Shown: one piece after another, positions 1 to 64,000 of the stretch
How positions within the stretch are numbered: position 1 is the first letter of the stretch
Layout: each line of letters begins with the position of its first letter
Source: an uncultured Mycoplasmatota bacterium
Lineage (GTDB): Bacteria; Bacillota_I; Bacilli_A; RF39; UBA660
Direction: 5' to 3'
Assembly: GCA_900547465.1 (NCBI GenBank)
Contig: URHJ01000001.1
Coordinates: 20,341 to 84,340, forward strand
Length of the DNA: 64,000 nt
Program-made: the position numbers and the translations under genes
Notes under the pieces: generated by a model
What the model was told of the DNA's origin: nothing
What the model saw: the letters and a program-made list of their open reading frames with translations, nothing else
Database searches by the model: none

Positions 1-1361
1 AATTCTTTCATAGCTGCTGTAACAGGTCTAATATTAATTAATGTCTTTGGAGTAACTTCTTCCATCTCTTGAGTAGTCATTCTCTCACGAATAACACGTT
101 CCATACGAGATACACCAATTCTAAATTGATTTTGTAAAAGTTCACCAACTTGACGAATACGTCTATTACCTAGGTGATCAATTTCATCAAAGTTACCAAC
201 ACCATGTAATAAGTTCAAATAATATGAAACAGAAGCAAAAACATCAGAAATAGTAAGACGTTTTTCATCAATAGTTTGGTCATTACCAATAACTATTAAT
301 TTTTTCTTCTTATCACTTGGATCTATAACTTTAATTTCTTGAACTTTATTATAATTATCTAACTCTTCATTAATTGAAACTTCTTTAACACCATAGTTAG
401 CTAAAACATCTTTTAAATCTTCAAGTAAAGCTTTAGTAAATACAGTACCCTTAGCACATTTAACTTCACCATCAACTACAATATCTTCAGCCAAAGTTTG
501 ACCTAATAAACGATCCATAATATTTAACTTACGATTAAACTTATAACGTCCAACACGAGCTAAATCATATCTAAATTCATCAAAGAATCTAGTAATAATT
601 TGGTTCTTAGAAGAATCTAGAGTTGCAGGTTCCCCTGGTCTTAACTTTTCATAAATCTCAATTAAAGCCTCATCAGTATTCTTTGTAGAATCTTTAGCTA
701 TAGTATTTTTTAAATATTCATCTTCTCCAAACATTTTGAAAATTTCTTCATCAGAAGATAAACCAAACGCACGAAGTAATGTAGTCAATGTAACCTTACG
801 AGTACGATCGATTCTTACATATAATACATCTCTAGCATCTGTTTCGAACTCTAACCAAGTACCACGTGTAGGTATAATTTGAGAAGTAATTAATTCACGT
901 CCATTTTTATCTATTTCATGATTAAAATAAACACTAGGAGAACGAACTAATTGAGAAACAATAACACGTTCAGCACCATTAATAACAAATGTTCCACTAT
1001 CTGTCATAATAGGCATATCACCCATAAATATTTCTTGTTCTTTAACTTCACCAGTTTCTTGATTGAATAGACGAACTTCTACTTTTAAAGGAGCAGAATA
1101 AGTAGTTTCTCTATCCTTACTTTCTTTTATAGAATATCTAGGTTCATCAAAATAATAATCACCAAACTCTAATTTTAATGTACCAGAAAAATTTTCCACT
1201 GGAAATAGATCTTCAAAAACCTCTTTAATTCCAGTAGTTTGAAACCAATCATATGATTTCTTTTGAATTTCAAGCAAATCTTTTAATTCATACGTATTTC
1301 TTATTTTTGAGAAATTTCTTCTTTCTCTATGGTCACCACATTTAACAATCTTATATGCCAC
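1..1361 (-). CDS. rpoB: DNA-directed RNA polymerase beta subunit, N-terminal part; gene continues past the window start
   Basis: Reverse-strand translation from the GTG at 1361 gives (M)AYKIVKCGDHRERRNFSKI...YDWF...GDMPIMTDSGTFVINGAERVIVSQLVRSP, a typical RpoB N-terminus. It lies after the rplL-methyltransferase pair, as in Bacillus. Confidence 0.9.
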   Translation of the reverse strand, partial: MAYKIVKCGDHRERRNFSKIRNTYELKDLLEIQKKSYDWFQTTGIKEVFEDLFPVENFSGTLKLEFGDYYFDEPRYSIKESKDRETTYSAPLKVEVRLFNQETGEVKEQEIFMGDMPIMTDSGTFVINGAERVIVSQLVRSPSVYFNHEIDKNGRELITSQIIPTRGTWLEFETDARDVLYVRIDRTRKVTLTTLLRAFGLSSDEEIFKMFGEDEYLKNTIAKDSTKNTDEALIEIYEKLRPGEPATLDSSKNQIITRFFDEFRYDLARVGRYKFNRKLNIMDRLLGQTLAEDIVVDGEVKCAKGTVFTKALLEDLKDVLANYGVKEVSINEELDNYNKVQEIKVIDPSDKKKKLIVIGNDQTIDEKRLTISDVFASVSYYLNLLHGVGNFDEIDHLGNRRIRQVGELLQNQFRIGVSRMERVIRERMTTQEMEEVTPKTLINIRPVTAAMKE

Positions 1362-1461
1362 TAAATTCACCCCAAACAATTAATTTTTTAAAGAACAAAA
1401 TCGCATTAAAAATAACACGTTGCCAATTTATATTATTAGCACAAAATTGAAAAGAAGTCAA

Positions 1462-2046
1462 TTAAAAACTACACTTTAATACGAAAAAGCCTTTTTTCTT
1501 TTCTAAGATTTCAACATCATAAATATTTTTAAGATCAGAAATCAATGATTTAGCACCCTGTTCTTTTCTAATAACTAAGAAAAGCTTACCTCCAGGTTCC
1601 AAATGTTCTTTTGCATTCATAACGATTTCATAGACAATCTTTTTACCAGCACGTATAGGTGGATTAGTAATAATAGTATTGTATTTAGAAGTAACATTAG
1701 AATAACAATTACTTTCAAATACATTAATATTATCACAACCGTTTTCTCCTATATTACGACGAGCAAGATGCATCGCCCTAAGATTAACATCCACCATATC
1801 AACAGAAACATGAAGTATTTTATTAAGAATTATTCCAAATACTCCATAACCACAACCCATATCAAGGACCTTTGCTCCAACCTCATCAAGCGGGATGGAT
1901 TCAAGAAGAAGTCTACTGCCAAAGTCCAAACCATCTTTTGAAAAAACACCATTATCAGTTAAAAAAACAAACTTCCTGCCCAATACAAAACATTCAGTTC
2001 TTCTAATTTCACTTGGTAAATTTTCATTTGTAAAATATTGTCCCAT
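1462..2046 (-). CDS. Class I SAM-dependent methyltransferase (small RsmC/YbxB-type rRNA methyltransferase)
   Basis: Has the GCGYG SAM-binding motif and an NPP(I/F) motif. It sits between rplL and rpoB, where B. subtilis has ybxB. Confidence 0.75.
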   Translation of the reverse strand: MGQYFTNENLPSEIRRTECFVLGRKFVFLTDNGVFSKDGLDFGSRLLLESIPLDEVGAKVLDMGCGYGVFGIILNKILHVSVDMVDVNLRAMHLARRNIGENGCDNINVFESNCYSNVTSKYNTIITNPPIRAGKKIVYEIVMNAKEHLEPGGKLFLVIRKEQGAKSLISDLKNIYDVEILEKKKGFFVLKCSF

Positions 2047-2067
2047 TTTTATCTCTCCAAATACAAA

Positions 2068-2105
2068 AAGAAAGAGATAACTTAAAATTAAATATAAGTT
2101 ATCTC
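2068..2105 (-). promoter_or_regulatory. Leader hairpin followed by a U-tract (attenuator-like) in the 5' UTR of the methyltransferase-rpoB unit
   Basis: 11-bp inverted repeat GAGATAACTTA (2074-2084) / TAAGTTATCTC (2095-2105) with a 10-nt loop. On the minus-strand transcript it is followed by CTTTCTTTTT, about 15 nt before the RBS (GGAGAGATAAAAATG). Confidence 0.35.
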
Positions 2106-2117
2106 CTTTCTGGACAT

Positions 2118-2146
2118 ATAATACACCATAGTATTAAAAAAGTCAA
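2118..2146 (-). promoter_or_regulatory. Putative sigma-A promoter for the methyltransferase-rpoB unit
   Basis: On the minus strand: -35 TTGACT (rc of 2141-2146), a 17-nt spacer, -10 TATTAT (rc of 2118-2123). Confidence 0.4.
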
Positions 2147-2148
2147 TA

Positions 2149-2177
2149 AAAAAACGGAAGTTTAATCACTCTTCCGC
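2149..2177 (-). terminator. Rho-independent terminator upstream of the methyltransferase promoter
   Basis: Minus strand reads CGGAAGAGTGATTAAACTTCCG followed by T7. Confidence 0.5.
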
Positions 2178-2686
2178 AAAACATCAAACATCCATTGCTA
2201 TAAATTAACTTAATCGTTAAATATCATTAATTCAAAAACAATCAACATTCAACTTTTTCTCAGAAAAATATGTGGTTAGCTAAGTCACATACTCTCTCGC
2301 GTTTATTTACATTATCTAAAATAATGAACGAGTATCATATCTCTCGTAAGTCATTCATTCGGAATTTAATTTCTTGTGATCTACATCTTTATAAATCACA
2401 GCAAATGCATTTGACTAGAAATAGATTAATATTTTCCAAATAGCCACTTACTCTAACATGGACTATAACGAAACCCAAAATGAATGTCTAAAAACATACC
2501 AACAATTCGGTATATTATATCATAAATGATAGCTACATACGAAATAAACCTATAATCGTTTATTGATACTTCTATCATTCACAATATTATTATAACATAT
2601 ATTTGTATTTTGTCAATAGTTTTTTTAATTTTTGTTATCACTTACTGTTTTTAATTTAATACCACGAAAAAATGACATATTTATAA

Positions 2687-2711
2687 ACAAAAAAAGGAGC
2701 ATACACTCCTT
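2687..2711 (-). terminator. Rho-independent terminator ending the type VII secretion module
   Basis: Minus strand reads AAGGAG-tgtatg-CTCCTT followed by T7, directly after the stop of the 2757..3062 gene. Confidence 0.6.
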
Positions 2712-2756
2712 AAAATTTAAATTATTTTCCAGACAATACTTACACTAAATATATAA

Positions 2757-3062
2757 CTAATTAAACATATCTGACAAATCACTTAAATCAATATCTTTTT
2801 CCTCTATTTTAACAGAATCATCGTTATTGATACTTTGTGAAGCTACAGGCTCAACATTACCAACATAACCACTAGATAAATCAGGTTCATCATCTAAAAT
2901 TTCAATAGTTGGCTTTTTATATTCCAAAATATTAACATCATTAGCATTAAGTGTATTAAATGCCTCAACCAACTCAGGAGGAGTATTTTCATCAACAATC
3001 AATCTCCCATTTGCATCTAAATAACGAGCCATATATTGTTTTTGAATCTCATCAAGTTCCAT
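2757..3062 (-). CDS. Small acidic hypothetical protein, last gene of the type VII secretion module
   Basis: 101 aa, strongly acidic, no TM segment. Follows the WXG100 gene with a 17-bp gap on the same strand. Confidence 0.5.
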   Translation of the reverse strand: MELDEIQKQYMARYLDANGRLIVDENTPPELVEAFNTLNANDVNILEYKKPTIEILDDEPDLSSGYVGNVEPVASQSINNDDSVKIEEKDIDLSDLSDMFN

Positions 3063-3079
3063 AACAAATCCCTCTCTTA

Positions 3080-3385
3080 CTAGTGTCTTTTAGATTTTTT
3101 CTTAGAAACTGCTTTTGAAAATGCAAGTTGATTATCCATATTTACTGCATAATTATAAGCAGCCTTATAATCAGCAATATTATTATTATGATTCCTTATT
3201 GCCTTATCAAACCAAGCTTTAGCATCTTCACCATTCCAATATGCTGATGTACCATCACCCATTACAAAAGATTTTAAAGCTCCATTCAATGCTACAATAT
3301 CACTATGTAAATTTCTTAAACGTGTATTTACATTTTTTAATTCAGCTTCCATTTTATTTATTTTTTTAATTCCTACTGTCTCCAT
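3080..3385 (-). CDS. esxA: WXG100-family (EsxA-like) secreted protein
   Basis: 101 aa, predicted helix-turn-helix. A central W-x-G (SAYWNGEDAKAW) sits near residue 51. Adjacent to EssC and YukD-like genes. Confidence 0.7.
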   Translation of the reverse strand: METVGIKKINKMEAELKNVNTRLRNLHSDIVALNGALKSFVMGDGTSAYWNGEDAKAWFDKAIRNHNNNIADYKAAYNYAVNMDNQLAFSKAVSKKKSKRH

Positions 3386-3397
3386 AATATCCCCTTC

Positions 3398-3841
3398 CTA
3401 GTTACCACTAAAGTTTACAGAACTAGAGTCACTTTTTGCATTGGCATTGTAAAATGCAACAAATTCAGGTTGAGTTTGAAGATACTTAAACATAACTTGT
3501 AAAGCTTCTTCATTCTCATCAACATTAAATGCTTCTTCCAATTCTTTTTTTCTGTTTGAAGTATATTTACCTTGGTTTATACAATTTTCAGATAATTTTT
3601 CCAAATTAGAAATCCATCTTTTCCCAGAAACACATTTTGATATCTCCTTAAAATCTCCACCAAGTCTTTGAAATCTCTTAGTAACATTATCATAATTATC
3701 AGAAATAGTTCTTTTTAGCTTATTAGCCATATCGTTATTAACCATATCTGAATCAACACTAACATATTGATTAGTTAAATTTGGGTCAAGTTTTAAAGCT
3801 TCTATATCTTGAACACCAGGCGCAGTTATTATACTTGCCAT
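3398..3841 (-). CDS. Hypothetical soluble protein in the type VII secretion module (possible substrate or chaperone)
   Basis: 147 aa, no TM, no recognisable motif. Gene context only. Confidence 0.45.
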   Translation of the reverse strand: MASIITAPGVQDIEALKLDPNLTNQYVSVDSDMVNNDMANKLKRTISDNYDNVTKRFQRLGGDFKEISKCVSGKRWISNLEKLSENCINQGKYTSNRKKELEEAFNVDENEEALQVMFKYLQTQPEFVAFYNANAKSDSSSVNFSGN

Positions 3842-4112
3842 ATCATCATTTCTCCCATCACTATTATAATCATCTTAAGTATAGCACACTATTCTATTTT
3901 GTCAATACTTATTCAGACCATTGTCTATAGCCATAGTACAATTGGTGTAAACTTTATTTTATGTAAAATTAACCAAATTTATATCAAAAAATAAAATTAC
4001 AGATTTAATAATTATAAGTTGCCATATTACATACGATAAGCATCAACTTAATATCCAAAAAGTTTTATATTACCACTAATAAAGTAATAACATTACTATA
4101 AAAAAGCCTTCA

Positions 4113-4139
4113 TAGTTCACTTTTTCATTTAGTGAACTA
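4113..4139 (-). terminator. Possible intrinsic terminator after the YukD-like gene
   Basis: Inverted repeat TAGTTCACT (4113-4121) / AGTGAACTA (4131-4139) with a 9-nt loop. On the minus transcript it is followed by ..AAGGCTTTTTT. Confidence 0.3.
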
Positions 4140-4197
4140 CAAAGGTATTATATCTGTTTCAGATTTTTTATACTTATTTTTAACTGGTATATAAAAA

Positions 4198-4497
4198 TTA
4201 CAATAACATCAATTTCATGCCATTAGTTATACCAGAAAATTTAACTAAATTATTAACATTAATTAAATATCCATCATATCTATATAAGTTTTCACTACCG
4301 CTTGTACTATAATCATCACCAACAAGATCTTTTACAGTCTTAATAATAATCTTTATTGCATCACTAACTTTAATACCTATTGGAATATTTAAATCATATT
4401 CTTCATCTAATCTAACAACATATATTGAAACTAACAATTTATTCATACACATCACCTTCCTACGATAAATCAAAAAGGTATTTTTTACAAAACACAA
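4198..4497 (-). CDS. esaB: YukD/EsaB-like ubiquitin-fold protein of type VII secretion
   Basis: About 80-99 aa. The true start is probably an internal M (MNKLL..). A beta-grasp-like pattern (IYVVRLDEEYDLNIPIGIKVSDAI...YRYDGYLIN...GMKLML) lies immediately downstream of essC. Confidence 0.6.
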   Translation of the reverse strand: MCFVKNTFLIYRRKVMCMNKLLVSIYVVRLDEEYDLNIPIGIKVSDAIKIIIKTVKDLVGDDYSTSGSENLYRYDGYLINVNNLVKFSGITNGMKLMLL

Positions 4498-4512
4498 TTA
4501 ATATTGAGATTT

Positions 4513-7500
4513 CTAAGATATAGTTGGTGTTTTCAACAATTCTGCTTCAGAATCCTTTATAACAACTGCATTATCAGCTGCCACATCTCCAGAGTTTCTA
4601 AAATATGATGTTTCAAAAAATTCTTGAGAATCAAAATTTTGTCCAATCCATATACCATTTTGATTATCAATTATATTAGATAAACTACCATCAAGTAAGT
4701 TAGGAATATCTCTAAATGAATCATAAATAATATATTTAAACGAATTATTTTTAGTTTCTAAAATCAAATCATCAATTAGTTTAACTTCGTTATTATTACT
4801 CTTTTGTTCATTTAAATACCTAGATAAATTTGAATATCCAATAATCACTATAGTAAACAATTTTTCATTTGCATTCTGATTAAATTTCTGAACATTATTT
4901 AATAAAATTGGTACTATTTTTGTAAAGCTGGAATCATAATATTTTATATTTTCAGTGTGTGATATAGAAATTTCAGAAGCATTTAAAACAATAACATTAT
5001 TATTTTGACATTTAGCAAGAATGTCTATAAAATGATTAAAAAATTTACTAACTTGTTTCTCTTCACTACCGGACATCAAATTAACTATATTAGAAAAATT
5101 ATAATATCCAATCTGTGCAGTAGTTGTATTAATTCCAATTGGTACATTATCTAATGTAGTAATATCTTTTTCAATATATTTAATGCTCAATCTTCTAGGA
5201 ACAGTCGGAATTTCAGGAGCTTTTACTTTCATCACTTCATTCAACTTACCAATAACAAAATCAAGATTTTTCTTTTCATCACTTTCCGAAAATATTAAAG
5301 CCGTTTGGAATTCCATACATTGTTCATTAACCAAAACTAAACCTCGTCCTGGATTCTTTGATGGAATCTTTTTTGTTGAAAAGATATAACTATATTCTGA
5401 AGAATCATTCATATTCAATGCTATATTTTGTGGGAAATTATTACTAACAGATACAGTTAATGCACCTGTTTCAACAGATGATACAATAAAGTTTATTCCA
5501 TATTTGCTACAACTTCTTGTAGTTGATTCAAATAACTCATCATAACAATCAGAAAATTCCTCTCTAAACACTTCCATACCATAAATAAATACTAAAATAT
5601 TAGGAAAATGTCTAGTACCATTCTTCATATCATAACTAAAATCTCCACCATTTTTAGAATAGAATTCTTTTCTTCTATCAATTTCACTTGATACTAACCA
5701 AAATAAATAATTTACTTTTCTTTTATCATTAATTCCAATAACTTCTCCCACCTGAGGTGCACCAGAAAATTTTCTAAGTTTTTCCGCACCCAAGTCGATA
5801 ACATAAACATTTACTTCATTTACATTATAATTAATTATTGTTGAATAAAGCATAGTTGACATCAACGTACACTTTCCCATACCAGAAGAACCTACAATAA
5901 AAGTATTTCCCACATCAGATAAAGACATAGTAACAAAACCCTGCTTTTGATTTTCTGGATCATCATACTCACCAATAATTGCCTCTATTACAGATTTACT
6001 TGGTGTAAATTTATATTTCTGAACAATATCACTATAATAAATAAGATTAGGAACATTATCTAACCACAATTGATTATACTTATAATTATTTTCGTTTGCT
6101 ATTTTAACAATATAGTTCAAAATATTATTTAATTCTTCACCATATTTTACCTTAGTATTATCAACATCATTTTTTTGAACTGCAGATTTATAAACACTAC
6201 CCATATTATTTATAAAAGATATAGAATTATCAAGTTTAGACATAGCCTTTGATGTAGGAACATATTGTACACCTGAATAACCAGATTGTCCTAACACAAA
6301 GTACTGATCATAACCTACTAATAAATAAAATCTACCAGATTCCTTAATTGATGCAGCATCAGGTCTCATAATCATTTCATTACTATCTTCCGCAGTCTGA
6401 ACTTTACAACACACTTTAAATTTTGAGTTAGACCAAATTTGATCATTAACAACTCCACTAGGTTTTTGTGTTGCCAGAATTAAATGTATACCTAAAGAAC
6501 GACCTATACGAGCCGCACTAACAAGTTCGTCCATAAAATCAGGTTGTTGCTCCTTTAATTCAGCAAACTCATCACAAATAATAAATAAATGAGACATTGG
6601 ATCTTTTAAAGTTCCTTCTCTAACTAACTGTTGATATTTATATATATCAATACTACCAGTATTTAATTCTTCTTTTGCTTCGTTAAACTTTCTTTGTCTA
6701 CGTTGTAATTCACTTTTTATTGAAACCAGAGTTCTATTCATTTCGGATTTATCTAAGTTAGTAATTGTTCCCACTAAATGAGGTAACTTTATACCAGTTT
6801 TACGATTTTCAAATGCTCCAGCAAGTCCACCACCTTTATAATCAATTAAAACAAATTGAACTTCATCAGGATTATAATTAACAGCAAGAGACAAAATATA
6901 TGTAATTATAAATTCAGACTTACCACTACCTGTCATTCCAGCTACTAAACCATGGGGACCATGAAATTTTTCATGTAAATCTAAATATAATGTATTACCA
7001 TTTGGATCTACACCAACCGGAGCAGCCAATGAATTAATAATATCAGAAGTATTCCAACGATTAACTATATTCAATTGATCCAAATTACCAACATTATACA
7101 TTTCCAAGAATCCAAGTTTATCAGGTAAAGTTCCACTTGAATTGGAACTGATCTTTATAGGAATATTTGATAATGTATAAATACAACGATCATAATCAAT
7201 AGTTGAATCTAAAAGCTGAGGAATAAATTTTAACGTTCCGTCTTCTTCCATTTCTGATTCAAAATATGAAGCTTCATTATTTGTGTAAGAAATAAATTTT
7301 TTACATCCCATAGGAATTTCTATCATTTTATCACTAAACATAATTAAACTAAAATTAGCATTATGATTACCCAACATAACCTTTTCGATGATGGACAAAT
7401 TTTTATACTTATCTATAGCATCAGAAACAATCAAAAAATAAGATGTCATAACATTATTACTGATTTTTTCTTTATTAGAATCGTATATTTTACATAATTC

Positions 7501-9060
7501 ACTTGATAAATTTTCAGCCTCTCTAGAATTAGAAGCAAAGAATCTCAAACTTCTATCATTACTCCAACAATGATTCAAATTTTTAATTTTATTTAACCCA
7601 GAAAATTCATCTGTTAAAATAACAAGCTTCAAATCTGAATAGTCGTGTAATGTAATAAGTTGAAGCAAGATTGATCCCAAAAACATATCATAATCACCAT
7701 TATTGTTTATAAATGCGATTGAATTATTTTTTAAGTTAATCGTAAAGGGAGCATCATCAATATATTTATATTTATCAATTAAGGCATCTATTTTATCTAA
7801 TAATTTATCATTATCTATTATCAACTCAGGTCTTTCATATTTAAAATCAACATTAGATTTTATTTTACCAACCCCAAGTTTAACATTTAAAAAAAAGTTT
7901 GAACTAGAATTTCTTGAAAACAAATATGCAGTCTTTTTTAAGATAGCATCTTGACATTCATTTAATGATAAATTATTAAATTCTAACACCGTTCTTTGCT
8001 CTGTAACATACTCAATCAATTTCTTCTCTTTTCTTTTTAAATAACGCTTATATGTTACTACTCTAACCTTTTCGGTTATAAATGATCTTATTTTGTTTAC
8101 AAAAGATTCAACCACAGGCCAGATAATACCAGTAAATAACATCACAACACACATCACAAGTGAAGTCACTAAAGATTCTTTATCAGACCTTCCTGATTTA
8201 TAACCTTGTATTGAATAATAAGTTGATACCACAGAGGTAATACTCATCAATACCGTAGGAACCATTTGAAAAATAAGCCCTTCTGTTTCTTTTTTTTCTT
8301 TAGTACCTGGTGCTACAAAATTAAAACTATAAGTTTTTTCTTTTTTTCTAAATACAGTTGATTTAGAAAAATAATCCTTTTTTTCATAGAAATCTTTTAC
8401 ATTTTCATTTGAACTAATATTATTTATAGCATATTGACACTTATTTTCTGAAACAACTTTAGAATTATAGCAATTAATAGTAGTTTTACCAGGAAAAAAT
8501 ATTAACTTATTTGCTAGAATCACTATCCTAACTCCCATAACAAAAATATTATCAAAACTATATAAAAAACAATTGTTATTTCTTTTTTTATTAACATAAA
8601 TTGGAACATCAGTATTTAAGTTGTTGAGTTGCCATACATTTGAATTATAAGTAAGTTCCAATTGTTGCTGTGAAATATTTGGACTAGTCAAAATTAAATC
8701 ACATTTATTATCACTTCCTAATATTAACTTAGTTTCTTCCTGAACAGTATAAAAACAATAGTTAGGATCATCACCTGGAACTACGTACAACAATATATTT
8801 TCCTTATTTAAATAATTTAAATTATAAAACATATATTCATCAACAAAAGTTGACTGAACCGCATCAGAGCCAACAAAAACCGATACCTCTTCATTAGAAT
8901 TAATAATCCACTTTCCATCTTTTTCCTGAATATTTGTTAAATTTCTAACATGACCTTCATCATCAATATCTGTTAATACATAATTACCAGAAACTTCTTT
9001 AGGAAGCCTAAATGTATAAATTTTATCGCTATGTAATATATATATTAACATATCAGTCAC
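4513..9060 (-). CDS. essC: Type VII secretion FtsK/SpoIIIE-family ATPase EssC/YukB
   Basis: 1515 aa. N-terminal FHA-like region, a TM segment near residues 290-330, then repeated P-loop ATPase domains (Walker A motifs GMTGSGKSE and GSSGMGKCT). Flanked by YukD-like and WXG100 genes. Confidence 0.85.
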   Translation of the reverse strand: MTDMLIYILHSDKIYTFRLPKEVSGNYVLTDIDDEGHVRNLTNIQEKDGKWIINSNEEVSVFVGSDAVQSTFVDEYMFYNLNYLNKENILLYVVPGDDPNYCFYTVQEETKLILGSDNKCDLILTSPNISQQQLELTYNSNVWQLNNLNTDVPIYVNKKRNNNCFLYSFDNIFVMGVRIVILANKLIFFPGKTTINCYNSKVVSENKCQYAINNISSNENVKDFYEKKDYFSKSTVFRKKEKTYSFNFVAPGTKEKKETEGLIFQMVPTVLMSITSVVSTYYSIQGYKSGRSDKESLVTSLVMCVVMLFTGIIWPVVESFVNKIRSFITEKVRVVTYKRYLKRKEKKLIEYVTEQRTVLEFNNLSLNECQDAILKKTAYLFSRNSSSNFFLNVKLGVGKIKSNVDFKYERPELIIDNDKLLDKIDALIDKYKYIDDAPFTINLKNNSIAFINNNGDYDMFLGSILLQLITLHDYSDLKLVILTDEFSGLNKIKNLNHCWSNDRSLRFFASNSREAENLSSELCKIYDSNKEKISNNVMTSYFLIVSDAIDKYKNLSIIEKVMLGNHNANFSLIMFSDKMIEIPMGCKKFISYTNNEASYFESEMEEDGTLKFIPQLLDSTIDYDRCIYTLSNIPIKISSNSSGTLPDKLGFLEMYNVGNLDQLNIVNRWNTSDIINSLAAPVGVDPNGNTLYLDLHEKFHGPHGLVAGMTGSGKSEFIITYILSLAVNYNPDEVQFVLIDYKGGGLAGAFENRKTGIKLPHLVGTITNLDKSEMNRTLVSIKSELQRRQRKFNEAKEELNTGSIDIYKYQQLVREGTLKDPMSHLFIICDEFAELKEQQPDFMDELVSAARIGRSLGIHLILATQKPSGVVNDQIWSNSKFKVCCKVQTAEDSNEMIMRPDAASIKESGRFYLLVGYDQYFVLGQSGYSGVQYVPTSKAMSKLDNSISFINNMGSVYKSAVQKNDVDNTKVKYGEELNNILNYIVKIANENNYKYNQLWLDNVPNLIYYSDIVQKYKFTPSKSVIEAIIGEYDDPENQKQGFVTMSLSDVGNTFIVGSSGMGKCTLMSTMLYSTIINYNVNEVNVYVIDLGAEKLRKFSGAPQVGEVIGINDKRKVNYLFWLVSSEIDRRKEFYSKNGGDFSYDMKNGTRHFPNILVFIYGMEVFREEFSDCYDELFESTTRSCSKYGINFIVSSVETGALTVSVSNNFPQNIALNMNDSSEYSYIFSTKKIPSKNPGRGLVLVNEQCMEFQTALIFSESDEKKNLDFVIGKLNEVMKVKAPEIPTVPRRLSIKYIEKDITTLDNVPIGINTTTAQIGYYNFSNIVNLMSGSEEKQVSKFFNHFIDILAKCQNNNVIVLNASEISISHTENIKYYDSSFTKIVPILLNNVQKFNQNANEKLFTIVIIGYSNLSRYLNEQKSNNNEVKLIDDLILETKNNSFKYIIYDSFRDIPNLLDGSLSNIIDNQNGIWIGQNFDSQEFFETSYFRNSGDVAADNAVVIKDSEAELLKTPTIS

Positions 9061-9140
9061 CCACTTCTATATTCTAACGAAATTATAGCATATAAAACAA
9101 AAAAATAGAAGACAAACTAAAAATATTTAATTAAAATTCA

Positions 9141-9169
9141 AAAAAAAAGAAGTTAAATTACTTAACTTC
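9141..9169 (-). terminator. Intrinsic terminator overlapping the rplL stop codon
   Basis: GAAGTTAA (9149-9156) / TTAACTTC (9162-9169) with a 5-nt loop, followed on the minus transcript by U8 (rc of the A-run at 9141-9148). The stem is AT-rich and therefore weak. Confidence 0.4.
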
Positions 9170-9526
9170 TACTTCAGCTCCAGCTTCTTCAAGCTTAGAT
9201 TTAATTTCATTAGCTTCATCAACAGAAATGTTTTCTTTAACAACACCGTTATTATCAACGATATCTTTAGATTCTTTTAATCCTAATCCAGTAATTTCAC
9301 GAACTACTTTGATAACTGCAACTTTTGCAGAACCAGCAGAAGCTATTGATACAGTTACTGTAGAAGGAGCAGCATCTTGAGCATCTCCAGCAGCAGGAGC
9401 AGCAACAGCTACAGCTGATGGATCAACACCAAATTCTTCCTTCATTGCATCTACTAATTCTTTAATTTCTAATAAATTCATTTCTTTTAAACTACTAATA
9501 AAATCTTCTTTTGTTAATTTTGCCAT
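9158..9526 (-). CDS. rplL: 50S ribosomal protein L7/L12
   Basis: 122 aa. Starts [34 protein letters not shown], has the Ala-rich hinge, ends ..EAGAEVEVK. Confidence 0.95.
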
Positions 9527-9549
9527 TTTATTTTCCTCCTATTTTATAA

Positions 9550-10044
9550 TTAATTTTCTTCTTTTTGTTGACTATATAAGTCTAAGCAGATAGATAAATC
9601 TCTTGGGATTCCCATCATACCACCAGCAAGCATTGTAAGTAATCCTTCTCTTGAAGGAATAGTAGCATATTCTGAAAGTTTTGCTTGATCAGCAATCTCT
9701 CCATCAACAATCCCTACTTTTAATACTAGTGCTGGATGTTCCTTAGCAAAGTCAGTTAAAATCTTAATAGCTGCTACTTGATCATTACTATATGCAAAAG
9801 CACTAGGACCAACTAAACTATCATTAAGATCAATCTTTAAATCATTAAAAGCTCTAGCCATCAATGTATTTTTATATACTTTATAATCAGAACCAGATTC
9901 TCTTAACTTAATACGTAATTCTTTAGCTTCACCATCAGTAATACCACGATAATCAAATAACACGATTGAATTAGCTTCTTCAACATGATTTTTAATTTCA
10001 TCTATTACCTTTTGCTTAGCTTCTAGAATCTTAACATTTGCCAT
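9550..10044 (-). CDS. rplJ: 50S ribosomal protein L10
   Basis: 164 aa. Conserved rplJ-rplL order. Confidence 0.9.
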   Translation of the reverse strand: MANVKILEAKQKVIDEIKNHVEEANSIVLFDYRGITDGEAKELRIKLRESGSDYKVYKNTLMARAFNDLKIDLNDSLVGPSAFAYSNDQVAAIKILTDFAKEHPALVLKVGIVDGEIADQAKLSEYATIPSREGLLTMLAGGMMGIPRDLSICLDLYSQQKEEN

Positions 10045-10201
10045 AATACACCTCCTATTATATTAACATTTAGGGATGCCATAAAAAAGAGCTCAAGAAT
10101 AGACATCAAGAACTCTAATACTTTGTAAGTCCTCGGTAGGATTTATAAACACCTACTGTCTATGGCACCAATAAATTGTTTTTAGTATACTATATATTTA
10201 A
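10045..10201 (-). promoter_or_regulatory. Probable rplJ (L10) leader / autoregulatory region
   Basis: 157-nt non-coding gap between rplA and rplJ, where Firmicutes carry the L10 leader. Structure not verified. Confidence 0.25.
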
Positions 10202-10897
10202 TTATTTGTCAAAACTATTTTCTACTTTAATACCAGGACCCATTGTTGAAGAAATAGAAATGTTTTTAACATATTCTCCCTTAACAGTAGCTGGTTTTAC
10301 TTTTAAAATAGCTGCTACAAATGCATCTAAGTTAGCAAGTAAATCTTCCTCTGAGAAAGATACTTTACCAATAATACCATGAATATTACCAAATGAATCT
10401 GTTCTATATTCAACACGTCCAGCTTTAACTTCGTTAACAGCTTTTTCAACATCCATAGTAACAGTACCTGTTTTAGGGTTTGGCATTAATCCTCTAGGAC
10501 CTAAAACACGACCAATTTTACCAAGTAAAGGCATCATATCAGGAGTAGCAATCATAGTATCAAAATCGAACCAATTTTCTTTTTCGATTTTTTCGATCAT
10601 GTCAACATCTCCAACATAATCAGCACCAGCATTCTTAGCCTTTTCTGCATTTTCTCCCTTTGCAATTACTAATACACGAATATTCTTACCAGTTCCCTTA
10701 GGTAAAACTATTGCACCACGTAATTGTTGATCAGCCTTTTTAGTATCTAAGTTTAATCTCATTGCAACTTCTACAGAACCATCAAATTTACTAATAGAAG
10801 TTTCTTTAACTAACTTGACTGCTTCTTCTTTAGAATATACTTTACCTTTTTCTATCTTAGAAAAAGCTTCTTCGTATTTCTTACTTCTCTTTTTCAT
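10202..10897 (-). CDS. rplA: 50S ribosomal protein L1
   Basis: 231 aa, typical L1 sequence (..[19 protein letters not shown]..). Confidence 0.95.
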
Positions 10898-10973
10898 TAT
10901 TTTTCCTCCTTATGTGGTTTATTTCGGAATTCATGTAAGCGGACATTCCTTCCACAAGGTTACTTATTACCTA

Positions 10974-11528
10974 TTATTCTGCACTTTCTTCAGTTGTTTG
11001 TGCATCTGCTGCTTCTTTTGCAGCTTCCTTAGCTTCTTCTTTTGCTAATTCAATTTCATGTTCATGAGCTTCAGCTACTTCTTCTTCAAGTTCTTTATCA
11101 TTTACTCCTTCAACAGCTATACCCATATTTCTTGCTGTACCTTCAACAATTTTCATTGCTGCTTCTACATCATATGCATTTAAATCAGGTAATTTGATTT
11201 CTGCTATTTCACGAGCTTGTTCTTTTGTTAATGTAGCAACAATTTCATGTGCTCCTTTAACTGAACCTTTATTTATTTTAGCATACTTCTTTAATAAGAA
11301 ACTTGTAGGTGGAGTTTTAATAATAAAATCAAAACTTCTATCATCATATATTGAAATTTCTACTGGTAAGATATCTCCCATCTTATCTCTAGTAGCATCA
11401 TTATATTTTGTACAAAATTCTTGTAAATTAATTCCTGCTGGTCCTAAAACAGTTCCAACTGGTGGAGCTGGTGTAGCTTTTCCTGCAGGTATTTGTAATT
11501 TAATCTTCTTTACTGCTTCCTTTGCCAC
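10974..11528 (-). CDS. rplK: 50S ribosomal protein L11 with an acidic C-terminal extension of about 45 aa
   Basis: First ~140 aa are canonical L11 ([22 protein letters not shown]...[12 protein letters not shown]). The tail is E/A/K-rich (..[37 protein letters not shown]). Confidence 0.9.
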
Positions 11529-11733
11529 GAAAAACGCCTCCTTTTATTTTGTTTTCGCGAGTGGTCCAAATAGCTATTACCGCTTTAATTGCTTTATTGC
11601 CTCCCACTAAAAACTATATTAAATTAAATATAGCTACTAAAGAATATCATAAATTTCCTTATTTTTCAAGAAATTTTTAACAAAAATAGCAAAAAGCCAA
11701 AATAAAAACGGCTAAATTAACCGTTTTATCATT
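11529..11733 (-). promoter_or_regulatory. nusG-rplK intergenic region: probable nusG terminator and L11-L1 operon leader
   Basis: On the minus transcript a stem AACGG..CCGTT is followed by a T-run just after the nusG stop. The L11 leader is called by position only. Confidence 0.25.
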
Positions 11734-12267
11734 TTATGCTCTTTCAATTTGATTTAATTCAACTTCTACAGAAGTTTCTTGACCAAACAAATCAACTGAT
11801 AAATTAACTTTTTGATTTGGTATATCAACTTCTTCTACTTTACCATACATACCATTAAATGGACCAGAAATAATTTTAACTTTAACTCCAACTTCTAATT
11901 CATTATCAACATCAATACGAGACATTCCCATATTATTCAAAATCTTATCTACTTCATAAGGTTGTAATGGAGTAGGTTTTGCCCCTTTACCACTTGATCC
12001 AATAAATCCTGTAACACCTGGTGTATTACGAACAACATACCAAGCTTCATCAGTCATAACCATTTCAACAAGAATATATCCAGGAAACATTTTCTTTACT
12101 TTTTCCTTAGTTACTCCATCTTTTATTTCTACCTCTTTTTGTTCTGGAACAATAACTCTATAAATATAATCTTCCATATTCATAGATTCAGCTCTCATCT
12201 CTAGTTTTTCTTTTACTTTGTTTTCATGTCCTGAATAAGTATTAACTACATACCATTGTTTTTCCAT
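11734..12267 (-). CDS. nusG: Transcription antitermination factor NusG
   Basis: 177 aa with NGN and KOW regions. secE-nusG-rplK synteny. Confidence 0.95.
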   Translation of the reverse strand: MEKQWYVVNTYSGHENKVKEKLEMRAESMNMEDYIYRVIVPEQKEVEIKDGVTKEKVKKMFPGYILVEMVMTDEAWYVVRNTPGVTGFIGSSGKGAKPTPLQPYEVDKILNNMGMSRIDVDNELEVGVKVKIISGPFNGMYGKVEEVDIPNQKVNLSVDLFGQETSVEVELNQIERA

Positions 12268-12278
12268 AATTACCCTCC

Positions 12279-12593
12279 TTATTTAAATAATGCTTGAAAA
12301 AAAGCAAATAAAGCATCTATTCCATAGAAAAATAAGGAACAGAAAACTATAAATATAATAGTTGCAATAGAATACTTTACCATATCAGTTTTTGATGTCC
12401 AATGAACTTTAGTAAATTCAGTTTTAACACCATGACAAAAAATTCTAAATTTAACCCACAAATTATTTTTTTCTTCTTTATTTGTATTTTTCTTAGTAGT
12501 CTTTTTCTTTTTTTGCACTACTTCTTCTTCATGCTTATCTTCATCAATTTTTACAATAGATTTTCTTTCTTTTGCCTTTACAATTTCAGCCAT
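12279..12593 (-). CDS. secE: Preprotein translocase subunit SecE (Lys-rich N-terminal extension)
   Basis: 104 aa with a single C-terminal TM helix. Position upstream of nusG. Confidence 0.8.
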   Translation of the reverse strand: MAEIVKAKERKSIVKIDEDKHEEEVVQKKKKTTKKNTNKEEKNNLWVKFRIFCHGVKTEFTKVHWTSKTDMVKYSIATIIFIVFCSLFFYGIDALFAFFQALFK

Positions 12594-12688
12594 TTTTCTT
12601 CACCTTGCTTCTTAATTTTTCCAAATAAAAAACACTCTTTCGTGTTCACAATTAAAATAACATAAACACAATAGAATGTCAATAAAAA

Positions 12689-13345
12689 TTAACCAATAAA
12701 TAAAGCAATTGATAAAACTACTCCTAAAACTATCATCGCAATTGGTAAAATCAAAAAACTAACAAAAGCAGCTTGTCTCTTATCATCTAAATCTCTATAA
12801 AGATTTCTAGTATCTTTATCCGCAAAAGCACTACCTATACTTGTAGCCTTCTTTTTTTGAATTCCCATAGAAGTAGAAGAACCTTCACCTACTTCTTTTT
12901 GTAATGCTTCTACTTCTCTTCTCGTTTTTTCAGCAACAAAGTCACAATAATAAACAGAGGCCCCCCTTTCTACAATCCCTCTAAAATAAGGAACATCATC
13001 TTGAGGCAAAAATTCAGCAAACATATCAAAATTTTCTTTTAAAAATTTAGGCTTTAAATAATCAAATGTACCGCTATAAATACCAATTTGAATAAAGGCA
13101 ATATTATATATATCTTCTCTAATTAACTGGCTTTCTTGATCAAGTGGCATCTTAATAACTGTTTTATAACGAATAGGACTTTCTTTTTCAGTATCAAGAA
13201 TTTCGATATCATTAAGGTTGAAACTTTTTATACAATAATCATGTTCATGAATATACTTCATAGCTGTTGACATATTATAATATAATTTCTGCATATCTTC
13301 CGTACTATGTTGATATTGATAGTACTCTTTCAAATCCATTTTCAT
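12689..13345 (-). CDS. Hypothetical tail-anchored membrane protein (cytoplasmic N-domain, single C-terminal TM)
   Basis: 218 aa, with the only hydrophobic helix at the extreme C-terminus (AAFVSFLILPIAMIVLGVVLSIALFIG). It occupies the slot between sigH and secE where Bacillus has rpmG. Confidence 0.5.
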   Translation of the reverse strand: MKMDLKEYYQYQHSTEDMQKLYYNMSTAMKYIHEHDYCIKSFNLNDIEILDTEKESPIRYKTVIKMPLDQESQLIREDIYNIAFIQIGIYSGTFDYLKPKFLKENFDMFAEFLPQDDVPYFRGIVERGASVYYCDFVAEKTRREVEALQKEVGEGSSTSMGIQKKKATSIGSAFADKDTRNLYRDLDDKRQAAFVSFLILPIAMIVLGVVLSIALFIG

Positions 13346-13399
13346 ACCCTATTCACCTATGATAATTGTAACATAAAACTATAAAAAAAACAGATAAAT

Positions 13400-14008
13400 T
13401 TATATTTTTTCAAACTCTAATTTATATCTGTCTTTACATATTTGTATATAACGATCAACTGAACTAACTGATAAATCAAGTAATTTAGCTATTTCTTTAT
13501 ACTTAAAACCATTATAACGTAATTCAAATATTAAACTCTGAACAAGAGGTAATTTATGCTTAAACTTAATTAACTTAGTAAATATGTAATCAGAACTAAC
13601 ATAAAAATCTGGACTTCCACTACAATCTTCATCTTCAGGATCAAAAGTAATATCATCATCAATAATAATATTATCAAAAGAATAAGCATTATTTAAAATT
13701 TCATTTTTAGTAGAAAGAAATTGCCTACAATATCCCCTTATTTGTCTATTTATACAAATACTACTAAATGTATAAAACAATGCACTTTGATTATCTTTAT
13801 ATGATTTAATTGCGTTAGAAAGACCAACATAACCTTCTTGAACTAAATCATCTTTATCAATACCTCTAAATTTAAAATAATTATAATACTTATCAGCTAT
13901 TGCATAAATGATAGGTTTATATTTTCTAAATATAACTTTCTCTGCCTCATCATCATTTTCTGCAACCAAATACAATTGTTCATAATCGTTAATATCTCTA
14001 TAATCCAT
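13400..14008 (-). CDS. sigH: Sigma-70 family sigma factor, SigH-like
   Basis: 202 aa. Region 2 motif DLVQEGYVGLSNAIKSY and region 4 HTH (YKEIAKLLDLSVSSVDRYI). Synteny cysS-mrnC-rlmB-sigH as in Bacillus and Clostridium. Confidence 0.7.
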   Translation of the reverse strand: MDYRDINDYEQLYLVAENDDEAEKVIFRKYKPIIYAIADKYYNYFKFRGIDKDDLVQEGYVGLSNAIKSYKDNQSALFYTFSSICINRQIRGYCRQFLSTKNEILNNAYSFDNIIIDDDITFDPEDEDCSGSPDFYVSSDYIFTKLIKFKHKLPLVQSLIFELRYNGFKYKEIAKLLDLSVSSVDRYIQICKDRYKLEFEKI

Positions 14009-14015
14009 AATATAC

Positions 14016-14714
14016 CTACTTTCTATTACGGACTACCTCATATATCATGATACCAGAAGCTACACTAGCATTTAAACTATTAATCTTACCAAACATAGGT
14101 ATAGTAGCAACAAAATCACAGGACTCTCTAACTAGTCTAGAAATTCCCCTTCCCTCATTACCAATTACTAATGCTGTTTTTCCACTATAATCAATGCTAC
14201 GATAATCAACACTATCTTCCATTGCTGTTCCAACAACCCAGAAACCATTATCTTTTAACTTGCTAATAGCATTAACAAGGTTAGAAACAACAGCAATATG
14301 AACATTTGATAAAGCTCCTGCACTAGTTTTCATAACAGTAGAATTAACCATTACTTGTCTATCCTTTGGTATTATAATATAAGAAACACCAGCCGCTTCA
14401 CATGTTCTTATGATTGCTCCCAAATTATGAGGATCTTCTAAATGATCAAGAATCACAACAAAATCTGAATCAGATGAGCAAACATCATCTAATGAACTAT
14501 ATTGGTAGTCCTTAATGTCAAGTATTATACCTTGATGAGTACCATTACACAAATTATCCATTTCTCTTTTTTGCTTATAAAATATATCGAATTTGCAATT
14601 TTCTAGTAATGAATTTATCTTTTTATCATCAAATCCATCTTGCAAAATAACTTTTTTTACATTTTTAGGATTTTGTAAAACTTCTTTAGCAACATTTCTT
14701 CCATAAACTAACAT
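14016..14714 (-). CDS. rlmB: 23S rRNA (guanosine-2'-O)-methyltransferase RlmB (SpoU/TrmH family)
   Basis: 232 aa, SpoU methylase motifs (..LVIGNEGRGIS..), yacO position. Confidence 0.8.
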   Translation of the reverse strand: MLVYGRNVAKEVLQNPKNVKKVILQDGFDDKKINSLLENCKFDIFYKQKREMDNLCNGTHQGIILDIKDYQYSSLDDVCSSDSDFVVILDHLEDPHNLGAIIRTCEAAGVSYIIIPKDRQVMVNSTVMKTSAGALSNVHIAVVSNLVNAISKLKDNGFWVVGTAMEDSVDYRSIDYSGKTALVIGNEGRGISRLVRESCDFVATIPMFGKINSLNASVASGIMIYEVVRNRK

Positions 14715-15091
14715 AAACTACCTCCTAATATATATTCCATTATCTCATCGATACGCACTCTATTATTAGTAAGTTCTAAATATCCAATAACAGCTTCCAA
14801 ACCTGTCGCATGTTTATAAGTAACAATATCACAGTTTTTTGGATGAGATGTACTTTTATAATTTCTAGCTCTTTTAAAAACATCTACTTCCTCTTCAGAT
14901 AATAAATTTTCATCTAATAATTTTTTAATGAATCCAGCTTGATGTTTTGCACTAACATAATTGACAGATTTCTTCTGTAATTCATCTACATTATTTATTC
15001 CTAACGAAATTAAATATTTTCTAATATAATCTTCATAAATAGTATCACCTAAATAAGCAAGTACTAATACATTTACTTCTCTTACGTCCAT
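14708..15091 (-). CDS. mrnC: Mini-ribonuclease III
   Basis: 127 aa. LAYLGDTIYE and ATGLEAVIGYLEL motifs. yazC position after cysS. Confidence 0.8.
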   Translation of the reverse strand: MDVREVNVLVLAYLGDTIYEDYIRKYLISLGINNVDELQKKSVNYVSAKHQAGFIKKLLDENLLSEEEVDVFKRARNYKSTSHPKNCDIVTYKHATGLEAVIGYLELTNNRVRIDEIMEYILGGSLC

Positions 15092-15141
15092 ATTTCCTCC
15101 AATAACAAAGATAGTATATCACAAAAAAAGAACATAATGTT

Positions 15142-16536
15142 CTATTTTGTAATAAATTCATAAGTGGTTCCATCTCTACCATCTATCAATTTAATTCCAT
15201 CTTTTAATAATTCATCACGAATTTTATCTGCCAATTCATAATTCTTTTCTAATTTTGCTTTATTACGAAGTTCTATTTTTTCTAAAATTTCACTATCTAA
15301 ATTCACCTCAATTGATTCATCTTCCAATAAATCAAGAGATAAAACAGTATCCCAAGCTTTTATTAACGATAATTTTGTAGAATCATTTACTGAATCTTTC
15401 AACAAATCATAAATAAGCGTAATCACATTAGCGGTGTTCAAATCATCTCCAATGTATGCCCTAAATTTAGAATCATATTCTTCATAAACATCTTTAGAAA
15501 CATCACCATCATCACTTAAAGTAGAAATTTTTTTCTTTAACTTCAAATAACTATTTTCTGCATTAGATAATGCCTCATAAGAAAACACCAATACCTTCCT
15601 ATAAGAGGAATTCAAACACATAAATCTGTATGAAAGAGGGTTATATCCTTTACTTTTTAATAAATCTACAGTCAAAAATTCTCCCTTTGACTTACTCATT
15701 TTACCTGTACTATCATTTAAATGTTCTCCATGTACCCAATATCTACACCAAGAATGCCCCAAATAAGCCTCACTTTGCGCAATTTCATTAGTATGGTGTG
15801 GAAAAATATTATCAACACCACCACAATGTATATCAAGATCTTCTCCCAAATATCTAACACTAATTCCAGAACATTCAATATGCCATCCAGGATATCCCAA
15901 TCCCCAAGGTGAATCCCACTTCAATTCTTGATCATCAAATTTTGACTTAGTAAACCACAATACAAAATCTGCCTGATTTTTTTTATAACTATCCTCTTCT
16001 ACACCTTCACGAACTCCTACTACCATCTCATCTATTTTATGATTAGTAAGTTTATAATAATCATCCAACTTAGATGTATCAAAATAAACATTACCACCAC
16101 TTAAATAAGCATATCCTTTTTCTAATAAAACCTCAATTATCTTTATATAATAAGAAATATTATCGGTAGCTTTAGAAACTATTTCCGGCCATTTAATATT
16201 TAAACTAGCAGTATCCCTCTTAAAGCAATCTGTATAAAAATCCGCAATATCCATAACTGATTTATGCTCTCTTTTAGCACCTTTCAACATTTTATCCTCA
16301 CCAGAATCAGAATCACTAGTAAGATGTCCAACATCAGTAATATTCATACATCTTTTAACATTATAACCAAGATAATTTAAAGTCTTTTCCAAGATATCCT
16401 CAAAAATATAACATCTCAAATTACCAATATGTGCAAAATGATATACAGTAGGTCCACACGTATACATAGTAACTAAATTTTTATCCTTAGGTATAAACTC
16501 TTCTACCTTTCTCGTTAAAGTATTATAAATCTTCAT
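15142..16536 (-). CDS. cysS: Cysteinyl-tRNA synthetase
   Basis: 464 aa. HIGN (class I HIGH variant) and KMSKS motifs. Begins MKIYNTLTRKVEEF. Confidence 0.95.
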   Translation of the reverse strand: MKIYNTLTRKVEEFIPKDKNLVTMYTCGPTVYHFAHIGNLRCYIFEDILEKTLNYLGYNVKRCMNITDVGHLTSDSDSGEDKMLKGAKREHKSVMDIADFYTDCFKRDTASLNIKWPEIVSKATDNISYYIKIIEVLLEKGYAYLSGGNVYFDTSKLDDYYKLTNHKIDEMVVGVREGVEEDSYKKNQADFVLWFTKSKFDDQELKWDSPWGLGYPGWHIECSGISVRYLGEDLDIHCGGVDNIFPHHTNEIAQSEAYLGHSWCRYWVHGEHLNDSTGKMSKSKGEFLTVDLLKSKGYNPLSYRFMCLNSSYRKVLVFSYEALSNAENSYLKLKKKISTLSDDGDVSKDVYEEYDSKFRAYIGDDLNTANVITLIYDLLKDSVNDSTKLSLIKAWDTVLSLDLLEDESIEVNLDSEILEKIELRNKAKLEKNYELADKIRDELLKDGIKLIDGRDGTTYEFITK

Positions 16537-16583
16537 AATATCACCTGCACATATTATAACATAAGAGTAAAAACAATGAAATA

Positions 16584-18884
16584 CTATAAAGTACTAGGAA
16601 CAGTTATTTCCTTACTTCCGCTTAATATTTGATTAATTATATAATTATTAATTTTTCTATCTATAGTTTTATCAATTCTTCTAGCTCCATACTTTTCATA
16701 ACTAGAATCTTCTTTTATTTCAGAAACAAGTTTCCTAGAAAACGAAAGTATTACCGAATTCTTTTTATAATAATCTTTAAGTCTCTTTAATTTATTTTTA
16801 ATAATACCAGTAATAACCTCATCATTCAATGAATTAAATATTAAAATATCATCAATTCTATTCATAAATTCAACACCAAAGAAATCAGTAAGCTCTGGAA
16901 TATTATTTTTTGAAGATAATGAAAAACCAACTGCATCATGTCCCATTCCTAAATTAGATGTCATAAAAATAACTACATGATTAAAATAAACATCGTTTCC
17001 TCTAGAATCTTTCATTTTCCCTTCATCTAACGCTTGTAAAAAGAGTTTTACTACATCAGTACTAGCTTTTTCTATCTCATCAAGTAACAAGACTGAATGA
17101 GGATTATTTCTAATTTTTTCCAATAAATAATTATGCTCATCATAACCAATATAACCCGGTGGAGAACCAATTATTTTACTAATTGAATGAGGCTCTCTAT
17201 ATTCACTCATATCTAGTCTAATAAAACTATCATGATGATATAACTCTTTAGCATATTCCTTTACTAACATAGTCTTCCCTACACCTGTCTTTCCAACTAA
17301 CAAAAATGAATGAACTTTAGGTGGAAAAATATTCAATTGTTTTCTCTTTGTATAATCGCAAATAATCTTTATAGCCTCATCTTGTCCCATTATTTTAGAT
17401 TTTAATTTATTCTCCAAGTTTAACACTTGTTTATTATTAGAAGAAAACTCACAAAGAGGAACATTACTTCTATGAGAAATAACTTCTGCTACCATATTCT
17501 TAGTAATAACTTTATATGCCATATTCTTTTGATTTTTAAGTTGTAACTTATTTATCTTACTCTCTAACTTAGATTGTTCATTTTTCAATTCAGTAGCCTT
17601 AAAAAAATCTTCTTTAACAATCTCATCTTTCTTTAACTTTTTAATCATATTTAGTTTTTGTTGTAATTTTTCTAATTTTTCTTCGTCTTTATTTTTCATA
17701 AGAGCAGTTTTTACACAAACTTCATCTAAAATATCAATAGCTTTATCTGGAAACCTTCTATTATGTATAAATTCATCGCAAAGTGACACAATTTCAAGTA
17801 TAATTTCATCGGAAATAGAAGTATGATGAAAACTCTCATATATAGGCTTCATTTTAGTTAAAATATCAATTGTTTTTTCCTTACTTGGTTCAACTACTTT
17901 AATTCTTTGAAATCTTCTATCTAAAGCTTTATCTTTTTCTAAGAATTGCAAATATTCATCAGTAGTAGTTGCTCCAATAAGTTTAATTTTTCCTCTAGCT
18001 AAAGCTGGTTTCAATATATTAGAAGCATCTATTGCCCCCTCAGCTCCACCTGCTCCTATCAAAGTATGAATTTCATCAATAAATAAAATAATATCAGGTG
18101 CAGCCTCAACTTCTTTTACTATTTTATTAATTCTTTCTTCAAACTCACCACGATATTTAGTTCCCGCTACTAAAGACGCCATTGAAATAGATAATATCCT
18201 CTTATTTTTAAGAGATTCAGGTACTAATCCTAATACGATTCTATTAGCCAAAGCCTCAACTATCGCAGTCTTACCAACACCAGCTTCACCAATTAGTAAT
18301 GGATTATTTTTACATCTTCTTGATAATATTTCTATAACCTGATTAATTTCACTTTCTCTACCTATAACAGGATCAATTTCAGAATTAAGACACTTTTGAT
18401 TTAAATCAATCGCAAAATCTTCTATAAGAAGTTTATGTTTATTTTTAGATTTTTTAGGAACAAAATCAGTAGAAAATTCATCATAAAGTAAATCTATATC
18501 AACATTCATTCCCATCAAAATTCTGATTGCTACTCCATCCCCCTCTTCAAGCAAAGCCAAAAATAAATGTAACAAAGTAACTTCTTTATCTTTATTTTCT
18601 CTACAATCTATAGTTGCATTTTCTATAATTCTTTTAAGTAAAGGTGTATACAAAAACCAACTATTAGATATACTACCTTTACCTACCACTTTAATAAGTT
18701 CGTCTTTAAAACTCTTATAATCTATATTATATTCAGATAATTTCTGAGTAAGATCAGATTCACTAAAAGAAAGGATAGCTAATAATAAATGTTCACTTCC
18801 AACATATGGATGATTTAGACTTGCCATTTCTTTTTTTGCTATCAATAATGCTTTTTGAGCATCTTCACTAAATTTTGAAAACAT
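16584..18884 (-). CDS. clpC: ATP-dependent Clp protease ATP-binding subunit ClpC
   Basis: 766 aa. Clp N-domain repeats and two AAA+ modules (GEAGVGKT, GKTGVGKT). Confidence 0.9.
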   Translation of the reverse strand: MFSKFSEDAQKALLIAKKEMASLNHPYVGSEHLLLAILSFSESDLTQKLSEYNIDYKSFKDELIKVVGKGSISNSWFLYTPLLKRIIENATIDCRENKDKEVTLLHLFLALLEEGDGVAIRILMGMNVDIDLLYDEFSTDFVPKKSKNKHKLLIEDFAIDLNQKCLNSEIDPVIGRESEINQVIEILSRRCKNNPLLIGEAGVGKTAIVEALANRIVLGLVPESLKNKRILSISMASLVAGTKYRGEFEERINKIVKEVEAAPDIILFIDEIHTLIGAGGAEGAIDASNILKPALARGKIKLIGATTTDEYLQFLEKDKALDRRFQRIKVVEPSKEKTIDILTKMKPIYESFHHTSISDEIILEIVSLCDEFIHNRRFPDKAIDILDEVCVKTALMKNKDEEKLEKLQQKLNMIKKLKKDEIVKEDFFKATELKNEQSKLESKINKLQLKNQKNMAYKVITKNMVAEVISHRSNVPLCEFSSNNKQVLNLENKLKSKIMGQDEAIKIICDYTKRKQLNIFPPKVHSFLLVGKTGVGKTMLVKEYAKELYHHDSFIRLDMSEYREPHSISKIIGSPPGYIGYDEHNYLLEKIRNNPHSVLLLDEIEKASTDVVKLFLQALDEGKMKDSRGNDVYFNHVVIFMTSNLGMGHDAVGFSLSSKNNIPELTDFFGVEFMNRIDDILIFNSLNDEVITGIIKNKLKRLKDYYKKNSVILSFSRKLVSEIKEDSSYEKYGARRIDKTIDRKINNYIINQILSGSKEITVPSTL

Positions 18885-18982
18885 ACTATCTCCTCCTAAA
18901 CATATTGTATGTTTAGTATATGTTTTTTGTAAAGATTTTATATCCCCAAAAAAGTGACAAGAATTTCAAAAAAAAAGACAAA

Positions 18983-19447
18983 CTATCTTTTCTTAGTAAG
19001 ACAATAGCCCCTACCATCAGATAGTTCATCAAAGAATTGACTTGTTAAAGAAGTTTTTATATTTTTTAAATAATCATGTGATACACTACATACTTCCAAT
19101 ATAACTTTGCTTGAAGTAACATCAACACCATGAGAAAGAGTAGAATTAAAGCAAATACTTTCATCTGTTTCTCTACCATCAATTTTAAAAGTTCCTTTGA
19201 GCGATTTATAACGTTCAGCACCCTCATCTAGATTATGAAGACGAATACCAGAACCTGTAGGAATATATAAATAAGAAATATCATAACCATCATTTTCAAT
19301 AGAAAAAGATCCATTAATTTTATACACAGGTCCAATCGCAATATCATCAGAAAGTAACGAATAATCCTCCTCCATAATTTTAGACTCTACATACAATAAT
19401 TTATCCATAATATCACTCCTCAAAATATAAAGGATATTATAATACAA
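18983..19447 (-). CDS. Hypothetical protein upstream of clpC
   Basis: 154-aa ORF with no recognisable motif. It has no HTH, so it is not CtsR. Confidence 0.4.
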   Translation of the reverse strand: MYYNILYILRSDIMDKLLYVESKIMEEDYSLLSDDIAIGPVYKINGSFSIENDGYDISYLYIPTGSGIRLHNLDEGAERYKSLKGTFKIDGRETDESICFNSTLSHGVDVTSSKVILEVCSVSHDYLKNIKTSLTSQFFDELSDGRGYCLTKKR

Positions 19448-19502
19448 AAAAATAAATCTGTAAACAAAAAAAAGACCACAATCAAATGTGATCTTTAAAA
19501 CA

Positions 19503-21023
19503 CTAAATTAATGCTAAAATAGTGAAAATAATTAACATTAGAACAAATAATTCTAATACTAATTTCCAAATGTTTTTCCACCATTCTTTGTAAGAAATTC
19601 CTAAGTATGAAAGTACAGTCATAAGTACAACACTTGTAGGAGCAACTAACATAGTAACACCATACATAGCTTGATATACAACACCAATAACTGCATATGT
19701 ACTCTTCTTAGAAACTAAACTTGCCAAATAAGGTAAAACACTTTGGAATGCATATAATGGATCTGCATTAAATACACTAGCCAAAATTGCTGCAATAGTT
19801 GAAGTAAATACATTAAATCCTTTAGTAAATCCAAATAAGAACTTATAAATAGTTAATTGGAAAGGATGATATGTAACTGCAACTAAACAAGTATAGATTA
19901 AAATCACTAAGCAAGCAGGCTCTAAAGCCCTTTTAGCACCAGTAATAAATGCTTGTAATCCATCATTAAACTTAACTTTATAAACAATCATTAAGAACAC
20001 TGCTGCAACAATCATAACTAATGATAAATCATTTAAAGTCCAACTACCAAATGCATTTACATTACCAAGTAATTTTCCAAATAAAGCAAATCCAAATACT
20101 TTGAATCCAGTAACTGCTGAAGTAGCATCTTCCATTGCAGTAACTTTGAAAGCATTTGACCAAGAAATAAATGCTAAAATCATGATAACAAAGATAACAG
20201 AGAAAGCAACAACCAATGGCCATACTTTATGTTTTCCCTTTACCTCACTTGGAACATAATAGTCTATATCAGATTTAGTTTTTACAACTTTTACAGACTC
20301 AGTTTTATCAGCTGCCTTTGTAGTAGCCTTAGTAGTCTTTTTAGTTGTTTTCTTAGTATCTTCTTTCTTTGAAGATTCTTTCTTTGTAGAAGCTTTAACT
20401 GATTTTTTCTTCTTATCTAAAGAATTAATGTATAAAATTGTATTCACAATAAGAACAGCTAATCCTAAGACAAGAATAATTAATTTAGCTCCCCAATTAG
20501 AAGTGATTTTTAAAGAAAGAGTTGACATGATAACACTTGTATTACCATAAGCAAATAAACTACCAGCAACACCAATCATAGTAGAACCTACTAATGTAAG
20601 TGCAGCGACAATTTTATCATATCCCATTAATAAGATAAGTGATACCAAGAATGGGAAAAAGATAATTAATCCTAATTGTAAACCACAAATAGATGTGATA
20701 ACTGCAAGTAATACCATAATTATAGATATTACTAATTTACCATGTTTTTGGAACTTTTTAGAAAGATTATCAAGTAAAGTACGATAAGCTGGTATAGTAT
20801 TTAAAATACCATAAAAACCTCCAACAACTAAAATAAATATAGCAATATATCCAAAGTATGATATTGCAGTAGTAGGATAACTGAATAAATCAAATAATCC
20901 CATTTGAACGCGTCCTTGATCAGCATAACTACCTGAAAAATATGCAGCAGGTAAAATCCAAGATAGTAGCATAAATACTAATAATGTTACAAGAACGACT
21001 TTAATTGTATTATGTCTCTTCAT
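19503..21023 (-). CDS. YfcC-family (AbgT/DcuC superfamily) membrane transporter with a Lys/Thr-rich internal loop
   Basis: 506 aa, multipass. C-terminal similarity to E. coli YfcC (..YPTS..LMT.LSYLGISYKEWWK..). Low-complexity KKTTKKTTKATTK insert. Confidence 0.65.
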   Translation of the reverse strand: MKRHNTIKVVLVTLLVFMLLSWILPAAYFSGSYADQGRVQMGLFDLFSYPTTAISYFGYIAIFILVVGGFYGILNTIPAYRTLLDNLSKKFQKHGKLVISIIMVLLAVITSICGLQLGLIIFFPFLVSLILLMGYDKIVAALTLVGSTMIGVAGSLFAYGNTSVIMSTLSLKITSNWGAKLIILVLGLAVLIVNTILYINSLDKKKKSVKASTKKESSKKEDTKKTTKKTTKATTKAADKTESVKVVKTKSDIDYYVPSEVKGKHKVWPLVVAFSVIFVIMILAFISWSNAFKVTAMEDATSAVTGFKVFGFALFGKLLGNVNAFGSWTLNDLSLVMIVAAVFLMIVYKVKFNDGLQAFITGAKRALEPACLVILIYTCLVAVTYHPFQLTIYKFLFGFTKGFNVFTSTIAAILASVFNADPLYAFQSVLPYLASLVSKKSTYAVIGVVYQAMYGVTMLVAPTSVVLMTVLSYLGISYKEWWKNIWKLVLELFVLMLIIFTILALI

Positions 21024-21043
21024 AATATTAACCTCCCATAATA

Positions 21044-21071
21044 ATTATACTACATTAACTTGATAATACAA
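21044..21071 (-). promoter_or_regulatory. Putative promoter of the transporter gene
   Basis: On the minus strand: TTGTAT, 16 nt, TATAAT, then RBS GGGAGG and ATG. Confidence 0.35.
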
Positions 21072-21104
21072 GCTTTTACGAGTCTTTTTTATGAAATTTT
21101 GGTG

Positions 21105-21130
21105 AAAAAAAAGGATAGAACAAACTATCC
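21105..21130 (-). terminator. Rho-independent terminator after lysS
   Basis: Minus strand reads GGATAG-tttgtt-CTATCC followed by T8. Confidence 0.6.
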
Positions 21131-21139
21131 AATTAACTA

Positions 21140-23062
21140 TTAATATAACTTAGCTCCAGCAGGAATATTATCATCAACCATTAAAAGATGTAAATCTTCC
21201 TCACCATCATTTTCAAAAACAGCACTAAGAAGCATACCACAAGAATCTATTCCCATCATTGTTCTTGGAGGTAAGTTAGTAATGGCTACCAAAGTCTTTC
21301 CAATAAGTTCTTCAGGCTCATAATAAGCATGAATGCCACTTAAAATTACACGTTCACTATCTGTACCATCATCTAAAGTAAATTGTAATAATTTCTTACT
21401 CTTAGGAACTGCAACACAATTCTTTACTTTCACTACTCTAAAATCAGACTTAGAAAAAGTATCAAAATCTACCATTTCTTCAAATAGGGGTTCTATCTTA
21501 ACTTTAGAAAAATCAATTACTCTTTTTTCTTCAAATTTATTTTCAACTACTTTAGTTTTTACAACTTTACTATCAGTATCTGAAACAGGTTTCATAAGTG
21601 GGAACATAACAACATCTTTAATATTCTCACTATTTGTTAATAATTGAACAATACGATCAATTCCCATTCCCCAACCAGAAATAGGTGGCATACCATATTC
21701 CATAGCGCCAATATAATCATAGTCCATATCCATTGCTTCCTCATCACCAGCTTCTTTTAATTTAGCTTGTTCTAGAAGTCTTCTTTCTTGTTCAACTGGA
21801 TTTACAAGTTCAGAATAACCATTAACTATTTCAGCACCATTAACAACCAATTGAAAACGATCTGTAATTTGAGGATTATCATCATTAGTACGAGCAAGCG
21901 GACTCAAATCAATAGGATGCTCAGTTAAATAAACAGGAGAAACCATAGAAGGTCTAGCTACCTTTTTATATAAAACATCTACTAGATTACCAAATCCTAA
22001 ATTTTCAATAGGAGTTTCACTTTCTAATTCTATTCCATCTTCTTTAATTTTAGCTAATAATTTTTCTTTTGTATTATAAACATTAATATCTATATTAGAA
22101 TGTTTAATCAATAACTCTCTAAAAGACACAATAGGAAAATCCCCACTAAAATCAATTTCCTTATCACCAAAGTTAATAGTCAATGTTCCAAAAATATTTT
22201 TGATAATTGTTTGAATCATATTCTGAATTAACTTCATATTATCTTTATAATTAAAATAAGCTTGATATGTCTCTATCATAGTAAAATCTTGCAAATGAGT
22301 TTGATCAATTCCCTCATTTCTAAAACATCTACCTATTTCATAAACTTTAGGAAGTCCAGCAATTACAGCTCTCTTCATATAAGTTTCAGGAGCAATTCTT
22401 AAATAAACATCCATATCTAAAGCATTATGATGTGATTTAAATGGTCTAGCAGTTGCTCCACTTGGTTTATTATTCAAAATAGGTGTTTCAATTTCCATAT
22501 AACCTAAATTATCTAAATAATTTCTTAATTCTTTAATAAATTTCATACGAATAAGAAAACGATCACGACTATCTTGATTCATAATTAAATCTACATATCT
22601 TTGACGATAACAAGCCTCTTGATCAGTAAGACCATGGAACTTCTCAGGAAGAGGTTTCAAAGCTTTACCTAAAAATTCAAAACTATCAACACGTATAGTT
22701 TTTTCACCTGTATGAGTAGTAAATACCTCACCACTTGCACCTATAAAGTCTCCAATATCAAAACATTCTTTAAAGAATTTATATCTTTCTTCTCCAACCA
22801 TATCTACTTTTATAGATAATTGAATTTTTCCCTTAATGTCACGAATAGTAAGAAAACTCATCTTACCCATTTTTCTCATAAAAACAATTCTACCAGCTAC
22901 TCTAACACCAGTAACACCATCTTCTAAAGAACTAACATCACATATATCATAATTTGTTTCATATCTTTCAGGATATGGATTACAAACTTCTCTTATTTTT
23001 TCTACTTTTTCACGTCTAACTAATTCTTGTTCACTAAACTCTCTCATATTATACCTCCACAT
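21140..23062 (-). CDS. lysS: Lysyl-tRNA synthetase (class II) fused to a C-terminal MetRS-type (Trbp111/EMAP-like) tRNA-binding domain
   Basis: 640 aa. Residues ~1-500 are canonical LysRS (anticodon-binding OB domain plus class II catalytic core). The last ~140 aa (..DFDTFSKSDFRVVKVKNCVAVPKSKKLLQFTLDDG...ILSGIHAYYEPEELIGKTLVAITNLPPRTMMGIDSCGMLL..) match the C-terminal tRNA-binding domain of B. subtilis MetRS. Confidence 0.9.
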   Translation of the reverse strand: MWRYNMREFSEQELVRREKVEKIREVCNPYPERYETNYDICDVSSLEDGVTGVRVAGRIVFMRKMGKMSFLTIRDIKGKIQLSIKVDMVGEERYKFFKECFDIGDFIGASGEVFTTHTGEKTIRVDSFEFLGKALKPLPEKFHGLTDQEACYRQRYVDLIMNQDSRDRFLIRMKFIKELRNYLDNLGYMEIETPILNNKPSGATARPFKSHHNALDMDVYLRIAPETYMKRAVIAGLPKVYEIGRCFRNEGIDQTHLQDFTMIETYQAYFNYKDNMKLIQNMIQTIIKNIFGTLTINFGDKEIDFSGDFPIVSFRELLIKHSNIDINVYNTKEKLLAKIKEDGIELESETPIENLGFGNLVDVLYKKVARPSMVSPVYLTEHPIDLSPLARTNDDNPQITDRFQLVVNGAEIVNGYSELVNPVEQERRLLEQAKLKEAGDEEAMDMDYDYIGAMEYGMPPISGWGMGIDRIVQLLTNSENIKDVVMFPLMKPVSDTDSKVVKTKVVENKFEEKRVIDFSKVKIEPLFEEMVDFDTFSKSDFRVVKVKNCVAVPKSKKLLQFTLDDGTDSERVILSGIHAYYEPEELIGKTLVAITNLPPRTMMGIDSCGMLLSAVFENDGEEDLHLLMVDDNIPAGAKLY

Positions 23063-23831
23063 TTACTACTTTTGTATGACAAATAATATCATGCAAACCT
23101 CTTTTGTCTTTTCTTGATAAAACCATAAGTGCCGTTATGAATAAAACCATATATTGTATTAATTGAAAAACAGTAACCGTTGTTGTATAAACGTATCTAT
23201 TACCCACAATTGATACAGTTAAAACTATCATATTAACTAAAATAGAATTAATTATAAAAGAACGCATCAACATTGCATTAATAGATAATTCACCACTATC
23301 AGTACTTTCAATTCTAATTTTCATAAGCTTCTTACCAACAGTTTGTCCTTTTTTATAATATTGGTAAACTATAAAATATAAAACATATACTGCTATCATA
23401 ATTATAGAAGAAAGACCAGTTTCCCTAGCCATATCATAACTAATGCTAGAAACTCGATTCATATATGTATTCATATCAATCTTACCATTTGTATACTCTT
23501 CAACAACTTTATTAGTCTCCTCTGACAACTTCTCATAATTATTTGAAGAAGTAAAAGGCATTGTAACTATTGATGATATCAACAAAATTAAAAACATATC
23601 TATTAAGTATGCTCCAAGTCTCTGAACAAACGAAGCATTTTTATTAGAAATAGTTGATTCCTTTTCAACAATAATTGGGGAAATAACCTCTGAAGATTCT
23701 TTTTTATCCACTTTTTCTGTGGATTTTTCTACATCTACCGGAACACTATCCACAACTTTTGTGAATTTTTTATTTTTATCTTCTCTTTTTTCCACTTTTT
23801 TTGTGGATTTTTTCTTATCATTATCAGCCAT
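23049..23831 (-). CDS. RDD-family membrane protein with a Lys-rich N-terminal tail
   Basis: 260 aa. 'RLGAYLIDMFLI' RDD-type motif and multiple TM segments. Confidence 0.6.
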   Translation of the reverse strand: MADNDKKKSTKKVEKREDKNKKFTKVVDSVPVDVEKSTEKVDKKESSEVISPIIVEKESTISNKNASFVQRLGAYLIDMFLILLISSIVTMPFTSSNNYEKLSEETNKVVEEYTNGKIDMNTYMNRVSSISYDMARETGLSSIIMIAVYVLYFIVYQYYKKGQTVGKKLMKIRIESTDSGELSINAMLMRSFIINSILVNMIVLTVSIVGNRYVYTTTVTVFQLIQYMVLFITALMVLSRKDKRGLHDIICHTKVVNVEV

Positions 23832-24816
23832 TAAGTAATTCCTCCCTATAACTCATTAATACTTGCATTATATCATGAATTGAATCACATTGATAGACTT
23901 TATTCTTAATTTCATTGGCACCAGGTAACCCCTTAAAATACCAACCAATATGATTTCTAATTTCTAACCTAGCAACCTTTTCGTCTTTAACAACACTTAA
24001 ATAATTTAAGTGTTTTATACACATATCAACTCTATCAAGTCTATTAGGTTGAGAAACCAAATCACCATTTAAATAAGCAACAGTTTGTTCAATTAACCAA
24101 GGATTACCAAGAACACCTCGACCTATCATAATAGCATCGCAACCTGTTTCATCAAGCATTCTCTTAGCATCTTCTGGTGTTTTAATGTCTCCATTACCTA
24201 TTACAGGAATATTAACATTATCTTTAACAGCCTTTATAATACTCCAATCAGCCTCTCCTCGATATCCCTGACTCCTAGTTCTAGGGTGCACACATATAGC
24301 ACTAGCTCCAGCTTTCTCTATGACCTTAGCCACTTCAACTGCATTAATATGATTAGAATCCCAACCACTTCTTATTTTTACAGTAACCGGAACATCAACT
24401 GCATCTACAACAGCCTTTACTATATCATAAATCTTAGAAGGTGATTTAAGTAAAGCTGATCCAGCCTGTGCACGTAAAGCCACCTTAGGTACAGGACACC
24501 CCATATTAATATCAATAATATCAGGATGCATATTAGAACAAATATACTTAGCTGCAATAACAAAACTTGAAACATCAGTACCAAATATTTGTTGAGAAAT
24601 AGGTCTTTCAAAATCAGTCATATAAAGCATATCTATCGTCTTTTTATTTCCATACATAATAGCTTTATCACTAACCATCTCTGCATATATAAGTCCACAA
24701 CCCATTTCCTTACATATTCTTCTAAACGGAGAATTAGAGATTCCTGCCATTGGTGCCAAAACAACCTGATTTGCTATTTCAACATTTCCTATTTTCCACT
24801 TCATAACAATCACCAA
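23824..24816 (-). CDS. dusB: tRNA-dihydrouridine synthase DusB
   Basis: 330 aa, TIM-barrel Dus motifs (LAPMAGISNSPFR, NMGCP). The true start is probably MKWKIGN. Confidence 0.85.
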   Translation of the reverse strand: MVIVMKWKIGNVEIANQVVLAPMAGISNSPFRRICKEMGCGLIYAEMVSDKAIMYGNKKTIDMLYMTDFERPISQQIFGTDVSSFVIAAKYICSNMHPDIIDINMGCPVPKVALRAQAGSALLKSPSKIYDIVKAVVDAVDVPVTVKIRSGWDSNHINAVEVAKVIEKAGASAICVHPRTRSQGYRGEADWSIIKAVKDNVNIPVIGNGDIKTPEDAKRMLDETGCDAIMIGRGVLGNPWLIEQTVAYLNGDLVSQPNRLDRVDMCIKHLNYLSVVKDEKVARLEIRNHIGWYFKGLPGANEIKNKVYQCDSIHDIMQVLMSYREELLNG

Positions 24817-24904
24817 ATTACTTTTTATAAATAATCACTCTAAAAGCAAAGATAGTATACTATAAAACTATAATTTTTTCAAATAAAAATAAAAAGAGCA
24901 GATT

Positions 24905-26875
24905 TTAATTATCCAACTCTTCTAATAATTCAGCTTTACTCATTTTAGAATAATTCTTAATACCTTTTTCTTTAGCAAGTTCTCTTAACTTAGTAATAGA
25001 CATAGATTCTAAACTAGTTTCTTCATCTTCTTCAGGCATTTTTCCATTCTTAACTAAATAATCAATTTGTTCTTTAGTTAAAGTTTCATATTCAAGTAAA
25101 GTCTCAGCAATAAGTTTTAATAAATCTTTATTTGCTTTTATAATTTCAGTTGCTTTTTTATGGCAATCATTAATTATTTTTCTCATTTCCATATCAATTT
25201 CATTCGCAACTTCGTTAGAGAAATGTTGACTCTTATTATAATCTCTACCTAAGAAAACACTTCCTTCTTGTTGTTCAAATTGAAGAGGACCTAAATCACT
25301 CATACCATACTCAGTTACCATTGCACGTGCTATTTTAGTAGCTTTTTCAAAATCATTATGTGCACCAGTTGTAATTTCACCAAATGTAATTTCTTCAGCT
25401 GTACGACCACCAAGTAATCCTGTAATTTCTTCTAATAAATCAGTTTTAGTAGAACACATCTTTTCTTCACTTGGAACCATCATATTATATCCACCTGCTG
25501 CACCACGAGGAATAATAGTAACTTTTTGAACATCATTAGCATTATCAAGTTTTAATCCAATAACAGCGTGTCCAGCTTCGTGATAAGCCACTAATTTTCT
25601 ATCATTTTCACTATACTTATGAGATGCTTTAGCAGGACCCATTAATACACGATCTGTTGCTTCATCTATCTCACTCATAGTTATTTTATCTTTATTACGT
25701 CTAACAGCAAGTAAAGCAGCTTCATTAAGTAGGTTTTCCAAATCAGCACCACTAAATCCTGGAGTTCTTTTTGCTAAGTTAGATAAAGTAATACCATCAG
25801 CTAATTTCTTATTCTTTGCATGAACAGCAAGAATTTCCTCACGACCTCTAACATCAGGTAAATTAACAGTAACTTGTCTATCAAATCTACCAGGACGTAA
25901 TAATGCAGGATCAAGTACATCAGGTCTATTTGTAGCAGCTATAATTATTATTCCTTCATTAGCACCAAAACCGTCCATCTCAGTAAGTAATTGGTTAAGT
26001 GTTTGTTCACGTTCATCATGTCCTCCACCTAAACCAGTTCCTCTTTGACGACCAACTGCATCTATTTCATCAATAAATATTAAACATGGAGCATTTCTTT
26101 TTGCTTGTTGGAACATATCACGTACACGACTTGCTCCAACACCCACGAATAATTCAACAAAGTCTGAGCCACTAATAAAGTAAAATGGAACATTAGCTTC
26201 ACCTGCAACACTCTTAGCAAGTAATGTTTTACCAGTTCCAGGAGGACCTACTAATAATACTCCCTTAGGAATTCTAGCTCCTAATTTTTGGAACTTTTTA
26301 GGATTTTTCAAGAAATCGATTAATTCAGCAACTTCTTCTTTTTCTTCCTTTAGACCAGCAACATCTTTAAATGTAACTTTATTTTTATCATCACTTAAAC
26401 GAGCTTTGCTCTTACCAAAATCCAAAGAACTTTTATTTCCAGCCATTTGACGATTAAAGAAGAAGAAAGCAAGTCCTATTAATACCACAAAAGGTAATAC
26501 ATTAACAAGAACAATTAACAAAGCTGATGATTCAGGATCAGGTTTAGCAGTCATCTTAAACTCTTGAGCTTCAGAATAATCAACAATCTTCTTCATAACT
26601 TGTTCACTCTTTGGAAGTCTTACATAAAAAGATTCATCTTTTTTATATTTTTTTAAAGTACCCTCTACTTCATAAATTTGAGCACTATCCCTAGTAGTAA
26701 CAGTTATTTCTTTTACTTCTCCACTACTAAGTTCTGTCATAAATTGATTATATGTTAAATTATGAATATTTTGATTTAACACATTAACAAAGTACAAAAC
26801 GCCAAGAATAATTAAAAACATAAATACATATGGAACTAATCCGCGTTTTATTTCTTTTTTCATATTTTTATTCAT
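24905..26875 (-). CDS. ftsH: ATP-dependent zinc metalloprotease FtsH with a C-terminal Rho-N/SAP-like tail
   Basis: 656 aa. Two TM segments, AAA module (GPPGTGKT), HEAGH zinc site. C-terminal ..[30 protein letters not shown]. Confidence 0.95.
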
Positions 26876-26888
26876 TAAATTTCCTCCT

Positions 26889-28208
26889 CTAACAGTATTT
26901 CATTATTATATCATAGTTTTCTTTTTTTGACTTGTCAAATTTAGATTTTTTTATTCCTGGAATCCAAACTATTCTTCCTAAAGAATCAACAACAATAGGC
27001 CACAAATCTCTATCTCTAATATCTATCTTCTTATCAATAAATATATCTTTTACCTTTTTCTTACCATTAAGACCTTTAACCTCCATCTTATCACCAAGTT
27101 TTCTAGTACGAATGATAAGTGGTAGACTAACTTCATCTGATGACAACCTACAAATAAAGTTTGAATTATCTGAAACATCATCAATCAAAGATATTTTGTG
27201 TTTATTAGGAAGTTCAGCATATTTACTAAACTCAATCTCATAAGCAGTTAACTCATCAGTCTCTCTACGTAAGTAAAAATAATCATAACTTTTTATAGCT
27301 AAAATTTCATTAGGCAAATTAACTTGCATATTAGCTTTACGAGAATGTAAAACTTGATTCAATAAATCTATATGTTTATCCCCAACTAGAATTAAATCAT
27401 CTTGATAAAAATCTTCCATAATATAATATAATATTTCTTTTTGAATATAAGGATCCAACTCTAAAAAAGCACTTATTTTTATATATCCAGTTTTTGAATC
27501 AACAATTTTTCTATAAGCTTTATCTCTTTCTTTTTCTATATATTTAGAAGCCTCAGCTAAATTATGACTATATTTCAATACTTTCTTATGAACATTAGGA
27601 TCTTCTTCCTTTAAAAAAGGTAATACATATTTTCTATATCTATTTCTTGTGTACTTCATTTTATGATTGGATTCATCAACATAGTAAAAAACATTATTTA
27701 ATTTATCATAATCTTCTAATTCTTTTTTCGTATAATGAATCAAAGGTCTCGCAATCTTATAACTACCCATATCTACAATTTCATGAAAACCACTATAACC
27801 ATTTAAATTAGAACCTCTTATCATTCTCATCAAAACAGTTTCTATTAAATCATCACCATGATGTGCTGTCATCAAGTAATTTGCACGATATTTTTCAACT
27901 AAACTTTCAAAAAAGTGATATCTTATATTTCTTGCTTCATTATGAAAATTATCATCACCGTACTTTTCAATTACCATCCCTTCAAACATAACATCATGTT
28001 CAGCACAATATTTTTTCATAAATTCAGCTTCTTCTACACTTTGCTTTCTTAAATTATGATTAACATGAGCACAAATAAGTTCCAAATTATACTTTTCCCT
28101 AACTTTTAAAAGCATATCGAAAAGAGCCATTGAATCAGGGCCAGAAGAACACCCAATAACTATCCTATCTCCCTTGTTAAATTGAAAATAATCTTCAATT
28201 GAAATCAT
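26889..28208 (-). CDS. tilS: tRNA(Ile)-lysidine synthetase
   Basis: 439 aa. PP-loop SGGxDS (GCSSGPDSMAL). Position next to ftsH. Confidence 0.9.
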   Translation of the reverse strand: MISIEDYFQFNKGDRIVIGCSSGPDSMALFDMLLKVREKYNLELICAHVNHNLRKQSVEEAEFMKKYCAEHDVMFEGMVIEKYGDDNFHNEARNIRYHFFESLVEKYRANYLMTAHHGDDLIETVLMRMIRGSNLNGYSGFHEIVDMGSYKIARPLIHYTKKELEDYDKLNNVFYYVDESNHKMKYTRNRYRKYVLPFLKEEDPNVHKKVLKYSHNLAEASKYIEKERDKAYRKIVDSKTGYIKISAFLELDPYIQKEILYYIMEDFYQDDLILVGDKHIDLLNQVLHSRKANMQVNLPNEILAIKSYDYFYLRRETDELTAYEIEFSKYAELPNKHKISLIDDVSDNSNFICRLSSDEVSLPLIIRTRKLGDKMEVKGLNGKKKVKDIFIDKKIDIRDRDLWPIVVDSLGRIVWIPGIKKSKFDKSKKENYDIIMKYC

Positions 28209-28282
28209 TTATATCACCAATACCATTCTATACGAAATTCATCATTTTATCAATATAAAACAAAGAAATTACAAAACAAAAA

Positions 28283-28309
28283 AGTTAATCCTAAAATTAA
28301 CTTTTTTTA
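28283..28309 (-). terminator. Hairpin with T-runs on both sides (bidirectional terminator) after divIC
   Basis: AGTTAAT-cctaaa-ATTAACT, flanked by an A-run and a T-run. Confidence 0.45.
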
Positions 28310-28310
28310 C

Positions 28311-28652
28311 CTAAGGAATTCTTAAAATTATCTCTCCATCTTTAGAATAAGAGTACTTTTCCCTAGCATATCTCGCTATATAATCAGGATCTTGTAATTT
28401 ATCAGCATCAACTTGTAATTCATCTTGTTTTTCTTTTAAAGACACTAACTTTTCTTTTAATTCTTTCTTTTCTTTATATTTATCATAAATTTCTACCCAA
28501 TATTTACCAATAGTATAAGTCGTACCAATAATAATTACTAAAGATGTAATACCTAAAAAAAATAATCTTTTTCTTTTCTTTTTATCCTTTTTCTTCTTCT
28601 GCAAGGATACCACCACCTTACTATTTATATAGAGTATATCACAAACCAACAA
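28311..28652 (-). CDS. divIC: Septum formation initiator (DivIC/FtsB family)
   Basis: 113 aa. N-terminal TM plus coiled coil. yabP-yabQ-divIC order as in B. subtilis. Confidence 0.7.
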   Translation of the reverse strand: MLVCDILYINSKVVVSLQKKKKDKKKRKRLFFLGITSLVIIIGTTYTIGKYWVEIYDKYKEKKELKEKLVSLKEKQDELQVDADKLQDPDYIARYAREKYSYSKDGEIILRIP

Positions 28653-28665
28653 AAAAAGAGTCGAA

Positions 28666-28998
28666 CTATAACTCTTTCTTATTCACTTTACACTTTTTTA
28701 ACACTTTTTTCAAATATACTTTAAAAGAATTAACATACTGACTCAACCGAATATTACCAACTAAGTAACCAATCCCTATCATCAAGAAAAAATATATATG
28801 AATAATACCATTATTTATTTTTTGTATCAAAAGAAAATATAACAAAGTAAAATCTAAAATATAAACAAAAGTAATTATAACTTTAAAATATATATTTTTA
28901 GTAAACAAAAATCGATAATTTAGATTAGTACATATAGAAAAGATAATTCCAAAAACAAAAGAAAAGAAAAGCGAAACAATTTGAATACGTAAATTCAT
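28666..28998 (-). CDS. yabQ: Spore cortex biosynthesis membrane protein YabQ-like
   Basis: 110 aa, multipass membrane. Called mainly by position between yabP and divIC. Confidence 0.5.
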   Translation of the reverse strand: MNLRIQIVSLFFSFVFGIIFSICTNLNYRFLFTKNIYFKVIITFVYILDFTLLYFLLIQKINNGIIHIYFFLMIGIGYLVGNIRLSQYVNSFKVYLKKVLKKCKVNKKEL

Positions 28999-29306
28999 TA
29001 CTTAAATAATCTATTAAATAAACTATTTTCTTTTGCTTTTTTATCGTTATCTTCCAAATAATTAACCCCTTTAACAAGACCACGTATAGATACATGTCCC
29101 TGTAATGTATCAAGTTTTATTAATTCTAGATCTTCCCCTTTAATCAAAATAAAACCCATACTAGTCTCTAATAAAAATTGTTCCGTATCAAAGTTTTCTA
29201 TTTTTTTTACACCAGTAATCATTAAATTCTTTCTTTCAACTAAACTTATACCATGACTATAATTCGTTATTGTATCCTGTTTTTCCATATTATTTCCTCC
29301 TAACAA
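28998..29306 (-). CDS. yabP: Sporulation protein YabP
   Basis: 102 aa. The pattern GVKKIENFDTEQFLLETSMGFILIKGEDLELIKLD..GHVSIRG matches the YabP family. Confidence 0.75.
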   Translation of the reverse strand: MLGGNNMEKQDTITNYSHGISLVERKNLMITGVKKIENFDTEQFLLETSMGFILIKGEDLELIKLDTLQGHVSIRGLVKGVNYLEDNDKKAKENSLFNRLFK

Positions 29307-29361
29307 ATAATATGTTTAAATAAAAAAAATATTACAAAAAAGTCAATGCTTAATACATTGA

Positions 29362-30015
29362 CTAATTACTAGAACCTAAATTGTTCTTTAATTTTTTATT
29401 TTTTGATATTAACATAACAAATACTATAATACTTATAAGAAAATATAAACCAAAAGCAATAGCTAAAATCATAACTAAGTTATTATTATCTTCACTTTTA
29501 TCATTAGCTTTATTTACAGTATTATTATCACTTTTTTGATCTGATATAATATCAATTTCATCATTAGTAGTACTGTTATCACTTAATTCTTTATCAGTAT
29601 AAATATTTTCTGACGGACTAATATACAAATAAGAACTATAATTCTCATATGAAATAGGTTTAGTAGAATTAATAGTTAACTTACCATCACCATTAAATAC
29701 AATTTTTCCATTATAATCAAAATCGATACCTACACCATCAGTAGTTATATTATTATCACCAACTAAGTTTATAACAAAAGTAATTCCATCTTGAGCTGTA
29801 CCATAACAATTTAATTTTAAAGAATTACCATTATAATTATTTAATGTTAAAGTAACAGTATTAGAATCTTTTGTAACTGTTGCTGTTTGAGATGTATTAC
29901 TATCGAAAACCTCTTCACCATCTACAATCCAATCATATGGTAAACCAGCAGCATTAACATCTACAGCAAAAAACAAACCCACTACCAAAAATAAAAATAT
30001 ATATCTAAACTTCAT
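29362..30015 (-). CDS. Secreted, C-terminally membrane-anchored beta-rich protein of unknown function
   Basis: 217 aa. N-terminal signal peptide (..AVDVNA), N/T/D-rich ectodomain, C-terminal TM helix followed by a basic tail. Confidence 0.5.
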   Translation of the reverse strand: MKFRYIFLFLVVGLFFAVDVNAAGLPYDWIVDGEEVFDSNTSQTATVTKDSNTVTLTLNNYNGNSLKLNCYGTAQDGITFVINLVGDNNITTDGVGIDFDYNGKIVFNGDGKLTINSTKPISYENYSSYLYISPSENIYTDKELSDNSTTNDEIDIISDQKSDNNTVNKANDKSEDNNNLVMILAIAFGLYFLISIIVFVMLISKNKKLKNNLGSSN

Positions 30016-30119
30016 CTAAATCCTCCTCTAGGATAACTATAACACAAAAAAGTTACAAATAATAATCATAATAATAATAATAATACGTAAATAATATTTT
30101 GACAGTGTAAAATATAGAC

Positions 30120-30142
30120 AAAAAAAGATGATTTCTCATCTT
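30120..30142 (-). terminator. Rho-independent terminator after spoVG
   Basis: Minus strand reads AAGATGA-gaaa-TCATCTT followed by T7. Confidence 0.55.
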
Positions 30143-30151
30143 TATAATTTA

Positions 30152-30427
30152 CTACTCTTCTTCTGTGCTATCTTCAGCTTTATTATAAGCATCGATAATA
30201 GCATCTTCAAACATAGATCTTACTTCAGGATTAATTGGATGAGCTATATCTCTATATCCACCTGCTGCTGTCTTACGACTTGGCATTGCTATAAATAGTC
30301 CATTATCTCCTTCAATAATTCTAATATCATGAACTGCAAAACTATCATCTAGTAATACTGATGCAATTCCTTTCATACGAGATCCTTCTTTTTCAATCTT
30401 ACGTACATTTACAGATGTAATCTTCAT
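30152..30427 (-). CDS. spoVG: Septation protein SpoVG
   Basis: 91 aa. [52 protein letters not shown] is near-canonical SpoVG. Confidence 0.9.
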
Positions 30428-30500
30428 GTTTTGTCCTCCCTCTAAAAGTATATCTACTTTCTAATTACATTGTATACTACTAAGAAAAAAAAATCAACAA

Positions 30501-30734
30501 CTATTTTTCTAGTATAATTGATTTCATTTCCAAATTATTAATTAACACATCATTATAACTATAAGATTTAATTCTGTTAGTATGATCAAGCACTCTAACC
30601 GTAAAAACAGCTGAATAACTAGAAACTATTCTTCCTACAAATTCATCTGTTTGATTTCTGGCACCTTTAAATTTAAATGCAAAAACTTCTCCCTTATTCT
30701 CTGTTATAAACTTCTTTATTTTTGATATATTCAT
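30501..30734 (-). CDS. veg: Veg-family protein
   Basis: 77 aa. Pattern ..GRIVSSYSAVFTVRV...SYSYNDVL.. plus its position after yabG. Confidence 0.7.
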   Translation of the reverse strand: MNISKIKKFITENKGEVFAFKFKGARNQTDEFVGRIVSSYSAVFTVRVLDHTNRIKSYSYNDVLINNLEMKSIILEK

Positions 30735-31519
30735 CTAGGATACCCCACAAACATTGTACCATTAGTTATAATACCACCAAAACCATCAGTACCATATTTT
30801 GTTTTCTCAATTAAAGGCAACAAATCAATACTTTCATTTTTTAAAGAGAGAGCTATAGAAGATGCTATAATTGCTGGATCCAAAGCATGAATGTTAATAC
30901 GCTTAGGACTAGAAGCAAAATTAGATCCAGCTTTAATTAATTCCTCATAATTTGATTGACAAGCACCAGAAATAATAATCAATTTATTTTGATCTTTTTC
31001 ATAATTTCTTGCCATCTTCACTGTTTTCACAAAATTACTACTATTTTGATAATTATCAAGATTTTTTTTATCATTCTTTTTCTTATAATAAGCATCATGA
31101 CCAGTTATAACTAAGATATCAGGTCTATATTCTTTTAAATACTTACTAATATGGGAAGGAAATTCATTTTCATTTAAAGAAAAACCATAAGCTTCAACAT
31201 TCAAATCATGATAAAAATTTATACATCTTTCCAAATACTCTTCATCCCCATCTATATGAAGTATCTTCCCAGGTAAATAAAAATATTCATCACGATTTAA
31301 ATCAATACTTTTCAAATTCTCATGAATAATTTCCCTATCTGATTTTACTACATTAATCTTTCCCTCTTCTTTTTTTAAATCAGAAATATCACTATCAGCA
31401 TACAGTCGAAGATCGACACCCTTCAATGTAACAACATCATCTGTAATATCTATAATTTTAAATAAAATATCATTATGATAAGATTTACGACTTACAATAT
31501 CACCTATCTTTAAATTCAT
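30731..31519 (-). CDS. yabG: Sporulation-specific protease YabG (peptidase U57)
   Basis: 262 aa. Long stretches align to B. subtilis YabG (IGDIVSRKSYHNDILFKII...YRPDILVITGHDAY...ISGACQS..ELIKAGSNFASSPKRINIHALDP). Confidence 0.85.
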   Translation of the reverse strand: MNLKIGDIVSRKSYHNDILFKIIDITDDVVTLKGVDLRLYADSDISDLKKEEGKINVVKSDREIIHENLKSIDLNRDEYFYLPGKILHIDGDEEYLERCINFYHDLNVEAYGFSLNENEFPSHISKYLKEYRPDILVITGHDAYYKKKNDKKNLDNYQNSSNFVKTVKMARNYEKDQNKLIIISGACQSNYEELIKAGSNFASSPKRINIHALDPAIIASSIALSLKNESIDLLPLIEKTKYGTDGFGGIITNGTMFVGYPR

Positions 31520-31564
31520 AAAATCATCTCCAACTAATTTTATGATAAAAAAAAAGAAATAGAA

Positions 31565-40666: not shown

Positions 40667-43600
40667 TTAGTCAATAGATTTTATAAAATTATCTAAAATA
40701 TAATCAAGCAATTCTGTTAAATAATATAGAGGATGTTTTTCGAGTTTGATAGTATCCAAAATTATTAACAAATTACTTCCTCTACTTTTAAACCTAAACA
40801 TAGGAGTAATCTTAAATGATTCCATAAATAAATCCTCAGTATCAAACTTTTCTACAACTTCCTTAGGAAAACATAATTCTATGTAATTTTTAGTTTGAAC
40901 AACACTTTTCAATCCAATTTTCAAAGCTTGTTTCTCAAACCACTCCTCATACATATAAATAACTAAGCTTTGATCTAATTTACCAAATCTATCTTCCAAT
41001 TCTCCCTTTATTTGATCTAGACTATGTTTAGAATCAACTTCATTAATTTTTTTATGAATTTCAATCTTTAATCCTTCATCACTTACATAACTATCATCAA
41101 TATGAGTAGAAACATTAATAAGAGGAACACTATTGTCATCATCTAAATCATCTAATGAAACATCTCTACCTTTTCTTCTTTCAACTTCAATATTTAACAT
41201 TTTCAAATACAAATCAATACCTACAGTATCTATAAAACCAGCTTGTTCACTTCCCAAGATATCTCCGGCACCTCTAATAGACAAATCCCTAGTAGCTATA
41301 GAAAATCCACTACCAAGTTCTGTAAATTCCTTTATAACGTTAAGTCTTTTAATAGCTGTTTCAGTTAATACCTTAGATTTATTATACATTAAATATGCAT
41401 AAGCAAACTTATTTGATCTACCAACCCTACCTCTAATTTGATATAGTTGACTAAGTCCAAAATGATCAGCATCTAAAACAATTAACGTATTAACATTAGG
41501 TATATCTATACCTGTTTCTATAATAGTCGTACAAACTAAAACATCAAACTCGTGTTTAATAAATCCAGTCATTTTATTTTCTAATTCAATCTTACTCATC
41601 TGCCCATGCGCAAATGAAACACTAGCATCAGGTACTAAACTCTTTATTTCATTAACTTTTCTTTCTATACTCTCAACTTTATTAAATAATATATATGTCT
41701 GGCCATTTCTAGATAACTCTTTATATATAGCATCTCTAATGATTTGCCTATTTTCTTCTACAACATAAGTCTGTATAGGATAACGATCAACAGGAGGCGT
41801 TTCAATTAAAGAAAGACTTCTCATCCCTACCATAGACATTTGTAAAGTTCTAGGAATAGGAGTAGCCGTTAATGTAAGAACGTCTACATTAGTTTTATAT
41901 TCCTTTATCTTCTCTTTATGTGTAACACCAAAACGTTGTTCCTCATCAACAACTAATAATCCTAAATCTTTAGGAACTATATCACTACTTAATAATCTAT
42001 GCGTACCAAAAATCAAATCAATGGTACCATCTTTTAAACCAGAAATAATATTATTAACTTCCTTTTTAGAAGTAAATCTATTTAGTAGAGCTATATTAAC
42101 AGGAAAATTTTTAAAACGTTTTAAAGCATTATCATAATGTTGACTGGACAAAATAGTAGTAGGACACAAAAATAAAACTTGTTTTGAATCCAATATTGCT
42201 TTAAAAGTAGCTCTAAATGCCACCTCTGTCTTACCGAATCCAACATCTCCACACAACAATCTATCCATAGGTGTAGCCTTCTCCATATCAAGTTTAATTT
42301 GATTAACTGCTATTTGTTGATCAGGAGTTAAAGTAAAACCACAATCATCCTCAAACTGTTCCATTAATTTATTGTCAGGACTAAAAGCAAAGCCTTTCTG
42401 CAATTCTCTCTCAGCATAAAGTTTAAGTAACTTATCAGCCATATCCGCAACTTTTTGTTTAACTCTATTTTTAGTCTTTTTCCAATCTATACCATCCATT
42501 TTATTAATTTTAGGAACAGAGCCATCTTTACCAACATACTTTGTAAGTAAATCTATCTTTTCAACAGGAATATAAAGCTTATCTTTTCCACTATATAATA
42601 CTTCCAAATAATCTTTACTTATATTATTCATTGTAAGTACTTTAATTCCATTATAGATACCTATACCATGAGAGTTATGAACTACATAATCACCAATTTC
42701 TAAATTATCAACATTTTTTATTTTAGAACCATATTTAAATTTAGTTTTATATTTTTTATTTGAGCTACTATCAATAAATAACTCATGTGAAGTAAGAATC
42801 ACAAAATCATCGCAAATAAATCCAGTTTGTAAACTAATATCAACTAAATTAACAAAACCTTTAGAAATATTATTAACATCAGTTTCTACTATCTTCATAT
42901 TTAAAAACTTTCTAATATTTCTAAATTTGGTTTTAGGAACACATATAACTACAGTTTTATTACTAGAAAGTTGTGCATTAATAAAGTTATTAATACTATC
43001 AATATTTTCATTAAACACAGAAATAGTAGATAAATTAACAGAAACTATATCATTTTTATCTATAAAACTAGACAAATTGTTAATATCTAAATAATAAAAA
43101 TATTCTTTTTCCTTAATATCATTCAAAGAAAACATATAATTACCATTAAATTCAGTATCCTTTTCAGTTTTATAATTGAAACATTCTTTTAATATCATAT
43201 CATTACTAACTTGCAACTGATTATAATCTTTAAAAGCCACAATTACATCTTCCATATACTCTGAAATATTTACAACATCACCATAATTAGGTAAATACTT
43301 TTGTTTAACTAAATCAAGATCCAATTGATCACTATCTACAACAAATTCTGTAAAAGGTCTTATTATAACTGACTTTAATTGTTCCTTAGATTTTTGCGTA
43401 GTAATAGAAAAAGAACGAATTGATTCAATAACATCACCAAAAAATTCTATTCTAACAGGATCATCATATCCTAATGGAAAAACATCAATAACAAATCCAC
43501 GAACTCCAACCTCACCAGTTTTTGTAACTATCGATTCCCTTTTATAACCAGAATTAATCAGCTTAGCAACCAACTTCTTAGGACTAATTTCATCACCAAT

Positions 43601-43996
43601 ATTAAAGTTACAAATTGCATTTTCAAATACAGATTTTTTAGGCAAAAATCGTAAATATCCCATCAAATTTGTAATAATTATTTTAGGAGTTAAAGAAATA
43701 GCTTGATTCAAAGTTTCAAGACGTGTAATTTCTAACTCTGGACTCATAGCAATAGCCTCACTAGTTAAAAAGTCATCCATCGGAAATAAAAAAACAGAAT
43801 CAGTATAACTTTCTAACGAAGAAAATAAATGGTTTGCTTCATAAAGAGAATTAGTAACAACCAATATATTTTTTTTATTTTCTATTAAAAGATTATATAA
43901 ATAGGCACAAAAAAACTCATCGGTAATTCCAGTTATACCCATGCCTTTTTTATAATCAATAGAAATCATATCCTGAAACAAATTCATTTTTATCAC
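40667..43996 (-). CDS. mfd: Transcription-repair coupling factor Mfd
   Basis: 1109 aa. UvrB-homology N-domain, RNAP-interaction domain, superfamily-2 helicase motifs (GDVGFGKTEVA, DEEQRFG). Confidence 0.9.
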   Translation of the reverse strand: MIKMNLFQDMISIDYKKGMGITGITDEFFCAYLYNLLIENKKNILVVTNSLYEANHLFSSLESYTDSVFLFPMDDFLTSEAIAMSPELEITRLETLNQAISLTPKIIITNLMGYLRFLPKKSVFENAICNFNIGDEISPKKLVAKLINSGYKRESIVTKTGEVGVRGFVIDVFPLGYDDPVRIEFFGDVIESIRSFSITTQKSKEQLKSVIIRPFTEFVVDSDQLDLDLVKQKYLPNYGDVVNISEYMEDVIVAFKDYNQLQVSNDMILKECFNYKTEKDTEFNGNYMFSLNDIKEKEYFYYLDINNLSSFIDKNDIVSVNLSTISVFNENIDSINNFINAQLSSNKTVVICVPKTKFRNIRKFLNMKIVETDVNNISKGFVNLVDISLQTGFICDDFVILTSHELFIDSSSNKKYKTKFKYGSKIKNVDNLEIGDYVVHNSHGIGIYNGIKVLTMNNISKDYLEVLYSGKDKLYIPVEKIDLLTKYVGKDGSVPKINKMDGIDWKKTKNRVKQKVADMADKLLKLYAERELQKGFAFSPDNKLMEQFEDDCGFTLTPDQQIAVNQIKLDMEKATPMDRLLCGDVGFGKTEVAFRATFKAILDSKQVLFLCPTTILSSQHYDNALKRFKNFPVNIALLNRFTSKKEVNNIISGLKDGTIDLIFGTHRLLSSDIVPKDLGLLVVDEEQRFGVTHKEKIKEYKTNVDVLTLTATPIPRTLQMSMVGMRSLSLIETPPVDRYPIQTYVVEENRQIIRDAIYKELSRNGQTYILFNKVESIERKVNEIKSLVPDASVSFAHGQMSKIELENKMTGFIKHEFDVLVCTTIIETGIDIPNVNTLIVLDADHFGLSQLYQIRGRVGRSNKFAYAYLMYNKSKVLTETAIKRLNVIKEFTELGSGFSIATRDLSIRGAGDILGSEQAGFIDTVGIDLYLKMLNIEVERRKGRDVSLDDLDDDNSVPLINVSTHIDDSYVSDEGLKIEIHKKINEVDSKHSLDQIKGELEDRFGKLDQSLVIYMYEEWFEKQALKIGLKSVVQTKNYIELCFPKEVVEKFDTEDLFMESFKITPMFRFKSRGSNLLIILDTIKLEKHPLYYLTELLDYILDNFIKSID

Positions 43997-44556
43997 CTAT
44001 TTTTTCTATTATATTTATTCATTAAAACATCAAATTCATCAACAAAAAAATCTGAAATTATAGATACTGTTTTATCCCTCACTGAATCTAAAATTTGTTG
44101 TTCAGAAGCAGAAAATCTACCAAGAACATAATCAACAACATCTTTTTTTTCACTCTTAGAGATTCCGATTTTCAATCTTTTATACTTATTAGAACCCAAA
44201 TGTAATTCAATATTTTTTAGTCCATTATGTCCACCACTACTACCAGAAGGTTTTAATTTAAAGTTTCCCAAAGACAAATCCATATCATCACTAACAACAA
44301 AGATATCGGATATAGATATTTTATAAAAATCTACAAACTTACGAACTACTTCACCAGACAAATTCATATAAGATTGTGGTTTTAAAAAAATAACATCAAA
44401 ATCATTTACTTTAGTTTTTAAATAAAGACCATTATATTTTTGTTTAAAAGCTCCCAGATTATTCTTTTCTACATAATTATCAATAACAGAAAAGCCAACA
44501 TTATGTCTAGTATTTTCATATTCTTTACCAGGATTACCAAGGCCTACAATTAATTT
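43993..44556 (-). CDS. pth: Peptidyl-tRNA hydrolase (start trimmed to MKLIVGLGNPG; the ORF extends to 44670)
   Basis: LIVGLGNPGKEY...HN(V)G Pth signature. The longer ORF start would overlap rsmI by about 100 bp. Confidence 0.8.
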   Translation of the reverse strand, partial: KLIVGLGNPGKEYENTRHNVGFSVIDNYVEKNNLGAFKQKYNGLYLKTKVNDFDVIFLKPQSYMNLSGEVVRKFVDFYKISISDIFVVSDDMDLSLGNFKLKPSGSSGGHNGLKNIELHLGSNKYKRLKIGISKSEKKDVVDYVLGRFSASEQQILDSVRDKTVSIISDFFVDEFDVLMNKYNRKNR

Positions 44557-44572
44557 CATATTATCACCACTA

Positions 44573-45424
44573 TTACTTACTTTCATCTTTAAAATCATTA
44601 TATTCTTTATAAACAATTGATTTAGATATTCCTCTTTCTTTCGCAACTTTCTTAAAAGCATCCATTTCACTTAAACCATCATCTAAATAAAGTTTAACAT
44701 GAGAAATAATATCAATATCTGAGAAATCTACTTGTTCAGTATTTCCCTCTACAATAAGAACAAACTCACCTTTTAATTTATCAAAATTTCCAAGGACCTC
44801 ATCTATAGTTCCTCTATATATTTCTTCATATAACTTAGAGATTTCTCTAGAAAGAGAAATATGTCTATTTCCAAATATTTTTCTCATATTTTCCAAAGTA
44901 TTAATAATACGATGAGGTGCTTCATAAAAAATCATCGTATATGGATAAAGTTTTAATGCTTCCAACTCCTGCTTCTGCTTACTATTTTTAGAATTTAAAA
45001 AACCATAAAATAAAAATTTAGAAGGGGCTATACCAGAAGAAATTAAAGCAGGAACAAATGCAGTCGCACCAGGTAAACCAATTACAGAATAACCATTATC
45101 TATAACTTCTTGAACAACTCTAAAACCAGGATCACTAATAATAGGACTTCCTTGATCAGTAACTAATCCCACTTTTAACCCATCTTTTATATATTTAACA
45201 ACATCATATTTAATACTATCTTCATTATATTCATGACAACTAATTAGTTTTTGTTTGATATCATACTTTTTTAATAAACTTCCAGTCACCCTAGTATCTT
45301 CACATAACAAAATATCTACTTCTCTTAATAGTTTAAGACTTCTTATAGTTATATCATCTAAATTACCTATTGGAGTGGGAATTAAATAAAGAGCATTTTC
45401 ATTTTTATAACTTTTTTGTAACAT
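44573..45424 (-). CDS. rsmI: 16S rRNA (cytidine1402-2'-O)-methyltransferase RsmI
   Basis: 283 aa, tetrapyrrole-methylase fold (LYLIPTPIGNLDDIT). yabC position. Confidence 0.85.
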   Translation of the reverse strand: MLQKSYKNENALYLIPTPIGNLDDITIRSLKLLREVDILLCEDTRVTGSLLKKYDIKQKLISCHEYNEDSIKYDVVKYIKDGLKVGLVTDQGSPIISDPGFRVVQEVIDNGYSVIGLPGATAFVPALISSGIAPSKFLFYGFLNSKNSKQKQELEALKLYPYTMIFYEAPHRIINTLENMRKIFGNRHISLSREISKLYEEIYRGTIDEVLGNFDKLKGEFVLIVEGNTEQVDFSDIDIISHVKLYLDDGLSEMDAFKKVAKERGISKSIVYKEYNDFKDESK

Positions 45425-45432
45425 AATAACAA

Positions 45433-46161
45433 CTACCTTTCAAAAAATAATTTTTCATATTGAACAGTTTTCTTTCCATTTTTATCATATAAAATAAAAG
45501 GTTCAAGTATCTTCATTCCATATTTGCCATTCTTAATTGCATAAACTAAAACTATACTAGCACAAGCATTAATATTATCATATACAAACTGAACCTTTTT
45601 TATAGAAAAATTATTTTGTTTACAAAGTAATACAATATACTCAAATTGACTAGCATCATATACAAAAAACAAACTACCATGATTTTTTAACAATCTAATT
45701 GCACTTTCAAACAATTCCTGAATATTTAAAGTCTCTTGATTTCTAGCTATTGACAATTGCGTTGTTTTATTAGCCTTGCCAAAATAATAAGGAGGATTAG
45801 AAACAACAACATCATACTTATTAAGTAATTCCTTCTTTTTAGAATAACATTTAATATCATCACAAACTAAATTAATTTTGTCTTCCATTGAATTATAATG
45901 AATAGTATCTCTAAATAACTCACATAATTCAGGTTGAATATCAATAGCATCAATTAATTTATTATTTTTTGTTGAAAGAATTAAAGAAACTATCCCTGTT
46001 CCAGATCCAATATCCAAAATTTTTTTATCAGTTAAACGAAGATCTACAAAATTAGCAAGTAACACACCATCAACAGAAAATTTAAAGTACTCATCATCTT
46101 GATAGATTTTCACATTTTCATATCCTAGCAAATCATTTAGCACTTTCATATAAACCCTCAC
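45433..46161 (-). CDS. N6-adenine-specific methyltransferase, YabB/TrmN6-like
   Basis: 242 aa. SAM motif ILDIGSGTG and NPPY (VVSNPPYY). Confidence 0.7.
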   Translation of the reverse strand: MRVYMKVLNDLLGYENVKIYQDDEYFKFSVDGVLLANFVDLRLTDKKILDIGSGTGIVSLILSTKNNKLIDAIDIQPELCELFRDTIHYNSMEDKINLVCDDIKCYSKKKELLNKYDVVVSNPPYYFGKANKTTQLSIARNQETLNIQELFESAIRLLKNHGSLFFVYDASQFEYIVLLCKQNNFSIKKVQFVYDNINACASIVLVYAIKNGKYGMKILEPFILYDKNGKKTVQYEKLFFER

Positions 46162-46942
46162 AAGGTATTTCTACATAATTTCCTTTAGATATTTCTAATT
46201 TACAAGTCTTTTTAAAAATATCAACACCAACAACCTTGCCAACACCAACATCAGTTTCAACATAAGAACCAATCTTAGGTAAATCTCTCTTCATCTCAGT
46301 ATATTGATCATTTTCATAATTAAGGCAACACAAAAGTCTACCACAAACACCATTTATTTTATTAGGATTCAATGCCAAAAACTGATTTTTTGCCATATTT
46401 ATAGAAACACTATTAAAATCAGTTAAAAACGTATTACAACATAAAAACAACCCACAAGGTCCAATTCCACCAACTAATTTAGCTTTATCTCTTACACCAA
46501 TTTGTCTAAGTTCAATTCTAGTTTTATATTTTTGTGCCAATTTTTTTGCAAGTTCTCTAAAATCTACCCTCTCATCAGATAAATAAGAGAAATATAATTG
46601 ACTTCTATCAAATGTATAACTAGCACTAATAAAATTCATAGATAATTTTAATGATTTAGCAATTTTCTTAGCTTCATTTAATGCTTCTTGAGAATCAAAA
46701 TTATTCTTATCAAATTGCTTCATATCATCAGTTTTTGCTAATCTAATAACTTTCTTTAGAGGTAAATCTAAATTATCTTTTTTTTCTTCAAATACATTAG
46801 TTTTACAAATACCTATTTCATATTTGCCCTCGTCCATTTCTACAACAACATACTTGCCCTTACAATTAGGAATAGAATCGGCAGAAAAATAATATATATT
46901 ATTAGAATATGAAAAAGAAACTGCCACTACTTTATACATCAT
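46133..46942 (-). CDS. ricT: PSP1-domain protein YaaT/RicT (stage 0 sporulation)
   Basis: 269 aa. Cys-rich PSP1 C-terminal region (GGIGPCGLFLCC.., GVCGRLLCC). Position after holB. Confidence 0.65.
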   Translation of the reverse strand: MMYKVVAVSFSYSNNIYYFSADSIPNCKGKYVVVEMDEGKYEIGICKTNVFEEKKDNLDLPLKKVIRLAKTDDMKQFDKNNFDSQEALNEAKKIAKSLKLSMNFISASYTFDRSQLYFSYLSDERVDFRELAKKLAQKYKTRIELRQIGVRDKAKLVGGIGPCGLFLCCNTFLTDFNSVSINMAKNQFLALNPNKINGVCGRLLCCLNYENDQYTEMKRDLPKIGSYVETDVGVGKVVGVDIFKKTCKLEISKGNYVEIPCEGLYESAK

Positions 46943-47828
46943 AAATCACCTCCATTAATTCGATAATAAAATTATGAAACCAAAGCTTACTATTTAAATT
47001 AAATTGAACATTTTCCTTATTTTTTTCAATCACAGACAAAAGATTAGATAACAAAACAGGTTCAAAATCAAGATTAAAGTCTAAAAACTTATCACTATTT
47101 ACCAAATTAGAACGAAGTATTTTAAATAACAATGTTTCTAAAATTTCAAGATTTTTAAATATTGCATTTTTATCATAAAAAATATTTTTCAAATAATAGT
47201 CAAATTCTATCAATAAATTATCAGGAGACTTCAATCCATTAACAAATTGAACAATGAACTCATCATATTGAGTATCATCATCTTCTTCTACATCAAGAGA
47301 TAAAATCTGACATCGTGATACCACAGTTTCTAAAACACGAAAGCGATTGCTGGCAACTAAAATAGCAATAATATTTTCTGGAGGCTCCTCTAAAAATTTT
47401 AAAATTGTATTTGCTGAAGAATCGTTCAAAGATTCAGCAGAATCTATAACATAAATCAATTTATTATCTAACATAGACTTTTTAGAATATTGATCTTCCA
47501 ATTGCAATAACTGTTCCTTTTTAATCCAATACCCATCTGGATTAATATACTTTAAATCAGGATAATTATCAGTATCAATAGCATGAGAAATAAATTCTTT
47601 AGAATCTTCATGATCAACATATAAAATCATTTTAATAAATTCCTTTAACACAGGCATATAGTCATTATTACCATTAGTTTCTAATAAGTATGCATGAGAA
47701 ATTTTATGTTCATCATTTATAGAATGATTGACAAATTCAAAAAACTTAGATTGTTTTTTTATTTTTTCATTCATACCATCACCTCTTAATAAGCTACAAA
47801 AGAATAATTTTAAATAATAATAACGCAA
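46932..47828 (-). CDS. holB: DNA polymerase III delta' subunit
   Basis: 298 aa, degenerate AAA+ clamp-loader fold (..HAYLLE..). The true start is probably MNEKIKK. Confidence 0.7.
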   Translation of the reverse strand: MRYYYLKLFFCSLLRGDGMNEKIKKQSKFFEFVNHSINDEHKISHAYLLETNGNNDYMPVLKEFIKMILYVDHEDSKEFISHAIDTDNYPDLKYINPDGYWIKKEQLLQLEDQYSKKSMLDNKLIYVIDSAESLNDSSANTILKFLEEPPENIIAILVASNRFRVLETVVSRCQILSLDVEEDDDTQYDEFIVQFVNGLKSPDNLLIEFDYYLKNIFYDKNAIFKNLEILETLLFKILRSNLVNSDKFLDFNLDFEPVLLSNLLSVIEKNKENVQFNLNSKLWFHNFIIELMEVIYDV

Positions 47829-47988
47829 CTAAACAAGGAACTCCTAAAAAAGCAACAGAAGTAACAGTAACCACATTAATAGGTATTACCATATTAAATT
47901 GACTAGCAATCAAATTATAACCATACAAAATAATATAACTCAATACTATTCTTTTCAATAAATTTAAAATTTTATTCATACCGTTCAC
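47794..47988 (-). CDS. bofA: Pro-sigma-K processing regulator BofA-like small membrane protein
   Basis: 64 aa. C-terminal half ..MVIPINVVTVTSVAFLGVPCLVALLLFKIIL aligns with B. subtilis BofA (..IHVPINLVTTAISGILGIPGIAALVVIKQFI). Position after recR. Confidence 0.6.
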   Translation of the reverse strand: MNGMNKILNLLKRIVLSYIILYGYNLIASQFNMVIPINVVTVTSVAFLGVPCLVALLLFKIILL

Positions 47989-48018
47989 CTCAATAAACAG
48001 TATGATTTTAATAATTTT

Positions 48019-48615
48019 TTATGCTACTTCTTTTCTATCATTTAAAGCTCTCTCCAAAGTTAAACTATCAATATACTCGATATCAGCCCCCATAGGAACT
48101 CCACTAGCTAATCTAGTTATTTTTATATCCAAATCACTCAATATTTTTCTTATATATAATGAAGTTGTTTCACCCTCAATACTAGGTTTGAAAGCAAAAA
48201 TAATTTCTTTAAAATCTTCATTTTTAATTCTATCAAGTAACTTAGCTAATCCAATATCTTCAGGATTAATACCATCTATAGGAGAAATTAAACCATCAAG
48301 AACATGATAATAACCATTGAAAACACCAACGCGTTCAAATAAAAATACACTTTTTGGATCTTCAACTACACACAAAACGTTTTTATTTCTATCCTCATTT
48401 GAACATATATAACAATAATCATTCTCAGTAAGATTATTACATTTTTTACACAAATGAACTTTATTCTTTACAGCTTTTAAACTATCAGAAAAAAATTCAA
48501 CATTATCTTCATCCATACCTAAAATGGAAAAGGCAAATCTTTCAGCGGTTTTTTCGCCTACACCTGATAATAATTTAAAAGACTCTATTAAATTCTTTAT
48601 ACTATCAGGATACAT
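48019..48615 (-). CDS. recR: Recombination protein RecR
   Basis: 198 aa. HhH motif (LPGVGEKTAER-like), C4 zinc finger, Toprim. Confidence 0.95.
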   Translation of the reverse strand: MYPDSIKNLIESFKLLSGVGEKTAERFAFSILGMDEDNVEFFSDSLKAVKNKVHLCKKCNNLTENDYCYICSNEDRNKNVLCVVEDPKSVFLFERVGVFNGYYHVLDGLISPIDGINPEDIGLAKLLDRIKNEDFKEIIFAFKPSIEGETTSLYIRKILSDLDIKITRLASGVPMGADIEYIDSLTLERALNDRKEVA

Positions 48616-48914
48616 TAAAACAACCCAGGCATAGAATTACCGAATTTTCCCATTTTCTCTTCAGTGCATTCATCAACTTTCTTAAACGCATCATTCATAG
48701 CTAATAAAATCATATCTTCTAACATTTCTAAATCATCAGCATCCATTTTAGCATCCTTATTTATCTCAACCTTTATAACCTCTTTAGTTCCTTTAACAGT
48801 TACTTTTACCAAAGAACTTTCACCAGTAAATTCTGTATTATCAATTTCACTTTTACTTGTCATCATATCCTTTTGTAATTTTTGTGCTTGTTTCATTAAA
48901 GCTTGCATATTCAT
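48615..48914 (-). CDS. ebfC: Nucleoid-associated protein YbaB/EbfC
   Basis: 99 aa. Starts MNMQALMKQAQKLQKDM. Position between dnaX and recR. Confidence 0.85.
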   Translation of the reverse strand: MNMQALMKQAQKLQKDMMTSKSEIDNTEFTGESSLVKVTVKGTKEVIKVEINKDAKMDADDLEMLEDMILLAMNDAFKKVDECTEEKMGKFGNSMPGLF

Positions 48915-48930
48915 AAAAAATCCCTCTTTT

Positions 48931-50661
48931 CTAATTAATTTCTACAATATCACCAAAGTCAGCAAAATTTGACTTTGACTCCTGCACCTCTGGAGTATCA
49001 ACTATAGTTTTCGCCTCAACAACAGGTTCTTCTTCTATTTTATATTTATTTCCGCTTTTTGTAAATTCTATATATTTCTTTTTCTCATTTTCCCATTCTT
49101 CATCAGTAATAAATACTATTTTTTTATCAGTTGTAGTAATTTTACTATATACTTCCATAATAGATTCTAAATTATTTAAATTTTGATCAACAACTGACTG
49201 ATATTCATAACTAATAATCATACCATTTTCACTAGAAGCACGTAACGTTCCATTTAGAATCTCTGAAACTATATAACCAATTTTTTGATCAAAAACATAA
49301 TCATTTAAACCATTAATTTTCGCTAAATCAGCATTTTTTTCTACCTTGGAAGCAAGAGCTAATACATTGTGAACCCTAACACTCATCAATTTATGTAAAT
49401 AATCTAAATCAGATTCTACAGCATTAATACCAATAGAAACATTTTTTTCTTCATTAACCGATTCATCAACATTGATTGAATCATCAATACTATTAGGTTC
49501 ATCATTCACTTTATCAACACTATCAGACCCACCATCCACCTCAGCAATAGAATTTTCATTAACACTAGTACTACTATTTCCCAAAGATTCATCATTACTA
49601 ATTATTTCCCGGGAAATAATTTTATTACTATTACCTATTGAATTAATATAATCCAATAATAATATTTCAACATATATATAAGGTTTAGAAGCCTTCTTTA
49701 ATTCGAACATATTTTCGTTTAATTTTACTAAAAGTTTTTCAGTCCTATAGACATCGATATTAGTACCAGACAAATAGTAATCGACAATTTTATCTTTAAG
49801 AAAGATTAGAAATTGATTCATAATTTCCACAATATTTTTACCTGAAGCATAAAATTTATCTAACTTTAATATCATTTGTTTTATATCATTAGATATAATA
49901 ATCTTATAAAAATCTTCCAAATCAGACTTTGAAATCATATCATTTATCTCATAAAAGTCTTCAACAGTTATCTTACCATTTTTATAAGAAGATAACTTAT
50001 CCAATGTACTTAGTGAATCTCTCAGACCACCATCAGAATAAATAGAAATTTGTTTTAATGTTTCATCATCTATTTCTATCTTTTCAAGATCTGATATTTC
50101 ACGTAATCTATTAACATTACAATCATCAGAAATACGTTTAAATGAAAAGCATTGACATCTAGATATAATAGTACTAGAAACTTTCTGAGGATCAGTAGTA
50201 GCAAGTATAAAAATAACATGCTTAGGAGGTTCCTCTAAAGTCTTTAAAAGAGCATTAAAAGCACCAGCTGTCAACATATGAACCTCGTCTATAATATATA
50301 CTTTATACTTAAGACTATTAGGAACCAAATTAACTTTACTCTTTATTTCTCTTATTTCATCAACACCATTATTAGAAGCAGCATCAATTTCAATAATATC
50401 AACACATTCTTTTTCAGCAGAAGCAATACAACTATCACACTTTTCACAGGGATTACCATTAGAGTTATTAGTACAATTAACCGCCCTAGCAAATATTTTA
50501 GCAACAGTAGTTTTTCCAATACCACGTGGACCAAAAAACATATAAGCATGGCTAATTTTATCATTCAAAATAGAGTTTTTTAATGTTTCTATAATATACT
50601 TTTGATCAACCACATCATCAAATGATTTTGGTCTATATTTTCTATATAAAGCTTGATACAT
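48931..50661 (-). CDS. dnaX: DNA polymerase III subunits gamma/tau
   Basis: 576 aa. Walker A GPRGIGKTT, zinc module CEKCDSC. Confidence 0.9.
   Translation of the reverse strand: MYQALYRKYRPKSFDDVVDQKYIIETLKNSILNDKISHAYMFFGPRGIGKTTVAKIFARAVNCTNNSNGNPCEKCDSCIASAEKECVDIIEIDAASNNGVDEIREIKSKVNLVPNSLKYKVYIIDEVHMLTAGAFNALLKTLEEPPKHVIFILATTDPQKVSSTIISRCQCFSFKRISDDCNVNRLREISDLEKIEIDDETLKQISIYSDGGLRDSLSTLDKLSSYKNGKITVEDFYEINDMISKSDLEDFYKIIISNDIKQMILKLDKFYASGKNIVEIMNQFLIFLKDKIVDYYLSGTNIDVYRTEKLLVKLNENMFELKKASKPYIYVEILLLDYINSIGNSNKIISREIISNDESLGNSSTSVNENSIAEVDGGSDSVDKVNDEPNSIDDSINVDESVNEEKNVSIGINAVESDLDYLHKLMSVRVHNVLALASKVEKNADLAKINGLNDYVFDQKIGYIVSEILNGTLRASSENGMIISYEYQSVVDQNLNNLESIMEVYSKITTTDKKIVFITDEEWENEKKKYIEFTKSGNKYKIEEEPVVEAKTIVDTPEVQESKSNFADFGDIVEIN
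49603..49618. promoter_or_regulatory. Noc-binding-site (NBS) palindrome inside dnaX
   Basis: TATTTCCCGGGAAATA, a perfect 16-bp palindrome, extended to the 20-bp palindrome ATTATTTCCCGGGAAATAAT at 49601-49620. Confidence 0.5.
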
Positions 50662-50708
50662 AATACATCATTCCTTCGCTAATAGTATAACATATATCAA
50701 CTAAAATA

Positions 50709-51170
50709 TCATTTTTCAACAACTTTATTTCTATTTTTTTGAAAAAAACTTTCCACAAGTTCAATATAGTTATAATTATCATTAACTTTTTCCACAACAA
50801 CGCCTTTATTTAAGTCATTACTACAAAAGATCCCCTTAGAAATACTATTATTATAATTATCCACAATATAATAAACTTTACTAATTCTAGACTGTTTTAT
50901 AGCACTTGCACACATAGGGCAAGGAAACATAGTTACATACATTTCACATTCATTTAAACGCCAATTTTTCAATTTCGCACAAGTTTTTTTGATAGCAATA
51001 ATTTCTGCATGATAAATTGCACACTTCTTTTTTTCTTTTATATTAAAACTTCTAGCAATTATCCTTCCCTTATAAACAATAACACACCCAACAGGAATTT
51101 CATCTCTAAGATATGCCTTTTTTGCCTCATTTATTGCAATATTCATATATTTATCATTCATTTTCTTCAC
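50709..51170 (-). CDS. tadA: tRNA-specific adenosine deaminase TadA
   Basis: 153 aa. HAE and PCxxC zinc motifs (HAEIIAI, PCPMCA). Confidence 0.85.
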   Translation of the reverse strand: MKKMNDKYMNIAINEAKKAYLRDEIPVGCVIVYKGRIIARSFNIKEKKKCAIYHAEIIAIKKTCAKLKNWRLNECEMYVTMFPCPMCASAIKQSRISKVYYIVDNYNNSISKGIFCSNDLNKGVVVEKVNDNYNYIELVESFFQKNRNKVVEK

Positions 51171-51327
51171 AACCTAACATTTTTTTATAAAAAAAGATGC
51201 ACATGAGAGTTGATTGTTAAAGCTGCTATCTTCCGATTCTGACTTGATTCCAATACACTCATTGCATCTATTACATTTTATTACATTTTTAATCATAATT
51301 CAATAAAAACATTCAAAACATTTTATA

Positions 51328-51343
51328 TGTTTCACGTGAAACA
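51328..51343. promoter_or_regulatory. parS site 1 (perfect consensus)
   Basis: TGTTTCACGTGAAACA. The flanking bases extend it to the 18-bp palindrome ATGTTTCACGTGAAACAT. Confidence 0.7.
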
Positions 51344-51413
51344 TCAAATATTATTAAATTTAATAAAAAAAAAGATTAATTTTAGTTAAAAAAAAGCAAA
51401 TTCATTTTTATCT

Positions 51414-51422
51414 TGTGGAAAA
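51414..51422. promoter_or_regulatory. DnaA-box-like 9-mer next to parS site 2
   Basis: TGTGGAAAA, the complement of TTTTCCACA, which is the box variant also found at the dnaA-rpmH origin. It lies 5 bp upstream of parS site 2. Confidence 0.45.
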
Positions 51423-51427
51423 AACAA

Positions 51428-51443
51428 TGTTTCACGTGAAACA
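51428..51443. promoter_or_regulatory. parS site 2 (perfect)
   Basis: TGTTTCACGTGAAACA, exactly 100 bp from site 1. Confidence 0.7.
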
Positions 51444-51803
51444 TTTAAATAATTTTTTAAATCAATATCACTTTATAATCCGTAAAAATAACAAATAAAT
51501 TAATAAATAATAACCAATCACTATAATTCAAGAAAATAAAGTGTTTATTTTATAATAAATACAAATAATAAAATAAATAGTTAAATCTCATAATATAAAA
51601 CACATCAGATTGTTAATAAACAACTTCTGTTTATAAATTTAACAATTATTTTTCACATTTTAATGTAAAAATAGATAAATACAATTTAAAATATAAAATA
51701 AATGAACTACCATATTTTCAATTATTGCAAATAATAATAATTCAAAAAAAGTAGTAAATAAAGATTAAAAATTCTATAAAGGATTATTTTTACTCAACAA
51801 AAA

Positions 51804-51819
51804 AGTTTCACGTGAAACA
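51804..51819. promoter_or_regulatory. parS site 3 (15/16)
   Basis: AGTTTCACGTGAAACA. Confidence 0.6.
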
Positions 51820-51882
51820 TAATACATTTATATTATATACTCACCATCATATCATAAATAAATACAATATATTTTTTAACCT

Positions 51883-51891
51883 TGTGGATAT
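51883..51891. promoter_or_regulatory. DnaA-box-like 9-mer next to parS site 4
   Basis: TGTGGATAT, 8/9 to the complement of TTATCCACA. It lies 5 bp upstream of parS site 4. Confidence 0.45.
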
Positions 51892-51896
51892 TTTAA

Positions 51897-51912
51897 TGTT
51901 TCACGTGAAACA
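51897..51912. promoter_or_regulatory. parS site 4 (perfect)
   Basis: TGTTTCACGTGAAACA. Confidence 0.7.
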
Positions 51913-52101
51913 TTAAAACACCTATATTATAATCGTACTTCTTTTTCAATATAGTAAAAACAAATAAATTTATTAACATTTTCTGTGTAAAATTCCATTA
52001 CTTAAATAACTTCACTGTTACACTATTGTATATATCAATATAACAAGTGAATTATTTTTATTTTAACAAAATTACTTAAAAATAATCATTGTTACAAATA
52101 A

Positions 52102-52117
52102 AGTTTCACGTGAAACA
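52102..52117. promoter_or_regulatory. parS site 5 (15/16)
   Basis: AGTTTCACGTGAAACA. Confidence 0.6.
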
Positions 52118-52157
52118 TACAGGTAAAACTATTTTAATGATGTATATTTTTTTAGAT

Positions 52158-52166
52158 TGTGGAAAA
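52158..52166. promoter_or_regulatory. DnaA-box-like 9-mer next to parS site 6
   Basis: TGTGGAAAA, 3 bp upstream of parS site 6. Confidence 0.45.
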
Positions 52167-52169
52167 CAA

Positions 52170-52185
52170 TGTTTCACGTGAAACA
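52170..52185. promoter_or_regulatory. parS site 6 (perfect)
   Basis: TGTTTCACGTGAAACA. Confidence 0.7.
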
Positions 52186-52273
52186 TAAAAACTTTATCTC
52201 AGATTATAACATAATACATTACTTAAGTTTTTCTATCCTTTTCTAAATTTTCTTACAAAATAACTATAAAGAT

Positions 52274-52289
52274 TATTTCCCGGGAAATA
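52274..52289. promoter_or_regulatory. Noc-binding-site (NBS) palindrome
   Basis: TATTTCCCGGGAAATA (perfect), within the 22-bp palindrome GATTATTTCCCGGGAAATAATC at 52271-52292. Confidence 0.55.
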
Positions 52290-52368
52290 ATCTGCCTATT
52301 TTTTTTATTTGTATAAATAAAATTTCCACAAGAAATATTTCCCAAACAATACTATATTTACTCTTAAT

Positions 52369-52384
52369 TATTTCCCAGGAAATA
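52369..52384. promoter_or_regulatory. NBS-like palindrome (15/16)
   Basis: TATTTCCCAGGAAATA, about 25 bp past the gyrA stop codon. Confidence 0.4.
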
Positions 52385-52409
52385 ATTGCAAAAAAAAAGA
52401 AGCTTTTAA

Positions 52410-54875
52410 TTACACTTCTTTTTCCACAATTTCAGATTCACTTTCATTATATTCTGTCAAATTTTCTTTTTCCACAACTGCAACAGTAGATACTTTTTGA
52501 TCATCTTTTAAATTAATTAATCTAACACCTTGAGTAGCACGTTTTAAAGTTGAAATTTGTTCCAAAGGCATTTTCATAATAATACCACTATTGGTAATAA
52601 TCATAACATCATAATTATCTTCAACATCAATACATTTTAAAGCAACCATCATACCATTTTTATCAGTTACATTTAAAGCTTTGACACCCTTACTACCACG
52701 ATGTGTTAATCTATATTCATCAATAAATGTTTGTTTACCATAACCATTTTCAGTAACAATTAAAATCTTTTGACCAGGTTTAATAACCTCTGCACCAACA
52801 ACATAACTATCACCTAAATCAATACCTTTTACACCAGATGCAGTTCTACCCATAGATCTAATATCATTTTCATCAAATCTTACCATTCTACCATTAGAAG
52901 CACCTATAACAATTTCATCTTTTCCACAGGTTTTTCTAACACTAATTAATTCATCATTTTCCTTTAAACTTATAGCGATCTTTCCACTTTTTCTAATATT
53001 GTCAAATTCAGATAACTCAGTTCTCTTAACAACACCATTTTTAGTAGCAAACATTAAGTATTTAGCTGTTTCTTCCTTAGAATCTAGACATATAATCGAA
53101 CTAATGTTCTCATCTTTATCCAACTCTAATAAATTAATAATTGGTAATCCCTTAGATTGCCTACTAAATTCAGGTATTTCATAACCTTTTAATCTATATA
53201 CCCTACCCTTATTAGAGAAGAATAATATATAATCATGTGTCTTCATAGGTATTAAATGTTCAACGAAATCTTCTTCATTTGTAGCCATACCTTTAACACC
53301 AACACCACCACGATTTTGAGTTCTATAAGTATCAGATTTCAATCTCTTAATATAACCCTTATTTGTTAATGTAACAATAATATCTTCAACAGGTATCAAA
53401 GACTCATCTTCTATATACTCAATAGCAGTCATATCAATAGCAGTTCTACGTTCATCACCATACTTATTTTTGATTTCTGTCATTTCATCCTTAATGATAG
53501 CTAAAACCTTCTCTTCACTAGCTAAAATTGCCTTTAACTCCTCTATTTCAGCCAATAAATCCTTTAATTCATTTTCTATTTTATCTCTTTCCAAACCAGT
53601 CAATCTTCTAAGTTTCATTTCCAAAATTGCCTGAGATTGTTTTTCAGATAAATTATACTTACTCATAAGGCCTTTCATAGCCTCTTCATCACTTTTTGAT
53701 CCTCTAATCAATTGGATAATAGCATCAATATGATCTAAAGCTATCTTTAATCCCTCTAAAATATGAGCTCTAGCCTCATCTTTATTTAAATCAAATCTAG
53801 TACGTCTTACAATTATTTCCTTTTGGTAATCAACATACTTAGAAATAATATCCTTTAAACCTAAAGTTTTTGGAACTCCTTGATCAAGCATCAAGAAAAT
53901 AATTCCATAATTAGTTTGAAAAGAAGTATGTTTATATAAATTATTCAACACTACTTGTGGATTAGCATCCTTTTTTAAAGTAATAGTAATCTTAACACCA
54001 TCTTTTAAATCAGTATGATAATCAGATATACCATCAATTACTTTATTATGAACCAATTCAGCAACCTTATTTTTCAAATCCAAAGTATTAACACCATAAG
54101 GAACCTCATCAATTATGATATAATGTTTACCCTTTTCTTCTTCTATTCGAGCCTTACTTCTAATAGTTATAGACCCACGACCAGTTTCATAAGCCTTCTT
54201 TATACCACTATTACCTAATATCGTTGCCCCTGTTGGAAAATCAGGTCCTTTAATATATTGCATTAAACCATCTACATCTATATCTGGGTTATCAATATAA
54301 GCAATACAACCGTCAATAACTTCACCCAAATTATGAGGAGGAATATTTGTAGCCATACCAACTGCAATACCCATTGTACCATTTACCAAAATATTAGGAA
54401 ATCTTGAAGGAAGTATAGTTGGTTCCTTCTCTGTTTCATCAAAGTTAGGTATAAAATCTACAGTATCTTTATTAATATTTCTAAGTAATTCCAAAGCAAT
54501 TTTTGATAAACGAGATTCAGTATAACGCATTGCTGCAGCACCATATCCCTCAATATTACCAAAATTACCATGTCCATCAACAAGCATATTTCTATAAGAA
54601 AAATCTTGGGCCATACGAACCATAGCCTCATAAATACTTGAATCACCATGAGGATGATATTTACCCATAACATCTCCGACAATTCTTGCACTCTTTTTAT
54701 GAGGTTTATCAGGAGTATAACCTGACTCATACATAGAATAAAGAATACGTCTATGAACCGGTTTTAAACCATCCCTAAGATCAGGTAATGCACGAGCAAC
54801 TATAACACTCATAGAATACTCTAAAAAAGAATCTCTTACTTCATTTACAATATTATTTTTTTCTAATCTATCCAC
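52410..54875 (-). CDS. gyrA: DNA gyrase subunit A
   Basis: 821 aa. Active-site region ..AAAMRYTE.., C-terminal beta-pinwheel repeats. gyrB-gyrA order. Confidence 0.95.
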
Positions 54876-54887
54876 TTCAAAAACCTC

Positions 54888-57928
<3,041 letters not shown>

Positions 57929-58062
57929 TTTTACTCATAAAATGACCCATACAATCACCTATCCCCTATTTTGGTATTCCTATACATACATCTATATTAT
58001 AGCATAATTGAGCTTATTTTGCACTAAAAAAAGACTTCTTAATAGCCTTTTTTTCATTATTT

Positions 58063-58503
58063 TTATGCATTTCTATTTCTCATTATTAAATCTAATCTAG
58101 AAGCTCTTAAAATTTGATTATCCATAGTTCTTTTAGAAACAGGAATATTAATAGAAACACCATTATTAAATATAACATCAGTTGTATTAAAATCCCCTTC
58201 TTTAATACTCTTTATTGATTTTAAAGAAAGCCATGAACAATCATCAGATATTGGTGAATTTGTTGGAAAAAATATCAAATTTCTACTATTATCCACAATA
58301 ATTGGAACTTTATAATTAATATGTAATATCTCTTTAGTTCCTTCCTTTCTTCCTTCATAAGAAGATCCAAAATACCTACAACTATGATCCACTACATCAA
58401 ATGGTAAAGAATCAACAACATATTTTTTGTCATCTTCTAGTATTAAAGATTTCTTATTTTTGGCTAAAATAGCTAATGTCCCCTCATTAATTTCATAATT
58501 CAT
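58063..58503 (-). CDS. comK: ComK-family transcription factor homolog (short form)
   Basis: 146 aa with long colinear matches to B. subtilis ComK: VDHSCRYFGSSYEGRKEGT vs VDRSCRFFGSSYAGRKAGT, KVPIIVDNSRNLIFFPTNS vs KPPIMVDPSNQIFLFPTLS, and TDVIFNNGVSINIPVS..DNQILRASRL vs TEVTFSNGKTMELPIS..ENQVYRTAWL. It lacks the last ~45 aa of B. subtilis ComK. Confidence 0.7.
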   Translation of the reverse strand: MNYEINEGTLAILAKNKKSLILEDDKKYVVDSLPFDVVDHSCRYFGSSYEGRKEGTKEILHINYKVPIIVDNSRNLIFFPTNSPISDDCSWLSLKSIKSIKEGDFNTTDVIFNNGVSINIPVSKRTMDNQILRASRLDLIMRNRNA

Positions 58504-58627
58504 ATATATTATCCCCCTCTGAAAACTTTCGCGTTTTCACTCACAAAAATATCATATTTATTTGTCGGAATATGTTGAAATTTGTAGAAATGAGTAAAAA
58601 AATGCAAAAAAAAACAGATAAACTGTT

Positions 58628-59758
58628 TTAATATGTACGAATTGGTAAGACTAATTGTGTTAAAGTTTCATCTTCACTAGATTTTACTAATATTGGTTTA
58701 ATCTCTCCAACAAAGTGAATTTCCACAGTTTCTGTTGAAAAAGATTTTAACGCCTCCATCATATACTTTGCAGAGAATGAAATTCTAATTTCTTCTTCAT
58801 TATTTTTTGTAATATTCATTTTTTCCTCTACTCTACCAATTTCTTGTGATGAAGATTTTAAAGTAAGTACATTACCATTAGTTTCCAAAGTAACTATATT
58901 TTTATCTTTATCACTAGTCAAAATACTAGCTCTATCTATAACATTATATAAATCATTTAATTTAGTATAAACAATTAAGAAATCCTCTTTAGGCATTAAA
59001 TTTGATGTATTAGGATATGTACCATTTATTAATCTTGATTGAAACTTCAAATTCTTATAAATAAATAGAACTTTGTTATTAGAAATATGCATTTCAACAT
59101 TACCCTCTTCATCATCATCTAGTATTCTCGTAAATTCTAAAATATTATGACTAGGTATTACAATATTAAAGTTTTCTTCACTAGATTTTTCTAACTTAAC
59201 AACTTTATTTGCTAAACGATAAGAATCTGTTGAATTACATTCTAGAACATCTCCCACTATATTAAAGTTAATTCCAGTTAATACAGGCTTAGTTTCTTCA
59301 TTAGATGATGCAAAAGCAGTTTGATTGACAATATTTTTAAATACTTTATTATTAATAGTTACTTTTTTCTTACTTTCATCTAAATTAATATTAGGATATT
59401 CATCTTCACTAATACCATTTAAACTAAATTCACTATTTTCAGTATATATTAGTATTTTTAATTCATCAAATACTTCTATATTAATATATTTATCTGGTAA
59501 TTTTCTGACAATATCTAACATATACTTTCCAGAAACAATAATACTACCTTCTTTTTCAACTCTAAAATCATCTTCATTAGTTGAAGTAACAACAGTTTGA
59601 ATCGTAATATCATTATCACTTGCTGTTAAAGTTAATTTCTTCTTTTTTAAATCAAATTTTATTCCAGCTAAAACGGGGATTAAGTTTTTTGTAGAAATAG
59701 CTTTTGATACTTTATTTAAACCATCTAATAATAAATCTTTTTTTATAGTTAATTTCAT
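58628..59758 (-). CDS. dnaN: DNA polymerase III beta sliding clamp
   Basis: 376 aa, three-domain clamp, directly after dnaA. Confidence 0.9.
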   Translation of the reverse strand: MKLTIKKDLLLDGLNKVSKAISTKNLIPVLAGIKFDLKKKKLTLTASDNDITIQTVVTSTNEDDFRVEKEGSIIVSGKYMLDIVRKLPDKYINIEVFDELKILIYTENSEFSLNGISEDEYPNINLDESKKKVTINNKVFKNIVNQTAFASSNEETKPVLTGINFNIVGDVLECNSTDSYRLANKVVKLEKSSEENFNIVIPSHNILEFTRILDDDEEGNVEMHISNNKVLFIYKNLKFQSRLINGTYPNTSNLMPKEDFLIVYTKLNDLYNVIDRASILTSDKDKNIVTLETNGNVLTLKSSSQEIGRVEEKMNITKNNEEEIRISFSAKYMMEALKSFSTETVEIHFVGEIKPILVKSSEDETLTQLVLPIRTY

Positions 59759-59786
59759 TTTTAATTCCTTCTTTCTTTTTATTAAT

Positions 59787-59878
59787 TATGGATATTTATA
59801 TTATTACTGTGGAAAAAGTGTATAACTCAATTTTCTCCTATAAAATAAGTAATTTCTTTAATTTTGTCCTGTGGATTA
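59787..59878. promoter_or_regulatory. DnaA-box cluster in the dnaA-dnaN intergenic region
   Basis: TATGGATAT (59787-59795), TGTGGAAAA (59808-59816), TGTGGATTA (59870-59878) within a 131-bp AT-rich gap. Confidence 0.45.
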
Positions 59879-59889
59879 ATTGTTAATTA

Positions 59890-61293
59890 TTACATTTTAT
59901 TAACAACTCCTGTTCCTATATCATTTTTGAGCTTTTCAATAATTTTTGCCAAATCAGGATTAACTTTTATTTCCTGTTCTATTTTTTCAACTGAATGCAT
60001 TACCGTAGAATGGTCTTTTCCACCAAATTCTGTTCCTATCTTGGGAAATGACTCATTTGTCATTAATCTACATAAATACATTGCAATTTGCCTAGGAAAT
60101 GATATATTAGAACTTCTCTTTTTACTTCTAATATCTTCAACAGTAATCTGAAAATACTCTGAAACTATCTTTTGTATTCTATGAACATCGTTTTTTTCAG
60201 AAATTCCTTTACTGATAAAGTCTTTCAAGGCCTCTATTGCTAAATCAAGTGTGATATCTGCCCCACCCATTATAGTTGAATAAGCAATTAATCTTGTAAT
60301 AGACCCCTCTAATTGTCTCACATCTGTACCAATATTGGAAGCAATATATTCAATGACATCTTCAGGAATTTCCTTTTCAAAGTTACCAGCAATAATTTTT
60401 CTTCTAATAATTTGTGTTCTAAGATTAAAATCAGGAGGAAAAATATTAACCGTTAATCCCCAACAAAACCTTGTTCTTAAACGATCTTCTAACAATTTTA
60501 AATCATCAGGTGACCTATCAGAAGATATAATAATTTGTTTACTATCATTATATAAAGTATTGAAAGTATGGAAAAATTCTTGTTGTGTTTGAGTAGCTCC
60601 ACCAAGAAATTGAATATCATCAATAATCAAAACATCAACGTTACGATACTTATTTTTAAAGAAGTCAACATAATTAAAGTTAACACCCTTCTCATCTCTC
60701 TTATTTATACCAACAAAATCTTGAATAAATTGATCACTCGTAACATATAAAACTTTTTGAGTACTATTATGTGTAATATAATTCCCAATCGCATGCATTA
60801 AGTGAGTTTTACCTAACCCACTATTACCATATATAAATAAAGGATTATACATATTACCAGGATTTTCCGCAACAGATAAAGCTGCAGCATGAGCAAATTT
60901 ATTACTATTTCCAACAATAAAGTTCTCAAACGTATATTTACTTTTTAAATTAGATTTGAAATTATTAGGGGGAACCCCTTTATTTTCAACCATTTCATTA
61001 CCTGGTACATGGATTTTCTTATCATCAGCATCTTCATATTTAGATATTTCATCACTTAGTACAAATTCTAAATCAAAGTTGGTACCAGTAATACTATTCA
61101 TTTTTTCCTTTATTAATAAGGAATATTTCTCAGCAAGGTGTTTCTTATGAATAGGCATAGGAACAATAATTATAGCCTTTCCATCATTTAACTTAAATAG
61201 TTTAGTATCACTAAACCAAGTATCATAGGCAAGACTGGAAAGTTCATCTTTTATTTGTGCTAAAAAATTGGACCATAAAACATCCACATTCAT
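59890..61293 (-). CDS. dnaA: Chromosomal replication initiator DnaA
   Basis: 467 aa. Walker A GNSGLGKTHL, C-terminal DNA-binding helix-turn-helix (..DHSTVMHS..). Confidence 0.95.
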   Translation of the reverse strand: MNVDVLWSNFLAQIKDELSSLAYDTWFSDTKLFKLNDGKAIIIVPMPIHKKHLAEKYSLLIKEKMNSITGTNFDLEFVLSDEISKYEDADDKKIHVPGNEMVENKGVPPNNFKSNLKSKYTFENFIVGNSNKFAHAAALSVAENPGNMYNPLFIYGNSGLGKTHLMHAIGNYITHNSTQKVLYVTSDQFIQDFVGINKRDEKGVNFNYVDFFKNKYRNVDVLIIDDIQFLGGATQTQQEFFHTFNTLYNDSKQIIISSDRSPDDLKLLEDRLRTRFCWGLTVNIFPPDFNLRTQIIRRKIIAGNFEKEIPEDVIEYIASNIGTDVRQLEGSITRLIAYSTIMGGADITLDLAIEALKDFISKGISEKNDVHRIQKIVSEYFQITVEDIRSKKRSSNISFPRQIAMYLCRLMTNESFPKIGTEFGGKDHSTVMHSVEKIEQEIKVNPDLAKIIEKLKNDIGTGVVNKM

Positions 61294-61390
61294 ACAACCA
61301 TCTCCCCATCAAGATAAATAAATCACAACTAGTGTAACCCAATTTGTTGAAAAAATAAATAGTAAAAATTGTTTTTTTATTTTCAACAGG

Positions 61391-61462
61391 CTTTCCACAA
61401 AGTTATCAACAAATAAATGTGAATAAAATAAAGGTATTTTTATATTTTCCACATTTTCCACA
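61391..61462. promoter_or_regulatory. oriC DnaA-box cluster between dnaA and rpmH, at the strand-switch point
   Basis: CTTTCCACA (61391-61399), TTATCAACA (61403-61411), and two abutting perfect TTTTCCACA boxes (61445-61453, 61454-61462). Also an inverted repeat GGACAA-a-TTGTCC at 61531-61543. All genes to the left are minus-strand and all to the right are plus-strand. Confidence 0.6.
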
Positions 61463-61551
61463 AATTTTATTAAACATGTGTCTAATTTGTTTTCAACAAA
61501 CCTGTTAAAAGTGTGAAAAAAAGAAAAACAGGACAAATTGTCCATATTTAA

Positions 61552-61581
61552 TTGACAAAAATAGGTATTTATTATTATAAT
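61552..61581 (+). promoter_or_regulatory. Putative sigma-A promoter of rpmH
   Basis: TTGACA (61552-61557), an 18-nt spacer, TATAAT (61576-61581), then RBS GGAGGTGG and ATG at 61612. Confidence 0.45.
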
Positions 61582-61611
61582 AATGTAGATTTATGTCTGG
61601 AGGTGGAATAG

Positions 61612-61734
61612 ATGAAAAGAACATATCAACCAAATAATCGTAAAAAAGCAAAAAAACACGGATTTTTTGCACGTAAATTTTCAAAAATCTTAAATAGTCG
61701 TCGTCGTAAAGGACGTAAAAGTCTTTGTAAATAA
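61612..61734 (+). CDS. rpmH: 50S ribosomal protein L34
   Basis: 40 aa: [40 protein letters not shown]. Below the 60-aa cutoff of the ORF track. Followed by rnpA. Confidence 0.85.
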
Positions 61735-61736
61735 TC

Positions 61737-61763
61737 CACCGTTTTTAAAACAGTGGTTTTTTA
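61737..61763 (+). terminator. Hairpin with a T-run between rpmH and rnpA (partial terminator or attenuator)
   Basis: CCACCG-tttttaaaa-CAGTGG with one mismatch, followed by T6. Confidence 0.3.
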
Positions 61764-61785
61764 CATTATGGATAGGGGTTTTAAG

Positions 61786-62136
61786 ATGAAAAAAAAAGAC
61801 ATTGTAAAATCGCATCAAGATTTTAATAAAATAATCAAAAAAGGTTCAAAAATAGCTAATTCAGCATTTGCTATATATTATAAGGATAATAATATAGGAT
61901 ATAGTCGTTATGGAATTTCAGTTGGAACAAAACTTGGAAATGCAGTATTTAGAAATAGATATAAAAGAAAAATAAGAATGATTGTTACTACTAATATGGA
62001 TATCTTAAAAGAAACAAATACTGATTATGTAATTATTCTAAGAAAAAGTGGGGTAGATATATCCCATGAACAATTAGAAACTAAATTTGTTGAATTAGCA
62101 AAAAAAATAAGGAGCAAAAATGAAAAAAACAAATAA
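61786..62136 (+). CDS. rnpA: Ribonuclease P protein component (start trimmed to MKKKDIVKS; the ORF extends back to 61753)
   Basis: Basic, about 116 aa. rpmH-rnpA-yidC order. Confidence 0.85.
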   Translation: MKKKDIVKSHQDFNKIIKKGSKIANSAFAIYYKDNNIGYSRYGISVGTKLGNAVFRNRYKRKIRMIVTTNMDILKETNTDYVIILRKSGVDISHEQLETKFVELAKKIRSKNEKNK

Positions 62137-63055
62137 CAAGAAAAAAATTATCATAATTTTACTTCTATTATTACTAACAACAGGTTGTACTAAAAATTTA
62201 ACAGATAAAAAGAATAATCCAGTAAAAAATGAAGTAACTGGTCAAAATTTAACTGAAAATATTTTATGTAAACCATCAAATAAAAATGTAATAAAAATAT
62301 ATGAAAAAAACGGTGTAAACATAAAAAAACTTCCAACATGTGATAACTTTAAAATTAATAGTGGAAAATATGAAGGACTATGGACATCAATTTTTGTCAA
62401 ACCATTAGCATTCGTACTATTAAAACTAGGAGAGACAGTTGGAAATTATGCAGTTTCATTAATAATTATAAGTTTAATAATAAGATTAATTGCTTTCCCA
62501 TTTACTAAGAAGACAGCAATGCAATCAGAACTATTAAAAAAGGCACAACCTGAAATAACAAGAATTCAAAATAAATATAAGGATAAACAAGATCAAGAGT
62601 CACTTACAAGACAAAGTCAAGAAATGATGGCTGTATATAAAAAATATAATATTAGCCCTATGTCAGGATGTTTATTCTCAATGATTCAATTACCTTTATT
62701 TATTGCATTCTTTGAAGCAGTACAAAGAACACCAGCAATCTTTGAAGGAAAATTTTTAGGACTACAATTAGGAACAACACCAATGGTAGGATTAACAACC
62801 TCAGGAATTATTACTTATATTATTTTAATGATTTTAATAGCCGCAACAACATTCTATTCATTCAAAATGAATATGTCTGGGAATTCTCTTGATCCAAGTA
62901 TGAAAATGATGCCAGTAATGATGAGTGTTATGATTATAATAACAGCATTGTTTATGCCATCAGCTTTAGGAATATATTGGGTAACAACTAATTTATTTAC
63001 AATATTCCAAAATATTTCAGTAAAAAGGAGTAAAGAGAAGTATGGAAAAGCATAA
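62120..63055 (+). CDS. yidC: Membrane protein insertase YidC/SpoIIIJ, lipoprotein type
   Basis: 311 aa. Lipobox LLTTGC, 5 TM helices of the Oxa1 fold. Confidence 0.85.
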   Translation: MKKTNNKKKIIIILLLLLLTTGCTKNLTDKKNNPVKNEVTGQNLTENILCKPSNKNVIKIYEKNGVNIKKLPTCDNFKINSGKYEGLWTSIFVKPLAFVLLKLGETVGNYAVSLIIISLIIRLIAFPFTKKTAMQSELLKKAQPEITRIQNKYKDKQDQESLTRQSQEMMAVYKKYNISPMSGCLFSMIQLPLFIAFFEAVQRTPAIFEGKFLGLQLGTTPMVGLTTSGIITYIILMILIAATTFYSFKMNMSGNSLDPSMKMMPVMMSVMIIITALFMPSALGIYWVTTNLFTIFQNISVKRSKEKYGKA

Positions 63056-63653
63056 TTATTCTGGAAAAACATATGAAGAAGTTCTAGAAAAAGCAAAAAT
63101 AGATTTGCAAGAAACAGAAGATAATTTAATAATAAAAGAAAAAGAAACAACAAAAGGAATCTTTAAAACAAAAAAAATTGAATTAGAAGTAATTGAAAAA
63201 AGAGAAGTAACGAAATTCATAAAAAGCTATTTATACTCATTATTAAAGGACATGGGTTATACTGCAAATATAGAAGTAAAGACAACAGATAATGTTCCAA
63301 CTTATACAATTTATTCTAACAATGACTCATTAATAATTGGTAAAAATGGCAAAAATCTTCAAGCATTATCAATTATCATAACTCAAGTAATAAAGAAAGA
63401 ATTAGGCAAAAACTTTAAATTCCTACTAGATGTAAATGACTATAAAACAAAAAGAGAACAAGCCTTACTAACTCTAGCTAGAAAAATTGCAAAAGAAGTA
63501 AAAGATACAAAAGTAGAGGTAAAACTAGATTCTATGAATTCTTATGAAAGAAGAGTAGTACATAATGCATTAGTAAACTATAAACATGTTTATACAGAAA
63601 GTGTAGGAGAAGAACCAAATAGATGTGTTGTTGTAAAACCAAAAGAAGATTAA
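63042..63653 (+). CDS. khpB: RNA-binding protein Jag/KhpB (Jag_N, KH, R3H)
   Basis: 203 aa. C-terminal R3H-like ..YERRVVHNAL.. Position after yidC. Confidence 0.8.
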   Translation: MEKHNYSGKTYEEVLEKAKIDLQETEDNLIIKEKETTKGIFKTKKIELEVIEKREVTKFIKSYLYSLLKDMGYTANIEVKTTDNVPTYTIYSNNDSLIIGKNGKNLQALSIIITQVIKKELGKNFKFLLDVNDYKTKREQALLTLARKIAKEVKDTKVEVKLDSMNSYERRVVHNALVNYKHVYTESVGEEPNRCVVVKPKED

Positions 63654-63708
63654 TTCTTCTTTTTTAGTATAAAACATGCTATAATATATCCGAAAAAGGA
63701 GTGATACT

Positions 63709-64000
63709 ATGAATGATACAATAGCTGCAATTTCAACATCATTGGGAATAGGAGCAATATCAATTGTTAGAATGAGTGGTACTGATGCCATAAAAATAGC
63801 TAACAAAATCTTTTCAAAAGATCTAGAAAATGTAAAATCCCATACTATAAATTATGGATTTATAAAAGAAAATGGCGAAGTGATAGATGAAGTACTAATT
63901 TCAGTAATGAAAGCTCCACATACTTATACAACAGAAAATATAATAGAAATAAATTGTCATGGTGGTATCACAACTACAAATAAAGTTCTAGAAACACTTT
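63709..64000 (+). CDS. mnmE: tRNA modification GTPase MnmE, N-terminal fragment; continues past the window end
   Basis: [24 protein letters not shown], a typical MnmE N-terminus. Position after jag. Confidence 0.85.

Follow-up and report, generated by a model that had tools for sequence, protein, structure and literature searches.

An uncultured species of low-GC Bacilli from the human gut carries a stripped-down type VII secretion system (T7SS) module between rplL and its RNA polymerase genes. Which T7SS components are indispensable is an open question, as each subtype known to date comes with additional membrane or regulatory parts. In canonical T7SSb the genes are contiguous. We analyzed the 64-kb stretch of DNA that holds the module (the window, 64,000 nt in all) together with corresponding loci of the same species and of relatives. 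We conclude that the module is probably an intact, independently transcribed T7SS cassette, a five-gene local unit that is swapped between strains as whole alleles.

Gene layout and regulatory signals

The module occupies positions 2684-9169 and comprises essC, a yukD-like gene and, as a second operon, three small genes. In the order of transcription, rplL (9158-9526) is followed by essC (ORF 4513-9060; likely ATG start at 9051, hence 4513..9051 and 1512 aa), the yukD-like gene (4198-4446; 82 aa, or 84 aa if the start is at 4452), a 147-aa gene (p147, 3398-3841), the WXG-type gene (3080-3385, 101 aa), the acidic-protein gene (2757-3062, 101 aa), the methyltransferase gene (1462-2046) and rpoB (start at about 1360), all on the minus strand. 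An earlier note on this DNA had described the same genes on this strand and at this place, and all are present. It had put the WXG gene first after yukD, which is incorrect, as the 147-aa gene comes first, then the WXG-type gene and then the acidic-protein gene. It had also treated the genes as a single block; the genes are there, but a 356-bp gap (3842-4197) containing a terminator and a promoter separates them into two operons.

Promoters and terminators frame both operons. The rplJL terminator (9140..9169, minus strand), described earlier as a weak terminator over the rplL stop, can be read from the sequence as a hairpin, GAAGTTAA-gtaat-TTAACTTC, followed by T9, and it does overlap that stop codon; the scanner missed it because it has too few G-C pairs. 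The hairpin is kept in relatives, those with an empty junction included, and forms the left edge of a variable island, identity to another cassette allele of the same species (allele B) falling from 99% to about 64% exactly there. Upstream of essC, we read a candidate extended -10 element (9090-9082, minus strand; TGCTATAAT), missing from the consensus scan because no -35 element accompanies it, and a GGGTGA ribosome-binding site precedes the ATG at 9051. This arrangement of -10 element and ribosome-binding site is retained in allele B (TGTGTTATAAT). The essC-yukD unit would end in a terminator-like hairpin (4100..4146, minus strand; 12/14 pairs plus a T-run), which the scanner left unreported owing to its 11-nt loop. 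The small-protein operon starts from a promoter-like site (3878..3905, minus strand), TTGACA-16-TATACT with a TG and 11/12 matches, and the terminator scan found its intrinsic terminator at 2684..2711 (minus strand), in agreement with the strong terminator of its own that had been assigned to the end of the block. Across the alleles, promoters and ribosome-binding sites have been retained.

Downstream of this terminator, an allele-specific non-coding unit (2148..2616, minus strand) consists of a promoter, a stretch of about 430 nt in which no ORF exceeds 41 aa, and a hairpin terminator (2177-2155) with a T-run behind it. Its promoter (2616-2589) is perfect, with 12/12 matches and a TG, the unit has an MFE z-score of -3.6, and it shares conserved blocks with allele B. 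A known RNA in the 2047-2756 gap was rejected, with 0 Rfam matches, as was the PGK-like RNA element of relatives, which is absent from the window. Sequence identity to the other alleles of the species returns at 2181 or 2153, which places the right edge of the variable island at about 2181-2153. The strain-variable island reaches further than had been described.

An EssC-type motor

We compared the 1512-aa protein with models of EssC and of other FtsK-like ATPases. It scored 884.2 bits over residues 230-1512 against TIGR03928, the T7SSb EssC equivalog model (cutoff 778.4), whereas FtsK reached 52 bits and TraB/TrbE about 15 bits. Its best match in the PDB is B. subtilis YukB (9qks_G, E 1e-106), Pfam detected FtsK_SpoIIIE twice and an FHA domain (residues 113-163, E 2e-7), and the ATG form is 100% identical to the public protein P0001. 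The domain order is two degenerate FHA domains, two predicted transmembrane segments (near residues 261 and 294), then a DUF domain and the ATPase domains D1-D3; a canonical Walker A motif is confined to D1. Read directly from the translation, the FHA phosphothreonine-binding residues are absent (G-R replaced by G-S, and S-x-x-H by S-Q-Q-Q). Judged by its sequence, the protein is a bona fide EssC, that is, a membrane-bound T7SS motor of the FtsK/SpoIIIE type, and the earlier call of EssC over FtsK or TraG stands. By homology, it would insert into the membrane via the two transmembrane segments and oligomerize, and the D1 ATPase would power export.

The same comparison bears on the reading of the locus as a decaying remnant, or as a non-secretory DNA translocase of the FtsK/TraG type derived from a mobile element. 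In one same-species contig (L105) essC is split into 527 + 978 aa, and in another locus (L002) fragments of IS3-type transposase come after the cassette, both of which would fit such an origin. The scores of at most 52 bits for FtsK, TraB and TrbE speak against it, as do the full-length essC ORF in a cluster of 107 sequences, the conservation of D1 (83-90% identity among the closer relatives, 69-72% for the two most remote of those compared) and the promoters and ribosome-binding sites kept between alleles. Moreover, the window cassette contains no relaxase, integrase or replication gene. We disfavor this reading and regard it as highly improbable.

Small proteins encoded with the motor

The yukD-like gene adjoins essC in every locus with adjoining DNA examined. 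The Pfam model YukD (PF08817) matched the protein over its full length with 18.3 bits (E 0.004), below the cutoff of 27, and 3/10 family members matched YukD and others matched UBL families. An hhalign comparison with verified B. subtilis YukD gave an alignment confined to the C-terminal G-I-x-N-G-x-x-L motif, and the family profile found no YukD structure among PDB chains. The earlier YukD call therefore holds for the gene and its position, with the Pfam match sub-threshold; motif, model and synteny suggest a small ubiquitin-like protein, putatively of the YukD kind. YukD binds YukB at its FHA, DUF and D1 portions and enables the recruitment of YukC (PMC12637312). By homology, the YukD-like protein may bind a surface formed by FHA, DUF and D1 of EssC and thereby stabilize the motor.

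The WXG-type protein contains WNG at residues 50-52, and W50, G52 and A55 are invariant both in 24 and in 59 sequences of its family. Its AlphaFold2 model (pLDDT 90) is a helix-turn-helix (helix 2-42, loop 43-52, helix 53-100) that superimposes on G. thermodenitrificans EsxA with TM-scores of 0.71/0.78 and has LapA3/LapA4 among its top matches. A Foldseek search of the PDB returned nothing at E<=0.001. In Pfam, neither the window protein nor any of six family members scanned matched WXG100 (PF06013), and hhalign against bona fide WXG100 proteins gave a probability of 3%, aligning the signature motif alone. The family profile hit an ESAT-6-like protein in the PDB at E 0.19 and no WXG100 structure. 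The earlier WXG100 call agrees with the W-x-G hairpin and not with Pfam. Motif, model and synteny suggest a candidate WXG100-like cargo or core subunit outside PF06013.

Directly upstream of the WXG-type gene there is always a gene of the p147/c1 family, which joins p147 with the c1 proteins (hhalign probability 91%, E 1e-6) and numbers 162 homologues, 0 of them with a Pfam domain. Structure prediction of the 147-aa protein, as the earlier note had suggested, yielded a helical hairpin with helices at 36-70 and 74-123 (AlphaFold2 pLDDT >90 for residues 40-105) behind 30 disordered N-terminal residues. Foldseek found nothing specific for it in the PDB; for both hairpin models, such a lack of specificity is expected of helical hairpins. 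The idea that p147 offers a phosphothreonine motif to the FHA domains of EssC was rejected, given that these domains lack the binding residues. As in ESAT-6/CFP-10 (EsxA/EsxB), tandem genes encode two helical hairpins, of which one carries W-x-G at its turn. The second operon may supply a p147-WXG-type hairpin heterodimer as cargo or as a co-dependent core subunit.

In the acidic protein, a small domain at the N-terminus precedes a disordered acidic tail, and the C-terminus carries a conserved motif, …LSDLSDMFN; Pfam and NCBIfam gave 0 matches. The junction essC cassettes examined in full (WIN, L002, L003, L015, L042/L037 and L074) encode homologues or analogues with the ending L-x-[DN]-[LMF]-F, the sole exception being the cassette of L006/L007, where no acidic protein was identified. 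Such a protein also occurs in the relatives L005 and L009, which are located elsewhere than the junction, and it is absent from orphan hairpin pairs. EsxB of T7SSa carries a C-terminal tail that is the signal binding EccC ATPase3 (PMC6954902). Like that short hydrophobic tail (L..MGF in CFP-10), the window motif is C-terminal; unlike it, the tail-like motif is on a third, acidic protein and not on a hairpin. The resemblance is one of analogy, with no detectable sequence homology. The acidic protein is in this sense a candidate carrier of an EssC-docking signal, or an adaptor, and its hydrophobic L-x-[DN]-[LMF]-F tail might dock on the variable D3 of EssC as the EsxB tail does on EccC. Rather than idiosyncratic extras, p147 and the acidic protein represent conserved families without annotation, which keep company with the WXG-type gene and essC.

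An insertion hotspot with alternative cassettes

The earlier note had regarded the module as inserted into a junction that, as a conserved rule, has no accessory genes. Insertion is supported by relatives in which rplL and the methyltransferase gene are separated by an empty junction of 151-211 bp. The rule does not extend to this clade of uncultured gut Bacilli, where the rplL-methyltransferase junction is an insertion hotspot of variable content that is found empty, RNA-only, with a hairpin gene pair or with a full essC cassette. The insertion site would be the spacer of about 30 nt between the rplJL terminator and the methyltransferase-rpoBC promoter.

In the window's own species, the cassette is present at 10/10 distinct places shown (24 contigs read). 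Flanks of same-species contigs are 98-100% identical, while the cassette DNA is 55-65% identical or unalignable. The whole cassette exists in at least three alleles, whose EssC proteins are 56% and 49% identical (49% for allele C). Divergence is uneven along the motor: alleles A and B share 86% identity in D1, 41% in D3 and 36% in FHA2, and the FHA domains of the EssC alleles are 36-53% identical. The YukD-like proteins are 41% identical between alleles. We propose that motor, helper and cargo are exchanged together through recombination in the identical flanks. Such joint exchange of whole-cassette alleles implies diversifying selection on motor-cargo specificity, which might come from strain competition or from the host. 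The selective force is a conjecture, since allele A has no recognizable toxin or immunity pair; Pfam scans of the acidic proteins, the 224-aa WXG fusion of allele B and c12/c13 of allele C likewise gave no matches and no toxin domain.

Membrane components missing from the locus

None of the five module proteins matches EssB/YukC (PF10140), nor does any protein encoded within 10 kb of EssC in closer relatives. EsaA, EssA, a kinase and a phosphatase are likewise absent from the module and from these 10-kb surroundings, and a Ser/Thr kinase, a PPM phosphatase and an FHA/Ig-repeat accessory protein, such as mark the subtypes T7SSc/d/e/h/j, are absent from the window cassette and from L001-L008. 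The sole membrane ORF in the module is of 61 aa, lies on the opposite strand and belongs to allele A only. At the scale of the window, we found no bitopic ORF of >=300 aa and no membrane protein of >=800 aa, the size and topology of EssB and EsaA, and Pfam assigned no T7SS family to 10 unannotated or membrane ORFs. The description of the system as pared-down is hence upheld for the locus and, by size and topology and a partial Pfam scan, for the 64-kb window; the earlier note had itself allowed for the rest being encoded elsewhere. Synteny also gave no sign of EssB or EsaA just beyond a rearranged locus in closer relatives. More distant loci have other neighbors: a PP2C gene upstream of EssC in a 45% relative (L096), a Ser/Thr kinase beside EssC in a 30% outlier (L097) and a HerA-like ATPase in several distant relatives.

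One explanation is that this is an ordinary T7SSb whose EssB, EsaA and EssA are encoded at an unlinked site, with the cassette as its motor, helper and cargo part. Arguing otherwise, canonical T7SSb genes lie side by side, the closer EssC loci without these genes span at least six different genomic contexts, and EssB would have to tolerate EssC FHA alleles of only 36-53% identity. The EssC score above the T7SSb equivalog cutoff and a view restricted to 64 kb of the genome are both compatible with a split system, and the FHA domains share their degenerate state with those of T7SSb, which bind the EssB pseudokinase (PMC11217815). The known job of YukD, YukC recruitment (PMC12637312), fits as well. 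On balance, we consider a split T7SSb rather unlikely.

Alternatively, the role of EssB could be filled by a conserved, tail-anchored pseudokinase-like protein of 218 aa encoded at 12689-13345, 3.6 kb upstream and between a sigH-like gene and secE. Nearly all PDB matches of a 16-member family profile were protein kinases of the eukaryotic type, although with marginal E-values (0.011 and above) and without a match to the EssB/YukC chains there; the alignment is in register over the alpha-E helix, the catalytic loop and DFG, with the catalytic Asp residues replaced. The C-terminal transmembrane anchor is in line with EssB/YukC and with TshM of T7SSh, which are membrane (pseudo)kinases (PMC11217815). 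However, the gene is also found in relatives with an empty junction, its position beside a sigma factor suggests another role, and the protein is 99.5% identical between strains whose EssC is 56% identical, which means that it does not co-vary with the motor. This assignment appears improbable.

Finally, in these small-genome gut Bacilli EssC and the YukD-like protein may constitute a self-sufficient T7SS without EssB, EsaA, EssA or any other membrane part, in which the acidic tail addresses D3 in an allele-specific manner. We put this forward only tentatively. It would explain why the motor-helper-cargo set is a single swappable allele at a fixed hotspot, namely because the machine is so small. 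Every T7SS described so far needs or conserves at least one further component (PMC11217815), and FHA domains devoid of phosphothreonine-binding residues, together with the partner-recruiting role of YukD, hint at an unseen partner. If true, self-sufficiency would establish what a minimal functional T7SS is, and a new subtype would join T7SSa-j.

Relation to known systems

The cassette that we favor, an intact and independently transcribed local unit, resembles T7SSb (S. aureus Ess, B. subtilis Yuk/Yue) in its EssC-type motor with degenerate FHA domains, two transmembrane segments, one DUF domain plus three ATPase domains, in the small YukD/EsaB-like gene adjoining the motor gene, and in its WXG-type hairpin protein. 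It differs in that EssB/YukC, EsaA/YueB and EssA/YueC are missing from the locus, and from within 10 kb in closer relatives, in that the WXG-type protein falls outside PF06013, in the extra conserved acidic protein with its C-terminal motif, and in its location inside the rplL-rpoB housekeeping cluster.

The simplest subtypes described are T7SSg and T7SSf (Garrett, Higginson & Palmer 2024, PMC11217815), which likewise combine a core of TsxA (WXG), TsxB (ubiquitin-like) and TsxC (ATPase) with few extras. In the FHA domains of TsfC, from T7SSf, the phosphothreonine sites are poorly conserved, as here, whereas TsgC of T7SSg, unlike the window EssC, has no FHA domain (PMC11217815). T7SSg adds the beta-propeller TsgL and an adjacent Tad pilus, and T7SSf adds TsfJ (DUF6382-FHA), TsfV (an AAA+ ATPase) and a PPM phosphatase (PMC11217815). 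These extras are absent from the window cassette and its closest relatives; gene content sets the cassette apart from both subtypes.

As in the EssC variant modules of S. aureus (essC1-4) and the subtypes of Listeria and group B Streptococcus, alternative EssC proteins co-vary with downstream substrate genes, and the C-terminal D3 ranks with the parts that diverge most (41% identity here). In published descriptions of these modules, the variation comprises the EssC C-terminal region and downstream genes. Compared with that description, the motor (49-56%, FHA2 36%), the YukD-like protein (41%) and the cargo are replaced en bloc here, and the swap has its breakpoints at the rplL terminator and the methyltransferase promoter. 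In a common uncultured species of the human gut, motor and cargo thus appear to co-diversify as whole alleles, which takes the EssC-variant phenomenon further than in staphylococci, Listeria and streptococci, and the allele diversity suggests competition between strains or selection by the host in a little-known lineage. As a natural five-gene system, the cassette would be the simplest candidate for T7SS reconstitution. Through it, the T7SS repertoire also gains three families without annotation, namely the WXG-type hairpin that falls outside PF06013, the p147/c1 partner of this hairpin and the acidic motif protein.

Gene order and operon structure

Genes at window positions 1-20000 lie exclusively on the minus strand. 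An L10 leader (10074-10183; Rfam 43.7 bits, just below the 44-bit cutoff) precedes rplJ, which is followed by rplL (9158-9526) and the rplJL terminator (9169-9140), a hairpin containing the rplL stop codon and followed by T9. The essC reading frame comes next (4513-9060, 1515 codons); translation probably begins at the ATG at 9051, in agreement with public gene calls, and the public protein P0001 is 100% identical. Downstream lie a yukD-like gene (4198-4446, 82 aa) and, after a gap of 356 bp, genes for p147 (3398-3841, 147 aa), a WXG-type protein (3080-3385, 101 aa) and an acidic protein (2757-3062, 101 aa), ending in a terminator at 2711-2684. A non-coding stretch of 710 bp separates this terminator from the methyltransferase gene (1462-2046; PF05175, E 3e-45), with rpoB next. 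Gene calls on the minus strand thus agree with the coordinates and gene list of the secretion module proposed in an earlier note on this DNA. That note had placed the WXG gene first among the small genes, which is incorrect, and had treated the module as one block; there are really two operons, because the 356-bp gap contains a promoter close to consensus (3905-3878) as well as a hairpin resembling a terminator.

Two further elements were observed on the minus strand 3' of the cassette. The unit at 2148-2616, directly after the cassette terminator, begins with a perfect sigma-70 promoter (12/12 plus TG), continues for ~430 nt in which no ORF exceeds 41 aa, and ends in a terminator hairpin. The unit has an MFE z-score of -3.6 and no Rfam match, and several of its blocks are kept in allele B despite unalignable DNA around them; a small RNA or leader that goes with the cassette is one possible reading. 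In the methyltransferase-rpoBC operon, the 5' UTR contains a hairpin with a T-run (2065-2110), which lies after the promoter (2146-2118) and before the ribosome-binding site. The hairpin is kept throughout the clade, its arms changing in a compensatory way (GGAGAUAACU/AGUUAUCUCU vs GGAAGAAAAC/GUUUUCUUCU), and resembles a transcription attenuator upstream of rpoB.

EssC and the YukD-like protein

The large protein is EssC, as had been proposed, and not an FtsK or conjugation ATPase: TIGR03928, the NCBI equivalog model for Firmicutes EssC, scored 884 bits (cutoff 778) over residues 230-1512, compared with 52 bits for the FtsK model and ~15 for conjugation ATPases. Pfam recognized two FtsK_SpoIIIE stretches and an FHA domain, two TM segments are present, and the best solved relative is B. 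subtilis YukB of the T7SSb core complex (E 1e-106). Among the ATPase domains D1-D3, the Walker A motif is canonical in D1 only. Direct reading of the sequence gave G-S and S-Q-Q-Q at the FHA motif positions; the phosphothreonine-binding residues are thus lost, as they are in T7SSb FHA domains (PMC11217815). In one allele A contig of the same species (L105:10476-15014), essC is split within the DUF domain into ORFs of 527 and 978 aa, a knockout that arose naturally or else an artefact of assembly.

The yukD-like gene adjoins essC in every locus with adjoining DNA examined, and the Pfam YukD model spans the protein end to end, but at 18.3 bits it misses the threshold of 27. Three of ten relatives match YukD weakly and others match ubiquitin-like families, while profile comparison with B. 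subtilis YukD (reference sequence checked against PDB entries 2bps and 9qks) aligned only the C-terminal G-I-x-N-G-x-x-L motif.

The small proteins

Pfam WXG100 does not match the 101-aa product of 3080-3385, which we call WXG-type and not a PF06013 member. W50, G52 and A55 are invariant in alignments of 24 and of 59 homologues, and the AlphaFold2 model from the invariant-residue alignment (pLDDT 90) consists of helix 2-42, loop 43-52 (GDGTSAYWNG) and helix 53-100. Matches of the model to PDB folds were non-specific, with nothing at E≤0.001; it fits Geobacillus EsxA with TM 0.71/0.78, and LapA3/LapA4 are also among the top fold matches. In the p147 model, the N-terminal 30 residues are disordered, and a confidently modelled hairpin (helices 36-70 and 74-123) comes after them. 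The p147 family shows homology to the 124-aa c1 family (hhalign probability 91%, E 1e-6), none of whose 162 homologues contains a Pfam domain, and a c1 gene lies directly upstream of the WXG-type gene in 19/19 junction loci having the latter.

The acidic protein matched no Pfam or NCBIfam family. Proteins of 90-130 aa with ~30% Asp+Glu occur in most junction essC cassettes and in two relatives elsewhere (alleles A, B and C and loci L002, L005, L009, L042/L037 and L074); the L006/L007 cassette yielded none, and the c1 and WXG-type pairs of junctions without essC lack one. They have little sequence in common apart from a similar C-terminal motif (LSDLSDMFN, LEGLNNLFN, VEELNDFF, LNDLDNFF, LNNLNDLFS, MPLNDLF, SDVDNLF, VEELDSLF). 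The C-terminal signal of EsxB binds ATPase3 of EccC (PMC6954902). By analogy, we propose a similar role for the acidic tail, which would dock on the variable D3 domain of EssC.

A variable junction with allelic cassettes

The rplL-methyltransferase junction, described previously as conserved and accessory-free in other Firmicutes, is far from invariant in this clade. Scanning metagenomes with the methyltransferase protein yielded 80 loci, of which 13 have a junction of 151-211 bp with terminator, short spacer and promoter only. Other junctions measure ~850 bp without an ORF, 1.1-1.6 kb (many loci), or 7-8 kb, the last class containing essC and yukD. The c1 and WXG-type pair occurs without essC in 19 loci, most with gaps of 1.1-1.6 kb, others larger or cut short. 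Insertion is into the spacer that separates the rplJL terminator from the methyltransferase promoter. Compared with the empty sites, the cassette is thus inserted DNA, as the earlier note had supposed.

Many relatives carry a structured RNA element in the junction (L052:6685-6845 and 24 other loci), which is absent from the window; the allele C contig L106 has inverted copies (10775-10935 and 12745-12905). The element is built from the invariant blocks GAGAGAAAGAAAACUCU, UAAGU, a variable stem with loop ACUGAUAAU, and AAACUCG, after which comes a terminator; there are compensatory changes at 12/17 predicted pairs. It aligns full length to Rfam PGK RNA (RF03040) at 32-47 bits, below the cutoff of 50.8. 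In another relative, a sub-threshold Lacto-rpoB motif match (35.4 bits vs 40) directly follows rplL (L066:8485-8538).

Within the species, the cassette exists as alleles. DNA of L003 (allele B) matches the window at 98-100% identity as far as rplL and once more from ~2181 onward; in between, identity is 53-83% over essC and falls to noise over the cargo genes. Flank proteins are likewise near-identical (RplL 100%, methyltransferase 97%, a 218-aa neighbour 99.5%), as against 56% for EssC and 41% for the YukD-like protein. Between alleles A and B, EssC identity ranges from 86% in D1 through 56% in D2, 53% in FHA1 and DUF and 48% in TM to 41% in D3 and 36% in FHA2. EssC of allele C (L015, L106) is 49% identical, and its cargo families differ (c12, c13). 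Among 24 of the longest contigs with identical RplL, all 10 distinct places shown have a cassette: allele A in nine (one with the split essC) and allele C in one. Variation in S. aureus, Listeria and group B Streptococcus is described as lying in the EssC C-terminal region and downstream genes; here the whole cassette differs, which goes beyond that variation.

Components missing from the locus and proposed mechanism

Uncultured gut MAGs, labelled Bacilli, Firmicutes or Tenericutes, are the source of all the close EssC relatives (35-62% identity). The module occupies the junction in L001, L002, L003, L006/L007, L042 and L074, the L002 contig missing the methyltransferase downstream, and other sites in L005, L008-L013, L095 and L096. 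EssB, EsaA and EssA, reported missing from the module, are indeed not there, and no YukC/EssB, EssA or EsaA family was found within 10 kb of EssC in these loci. Within the 64-kb window, no ORF has EssB or EsaA size and topology, and ten unannotated or membrane ORFs matched no T7SS family. A further membrane component may be encoded elsewhere in the genome: the retention of degenerate FHA domains and of YukD speaks for a possible partner of EssC, whereas the consistent lack of a linked one across many genomic contexts speaks against it. A minimal machine of EssC and the YukD-like protein, with no other accessory membrane component, seems to us possible but rather doubtful.

By HMM score the motor resembles that of T7SSb, but EssB, EsaA and EssA, expected for T7SSb, are not at the locus, so its gene content is not that of T7SSb. 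Garrett, Higginson and Palmer define T7SSa-j, all of which include one or more conserved components besides TsxA, TsxB and TsxC; T7SSg, the simplest, has a beta-propeller in addition, and its ATPase lacks FHA (PMC11217815). The local gene set equals none of these subtypes. Extrapolating from B. subtilis and mycobacterial work, an EssC oligomer would form channel and motor, and the YukD-like protein would stabilise the FHA, DUF and D1 surface of EssC, parts that YukD contacts in YukB (PMC12637312). A hairpin heterodimer of p147 and the WXG-type protein would be exported, with the acidic tail as the address.

Several neighbours of essC were seen in relatives. IS3-type transposase fragments (HTH_28, HTH_21, rve) directly 3' of the cassette replace the methyltransferase at L002:16118-17420 (EssC 61%). 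L096 is the sole listed locus with a phosphatase (PP2C, upstream), and in L097, an outlier with EssC at 30% identity, a Ser/Thr kinase adjoins EssC. Five more distant loci (EssC 35-45%; L009:6901-8664, L096:16389-18308, L011/L012:16602-18512, L013:1687-3465) encode a HerA/DUF87-type ATPase of ~590-640 aa no more than 8 kb from EssC. None was found in the window, and the protein may serve that sub-clade as an accessory ATPase.

Other loci in the window

The 218-aa neighbour (12689-13345, minus strand), with a C-terminal TM anchor, is encoded between a sigH-like gene and secE, a position kept in all 24 related loci with enough upstream sequence, empty junctions included. As a single sequence it has no Pfam or PDB match; its family profile (16 members) matches almost only eukaryotic-type protein kinases (E 0.011 and above); alpha-E helix, catalytic loop and DFG segment align in register, with the catalytic Asp residues replaced. 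Judged by this profile, it looks like a tail-anchored pseudokinase. Six small membrane-protein genes form a run at 32400-36330 (minus strand): three (34393-36330) encode similar-sized, N-terminally anchored proteins of ~205 aa with no significant Pfam match, and 33546-34322 gives a borderline signal-peptidase S26 match (22.5 bits vs 22.9). A T-box leader (39044-39248) and a small SRP RNA (51186-51278), both on the minus strand and above the Rfam cutoff, are ordinary housekeeping RNAs, as is the L10 leader. The end of the window is close to oriC; dnaA occupies 59890-61293, and a strand switch follows it.

Follow-up and report, generated by a model that had tools for sequence, protein, structure and literature searches.

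The roles expected of a Spo0J/parS system are the loading of ParB clamps, the recruitment of SMC and the control of DnaA by Soj (PMC7022226; PMC3245932). The number of parS sites differs between bacteria. Bacillus subtilis has 10 of them, 8 being origin-proximal (PMC3245932; PMC7022226), whereas Pseudomonas has parS1-4 and 20-23 sites are found in Streptomyces and Listeria, a variability regarded as an open question (PMC7333895; PMC4368675). Reviews also hold as open why several clustered parS are present though one suffices, and how initiation is coupled to segregation (PMC7333895, PMC6399470). In Caulobacter, according to a review account (Mera 2014, per PMC6399470), DnaA binds boxes in the parS region via its domain IV and enables segregation; in the same account, centromere-bound DnaA is proposed as the segregation trigger. 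In B. subtilis, deletion of the DnaA-box clusters (DBCs) is synergistic with deletion of spo0J (PMC3245932). Finally, the NBS palindrome of the Noc system differs from parS at two positions (PMC7383237) and, in the account given in PMC4331003, NBS are scattered around the B. subtilis chromosome.

In the window (the whole 64 kb stretch of DNA analyzed here), the gap between gyrA and tadA (51171-52409) is the only stretch of more than 1 kb without open reading frames. Searching for TGTTTCACGTGAAACA with at most 2 mismatches returned exactly six matches, for a chance expectation of 0.02, and this count was reached in none of 100 shuffles. The six sites are contained within 0.86 kb of non-coding DNA (51328-52185). 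Four are perfect, namely parS 1 (51328-51343), which is invariant in 9 strains, parS 2 (51428-51443), parS 4 (51897-51912), located at the center of a 28 bp perfect palindrome (51891-51918), and parS 6 (52170-52185). The other two, parS 3 (51804-51819) and parS 5 (52102-52117), match at 15/16 positions (AGTTTCACGTGAAACA). The initial annotation had placed six sites at these very positions, in three pairs with internal spacings of 100, 93, and 68 bp, and both the positions and the spacings are correct. The 16 bp inverted repeat corresponds to the TGTTNCACGTGAAACA consensus, and the array is origin-proximal, 9.2-10.1 kb from the cumulative GC-skew minimum. No further parS was found at up to 3 mismatches in ~82 kb around oriC (the 64 kb window, 10 kb past its right end and ~8.5 kb past its left end), and the array is thus the only parS cluster in this region. 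Because the ~82 kb scanned are part of a genome of ~1.5 Mb, other parS sites may exist. Our preferred reading, with a probability of about 0.78, is that the gyrA-ffs gap represents the main centromere of the chromosome, a ParB-loading array of six parS with co-located DnaA and Noc-like sites, and not an origin.

The gap had been described as the only long non-coding stretch of the window. This holds for open reading frames; however, the gap is not empty, since it contains an SRP RNA gene (ffs; 51186-51278, minus strand; Rfam RF00169, 52.8 bits) and two NBS. The SRP RNA, which belongs to the context and lies outside the array proper, was the sole match when the gap was compared with Rfam at E <= 1. 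With parS 1 placed ~50 bp upstream of this gene, the sites could be viewed mainly as operators or hairpins, with ParB, Noc or DnaA regulating ffs or tadA, or with the palindromes terminating gyrA transcripts. DnaA also acts as a transcription factor in Bacillus, and ~30% of the parS of related species are found within perfect palindromes of 26-56 bp. However, a promoter/terminator scan was uninformative, with no terminator-like site and with promoter-like sites at shuffle level (21 vs. 17.2 in shuffles). Moreover, in some relatives the array is located after tadA instead of before ffs, and six sites exceed the needs of an operator. A mainly regulatory role thus appears highly improbable.

The locus was compared in 16 independent species of uncultured low-GC gut Bacilli, whose GyrA proteins are 69-84% identical. 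One further candidate, L017, was left out of the independent evidence because the end of its contig is ~99% identical to the gap of the window while its gyrA is only ~74% identical, which probably indicates a chimeric end. A pattern scan of metagenomes was used solely to recover extra members of the lineage; it gives no frequency, because a collection so rich in parS must be expected to yield chance matches. All 16 species have 2-9 parS at the gyrA-tadA/dnaX locus, so that the comparison with related genomes called for in the initial annotation places the array at the same position throughout. As controls, 62 of 63 Clostridia loci lack parS, the remaining one having a single site with 2 mismatches, 3 kb from gyrA. 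In the nearest species, the spacers can no longer be aligned, while parS, the box beside it and ffs persist. At the intraspecific level, one divergent strain shows 46 SNPs in 991 bp of spacers (4.6%) and none in the 96 bp of parS (P about 0.01); the same test on the boxes, which covers only 27 bp, is without power (P = 0.28).

The arrays of relatives are often tandem repeats of recent date. In L021, units comprising an NBS, a DnaA box and a parS are repeated in tandem (82 bp, 8 copies), and such units of ~76 bp occur in a second species. Recent tandem spacings of ~107 bp and ~41 bp are observed in L018 and L023, respectively. The flanks of parS form extended palindromes more often than expected by chance. 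In the window itself, TRF detected no real tandem array, and the three box/parS modules are old, diverged duplicates. These features, together with a parS copy number ranging from 2 to 9, would suit a neutral expansion, in which the 16-mers spread by tandem duplication or template switching without any selected function, or a dispersed repeat family; palindromic flanks, in particular, fit template-switch mutation. Nevertheless, what is repeated is the precise consensus of ParB sites, a ParB suited to it is encoded, the position is kept in 16/16 species despite unalignable spacers, no copy is found elsewhere in the ~82 kb, and parS stays free of SNPs in the strain with diverged spacers. We therefore consider it very unlikely that the array is a mere product of repeat dynamics. 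The position of the array is conserved, and its sequence turns over quickly.

A parS array calls for a ParB, as had been pointed out in the initial annotation. ParB is not encoded in the window; its gene lies just beyond the right end, as read from conspecific contigs sharing 99.4-100% identity with the window. These contigs show an rsmG/noc-like/parA/parB group located 8.5-10 kb from oriC, on the side opposite to the array. The 299 aa protein is a Spo0J-type ParB (L011:17635-18534; GKSR...MGHAR), and its residues R173 and G201 are those of the parS type, according to published specificity rules (PMC7383237). Its partner ParA/Soj (261 aa) is encoded directly upstream of parB. No parS was found in or near parB. 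In a plasmid-type centromere, the repeats would lie immediately beside their own parAB; here, parAB is ~18-20 kb away from the array, across oriC. The NBS palindromes, the SRP RNA gene and the Noc-like, ParA and ParB proteins encoded across oriC were overlooked in the earlier reading of the DNA.

The Noc-like protein carries Q173, K179, and R201, which make it of the NBS type (GKSQSAVANKLRLLS...SERHAR, that is Q/K/S/R); the rule requires Q173 and R201 with K at 179 and/or 184 (PMC7383237). The NCBIfam Noc model gives 293 bits for the Noc-like protein, for a cut-off of 315, and 232 bits for ParB, and the parB_part model gives 201 bits for each of the two. In both proteins, the CTP-binding box reads GERRxK, the usual form being GERRxR. 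A Shine-Dalgarno-like GAGG closely precedes the start of the Noc-like protein at MQTNEEVVYLYLDDIIPNRFQPR, which falls right at the conserved N-terminal box; the protein has a long acidic linker. It shows no N-terminal amphipathic membrane-targeting helix, as judged by comparison with B. subtilis Noc. Candidate binding sites were called with the NBS consensus, TATTTCCCGGGAAATA. NBS 1 (52274-52289) is a perfect TATTTCCCGGGAAATA palindrome, deleted in one strain (L007), NBS 2 (52369-52384) matches at 15/16 positions (TATTTCCCAGGAAATA) and NBS 3 (49603), also perfect, lies within dnaX. Thus, two of the three NBS of the ~82 kb scanned lie in the array gap. Among the relatives, NBS are found in the gyrA locus of 6/16 species, vs. 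0.5 expected.

The second parS of each pair had been reported to be preceded, at 3-5 bp, by a 9-mer resembling a DnaA box. Such boxes are indeed found beside parS 2, 4, and 6, at distances of 5, 5, and 3 bp, respectively; all are on the minus strand, and by sequence they share the motif of the oriC DnaA boxes of this genome. Box 1 (51414-51422; TGTGGAAAA, minus-strand TTTTCCACA) is identical to the oriC boxes at 61445-61462, box 2 (51883-51891) reads TGTGGATAT (minus-strand ATATCCACA), and box 3 (52158-52166) again reads TGTGGAAAA. A weaker fourth box (52322-52330, plus strand; ATTTCCACA, with TCCACAAG common to the other three), oppositely oriented, is flanked by the two NBS and corresponds to inverted repeat I8. 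Two TTTTCCACA boxes reported in the 3' end of gyrA (52420 and 52468) do exist. However, they belong to a duplicated coding stretch (repeat D11) and have no copies in the gyrA 3' end of the nearest relative; they were therefore set aside as a probable by-product of the duplication.

Of the 77 unique parS of the 16 related species, 14 have a DnaA box at no more than 16 bp, vs. 0.94 expected (p = 6e-13). Because this pairing exceeds chance, ParB and DnaA sites are genuinely associated as far as the sequence is concerned. The distances between box and parS are tight and fall into two discrete classes, 3-6 or 6-8 bp. Moreover, the boxes beside parS are identical to the oriC boxes of each genome, as 9- to 12-mers that include flanking bases; the extended box GTTTTCCACAGT, for instance, is common to oriC and to the vicinity of parS in L013, L014, and L016. 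Perfect TTATCCACA boxes adjoin parS in further members of the lineage. On the other hand, 10/16 species have parS arrays without adjacent boxes, which indicates that the array does not require the box. The boxes adopt two opposite orientations depending on the clade, and they may be found on the oriC-facing side of parS or on the far side. This variability argues against one simple directional mechanism. The idea of a directional roadblock, which supposes a consistent orientation of the boxes with respect to oriC, was dropped, since orientation differs between clades.

It could be argued that the 9-mers represent half-parS sites that have degenerated, or remnants of former parS, with at most weak binding by ParB, and that the locus is a plain multi-parS centromere having no link with the initiator. 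Indeed, TTTTCCAC matches the half-parS TGTTCCAC at 7/8 positions, ParB binds half-parS (GTTCCAC, GTTTCAC) in Pseudomonas and others (PMC7022226), and the arrays evolve through duplication and decay. However, the mismatch falls on the G that is read by R173 of ParB (PMC7383237). The tight, two-class spacing and the identity of the 9- to 12-mers with the own oriC boxes, flanks included, also speak for genuine DnaA boxes, as does the perfect TTATCCACA, which adjoins parS although it is more distant from the half-parS. Altogether, an origin of the 9-mers from parS seems unlikely.

The pairing of the two motifs had led to the proposal that ParB loading and DnaA binding are physically coupled in a second origin-like element. 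Association of the sites is borne out by the counts in relatives; the origin-like element is not, in view of the skew and of the isolated boxes. Across 51-52 kb, the GC skew is negative throughout, with no switch at the array, and its cumulative curve declines without interruption; the lowest point of that curve, at ~61.4 kb, is located in the dnaA-rpmH interval. The GC-skew check suggested earlier for locating initiation thus designates the dnaA-rpmH spacer (61294-61612), which contains two tandem TTTTCCACA boxes and two boxes with 1 mismatch. The three main boxes of the array are single, 275 and 469 bp apart, and, with one weaker box, do not form a closely spaced cluster.

The AT-richness of the 360 bp between the first two pairs of parS had been taken as the sign of an unwinding element. 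With 14% GC, among the lowest values of the window, this spacer (51444-51803) is indeed AT-rich, and it contains no open reading frame and no Rfam match. However, all the spacers of the array are similarly low in GC (12-21%), and nothing in it is evidence for an unwinding element. A second origin would require that DnaA unwinds this spacer and initiates or licenses replication ~9 kb from oriC, ParB loading being coupled to firing. The identity of array boxes with oriC boxes agrees with such a scheme, and in the account of PMC7671480 composite origin/centromere repeats of Deinococcus secondary replicons bind both DnaA and ParB. Nevertheless, the skew minimum at dnaA-rpmH and the isolation of the array boxes leave the second origin unsupported. 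In addition, most related arrays lack boxes, and boxes flank dnaA in all the relatives having dnaA on the locus, except for L020 and for the dnaA-dnaN gap of L028. A second origin is therefore extremely improbable.

Returning to the centromere reading, it can be proposed that the Spo0J-type ParB nucleates on the six parS, ~9-10 kb from oriC. By analogy with characterized ParB proteins, it would then close into CTP-bound clamps and slide outwards. The sliding clamps would build the partition complex, on which ParA (Soj) may act and from which SMC may be loaded. Several sites in less than 1 kb could raise the loading rate and buffer the loss of single sites. Two further types of site share this platform, namely strong single DnaA boxes beside three of the parS, and two predicted NBS that suit the DNA-reading residues of the Noc-like ParB paralogue, whose gene adjoins parA. 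DnaA and the Noc-like protein would thus be placed at the ParB loading sites, and initiator occupancy and centromere loading may affect each other. Such a coupling could work through steric gating, through an obstacle to ParB sliding, or through the placement of DnaA where ParB-stimulated ParA monomers would arise.

More tentatively, the locus may contain a tripartite docking module (a DnaA box and a parS, often with an NBS, within ~50 bp), amplified in some species as 76-82 bp tandems, where the initiator, ParB and a Noc-like CTPase devoid of membrane helix would interact. DnaA occupancy could, for example, gate or direct ParB clamp loading, or ParB/ParA could control the availability of DnaA. 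This would represent a cis-element linking initiation, segregation and division, of a kind undescribed in Firmicutes; we regard this extension as possible but doubtful.

Whatever the mechanism, the lineage offers a compact natural test case for both questions raised in the reviews. Modules of ~50-80 bp are small enough for direct in vitro work on how DnaA, Noc and CTP-bound ParB clamps influence one another, be it by cooperation, competition or blocking. The array also provides a convenient marker for the origin region in metagenome-assembled genomes of this poorly known gut group. The array had been presented as unusual. The array itself stands, but its singularity is tempered by the 20-23 origin-proximal parS of some Firmicutes (PMC7333895), and far larger non-coding parS arrays are present in other metagenomic contigs.

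Among known systems, the Spo0J/parS of B. subtilis shares with the present locus the 16 bp consensus TGTTNCACGTGAAACA, also that of S. pneumoniae ParB/parS, the origin-proximal location and the rsmG-noc-soj-spo0J gene order beside oriC. In B. subtilis, parS are mostly inside genes, one of them in spo0J itself. Here, by contrast, six sites are gathered in 0.86 kb, none is near parB, and DnaA boxes and NBS are interleaved with them at the base pair scale. As for the clustered parS of Pseudomonas, Streptomyces and Listeria, multiple origin-proximal sites are present where one suffices. Those clusters extend over at least several kb and lie mostly inside or among numerous genes, whereas here a single intergenic array occupies a conserved place after gyrA and is accompanied by DnaA sites and NBS. 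With B. subtilis Noc, the likeness lies in the same 16 bp NBS palindrome and in a paralogue at the noc position having Q173/K179/R201; the NBS are, however, concentrated beside or between parS, and the protein, with its long acidic linker, is devoid of the N-terminal membrane-targeting segment. The B. subtilis DBCs and E. coli datA resemble the locus in having DnaA boxes outside oriC, yet close to it, that modulate initiation. DBCs are box clusters unpaired with parS, whereas the boxes described here are single, each tied to one parS. Finally, in Caulobacter crescentus, too, the centromere lies only a few kb away from the origin and binds both ParB and DnaA, a binding that can be presumed in the present case. 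This bacterium belongs to another phylum, neither a Noc paralogue nor NBS are involved there, and no defined 3-8 bp box-parS module has been reported for it.

The window corresponds to a classical origin region read backwards, with rpmH-rnpA-yidC-jag on the plus strand and dnaA, dnaN, comK, recF, gyrB and gyrA on the minus strand. A 1,239 bp gap (51171-52409) follows gyrA, and tadA, dnaX, ybaB and recR lie beyond it. The ComK-family gene (58063-58503, minus strand) stands between dnaN and recF, and 148 blocks of the assembly collection contain its exact protein. Elsewhere, the minus strand encodes a 1,515 aa protein (2757-9060) that has two FtsK/SpoIIIE domains and matches FHA weakly; several adjoining ORFs of ~100 aa give a layout resembling a type VII secretion (EssC-like) locus. 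A T-box leader (39044-39248, minus strand; Rfam RF00230, 103.6 bits) precedes a 513 aa ORF (37463-39004).

The gyrA-tadA gap is the only ORF-free stretch longer than 1 kb in the window. By analogy with known systems, its best-supported reading is that of a chromosomal centromere. A motif search of the 64 kb window for TGTTTCACGTGAAACA, allowing up to two mismatches, returned exactly six matches, against 0.02 expected from shuffles, and no additional parS was found in the whole window at up to three mismatches. Perfect sites start at 51328, 51428, 51897 and 52170; in the sites starting at 51804 and 52102, the T at position 1 is replaced by A. These are the six palindromes of the initial annotation, whose pair spacings (100, 93 and 68 bp) are likewise confirmed. 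That annotation regarded the gap as non-coding. Protein-coding frames are indeed lacking, but it had overlooked an SRP RNA gene (51186-51278, minus strand; Rfam RF00169, 52.8 bits), about 50 bp upstream of which parS 1 is located, as well as palindromes of the Noc-binding type (NBS). The three modules of the window can be aligned with each other at just two places, parS-N3-5-TTWTCCACAAG-TAAAAA and the second parS, which fits with their being old duplicates whose motifs would be under constraint.

To study conservation of the array, GyrA was searched for in a set with a single genome for each GTDB species, giving 17 relatives (69-84% GyrA identity) and 63 more distant genomes, mostly Lachnospiraceae, used as controls. 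The relatives are MAGs of 22-31% GC labelled uncultured Bacilli, Tenericutes or Erysipelotrichaceae, their taxonomy being that of the labels; one derives from a complete 1.52 Mb chromosome. In this comparison, which the initial annotation had proposed, all relatives carry 2-9 parS immediately downstream of gyrA. Among controls, 62 of 63 have no parS at the locus, and the last (L067) has a single two-mismatch site ~3 kb downstream of gyrA. The order gyrB-gyrA-array-tadA-dnaX-ybaB-recR is conserved among the relatives, part or all of the array being found between tadA and dnaX in a few species. One relative, L017, was left out, which leaves 16 independent species: its genes share only ~74% identity with those of the window, yet its contig end nearly matches the window sequence. 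This end (L017:12340-12725, MAG UMGS900) is ~99% identical to the gyrA 3' end and gap of the window, with a 51 bp deletion, and is probably chimeric rather than the result of a recent transfer.

Outside parS, the adjoining box (DnaA-box 9-mer) and the SRP RNA gene, the gap cannot be aligned with that of the closest species, L019. In a divergent strain of the same species, 46 SNPs are observed in 991 spacer bp versus none in 96 parS bp (P ~0.01), and a 92 bp deletion in the gap has removed one NBS. Moreover, recent tandem repeats, such as an 82 bp unit in 8.1 copies, make up the arrays of several relatives. The picture suggested by these sequences is that the array turns over fast, selection apparently keeping multiple parS at the gyrA locus. 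About 30% of the parS sites in the L013-L029 arrays, like parS 4 in the window (51891-51918), are centred in perfect palindromes, of 26-56 bp, whose arms vary by site. Palindrome extension at parS averages 3.3 bp, versus 1.9 bp in permutations (p < 2e-4); it may be incidental to template switching at palindromes or may reflect selection for hairpins or cruciforms.

DnaA-box-like 9-mers precede the second site of each pair, as the initial annotation had observed: TGTGGAAAA, TGTGGATAT and TGTGGAAAA lie 5, 5 and 3 bp before parS 2, 4 and 6, respectively. The same words form the boxes of the organism's own dnaA-rpmH and dnaA-dnaN spacers. In relatives, T(T/A)TCCACA is abundant on both dnaA flanks, and the extended GTTTTCCACAGT occurs at oriC and also beside parS in L013, L014 and L016. 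With identical tandem copies counted once, the unbiased species set comprises 77 unique parS, of which 14 have a box no more than 16 bp away, versus 0.94 expected (p = 6e-13). The box-parS gaps fall into two tight classes, one with the T-rich end of the box toward parS at 3-6 bp (window and L021, with a TAATCCACA variant in L019), the other with the CACA end toward parS at 6-8 bp (L013, L014 and L016). Among the matches listed, lineage members recovered from metagenomes have a box, including perfect TTATCCACA, beside 4/4, 4-5/5 and 4/7 parS, these loci having been picked for at least one box-parS pair and thus forming no unbiased sample. Arrays are box-free in 10 of the 16 species, so that the box is a common addition to the array rather than an essential part of it. 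Two TTTTCCACA boxes described at the gyrA 3' end do exist, but are treated here as coincidental; they fall in a duplicated coding stretch (repeat D11), and copies of this type are absent from the gyrA 3' end of the nearest relative. The metagenome scan also caught, by chance, an unrelated organism of ~50% GC with 30 parS in 12 kb. Its contigs L202 (12.2 kb), L183, L146, L117 and L094 carry 11-30 parS each, those of L202 forming two non-coding arrays of ~3.5 kb each that flank genes for an OYE-type reductase and an SBF transporter.

The presence of boxes had led to the proposal of a second origin-like element at the gap, which skew, box spacing and spacer composition do not support. The cumulative G-C count drops steadily across 49-61 kb to its minimum at ~61.4 kb, which falls in the dnaA-rpmH spacer; the curve shows no inflection between 51 and 52 kb. 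The three boxes are isolated, 275 and 469 bp apart, making a closely spaced cluster typical of origins impossible. The 360 bp spacer viewed as an unwinding element is indeed 14% GC, but all array spacers are AT-rich (12-21% GC).

Between gyrA and the parS array lie a perfect TATTTCCCGGGAAATA (52274-52289), which we take to be a Noc-binding site, and a 15/16 match (52369-52384). Another match is found inside dnaX (49603-49618); L019, L025 and L027 have this dnaX site too, ~1.05-1.15 kb after the start of the gene. NBS and parS differ at two positions (PMC7383237). With up to one mismatch, NBS occur in the gyrA-dnaX non-coding region of 6/16 species, versus 0.5 expected from their density elsewhere. 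In L021 (13088-13753), each of the 8.1 copies of the 82 bp unit reads NBS-N4-AGTGGAAAA-N6-parS, where AGTGGAAAA is DnaA-box-like; a ~76 bp unit in L203:1-400 likewise combines NBS, AGTGGAAAA and parS.

ParB, whose presence in the genome the initial annotation presupposed, is not encoded in the window but was found beyond jag in contigs of the same species, which is common in human-gut metagenome assemblies (exact-protein look-ups; contigs 99.1-100% identical to the window). There, mnmE, a glutamine amidotransferase-type gene, mnmG and rsmG are followed by a ParB-family protein of 470 aa (L011:15361-16773), ParA (261 aa) and ParB (299 aa), as in the noc-soj-spo0J arrangement of B. subtilis. Compared with published rules (PMC7383237), the translated 299 aa ParB is of the parS type (R173 and G201) and the 470 aa paralogue of the NBS type (Q173, K179, S184 and R201), one permissive lysine being sufficient for NBS specificity (Jalal et al., PMC7383237). 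NCBIfam matches are consistent with this assignment: both proteins score ~201 bits with the parB_part model; with the Noc model, the paralogue reaches 293 bits versus 232 for ParB, below the cut-off of 315. Both have GERRxK in place of GERRxR. Thus, each palindrome type in the gap has a matching predicted reader 18-20 kb away, encoded on the opposite side of oriC. Neither the par genes and their surroundings nor the 8.5 kb past the left end of the window contain a parS or NBS with up to three mismatches, the portion of the genome scanned being ~82 kb in total.

It can be proposed that ParB dimers nucleate on the six parS, become CTP-bound clamps and slide off; ParA would act on the resulting complex and SMC would be loaded near the origin, steps established in B. 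subtilis, Caulobacter and others (PMC7333895, PMC7022226). Several sites in less than 1 kb should allow more ParB to be loaded and make the array more tolerant of mutations. Each single co-located box probably docks one DnaA. With a centre-to-centre distance that we estimate at ~15-20 bp, DnaA and ParB could bind together, and bound DnaA would sit in the path of the sliding clamp. DnaA may gate or bias ParB loading; the ParB/ParA hub may modulate DnaA, in the way known for Soj in B. subtilis (PMC3245932); or DnaA may license segregation, as proposed for Caulobacter (PMC6399470). A single directional-roadblock model fits poorly with the variable orientation of the boxes with respect to oriC. 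NBS would bring the Noc-like paralogue to this site as well. This protein contains an acidic low-complexity linker (roughly 230 aa) and presumably lacks the N-terminal segment bearing the membrane-targeting helix of B. subtilis Noc, so that its role may differ from classical nucleoid occlusion. We infer binding and the DnaA/ParB/Noc interplay at this locus from sequence.

In the open-access text searched, we found no description of an intergenic parS array that keeps its position after gyrA throughout a Firmicutes-type lineage, of a defined box-N3-8-parS module recurring across species, or of NBS interspersed among parS, tandem triple modules included. Dense parS arrays per se are not unique. 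Clustering near the origin, also seen here, is well known from Pseudomonas (four origin-near parS) and from Streptomyces and Listeria (20-23 parS). Repeat arrays binding DnaA/ParB have a precedent in the secondary replicons of Deinococcus (PMC7671480), and DnaA binding at a centromere, predicted here, has one in Caulobacter (PMC6399470).

Follow-up and report, generated by a model that had tools for sequence, protein, structure and literature searches.

Noc-binding palindromes beside a parS array near the replication origin of an uncultured RF39 bacterium, and a long Noc-type ParB paralog predicted to load on them

Noc is the textbook case of a ParB duplicate that acquired a different DNA specificity together with another function, that of blocking division by tethering the chromosome to the membrane. 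Palindromes of the Noc-binding sequence (NBS) lie beside a parS array in the DNA analyzed here, a stretch of 64 kb to which we refer as the window. This arrangement raised the question of which protein reads the palindromes, and whether their presence means nucleoid occlusion in this organism.

The window covers the origin region of a genome of 27% GC, which is read here on the reverse strand. In order, it contains recR, ybaB, dnaX, tadA (an ORF with a GTG start), the SRP RNA gene, a gap of 1.2 kb, gyrA, gyrB, recF, a ComK-like gene, dnaN and dnaA; beyond dnaA, on the opposite strand, rpmH, rnpA, yidC and jag follow. The origin, oriC, was located at about 59.8-61.6 kb, with DnaA boxes at 59808, 59870 and 61403-61462 and a turn of the GC skew near 62 kb. 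This puts the NBS sites at a distance of about 7.5-12 kb from oriC. The features of the window are as follows.

48931..50661, minus strand: dnaX, 576 aa, with Pfam DNA_pol3_delta2 and AAA; carries NBS copy 1
49575..49582, plus strand: isolated NBS half-site TATTTCCC inside dnaX, 21 bp from NBS copy 1
49600..49621, no strand: NBS copy 1, perfect 16-mer (49603-49618) in the 22-bp palindrome AATTATTTCCCGGGAAATAATT, inside dnaX
51186..51278, minus strand: small SRP RNA gene (RF00169, 52.8 bits against a gathering score of 40)
51328..52185, no strand: parS array of six sites, starting at 51328, 51428, 51804, 51897, 52102 and 52170
52271..52292, no strand: NBS copy 2, perfect 16-mer (52274-52289) in the 22-bp palindrome GATTATTTCCCGGGAAATAATC
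52336..52343, plus strand: isolated half-site of the NBS, TATTTCCC, lying between copies 2 and 3
52366..52387, no strand: NBS copy 3, 15/16 match (52369-52384, TATTTCCCAGGAAATA) in AATTATTTCCCAGGAAATAATT
52410..54875, minus strand: gyrA, 821 aa, with Pfam DNA_topoisoIV and DNA_gyraseA_C
59890..61293, minus strand: dnaA, flanked by DnaA boxes

Noc-binding palindromes at the end of the parS array

Scanning of the 64-kb window found the 16-bp palindrome TATTTCCCGGGAAATA, which includes the 14-bp core ATTTCCCGGGAAAT, as a perfect match at copies 1 and 2, and with a single mismatch at copy 3; the core ATTATTTCCCNGGAAATAAT was common to all three. When two mismatches were allowed, these were the three matches, whereas 100 dinucleotide-preserving shuffles gave an expectation of 0.01 and none of them reached three; the scan at up to three mismatches gave no additional NBS in the 64 kb. 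The mononucleotide expectation for TTCCCGGGAA was 0.006, and the only two CCCGGG hexamers of the window were both within NBS copies. Thus the three copies, which a first-pass annotation of this DNA had reported as two perfect sites and one 15/16 site, were recovered at their positions, and the frequency expected from base composition, which it had named as the test of its claim, is far exceeded. The same annotation had placed copy 2 in a 22-bp palindrome, which is present, and copy 1 in a 20-bp palindrome, which proved to be 22 bp long. Its half-site at 52336 is where it was said to be, while the one given at 49574 starts at 49575.

The published consensus is TATTTCCC-GGGAAATA for NBS and TGTTTCAC-GTGAAACA for parS (PMC7383237), so the identification of the palindrome as the published NBS was right, as was the remark that it differs from parS at two positions of each half-site. 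These are positions 1 and 6, where all three NBS copies carry A and C and do not have the G and A of parS (TGTTTCACGTGAAACA). On the scaffold that the two sequences have in common, TNTTTCNCGNGAAANA, the window contains two pure NBS and four pure parS sites.

The parS array, also noted in the first reading, consists of four perfect copies of TGTTTCACGTGAAACA and two 15/16 copies, against 0.08 expected. It occupies the gene-free gap of 1.2 kb between the SRP RNA gene, which forms the border on the dnaX side, and gyrA. Copies 2 and 3 of the NBS are at the gyrA end of the same gap, about 120 bp and 26 bp past the stop codon of gyrA, respectively, and the last parS is separated from copy 2 by 104 bp. 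In this species the NBS are thus placed at one end of the parS array and are not interleaved with it. Copy 1 lies 2.7 kb off in dnaX, where its translation, ..NK-IISREII-SN.., falls in a low-complexity part of DnaX.

A 9-mer resembling a DnaA box was observed 4-8 bp from three of the six parS sites of the window. Coupling of DnaA boxes and parS was dismissed as a general feature: in the relatives described below, 15 of 133 parS sites had a box within 30 bp, and about 10 were expected.

Conservation of the sites in strains and related species

Strains of the same species were collected by look-up of the GyrA protein. Eight strains kept the three NBS and six parS sites, and the six parS sites were intact in every strain examined. 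Two strains had an 8-bp insertion and many substitutions directly beside NBS copy 2, and its 20-bp core was unchanged.

Related species were collected by scanning species-representative genomes with DnaA, which gave 80 loci of uncultured gut Bacilli; the GTDB representative of the species itself is absent from this set, the top DnaA identity being 88%. The loci were labeled Bacilli, Tenericutes, Candidatus Faecimonas, Mycoplasma sp. CAG:877 and Clostridium sp. CAG:417. The name Candidatus Faecimonas corresponds to GTDB genus CAG-877 of the order RF39 (PMC8035907), and the relatives that bear names belong to this order.

The gap downstream of gyrA was the conserved location of the cluster of parS and NBS. 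In 50 loci the sequence continues for 200 bp or more beyond gyrA; of these, the gap contained perfect NBS copies in 47, parS in 45, and both in 42. In 66 kb of post-gyrA gap, 102 NBS were found, compared with one in the other 1.195 Mb. Of 35 loci long enough to include dnaX, 10 had sites in or past it, and 18 sites inside dnaX were found among the metagenome matches listed. In related species, a median of 59 bp separates an NBS from the nearest parS. The two kinds of site were mostly intermingled, and some species had them as tandem units; in the complete 1.5-Mb genome OZ006970.1, a tandem repeat of 126 bp, in at least 5.3 copies, contains one parS and one NBS per unit. We concluded that the placement of NBS next to parS is a conserved arrangement of the whole lineage and no incidental neighborhood.

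The sequence logo of the NBS in relatives extends to a 24-bp palindrome, AAATTATTTCCCGGGAAATAATTT. The central CCCAGG/CCTGGG variant, by which copy 3 of the window deviates, makes up about 10% of the NBS in this logo. When all sites of the relatives were placed on the common scaffold, 90 were pure NBS, 70 were pure parS, and none was a hybrid of the two, so evidently two readers have been selecting two sequences side by side. Isolated half-sites like those of the window were also enriched in relatives, with 0.77 per kb within 100 bp of a full NBS as compared with 0.052 per kb elsewhere (about 15-fold). They may be auxiliary sites or decayed copies.

The conservation also bears on a reading in which no DNA-binding protein is involved, namely that the palindromes are RNA hairpins of the gyrA transcript, serving as a terminator or a stability element. 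The location of copies 2 and 3 shortly downstream of the gyrA stop codon would suit such elements, each copy could form a stem of 9-10 bp, and a T-rich stretch comes after copy 2 on both strands. The scan for terminators in 51100-52500 was negative, however, and the stems were weak (-5.4 to -9.7 kcal/mol), with three of four folds no better than those of shuffled sequences (z -0.06 to -1.6); an intrinsic terminator was rejected as a candidate on these results. Moreover, one copy is within the coding sequence of dnaX, the primary sequence is invariant across species with no compensatory change in the stem, and the element is repeated in tandem with parS in relatives. We regard the hairpin reading as extremely improbable.

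The Noc-type paralog and its ParB neighbor

If the palindromes are read by a Noc-type protein, the genome should encode one besides ParB, and the first-pass annotation had expected it near gidB/soj-spo0J. Look-up of the Jag protein of the window led to contigs of the same organism from human-gut metagenomes, which reach 10 kb past the window. They encode mnmE, a glutamine amidotransferase, mnmG, rsmG, a 470-aa protein with ParB_N and HTH_ParB, parA, and a 299-aa ParB. The expected pair of paralogs was thus found just past the window.

L001:15361-16773, about 4.4 kb past position 64000: gene of the Noc-type paralog, 470 aa, with Pfam ParB_N and HTH_ParB

The paralog gene is about 17 kb from the NBS palindromes, and the order rsmG, paralog, parA, parB was unchanged in related species. 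The top PDB matches of the paralog were the Noc proteins of Geobacillus (209 bits) and B. subtilis (197 bits), with Spo0J at 175 bits, and those of the 299-aa ParB were B. subtilis Spo0J at 224 bits and Noc at 151 bits. With the NCBIfam model nucleoid_noc (TIGR04285), the paralog scored 293 bits and ParB 232 bits; the score of the paralog is below the curated cut-off of 315 and matches positions 1-205 of the 255 of the model.

The residues that determine specificity in this family were then compared. Adenine 1 of the NBS half-site is recognized through Q173 and cytosine 6 through R201, and a single lysine at either 179 or 184 suffices (PMC7383237). At positions 173/179/184/201 the paralog has Q-K-S-R and ParB has R-M-S-G, that is, the parS-type R173 and G201. 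The gene slot, the PDB and NCBIfam scores and these residues led us to conclude that the genome encodes a Noc-type paralog. In an alignment of 32 homologs, the paralog residues Q133, K139 and R161 and the CTP-binding motifs GERRY and ENLQR were invariant, and position 184 was S, A or G. Because this position does not have the lysine that is near-invariant in Noc, affinity or specificity could differ.

The best 120 matches in a search for homologs were mostly proteins of 440-540 aa with 52-99% identity, and those among them that carry an NCBI name are called just "ParB/RepB/Spo0J family partition protein". Some shorter forms were also present. Residues 1-200 were nearly invariant in two alignments, of 22 and 32 members, and all members had a common start point. 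The exact published NBS and a paralog with Q/K/R occurred together in every lineage examined.

This co-occurrence can be set against the reading that ParB itself, both paralogs interchangeably, or an unrelated transcription factor binds the palindromes, the Noc-type paralog being irrelevant to them. The reading draws on the closeness of the two sites, since NBS and parS differ at just two positions per half-site and the NBS copies are about 100 bp from parS. But the ParB proteins tested so far favor parS and the Noc proteins favor NBS (PMC7383237), the ParB of this organism has the parS-type residues, and the lack of hybrid sites in relatives is what two readers predict. Together with the presence of the Q/K/R paralog wherever the exact NBS occurs, this makes the reading very unlikely. 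The palindromes are instead probably sites at which a Noc-derived CTP clamp is loaded, to act at the origin and centromere, a prediction made from sequence in which we have good confidence.

The N-terminal amphipathic helix of Noc, about 10 aa long, is extremely conserved among the Noc homologues examined (PMC4331003), and is needed for membrane binding and occlusion (PMC4331003, PMC8429893). The N-terminus of the paralog is MQTNEEVVYLYLDDIIPNRFQPR; its ORF starts 17 residues ahead of PNRFQPR. A good ribosome-binding site precedes this start, and the frame has a stop codon 27 nt upstream. With this start and upstream stop, the protein is without the stretch of about 25 residues that bears the membrane-targeting helix in Noc. 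The N-terminal helix was likewise absent in all 32 aligned homologs. The N-terminal ParA-interaction peptide, which the neighboring ParB keeps (RRALGRGLEELF), is not found in the paralog either.

AlphaFold2 was run with the 99%-identical protein P0001 as the first row of the input rather than the sequence derived from L001. Residues 1-200 were predicted to be folded (pLDDT 70-85), residues 200-423 to be disordered, and residues 425-466 to form a helix and two strands (pLDDT 71-83). The small C-terminal domain matched a short Noc-like C-terminal domain too weakly for an assignment (E 0.012), and gave no match to that of ParB. The linker of about 220 aa is acidic, with 49 D/E as compared with 17 K/R. 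It is variable, yet the alignments of 22 and 32 members contain conserved short motifs in it: NPLxPNF, KFINFGEI, ADLDSLL, FKFFSPAxEA and EDYFKAPDL..VDLP.

We also considered whether the membrane-targeting helix had been relocated. A hydrophobic-moment scan found no basic amphipathic helix in the linker and picked only helices of the C-terminal and folded domains; this result and the acidity of the linker lean against relocation. A membrane-binding or division-inhibiting element could still be hidden in linker motifs such as KFINFGEI and FKFFSPA.

Distribution of the sites and possible roles of the paralog

In the about 84 kb read for this species (the window with flanks of 10 kb), a search at up to three mismatches gave no additional NBS or parS, and the NBS are confined to 49.6-52.4 kb. 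For a wider view, metagenome contigs were scanned with an extended 20-mer as the seed, which gave at least 119 stretches. Among the matches listed, about 90% of 233 NBS were in contexts homologous to the origin-proximal segment, among them the gap between gyrA and tadA, dnaX, recF, jag-mnmE, mnmE-mnmG, and the vicinity of noc/parB. The 24 sites of these matches that had no recognizable context included eight in short parS+NBS arrays, three in high-GC contigs, and eight at a recurrent polA-fpg locus. In one contig of 71 kb the polA-fpg locus was about 20 kb from the dnaX region; sites at this locus are tens of kb from the origin.

The matches listed included 23 contigs of at least 100 kb, 4.74 Mb in total, and in each of these all exact 20-mers fell in a single span of at most 26 kb. 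At the NBS density of B. subtilis, sites in about 79 separate places would be expected in 4.74 Mb. The scanned sequence did not show the pattern of B. subtilis, with sites all over the chromosome except around the terminus, although scattered degenerate sites may exist elsewhere. The restriction of NBS to the origin region is well supported, and falls short of proof because the seed was a 20-mer, the stretches listed were at least 119, and the sequences were contigs rather than complete genomes.

The main rival to a role at the origin is canonical nucleoid occlusion, in which the paralog would be an ordinary Noc that reaches the membrane by another element, and the visible sites would be the best subset of a degenerate genome-wide set. 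The orthologous gene position and the Noc-type specificity residues are as this reading predicts, and the conserved Phe-rich motifs KFINFGEI and FKFFSPA might supply the element. In B. subtilis, NBS are degenerate, number about 70 over most of the chromosome, and occur about once per 60 kb (PMC4331003), so a sparse scatter of this kind would be hard to detect in 84 kb; the few sites farther out, at polA-fpg about 20 kb past the dnaX region in one contig, could belong to it. The reading, however, has to do without the required N-terminal helix in 32 of 32 homologs (PMC4331003, PMC8429893) and with a strongly acidic linker in which no basic amphipathic helix was found. The other about 81 kb of this species contain no site at up to three mismatches, and the exact sites of the long contigs listed are clustered in one short span each. 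It also gives no rationale for the tandem units of parS and NBS. It would need both a membrane element in an acidic linker and dispersed degenerate sites. We consider canonical occlusion unlikely.

For the clamp at the origin, we propose the following course. A dimer of the Noc-type paralog would recognize the NBS palindromes and nucleate on them, bind CTP, shut as a clamp, and slide to the flanking DNA. This cycle is suggested by the conserved motifs and follows what was shown for Noc and ParB. The paralog would in this way build a second nucleoprotein domain over about 3 kb that ParB also occupies, 8-12 kb from oriC. Since it lacks the N-terminal membrane helix and its sites are apparently confined to the origin, genome-wide nucleoid occlusion is most likely not its function. 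It may mark or tether the origin and centromere region, with the linker motifs recruiting a partner; tethering, organization and replication control are candidate roles.

More specifically, and only tentatively, we suggest that the RF39-type "long Noc" could be a second centromere-binding CTP clamp: a ParB duplicate whose specificity changed to NBS, with sites that have stayed at the origin or become restricted to it and are interleaved with parS, without the membrane helix, and acting through conserved docking motifs in a disordered linker, for instance in origin tethering or regulation. We give this specific form somewhat less than even weight.

Among known systems, B. subtilis Noc-NBS has in common with the RF39 system the identical consensus of the 16-bp palindrome and the gene slot gidB-noc-soj-spo0J, as well as the ParB-type N-terminal CTP-binding domain (GERRx, ENLQR), the HTH, Q173/K179/R201, and a closer match to Noc structures than to Spo0J. 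At about 283 aa, B. subtilis Noc is shorter than the RF39 paralog, which has 470 aa, with the acidic linker of about 220 aa between the DNA-binding and small C-terminal domains. The RF39 paralog further differs in having no N-terminal amphipathic sequence, in having S, A or G instead of K at position 184, and in scoring below the NCBIfam cut-off. Its NBS cluster beside parS near oriC, unlike the about 70 sites over most of the chromosome of B. subtilis (PMC4331003). With ParB(Spo0J)-parS, the RF39 system shares origin-proximal 16-bp palindromes, membership of the CTP-clamp family, tandem arrays, and the scaffold sequence. It differs from ParB-parS in positions 1/6 of the half-site, A/C instead of G/A, in its reader residues, Q/R where ParB has R/G, and in the missing ParA-interaction peptide. 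As judged from these features, the system departs from routine Noc-NBS by combining Noc-type specificity with no anchor, a long disordered linker, and, over a lineage of uncultured gut Bacilli, parS-interleaved sites.

Roles of related or comparable proteins at the origin have been described. In B. subtilis sporulation, RacA, which binds ram sites, anchors the origins. Like RacA-ram, the paralog is a DNA-binding protein with sites concentrated at the origin, and it might join the origin to a cellular landmark, although tethering is hypothetical in RF39. Sporulation is predicted for the order RF39 (PMC10868615). RicO of S. aureus is described as another origin-tethering protein with origin-concentrated sites (bioRxiv 10.64898/2026.03.06.710092), again with tethering hypothetical in RF39; the RF39 paralog differs from both RacA and RicO in being from unrelated protein families with unrelated DNA motifs. 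Noc of S. aureus influences replication initiation (PMC5540599), a precedent for a role of the Noc family in origin function or replication beyond division-site selection, and one by analogy only. Unlike the RF39 paralog, it is of canonical length, and no interleaved array of parS and NBS has been described for it. The parallels with RacA and S. aureus Noc are functional analogies and not evidence.

The presence of NBS, or the annotation "Noc", does not by itself amount to nucleoid occlusion. In an abundant uncultured gut lineage, the switch in specificity is found without the membrane anchor, and with the sites still beside the centromere, in some species in tandem repeats with one parS and one NBS per unit. 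This bears directly on the order in which Noc evolved: specificity, dispersal of sites, and then membrane binding. The lineage is also a natural setting in which to study the sharing or partitioning of a single DNA segment by two closely related CTP clamps. If the proposed role is true, "long Noc" would be a living intermediate between ParB and Noc, or a neofunctionalized Noc with a role new to the family.

Noc-binding sites and DnaA-box-like sequences

Among the matches listed from the scan of metagenome stretches with the NBS 20-mer, the polA-fpg locus was a recurrent NBS position in several contigs, with copies both in the polA-fpg interval and upstream of polA. About 20 kb separates this locus from the dnaX region on contig ODHZ01000312.1. 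Further recurrent positions among the listed matches were within recF, in the jag-mnmE interval and in the mnmE-mnmG interval.

NBS copies at the polA-fpg locus, by stretch and position
L100: 7782
L136: 1989
L157: 1946, 2182 and 4885
L193: 9356
L195: 5296
L201: 1183

Of the window's six parS sites, three had a DnaA-box-like 9-mer, TTTTCCACA or ATATCCACA, at a distance of 4-8 bp. This pairing was not enriched in related species, where a box was found within 30 bp of 15 of 133 parS sites, against about 10 expected.

DnaA-box-like 9-mers in the window
51414-51422, minus strand
51883-51891, minus strand
52158-52166, minus strand

Gene content around the origin

The ComK-family gene was located between dnaN and recF in an otherwise standard dnaA-dnaN-recF-gyrB-gyrA block. 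The Peptidase_C26/GATase gene was an insertion separating mnmE from mnmG in an otherwise conserved jag-mnmE-mnmG-rsmG block. The 1515-aa protein gene and three small ORFs were flanked by rplL and rpoB, an unusual location for what looks like an EssC-type (type VII secretion-like) module. The BofA homolog fits the sporulation ability predicted for RF39 bacteria (PMC10868615). The T-box leader lies upstream of a 513-aa ORF (37463-39004).

Features in the window and on L001, a contig of the same organism
2757-3841, three small ORFs after the 1515-aa protein gene, about 100-150 aa each
4513-9060, minus strand, 1515-aa protein gene, FHA and two FtsK_SpoIIIE domains
39044-39248, minus strand, T-box leader (RF00230, 103.6 bits)
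About 47794-47988, minus strand, BofA homolog (PF07441), after recR
58063-58503, minus strand, ComK-family gene (PF06338)
L001:12028-12699, Peptidase_C26/GATase gene

An RF39-type dnaA locus was also found in some GTDB records titled Muribaculaceae, Methanobrevibacter or Acidaminococcus (L016, L052, L071, L081, L084); bin contamination or mislabelling of the MAGs is the probable explanation.

Variants of the Noc-type paralog

Some relatives encode a 297-aa anchor-less paralog, starting with MDKEVVELYLDDIIPNRFQPR, that lacks the long linker, and one low-GC contig encodes a 269-aa Noc-like protein beginning with MKFPFLQ, a start that could be a membrane-targeting N-terminus.

Short paralog or Noc-like genes, by stretch and position
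L106:3936-4862
L145:7710-8618
L147:2-610

Therefore, the linker length and the N-terminus differ among lineages.
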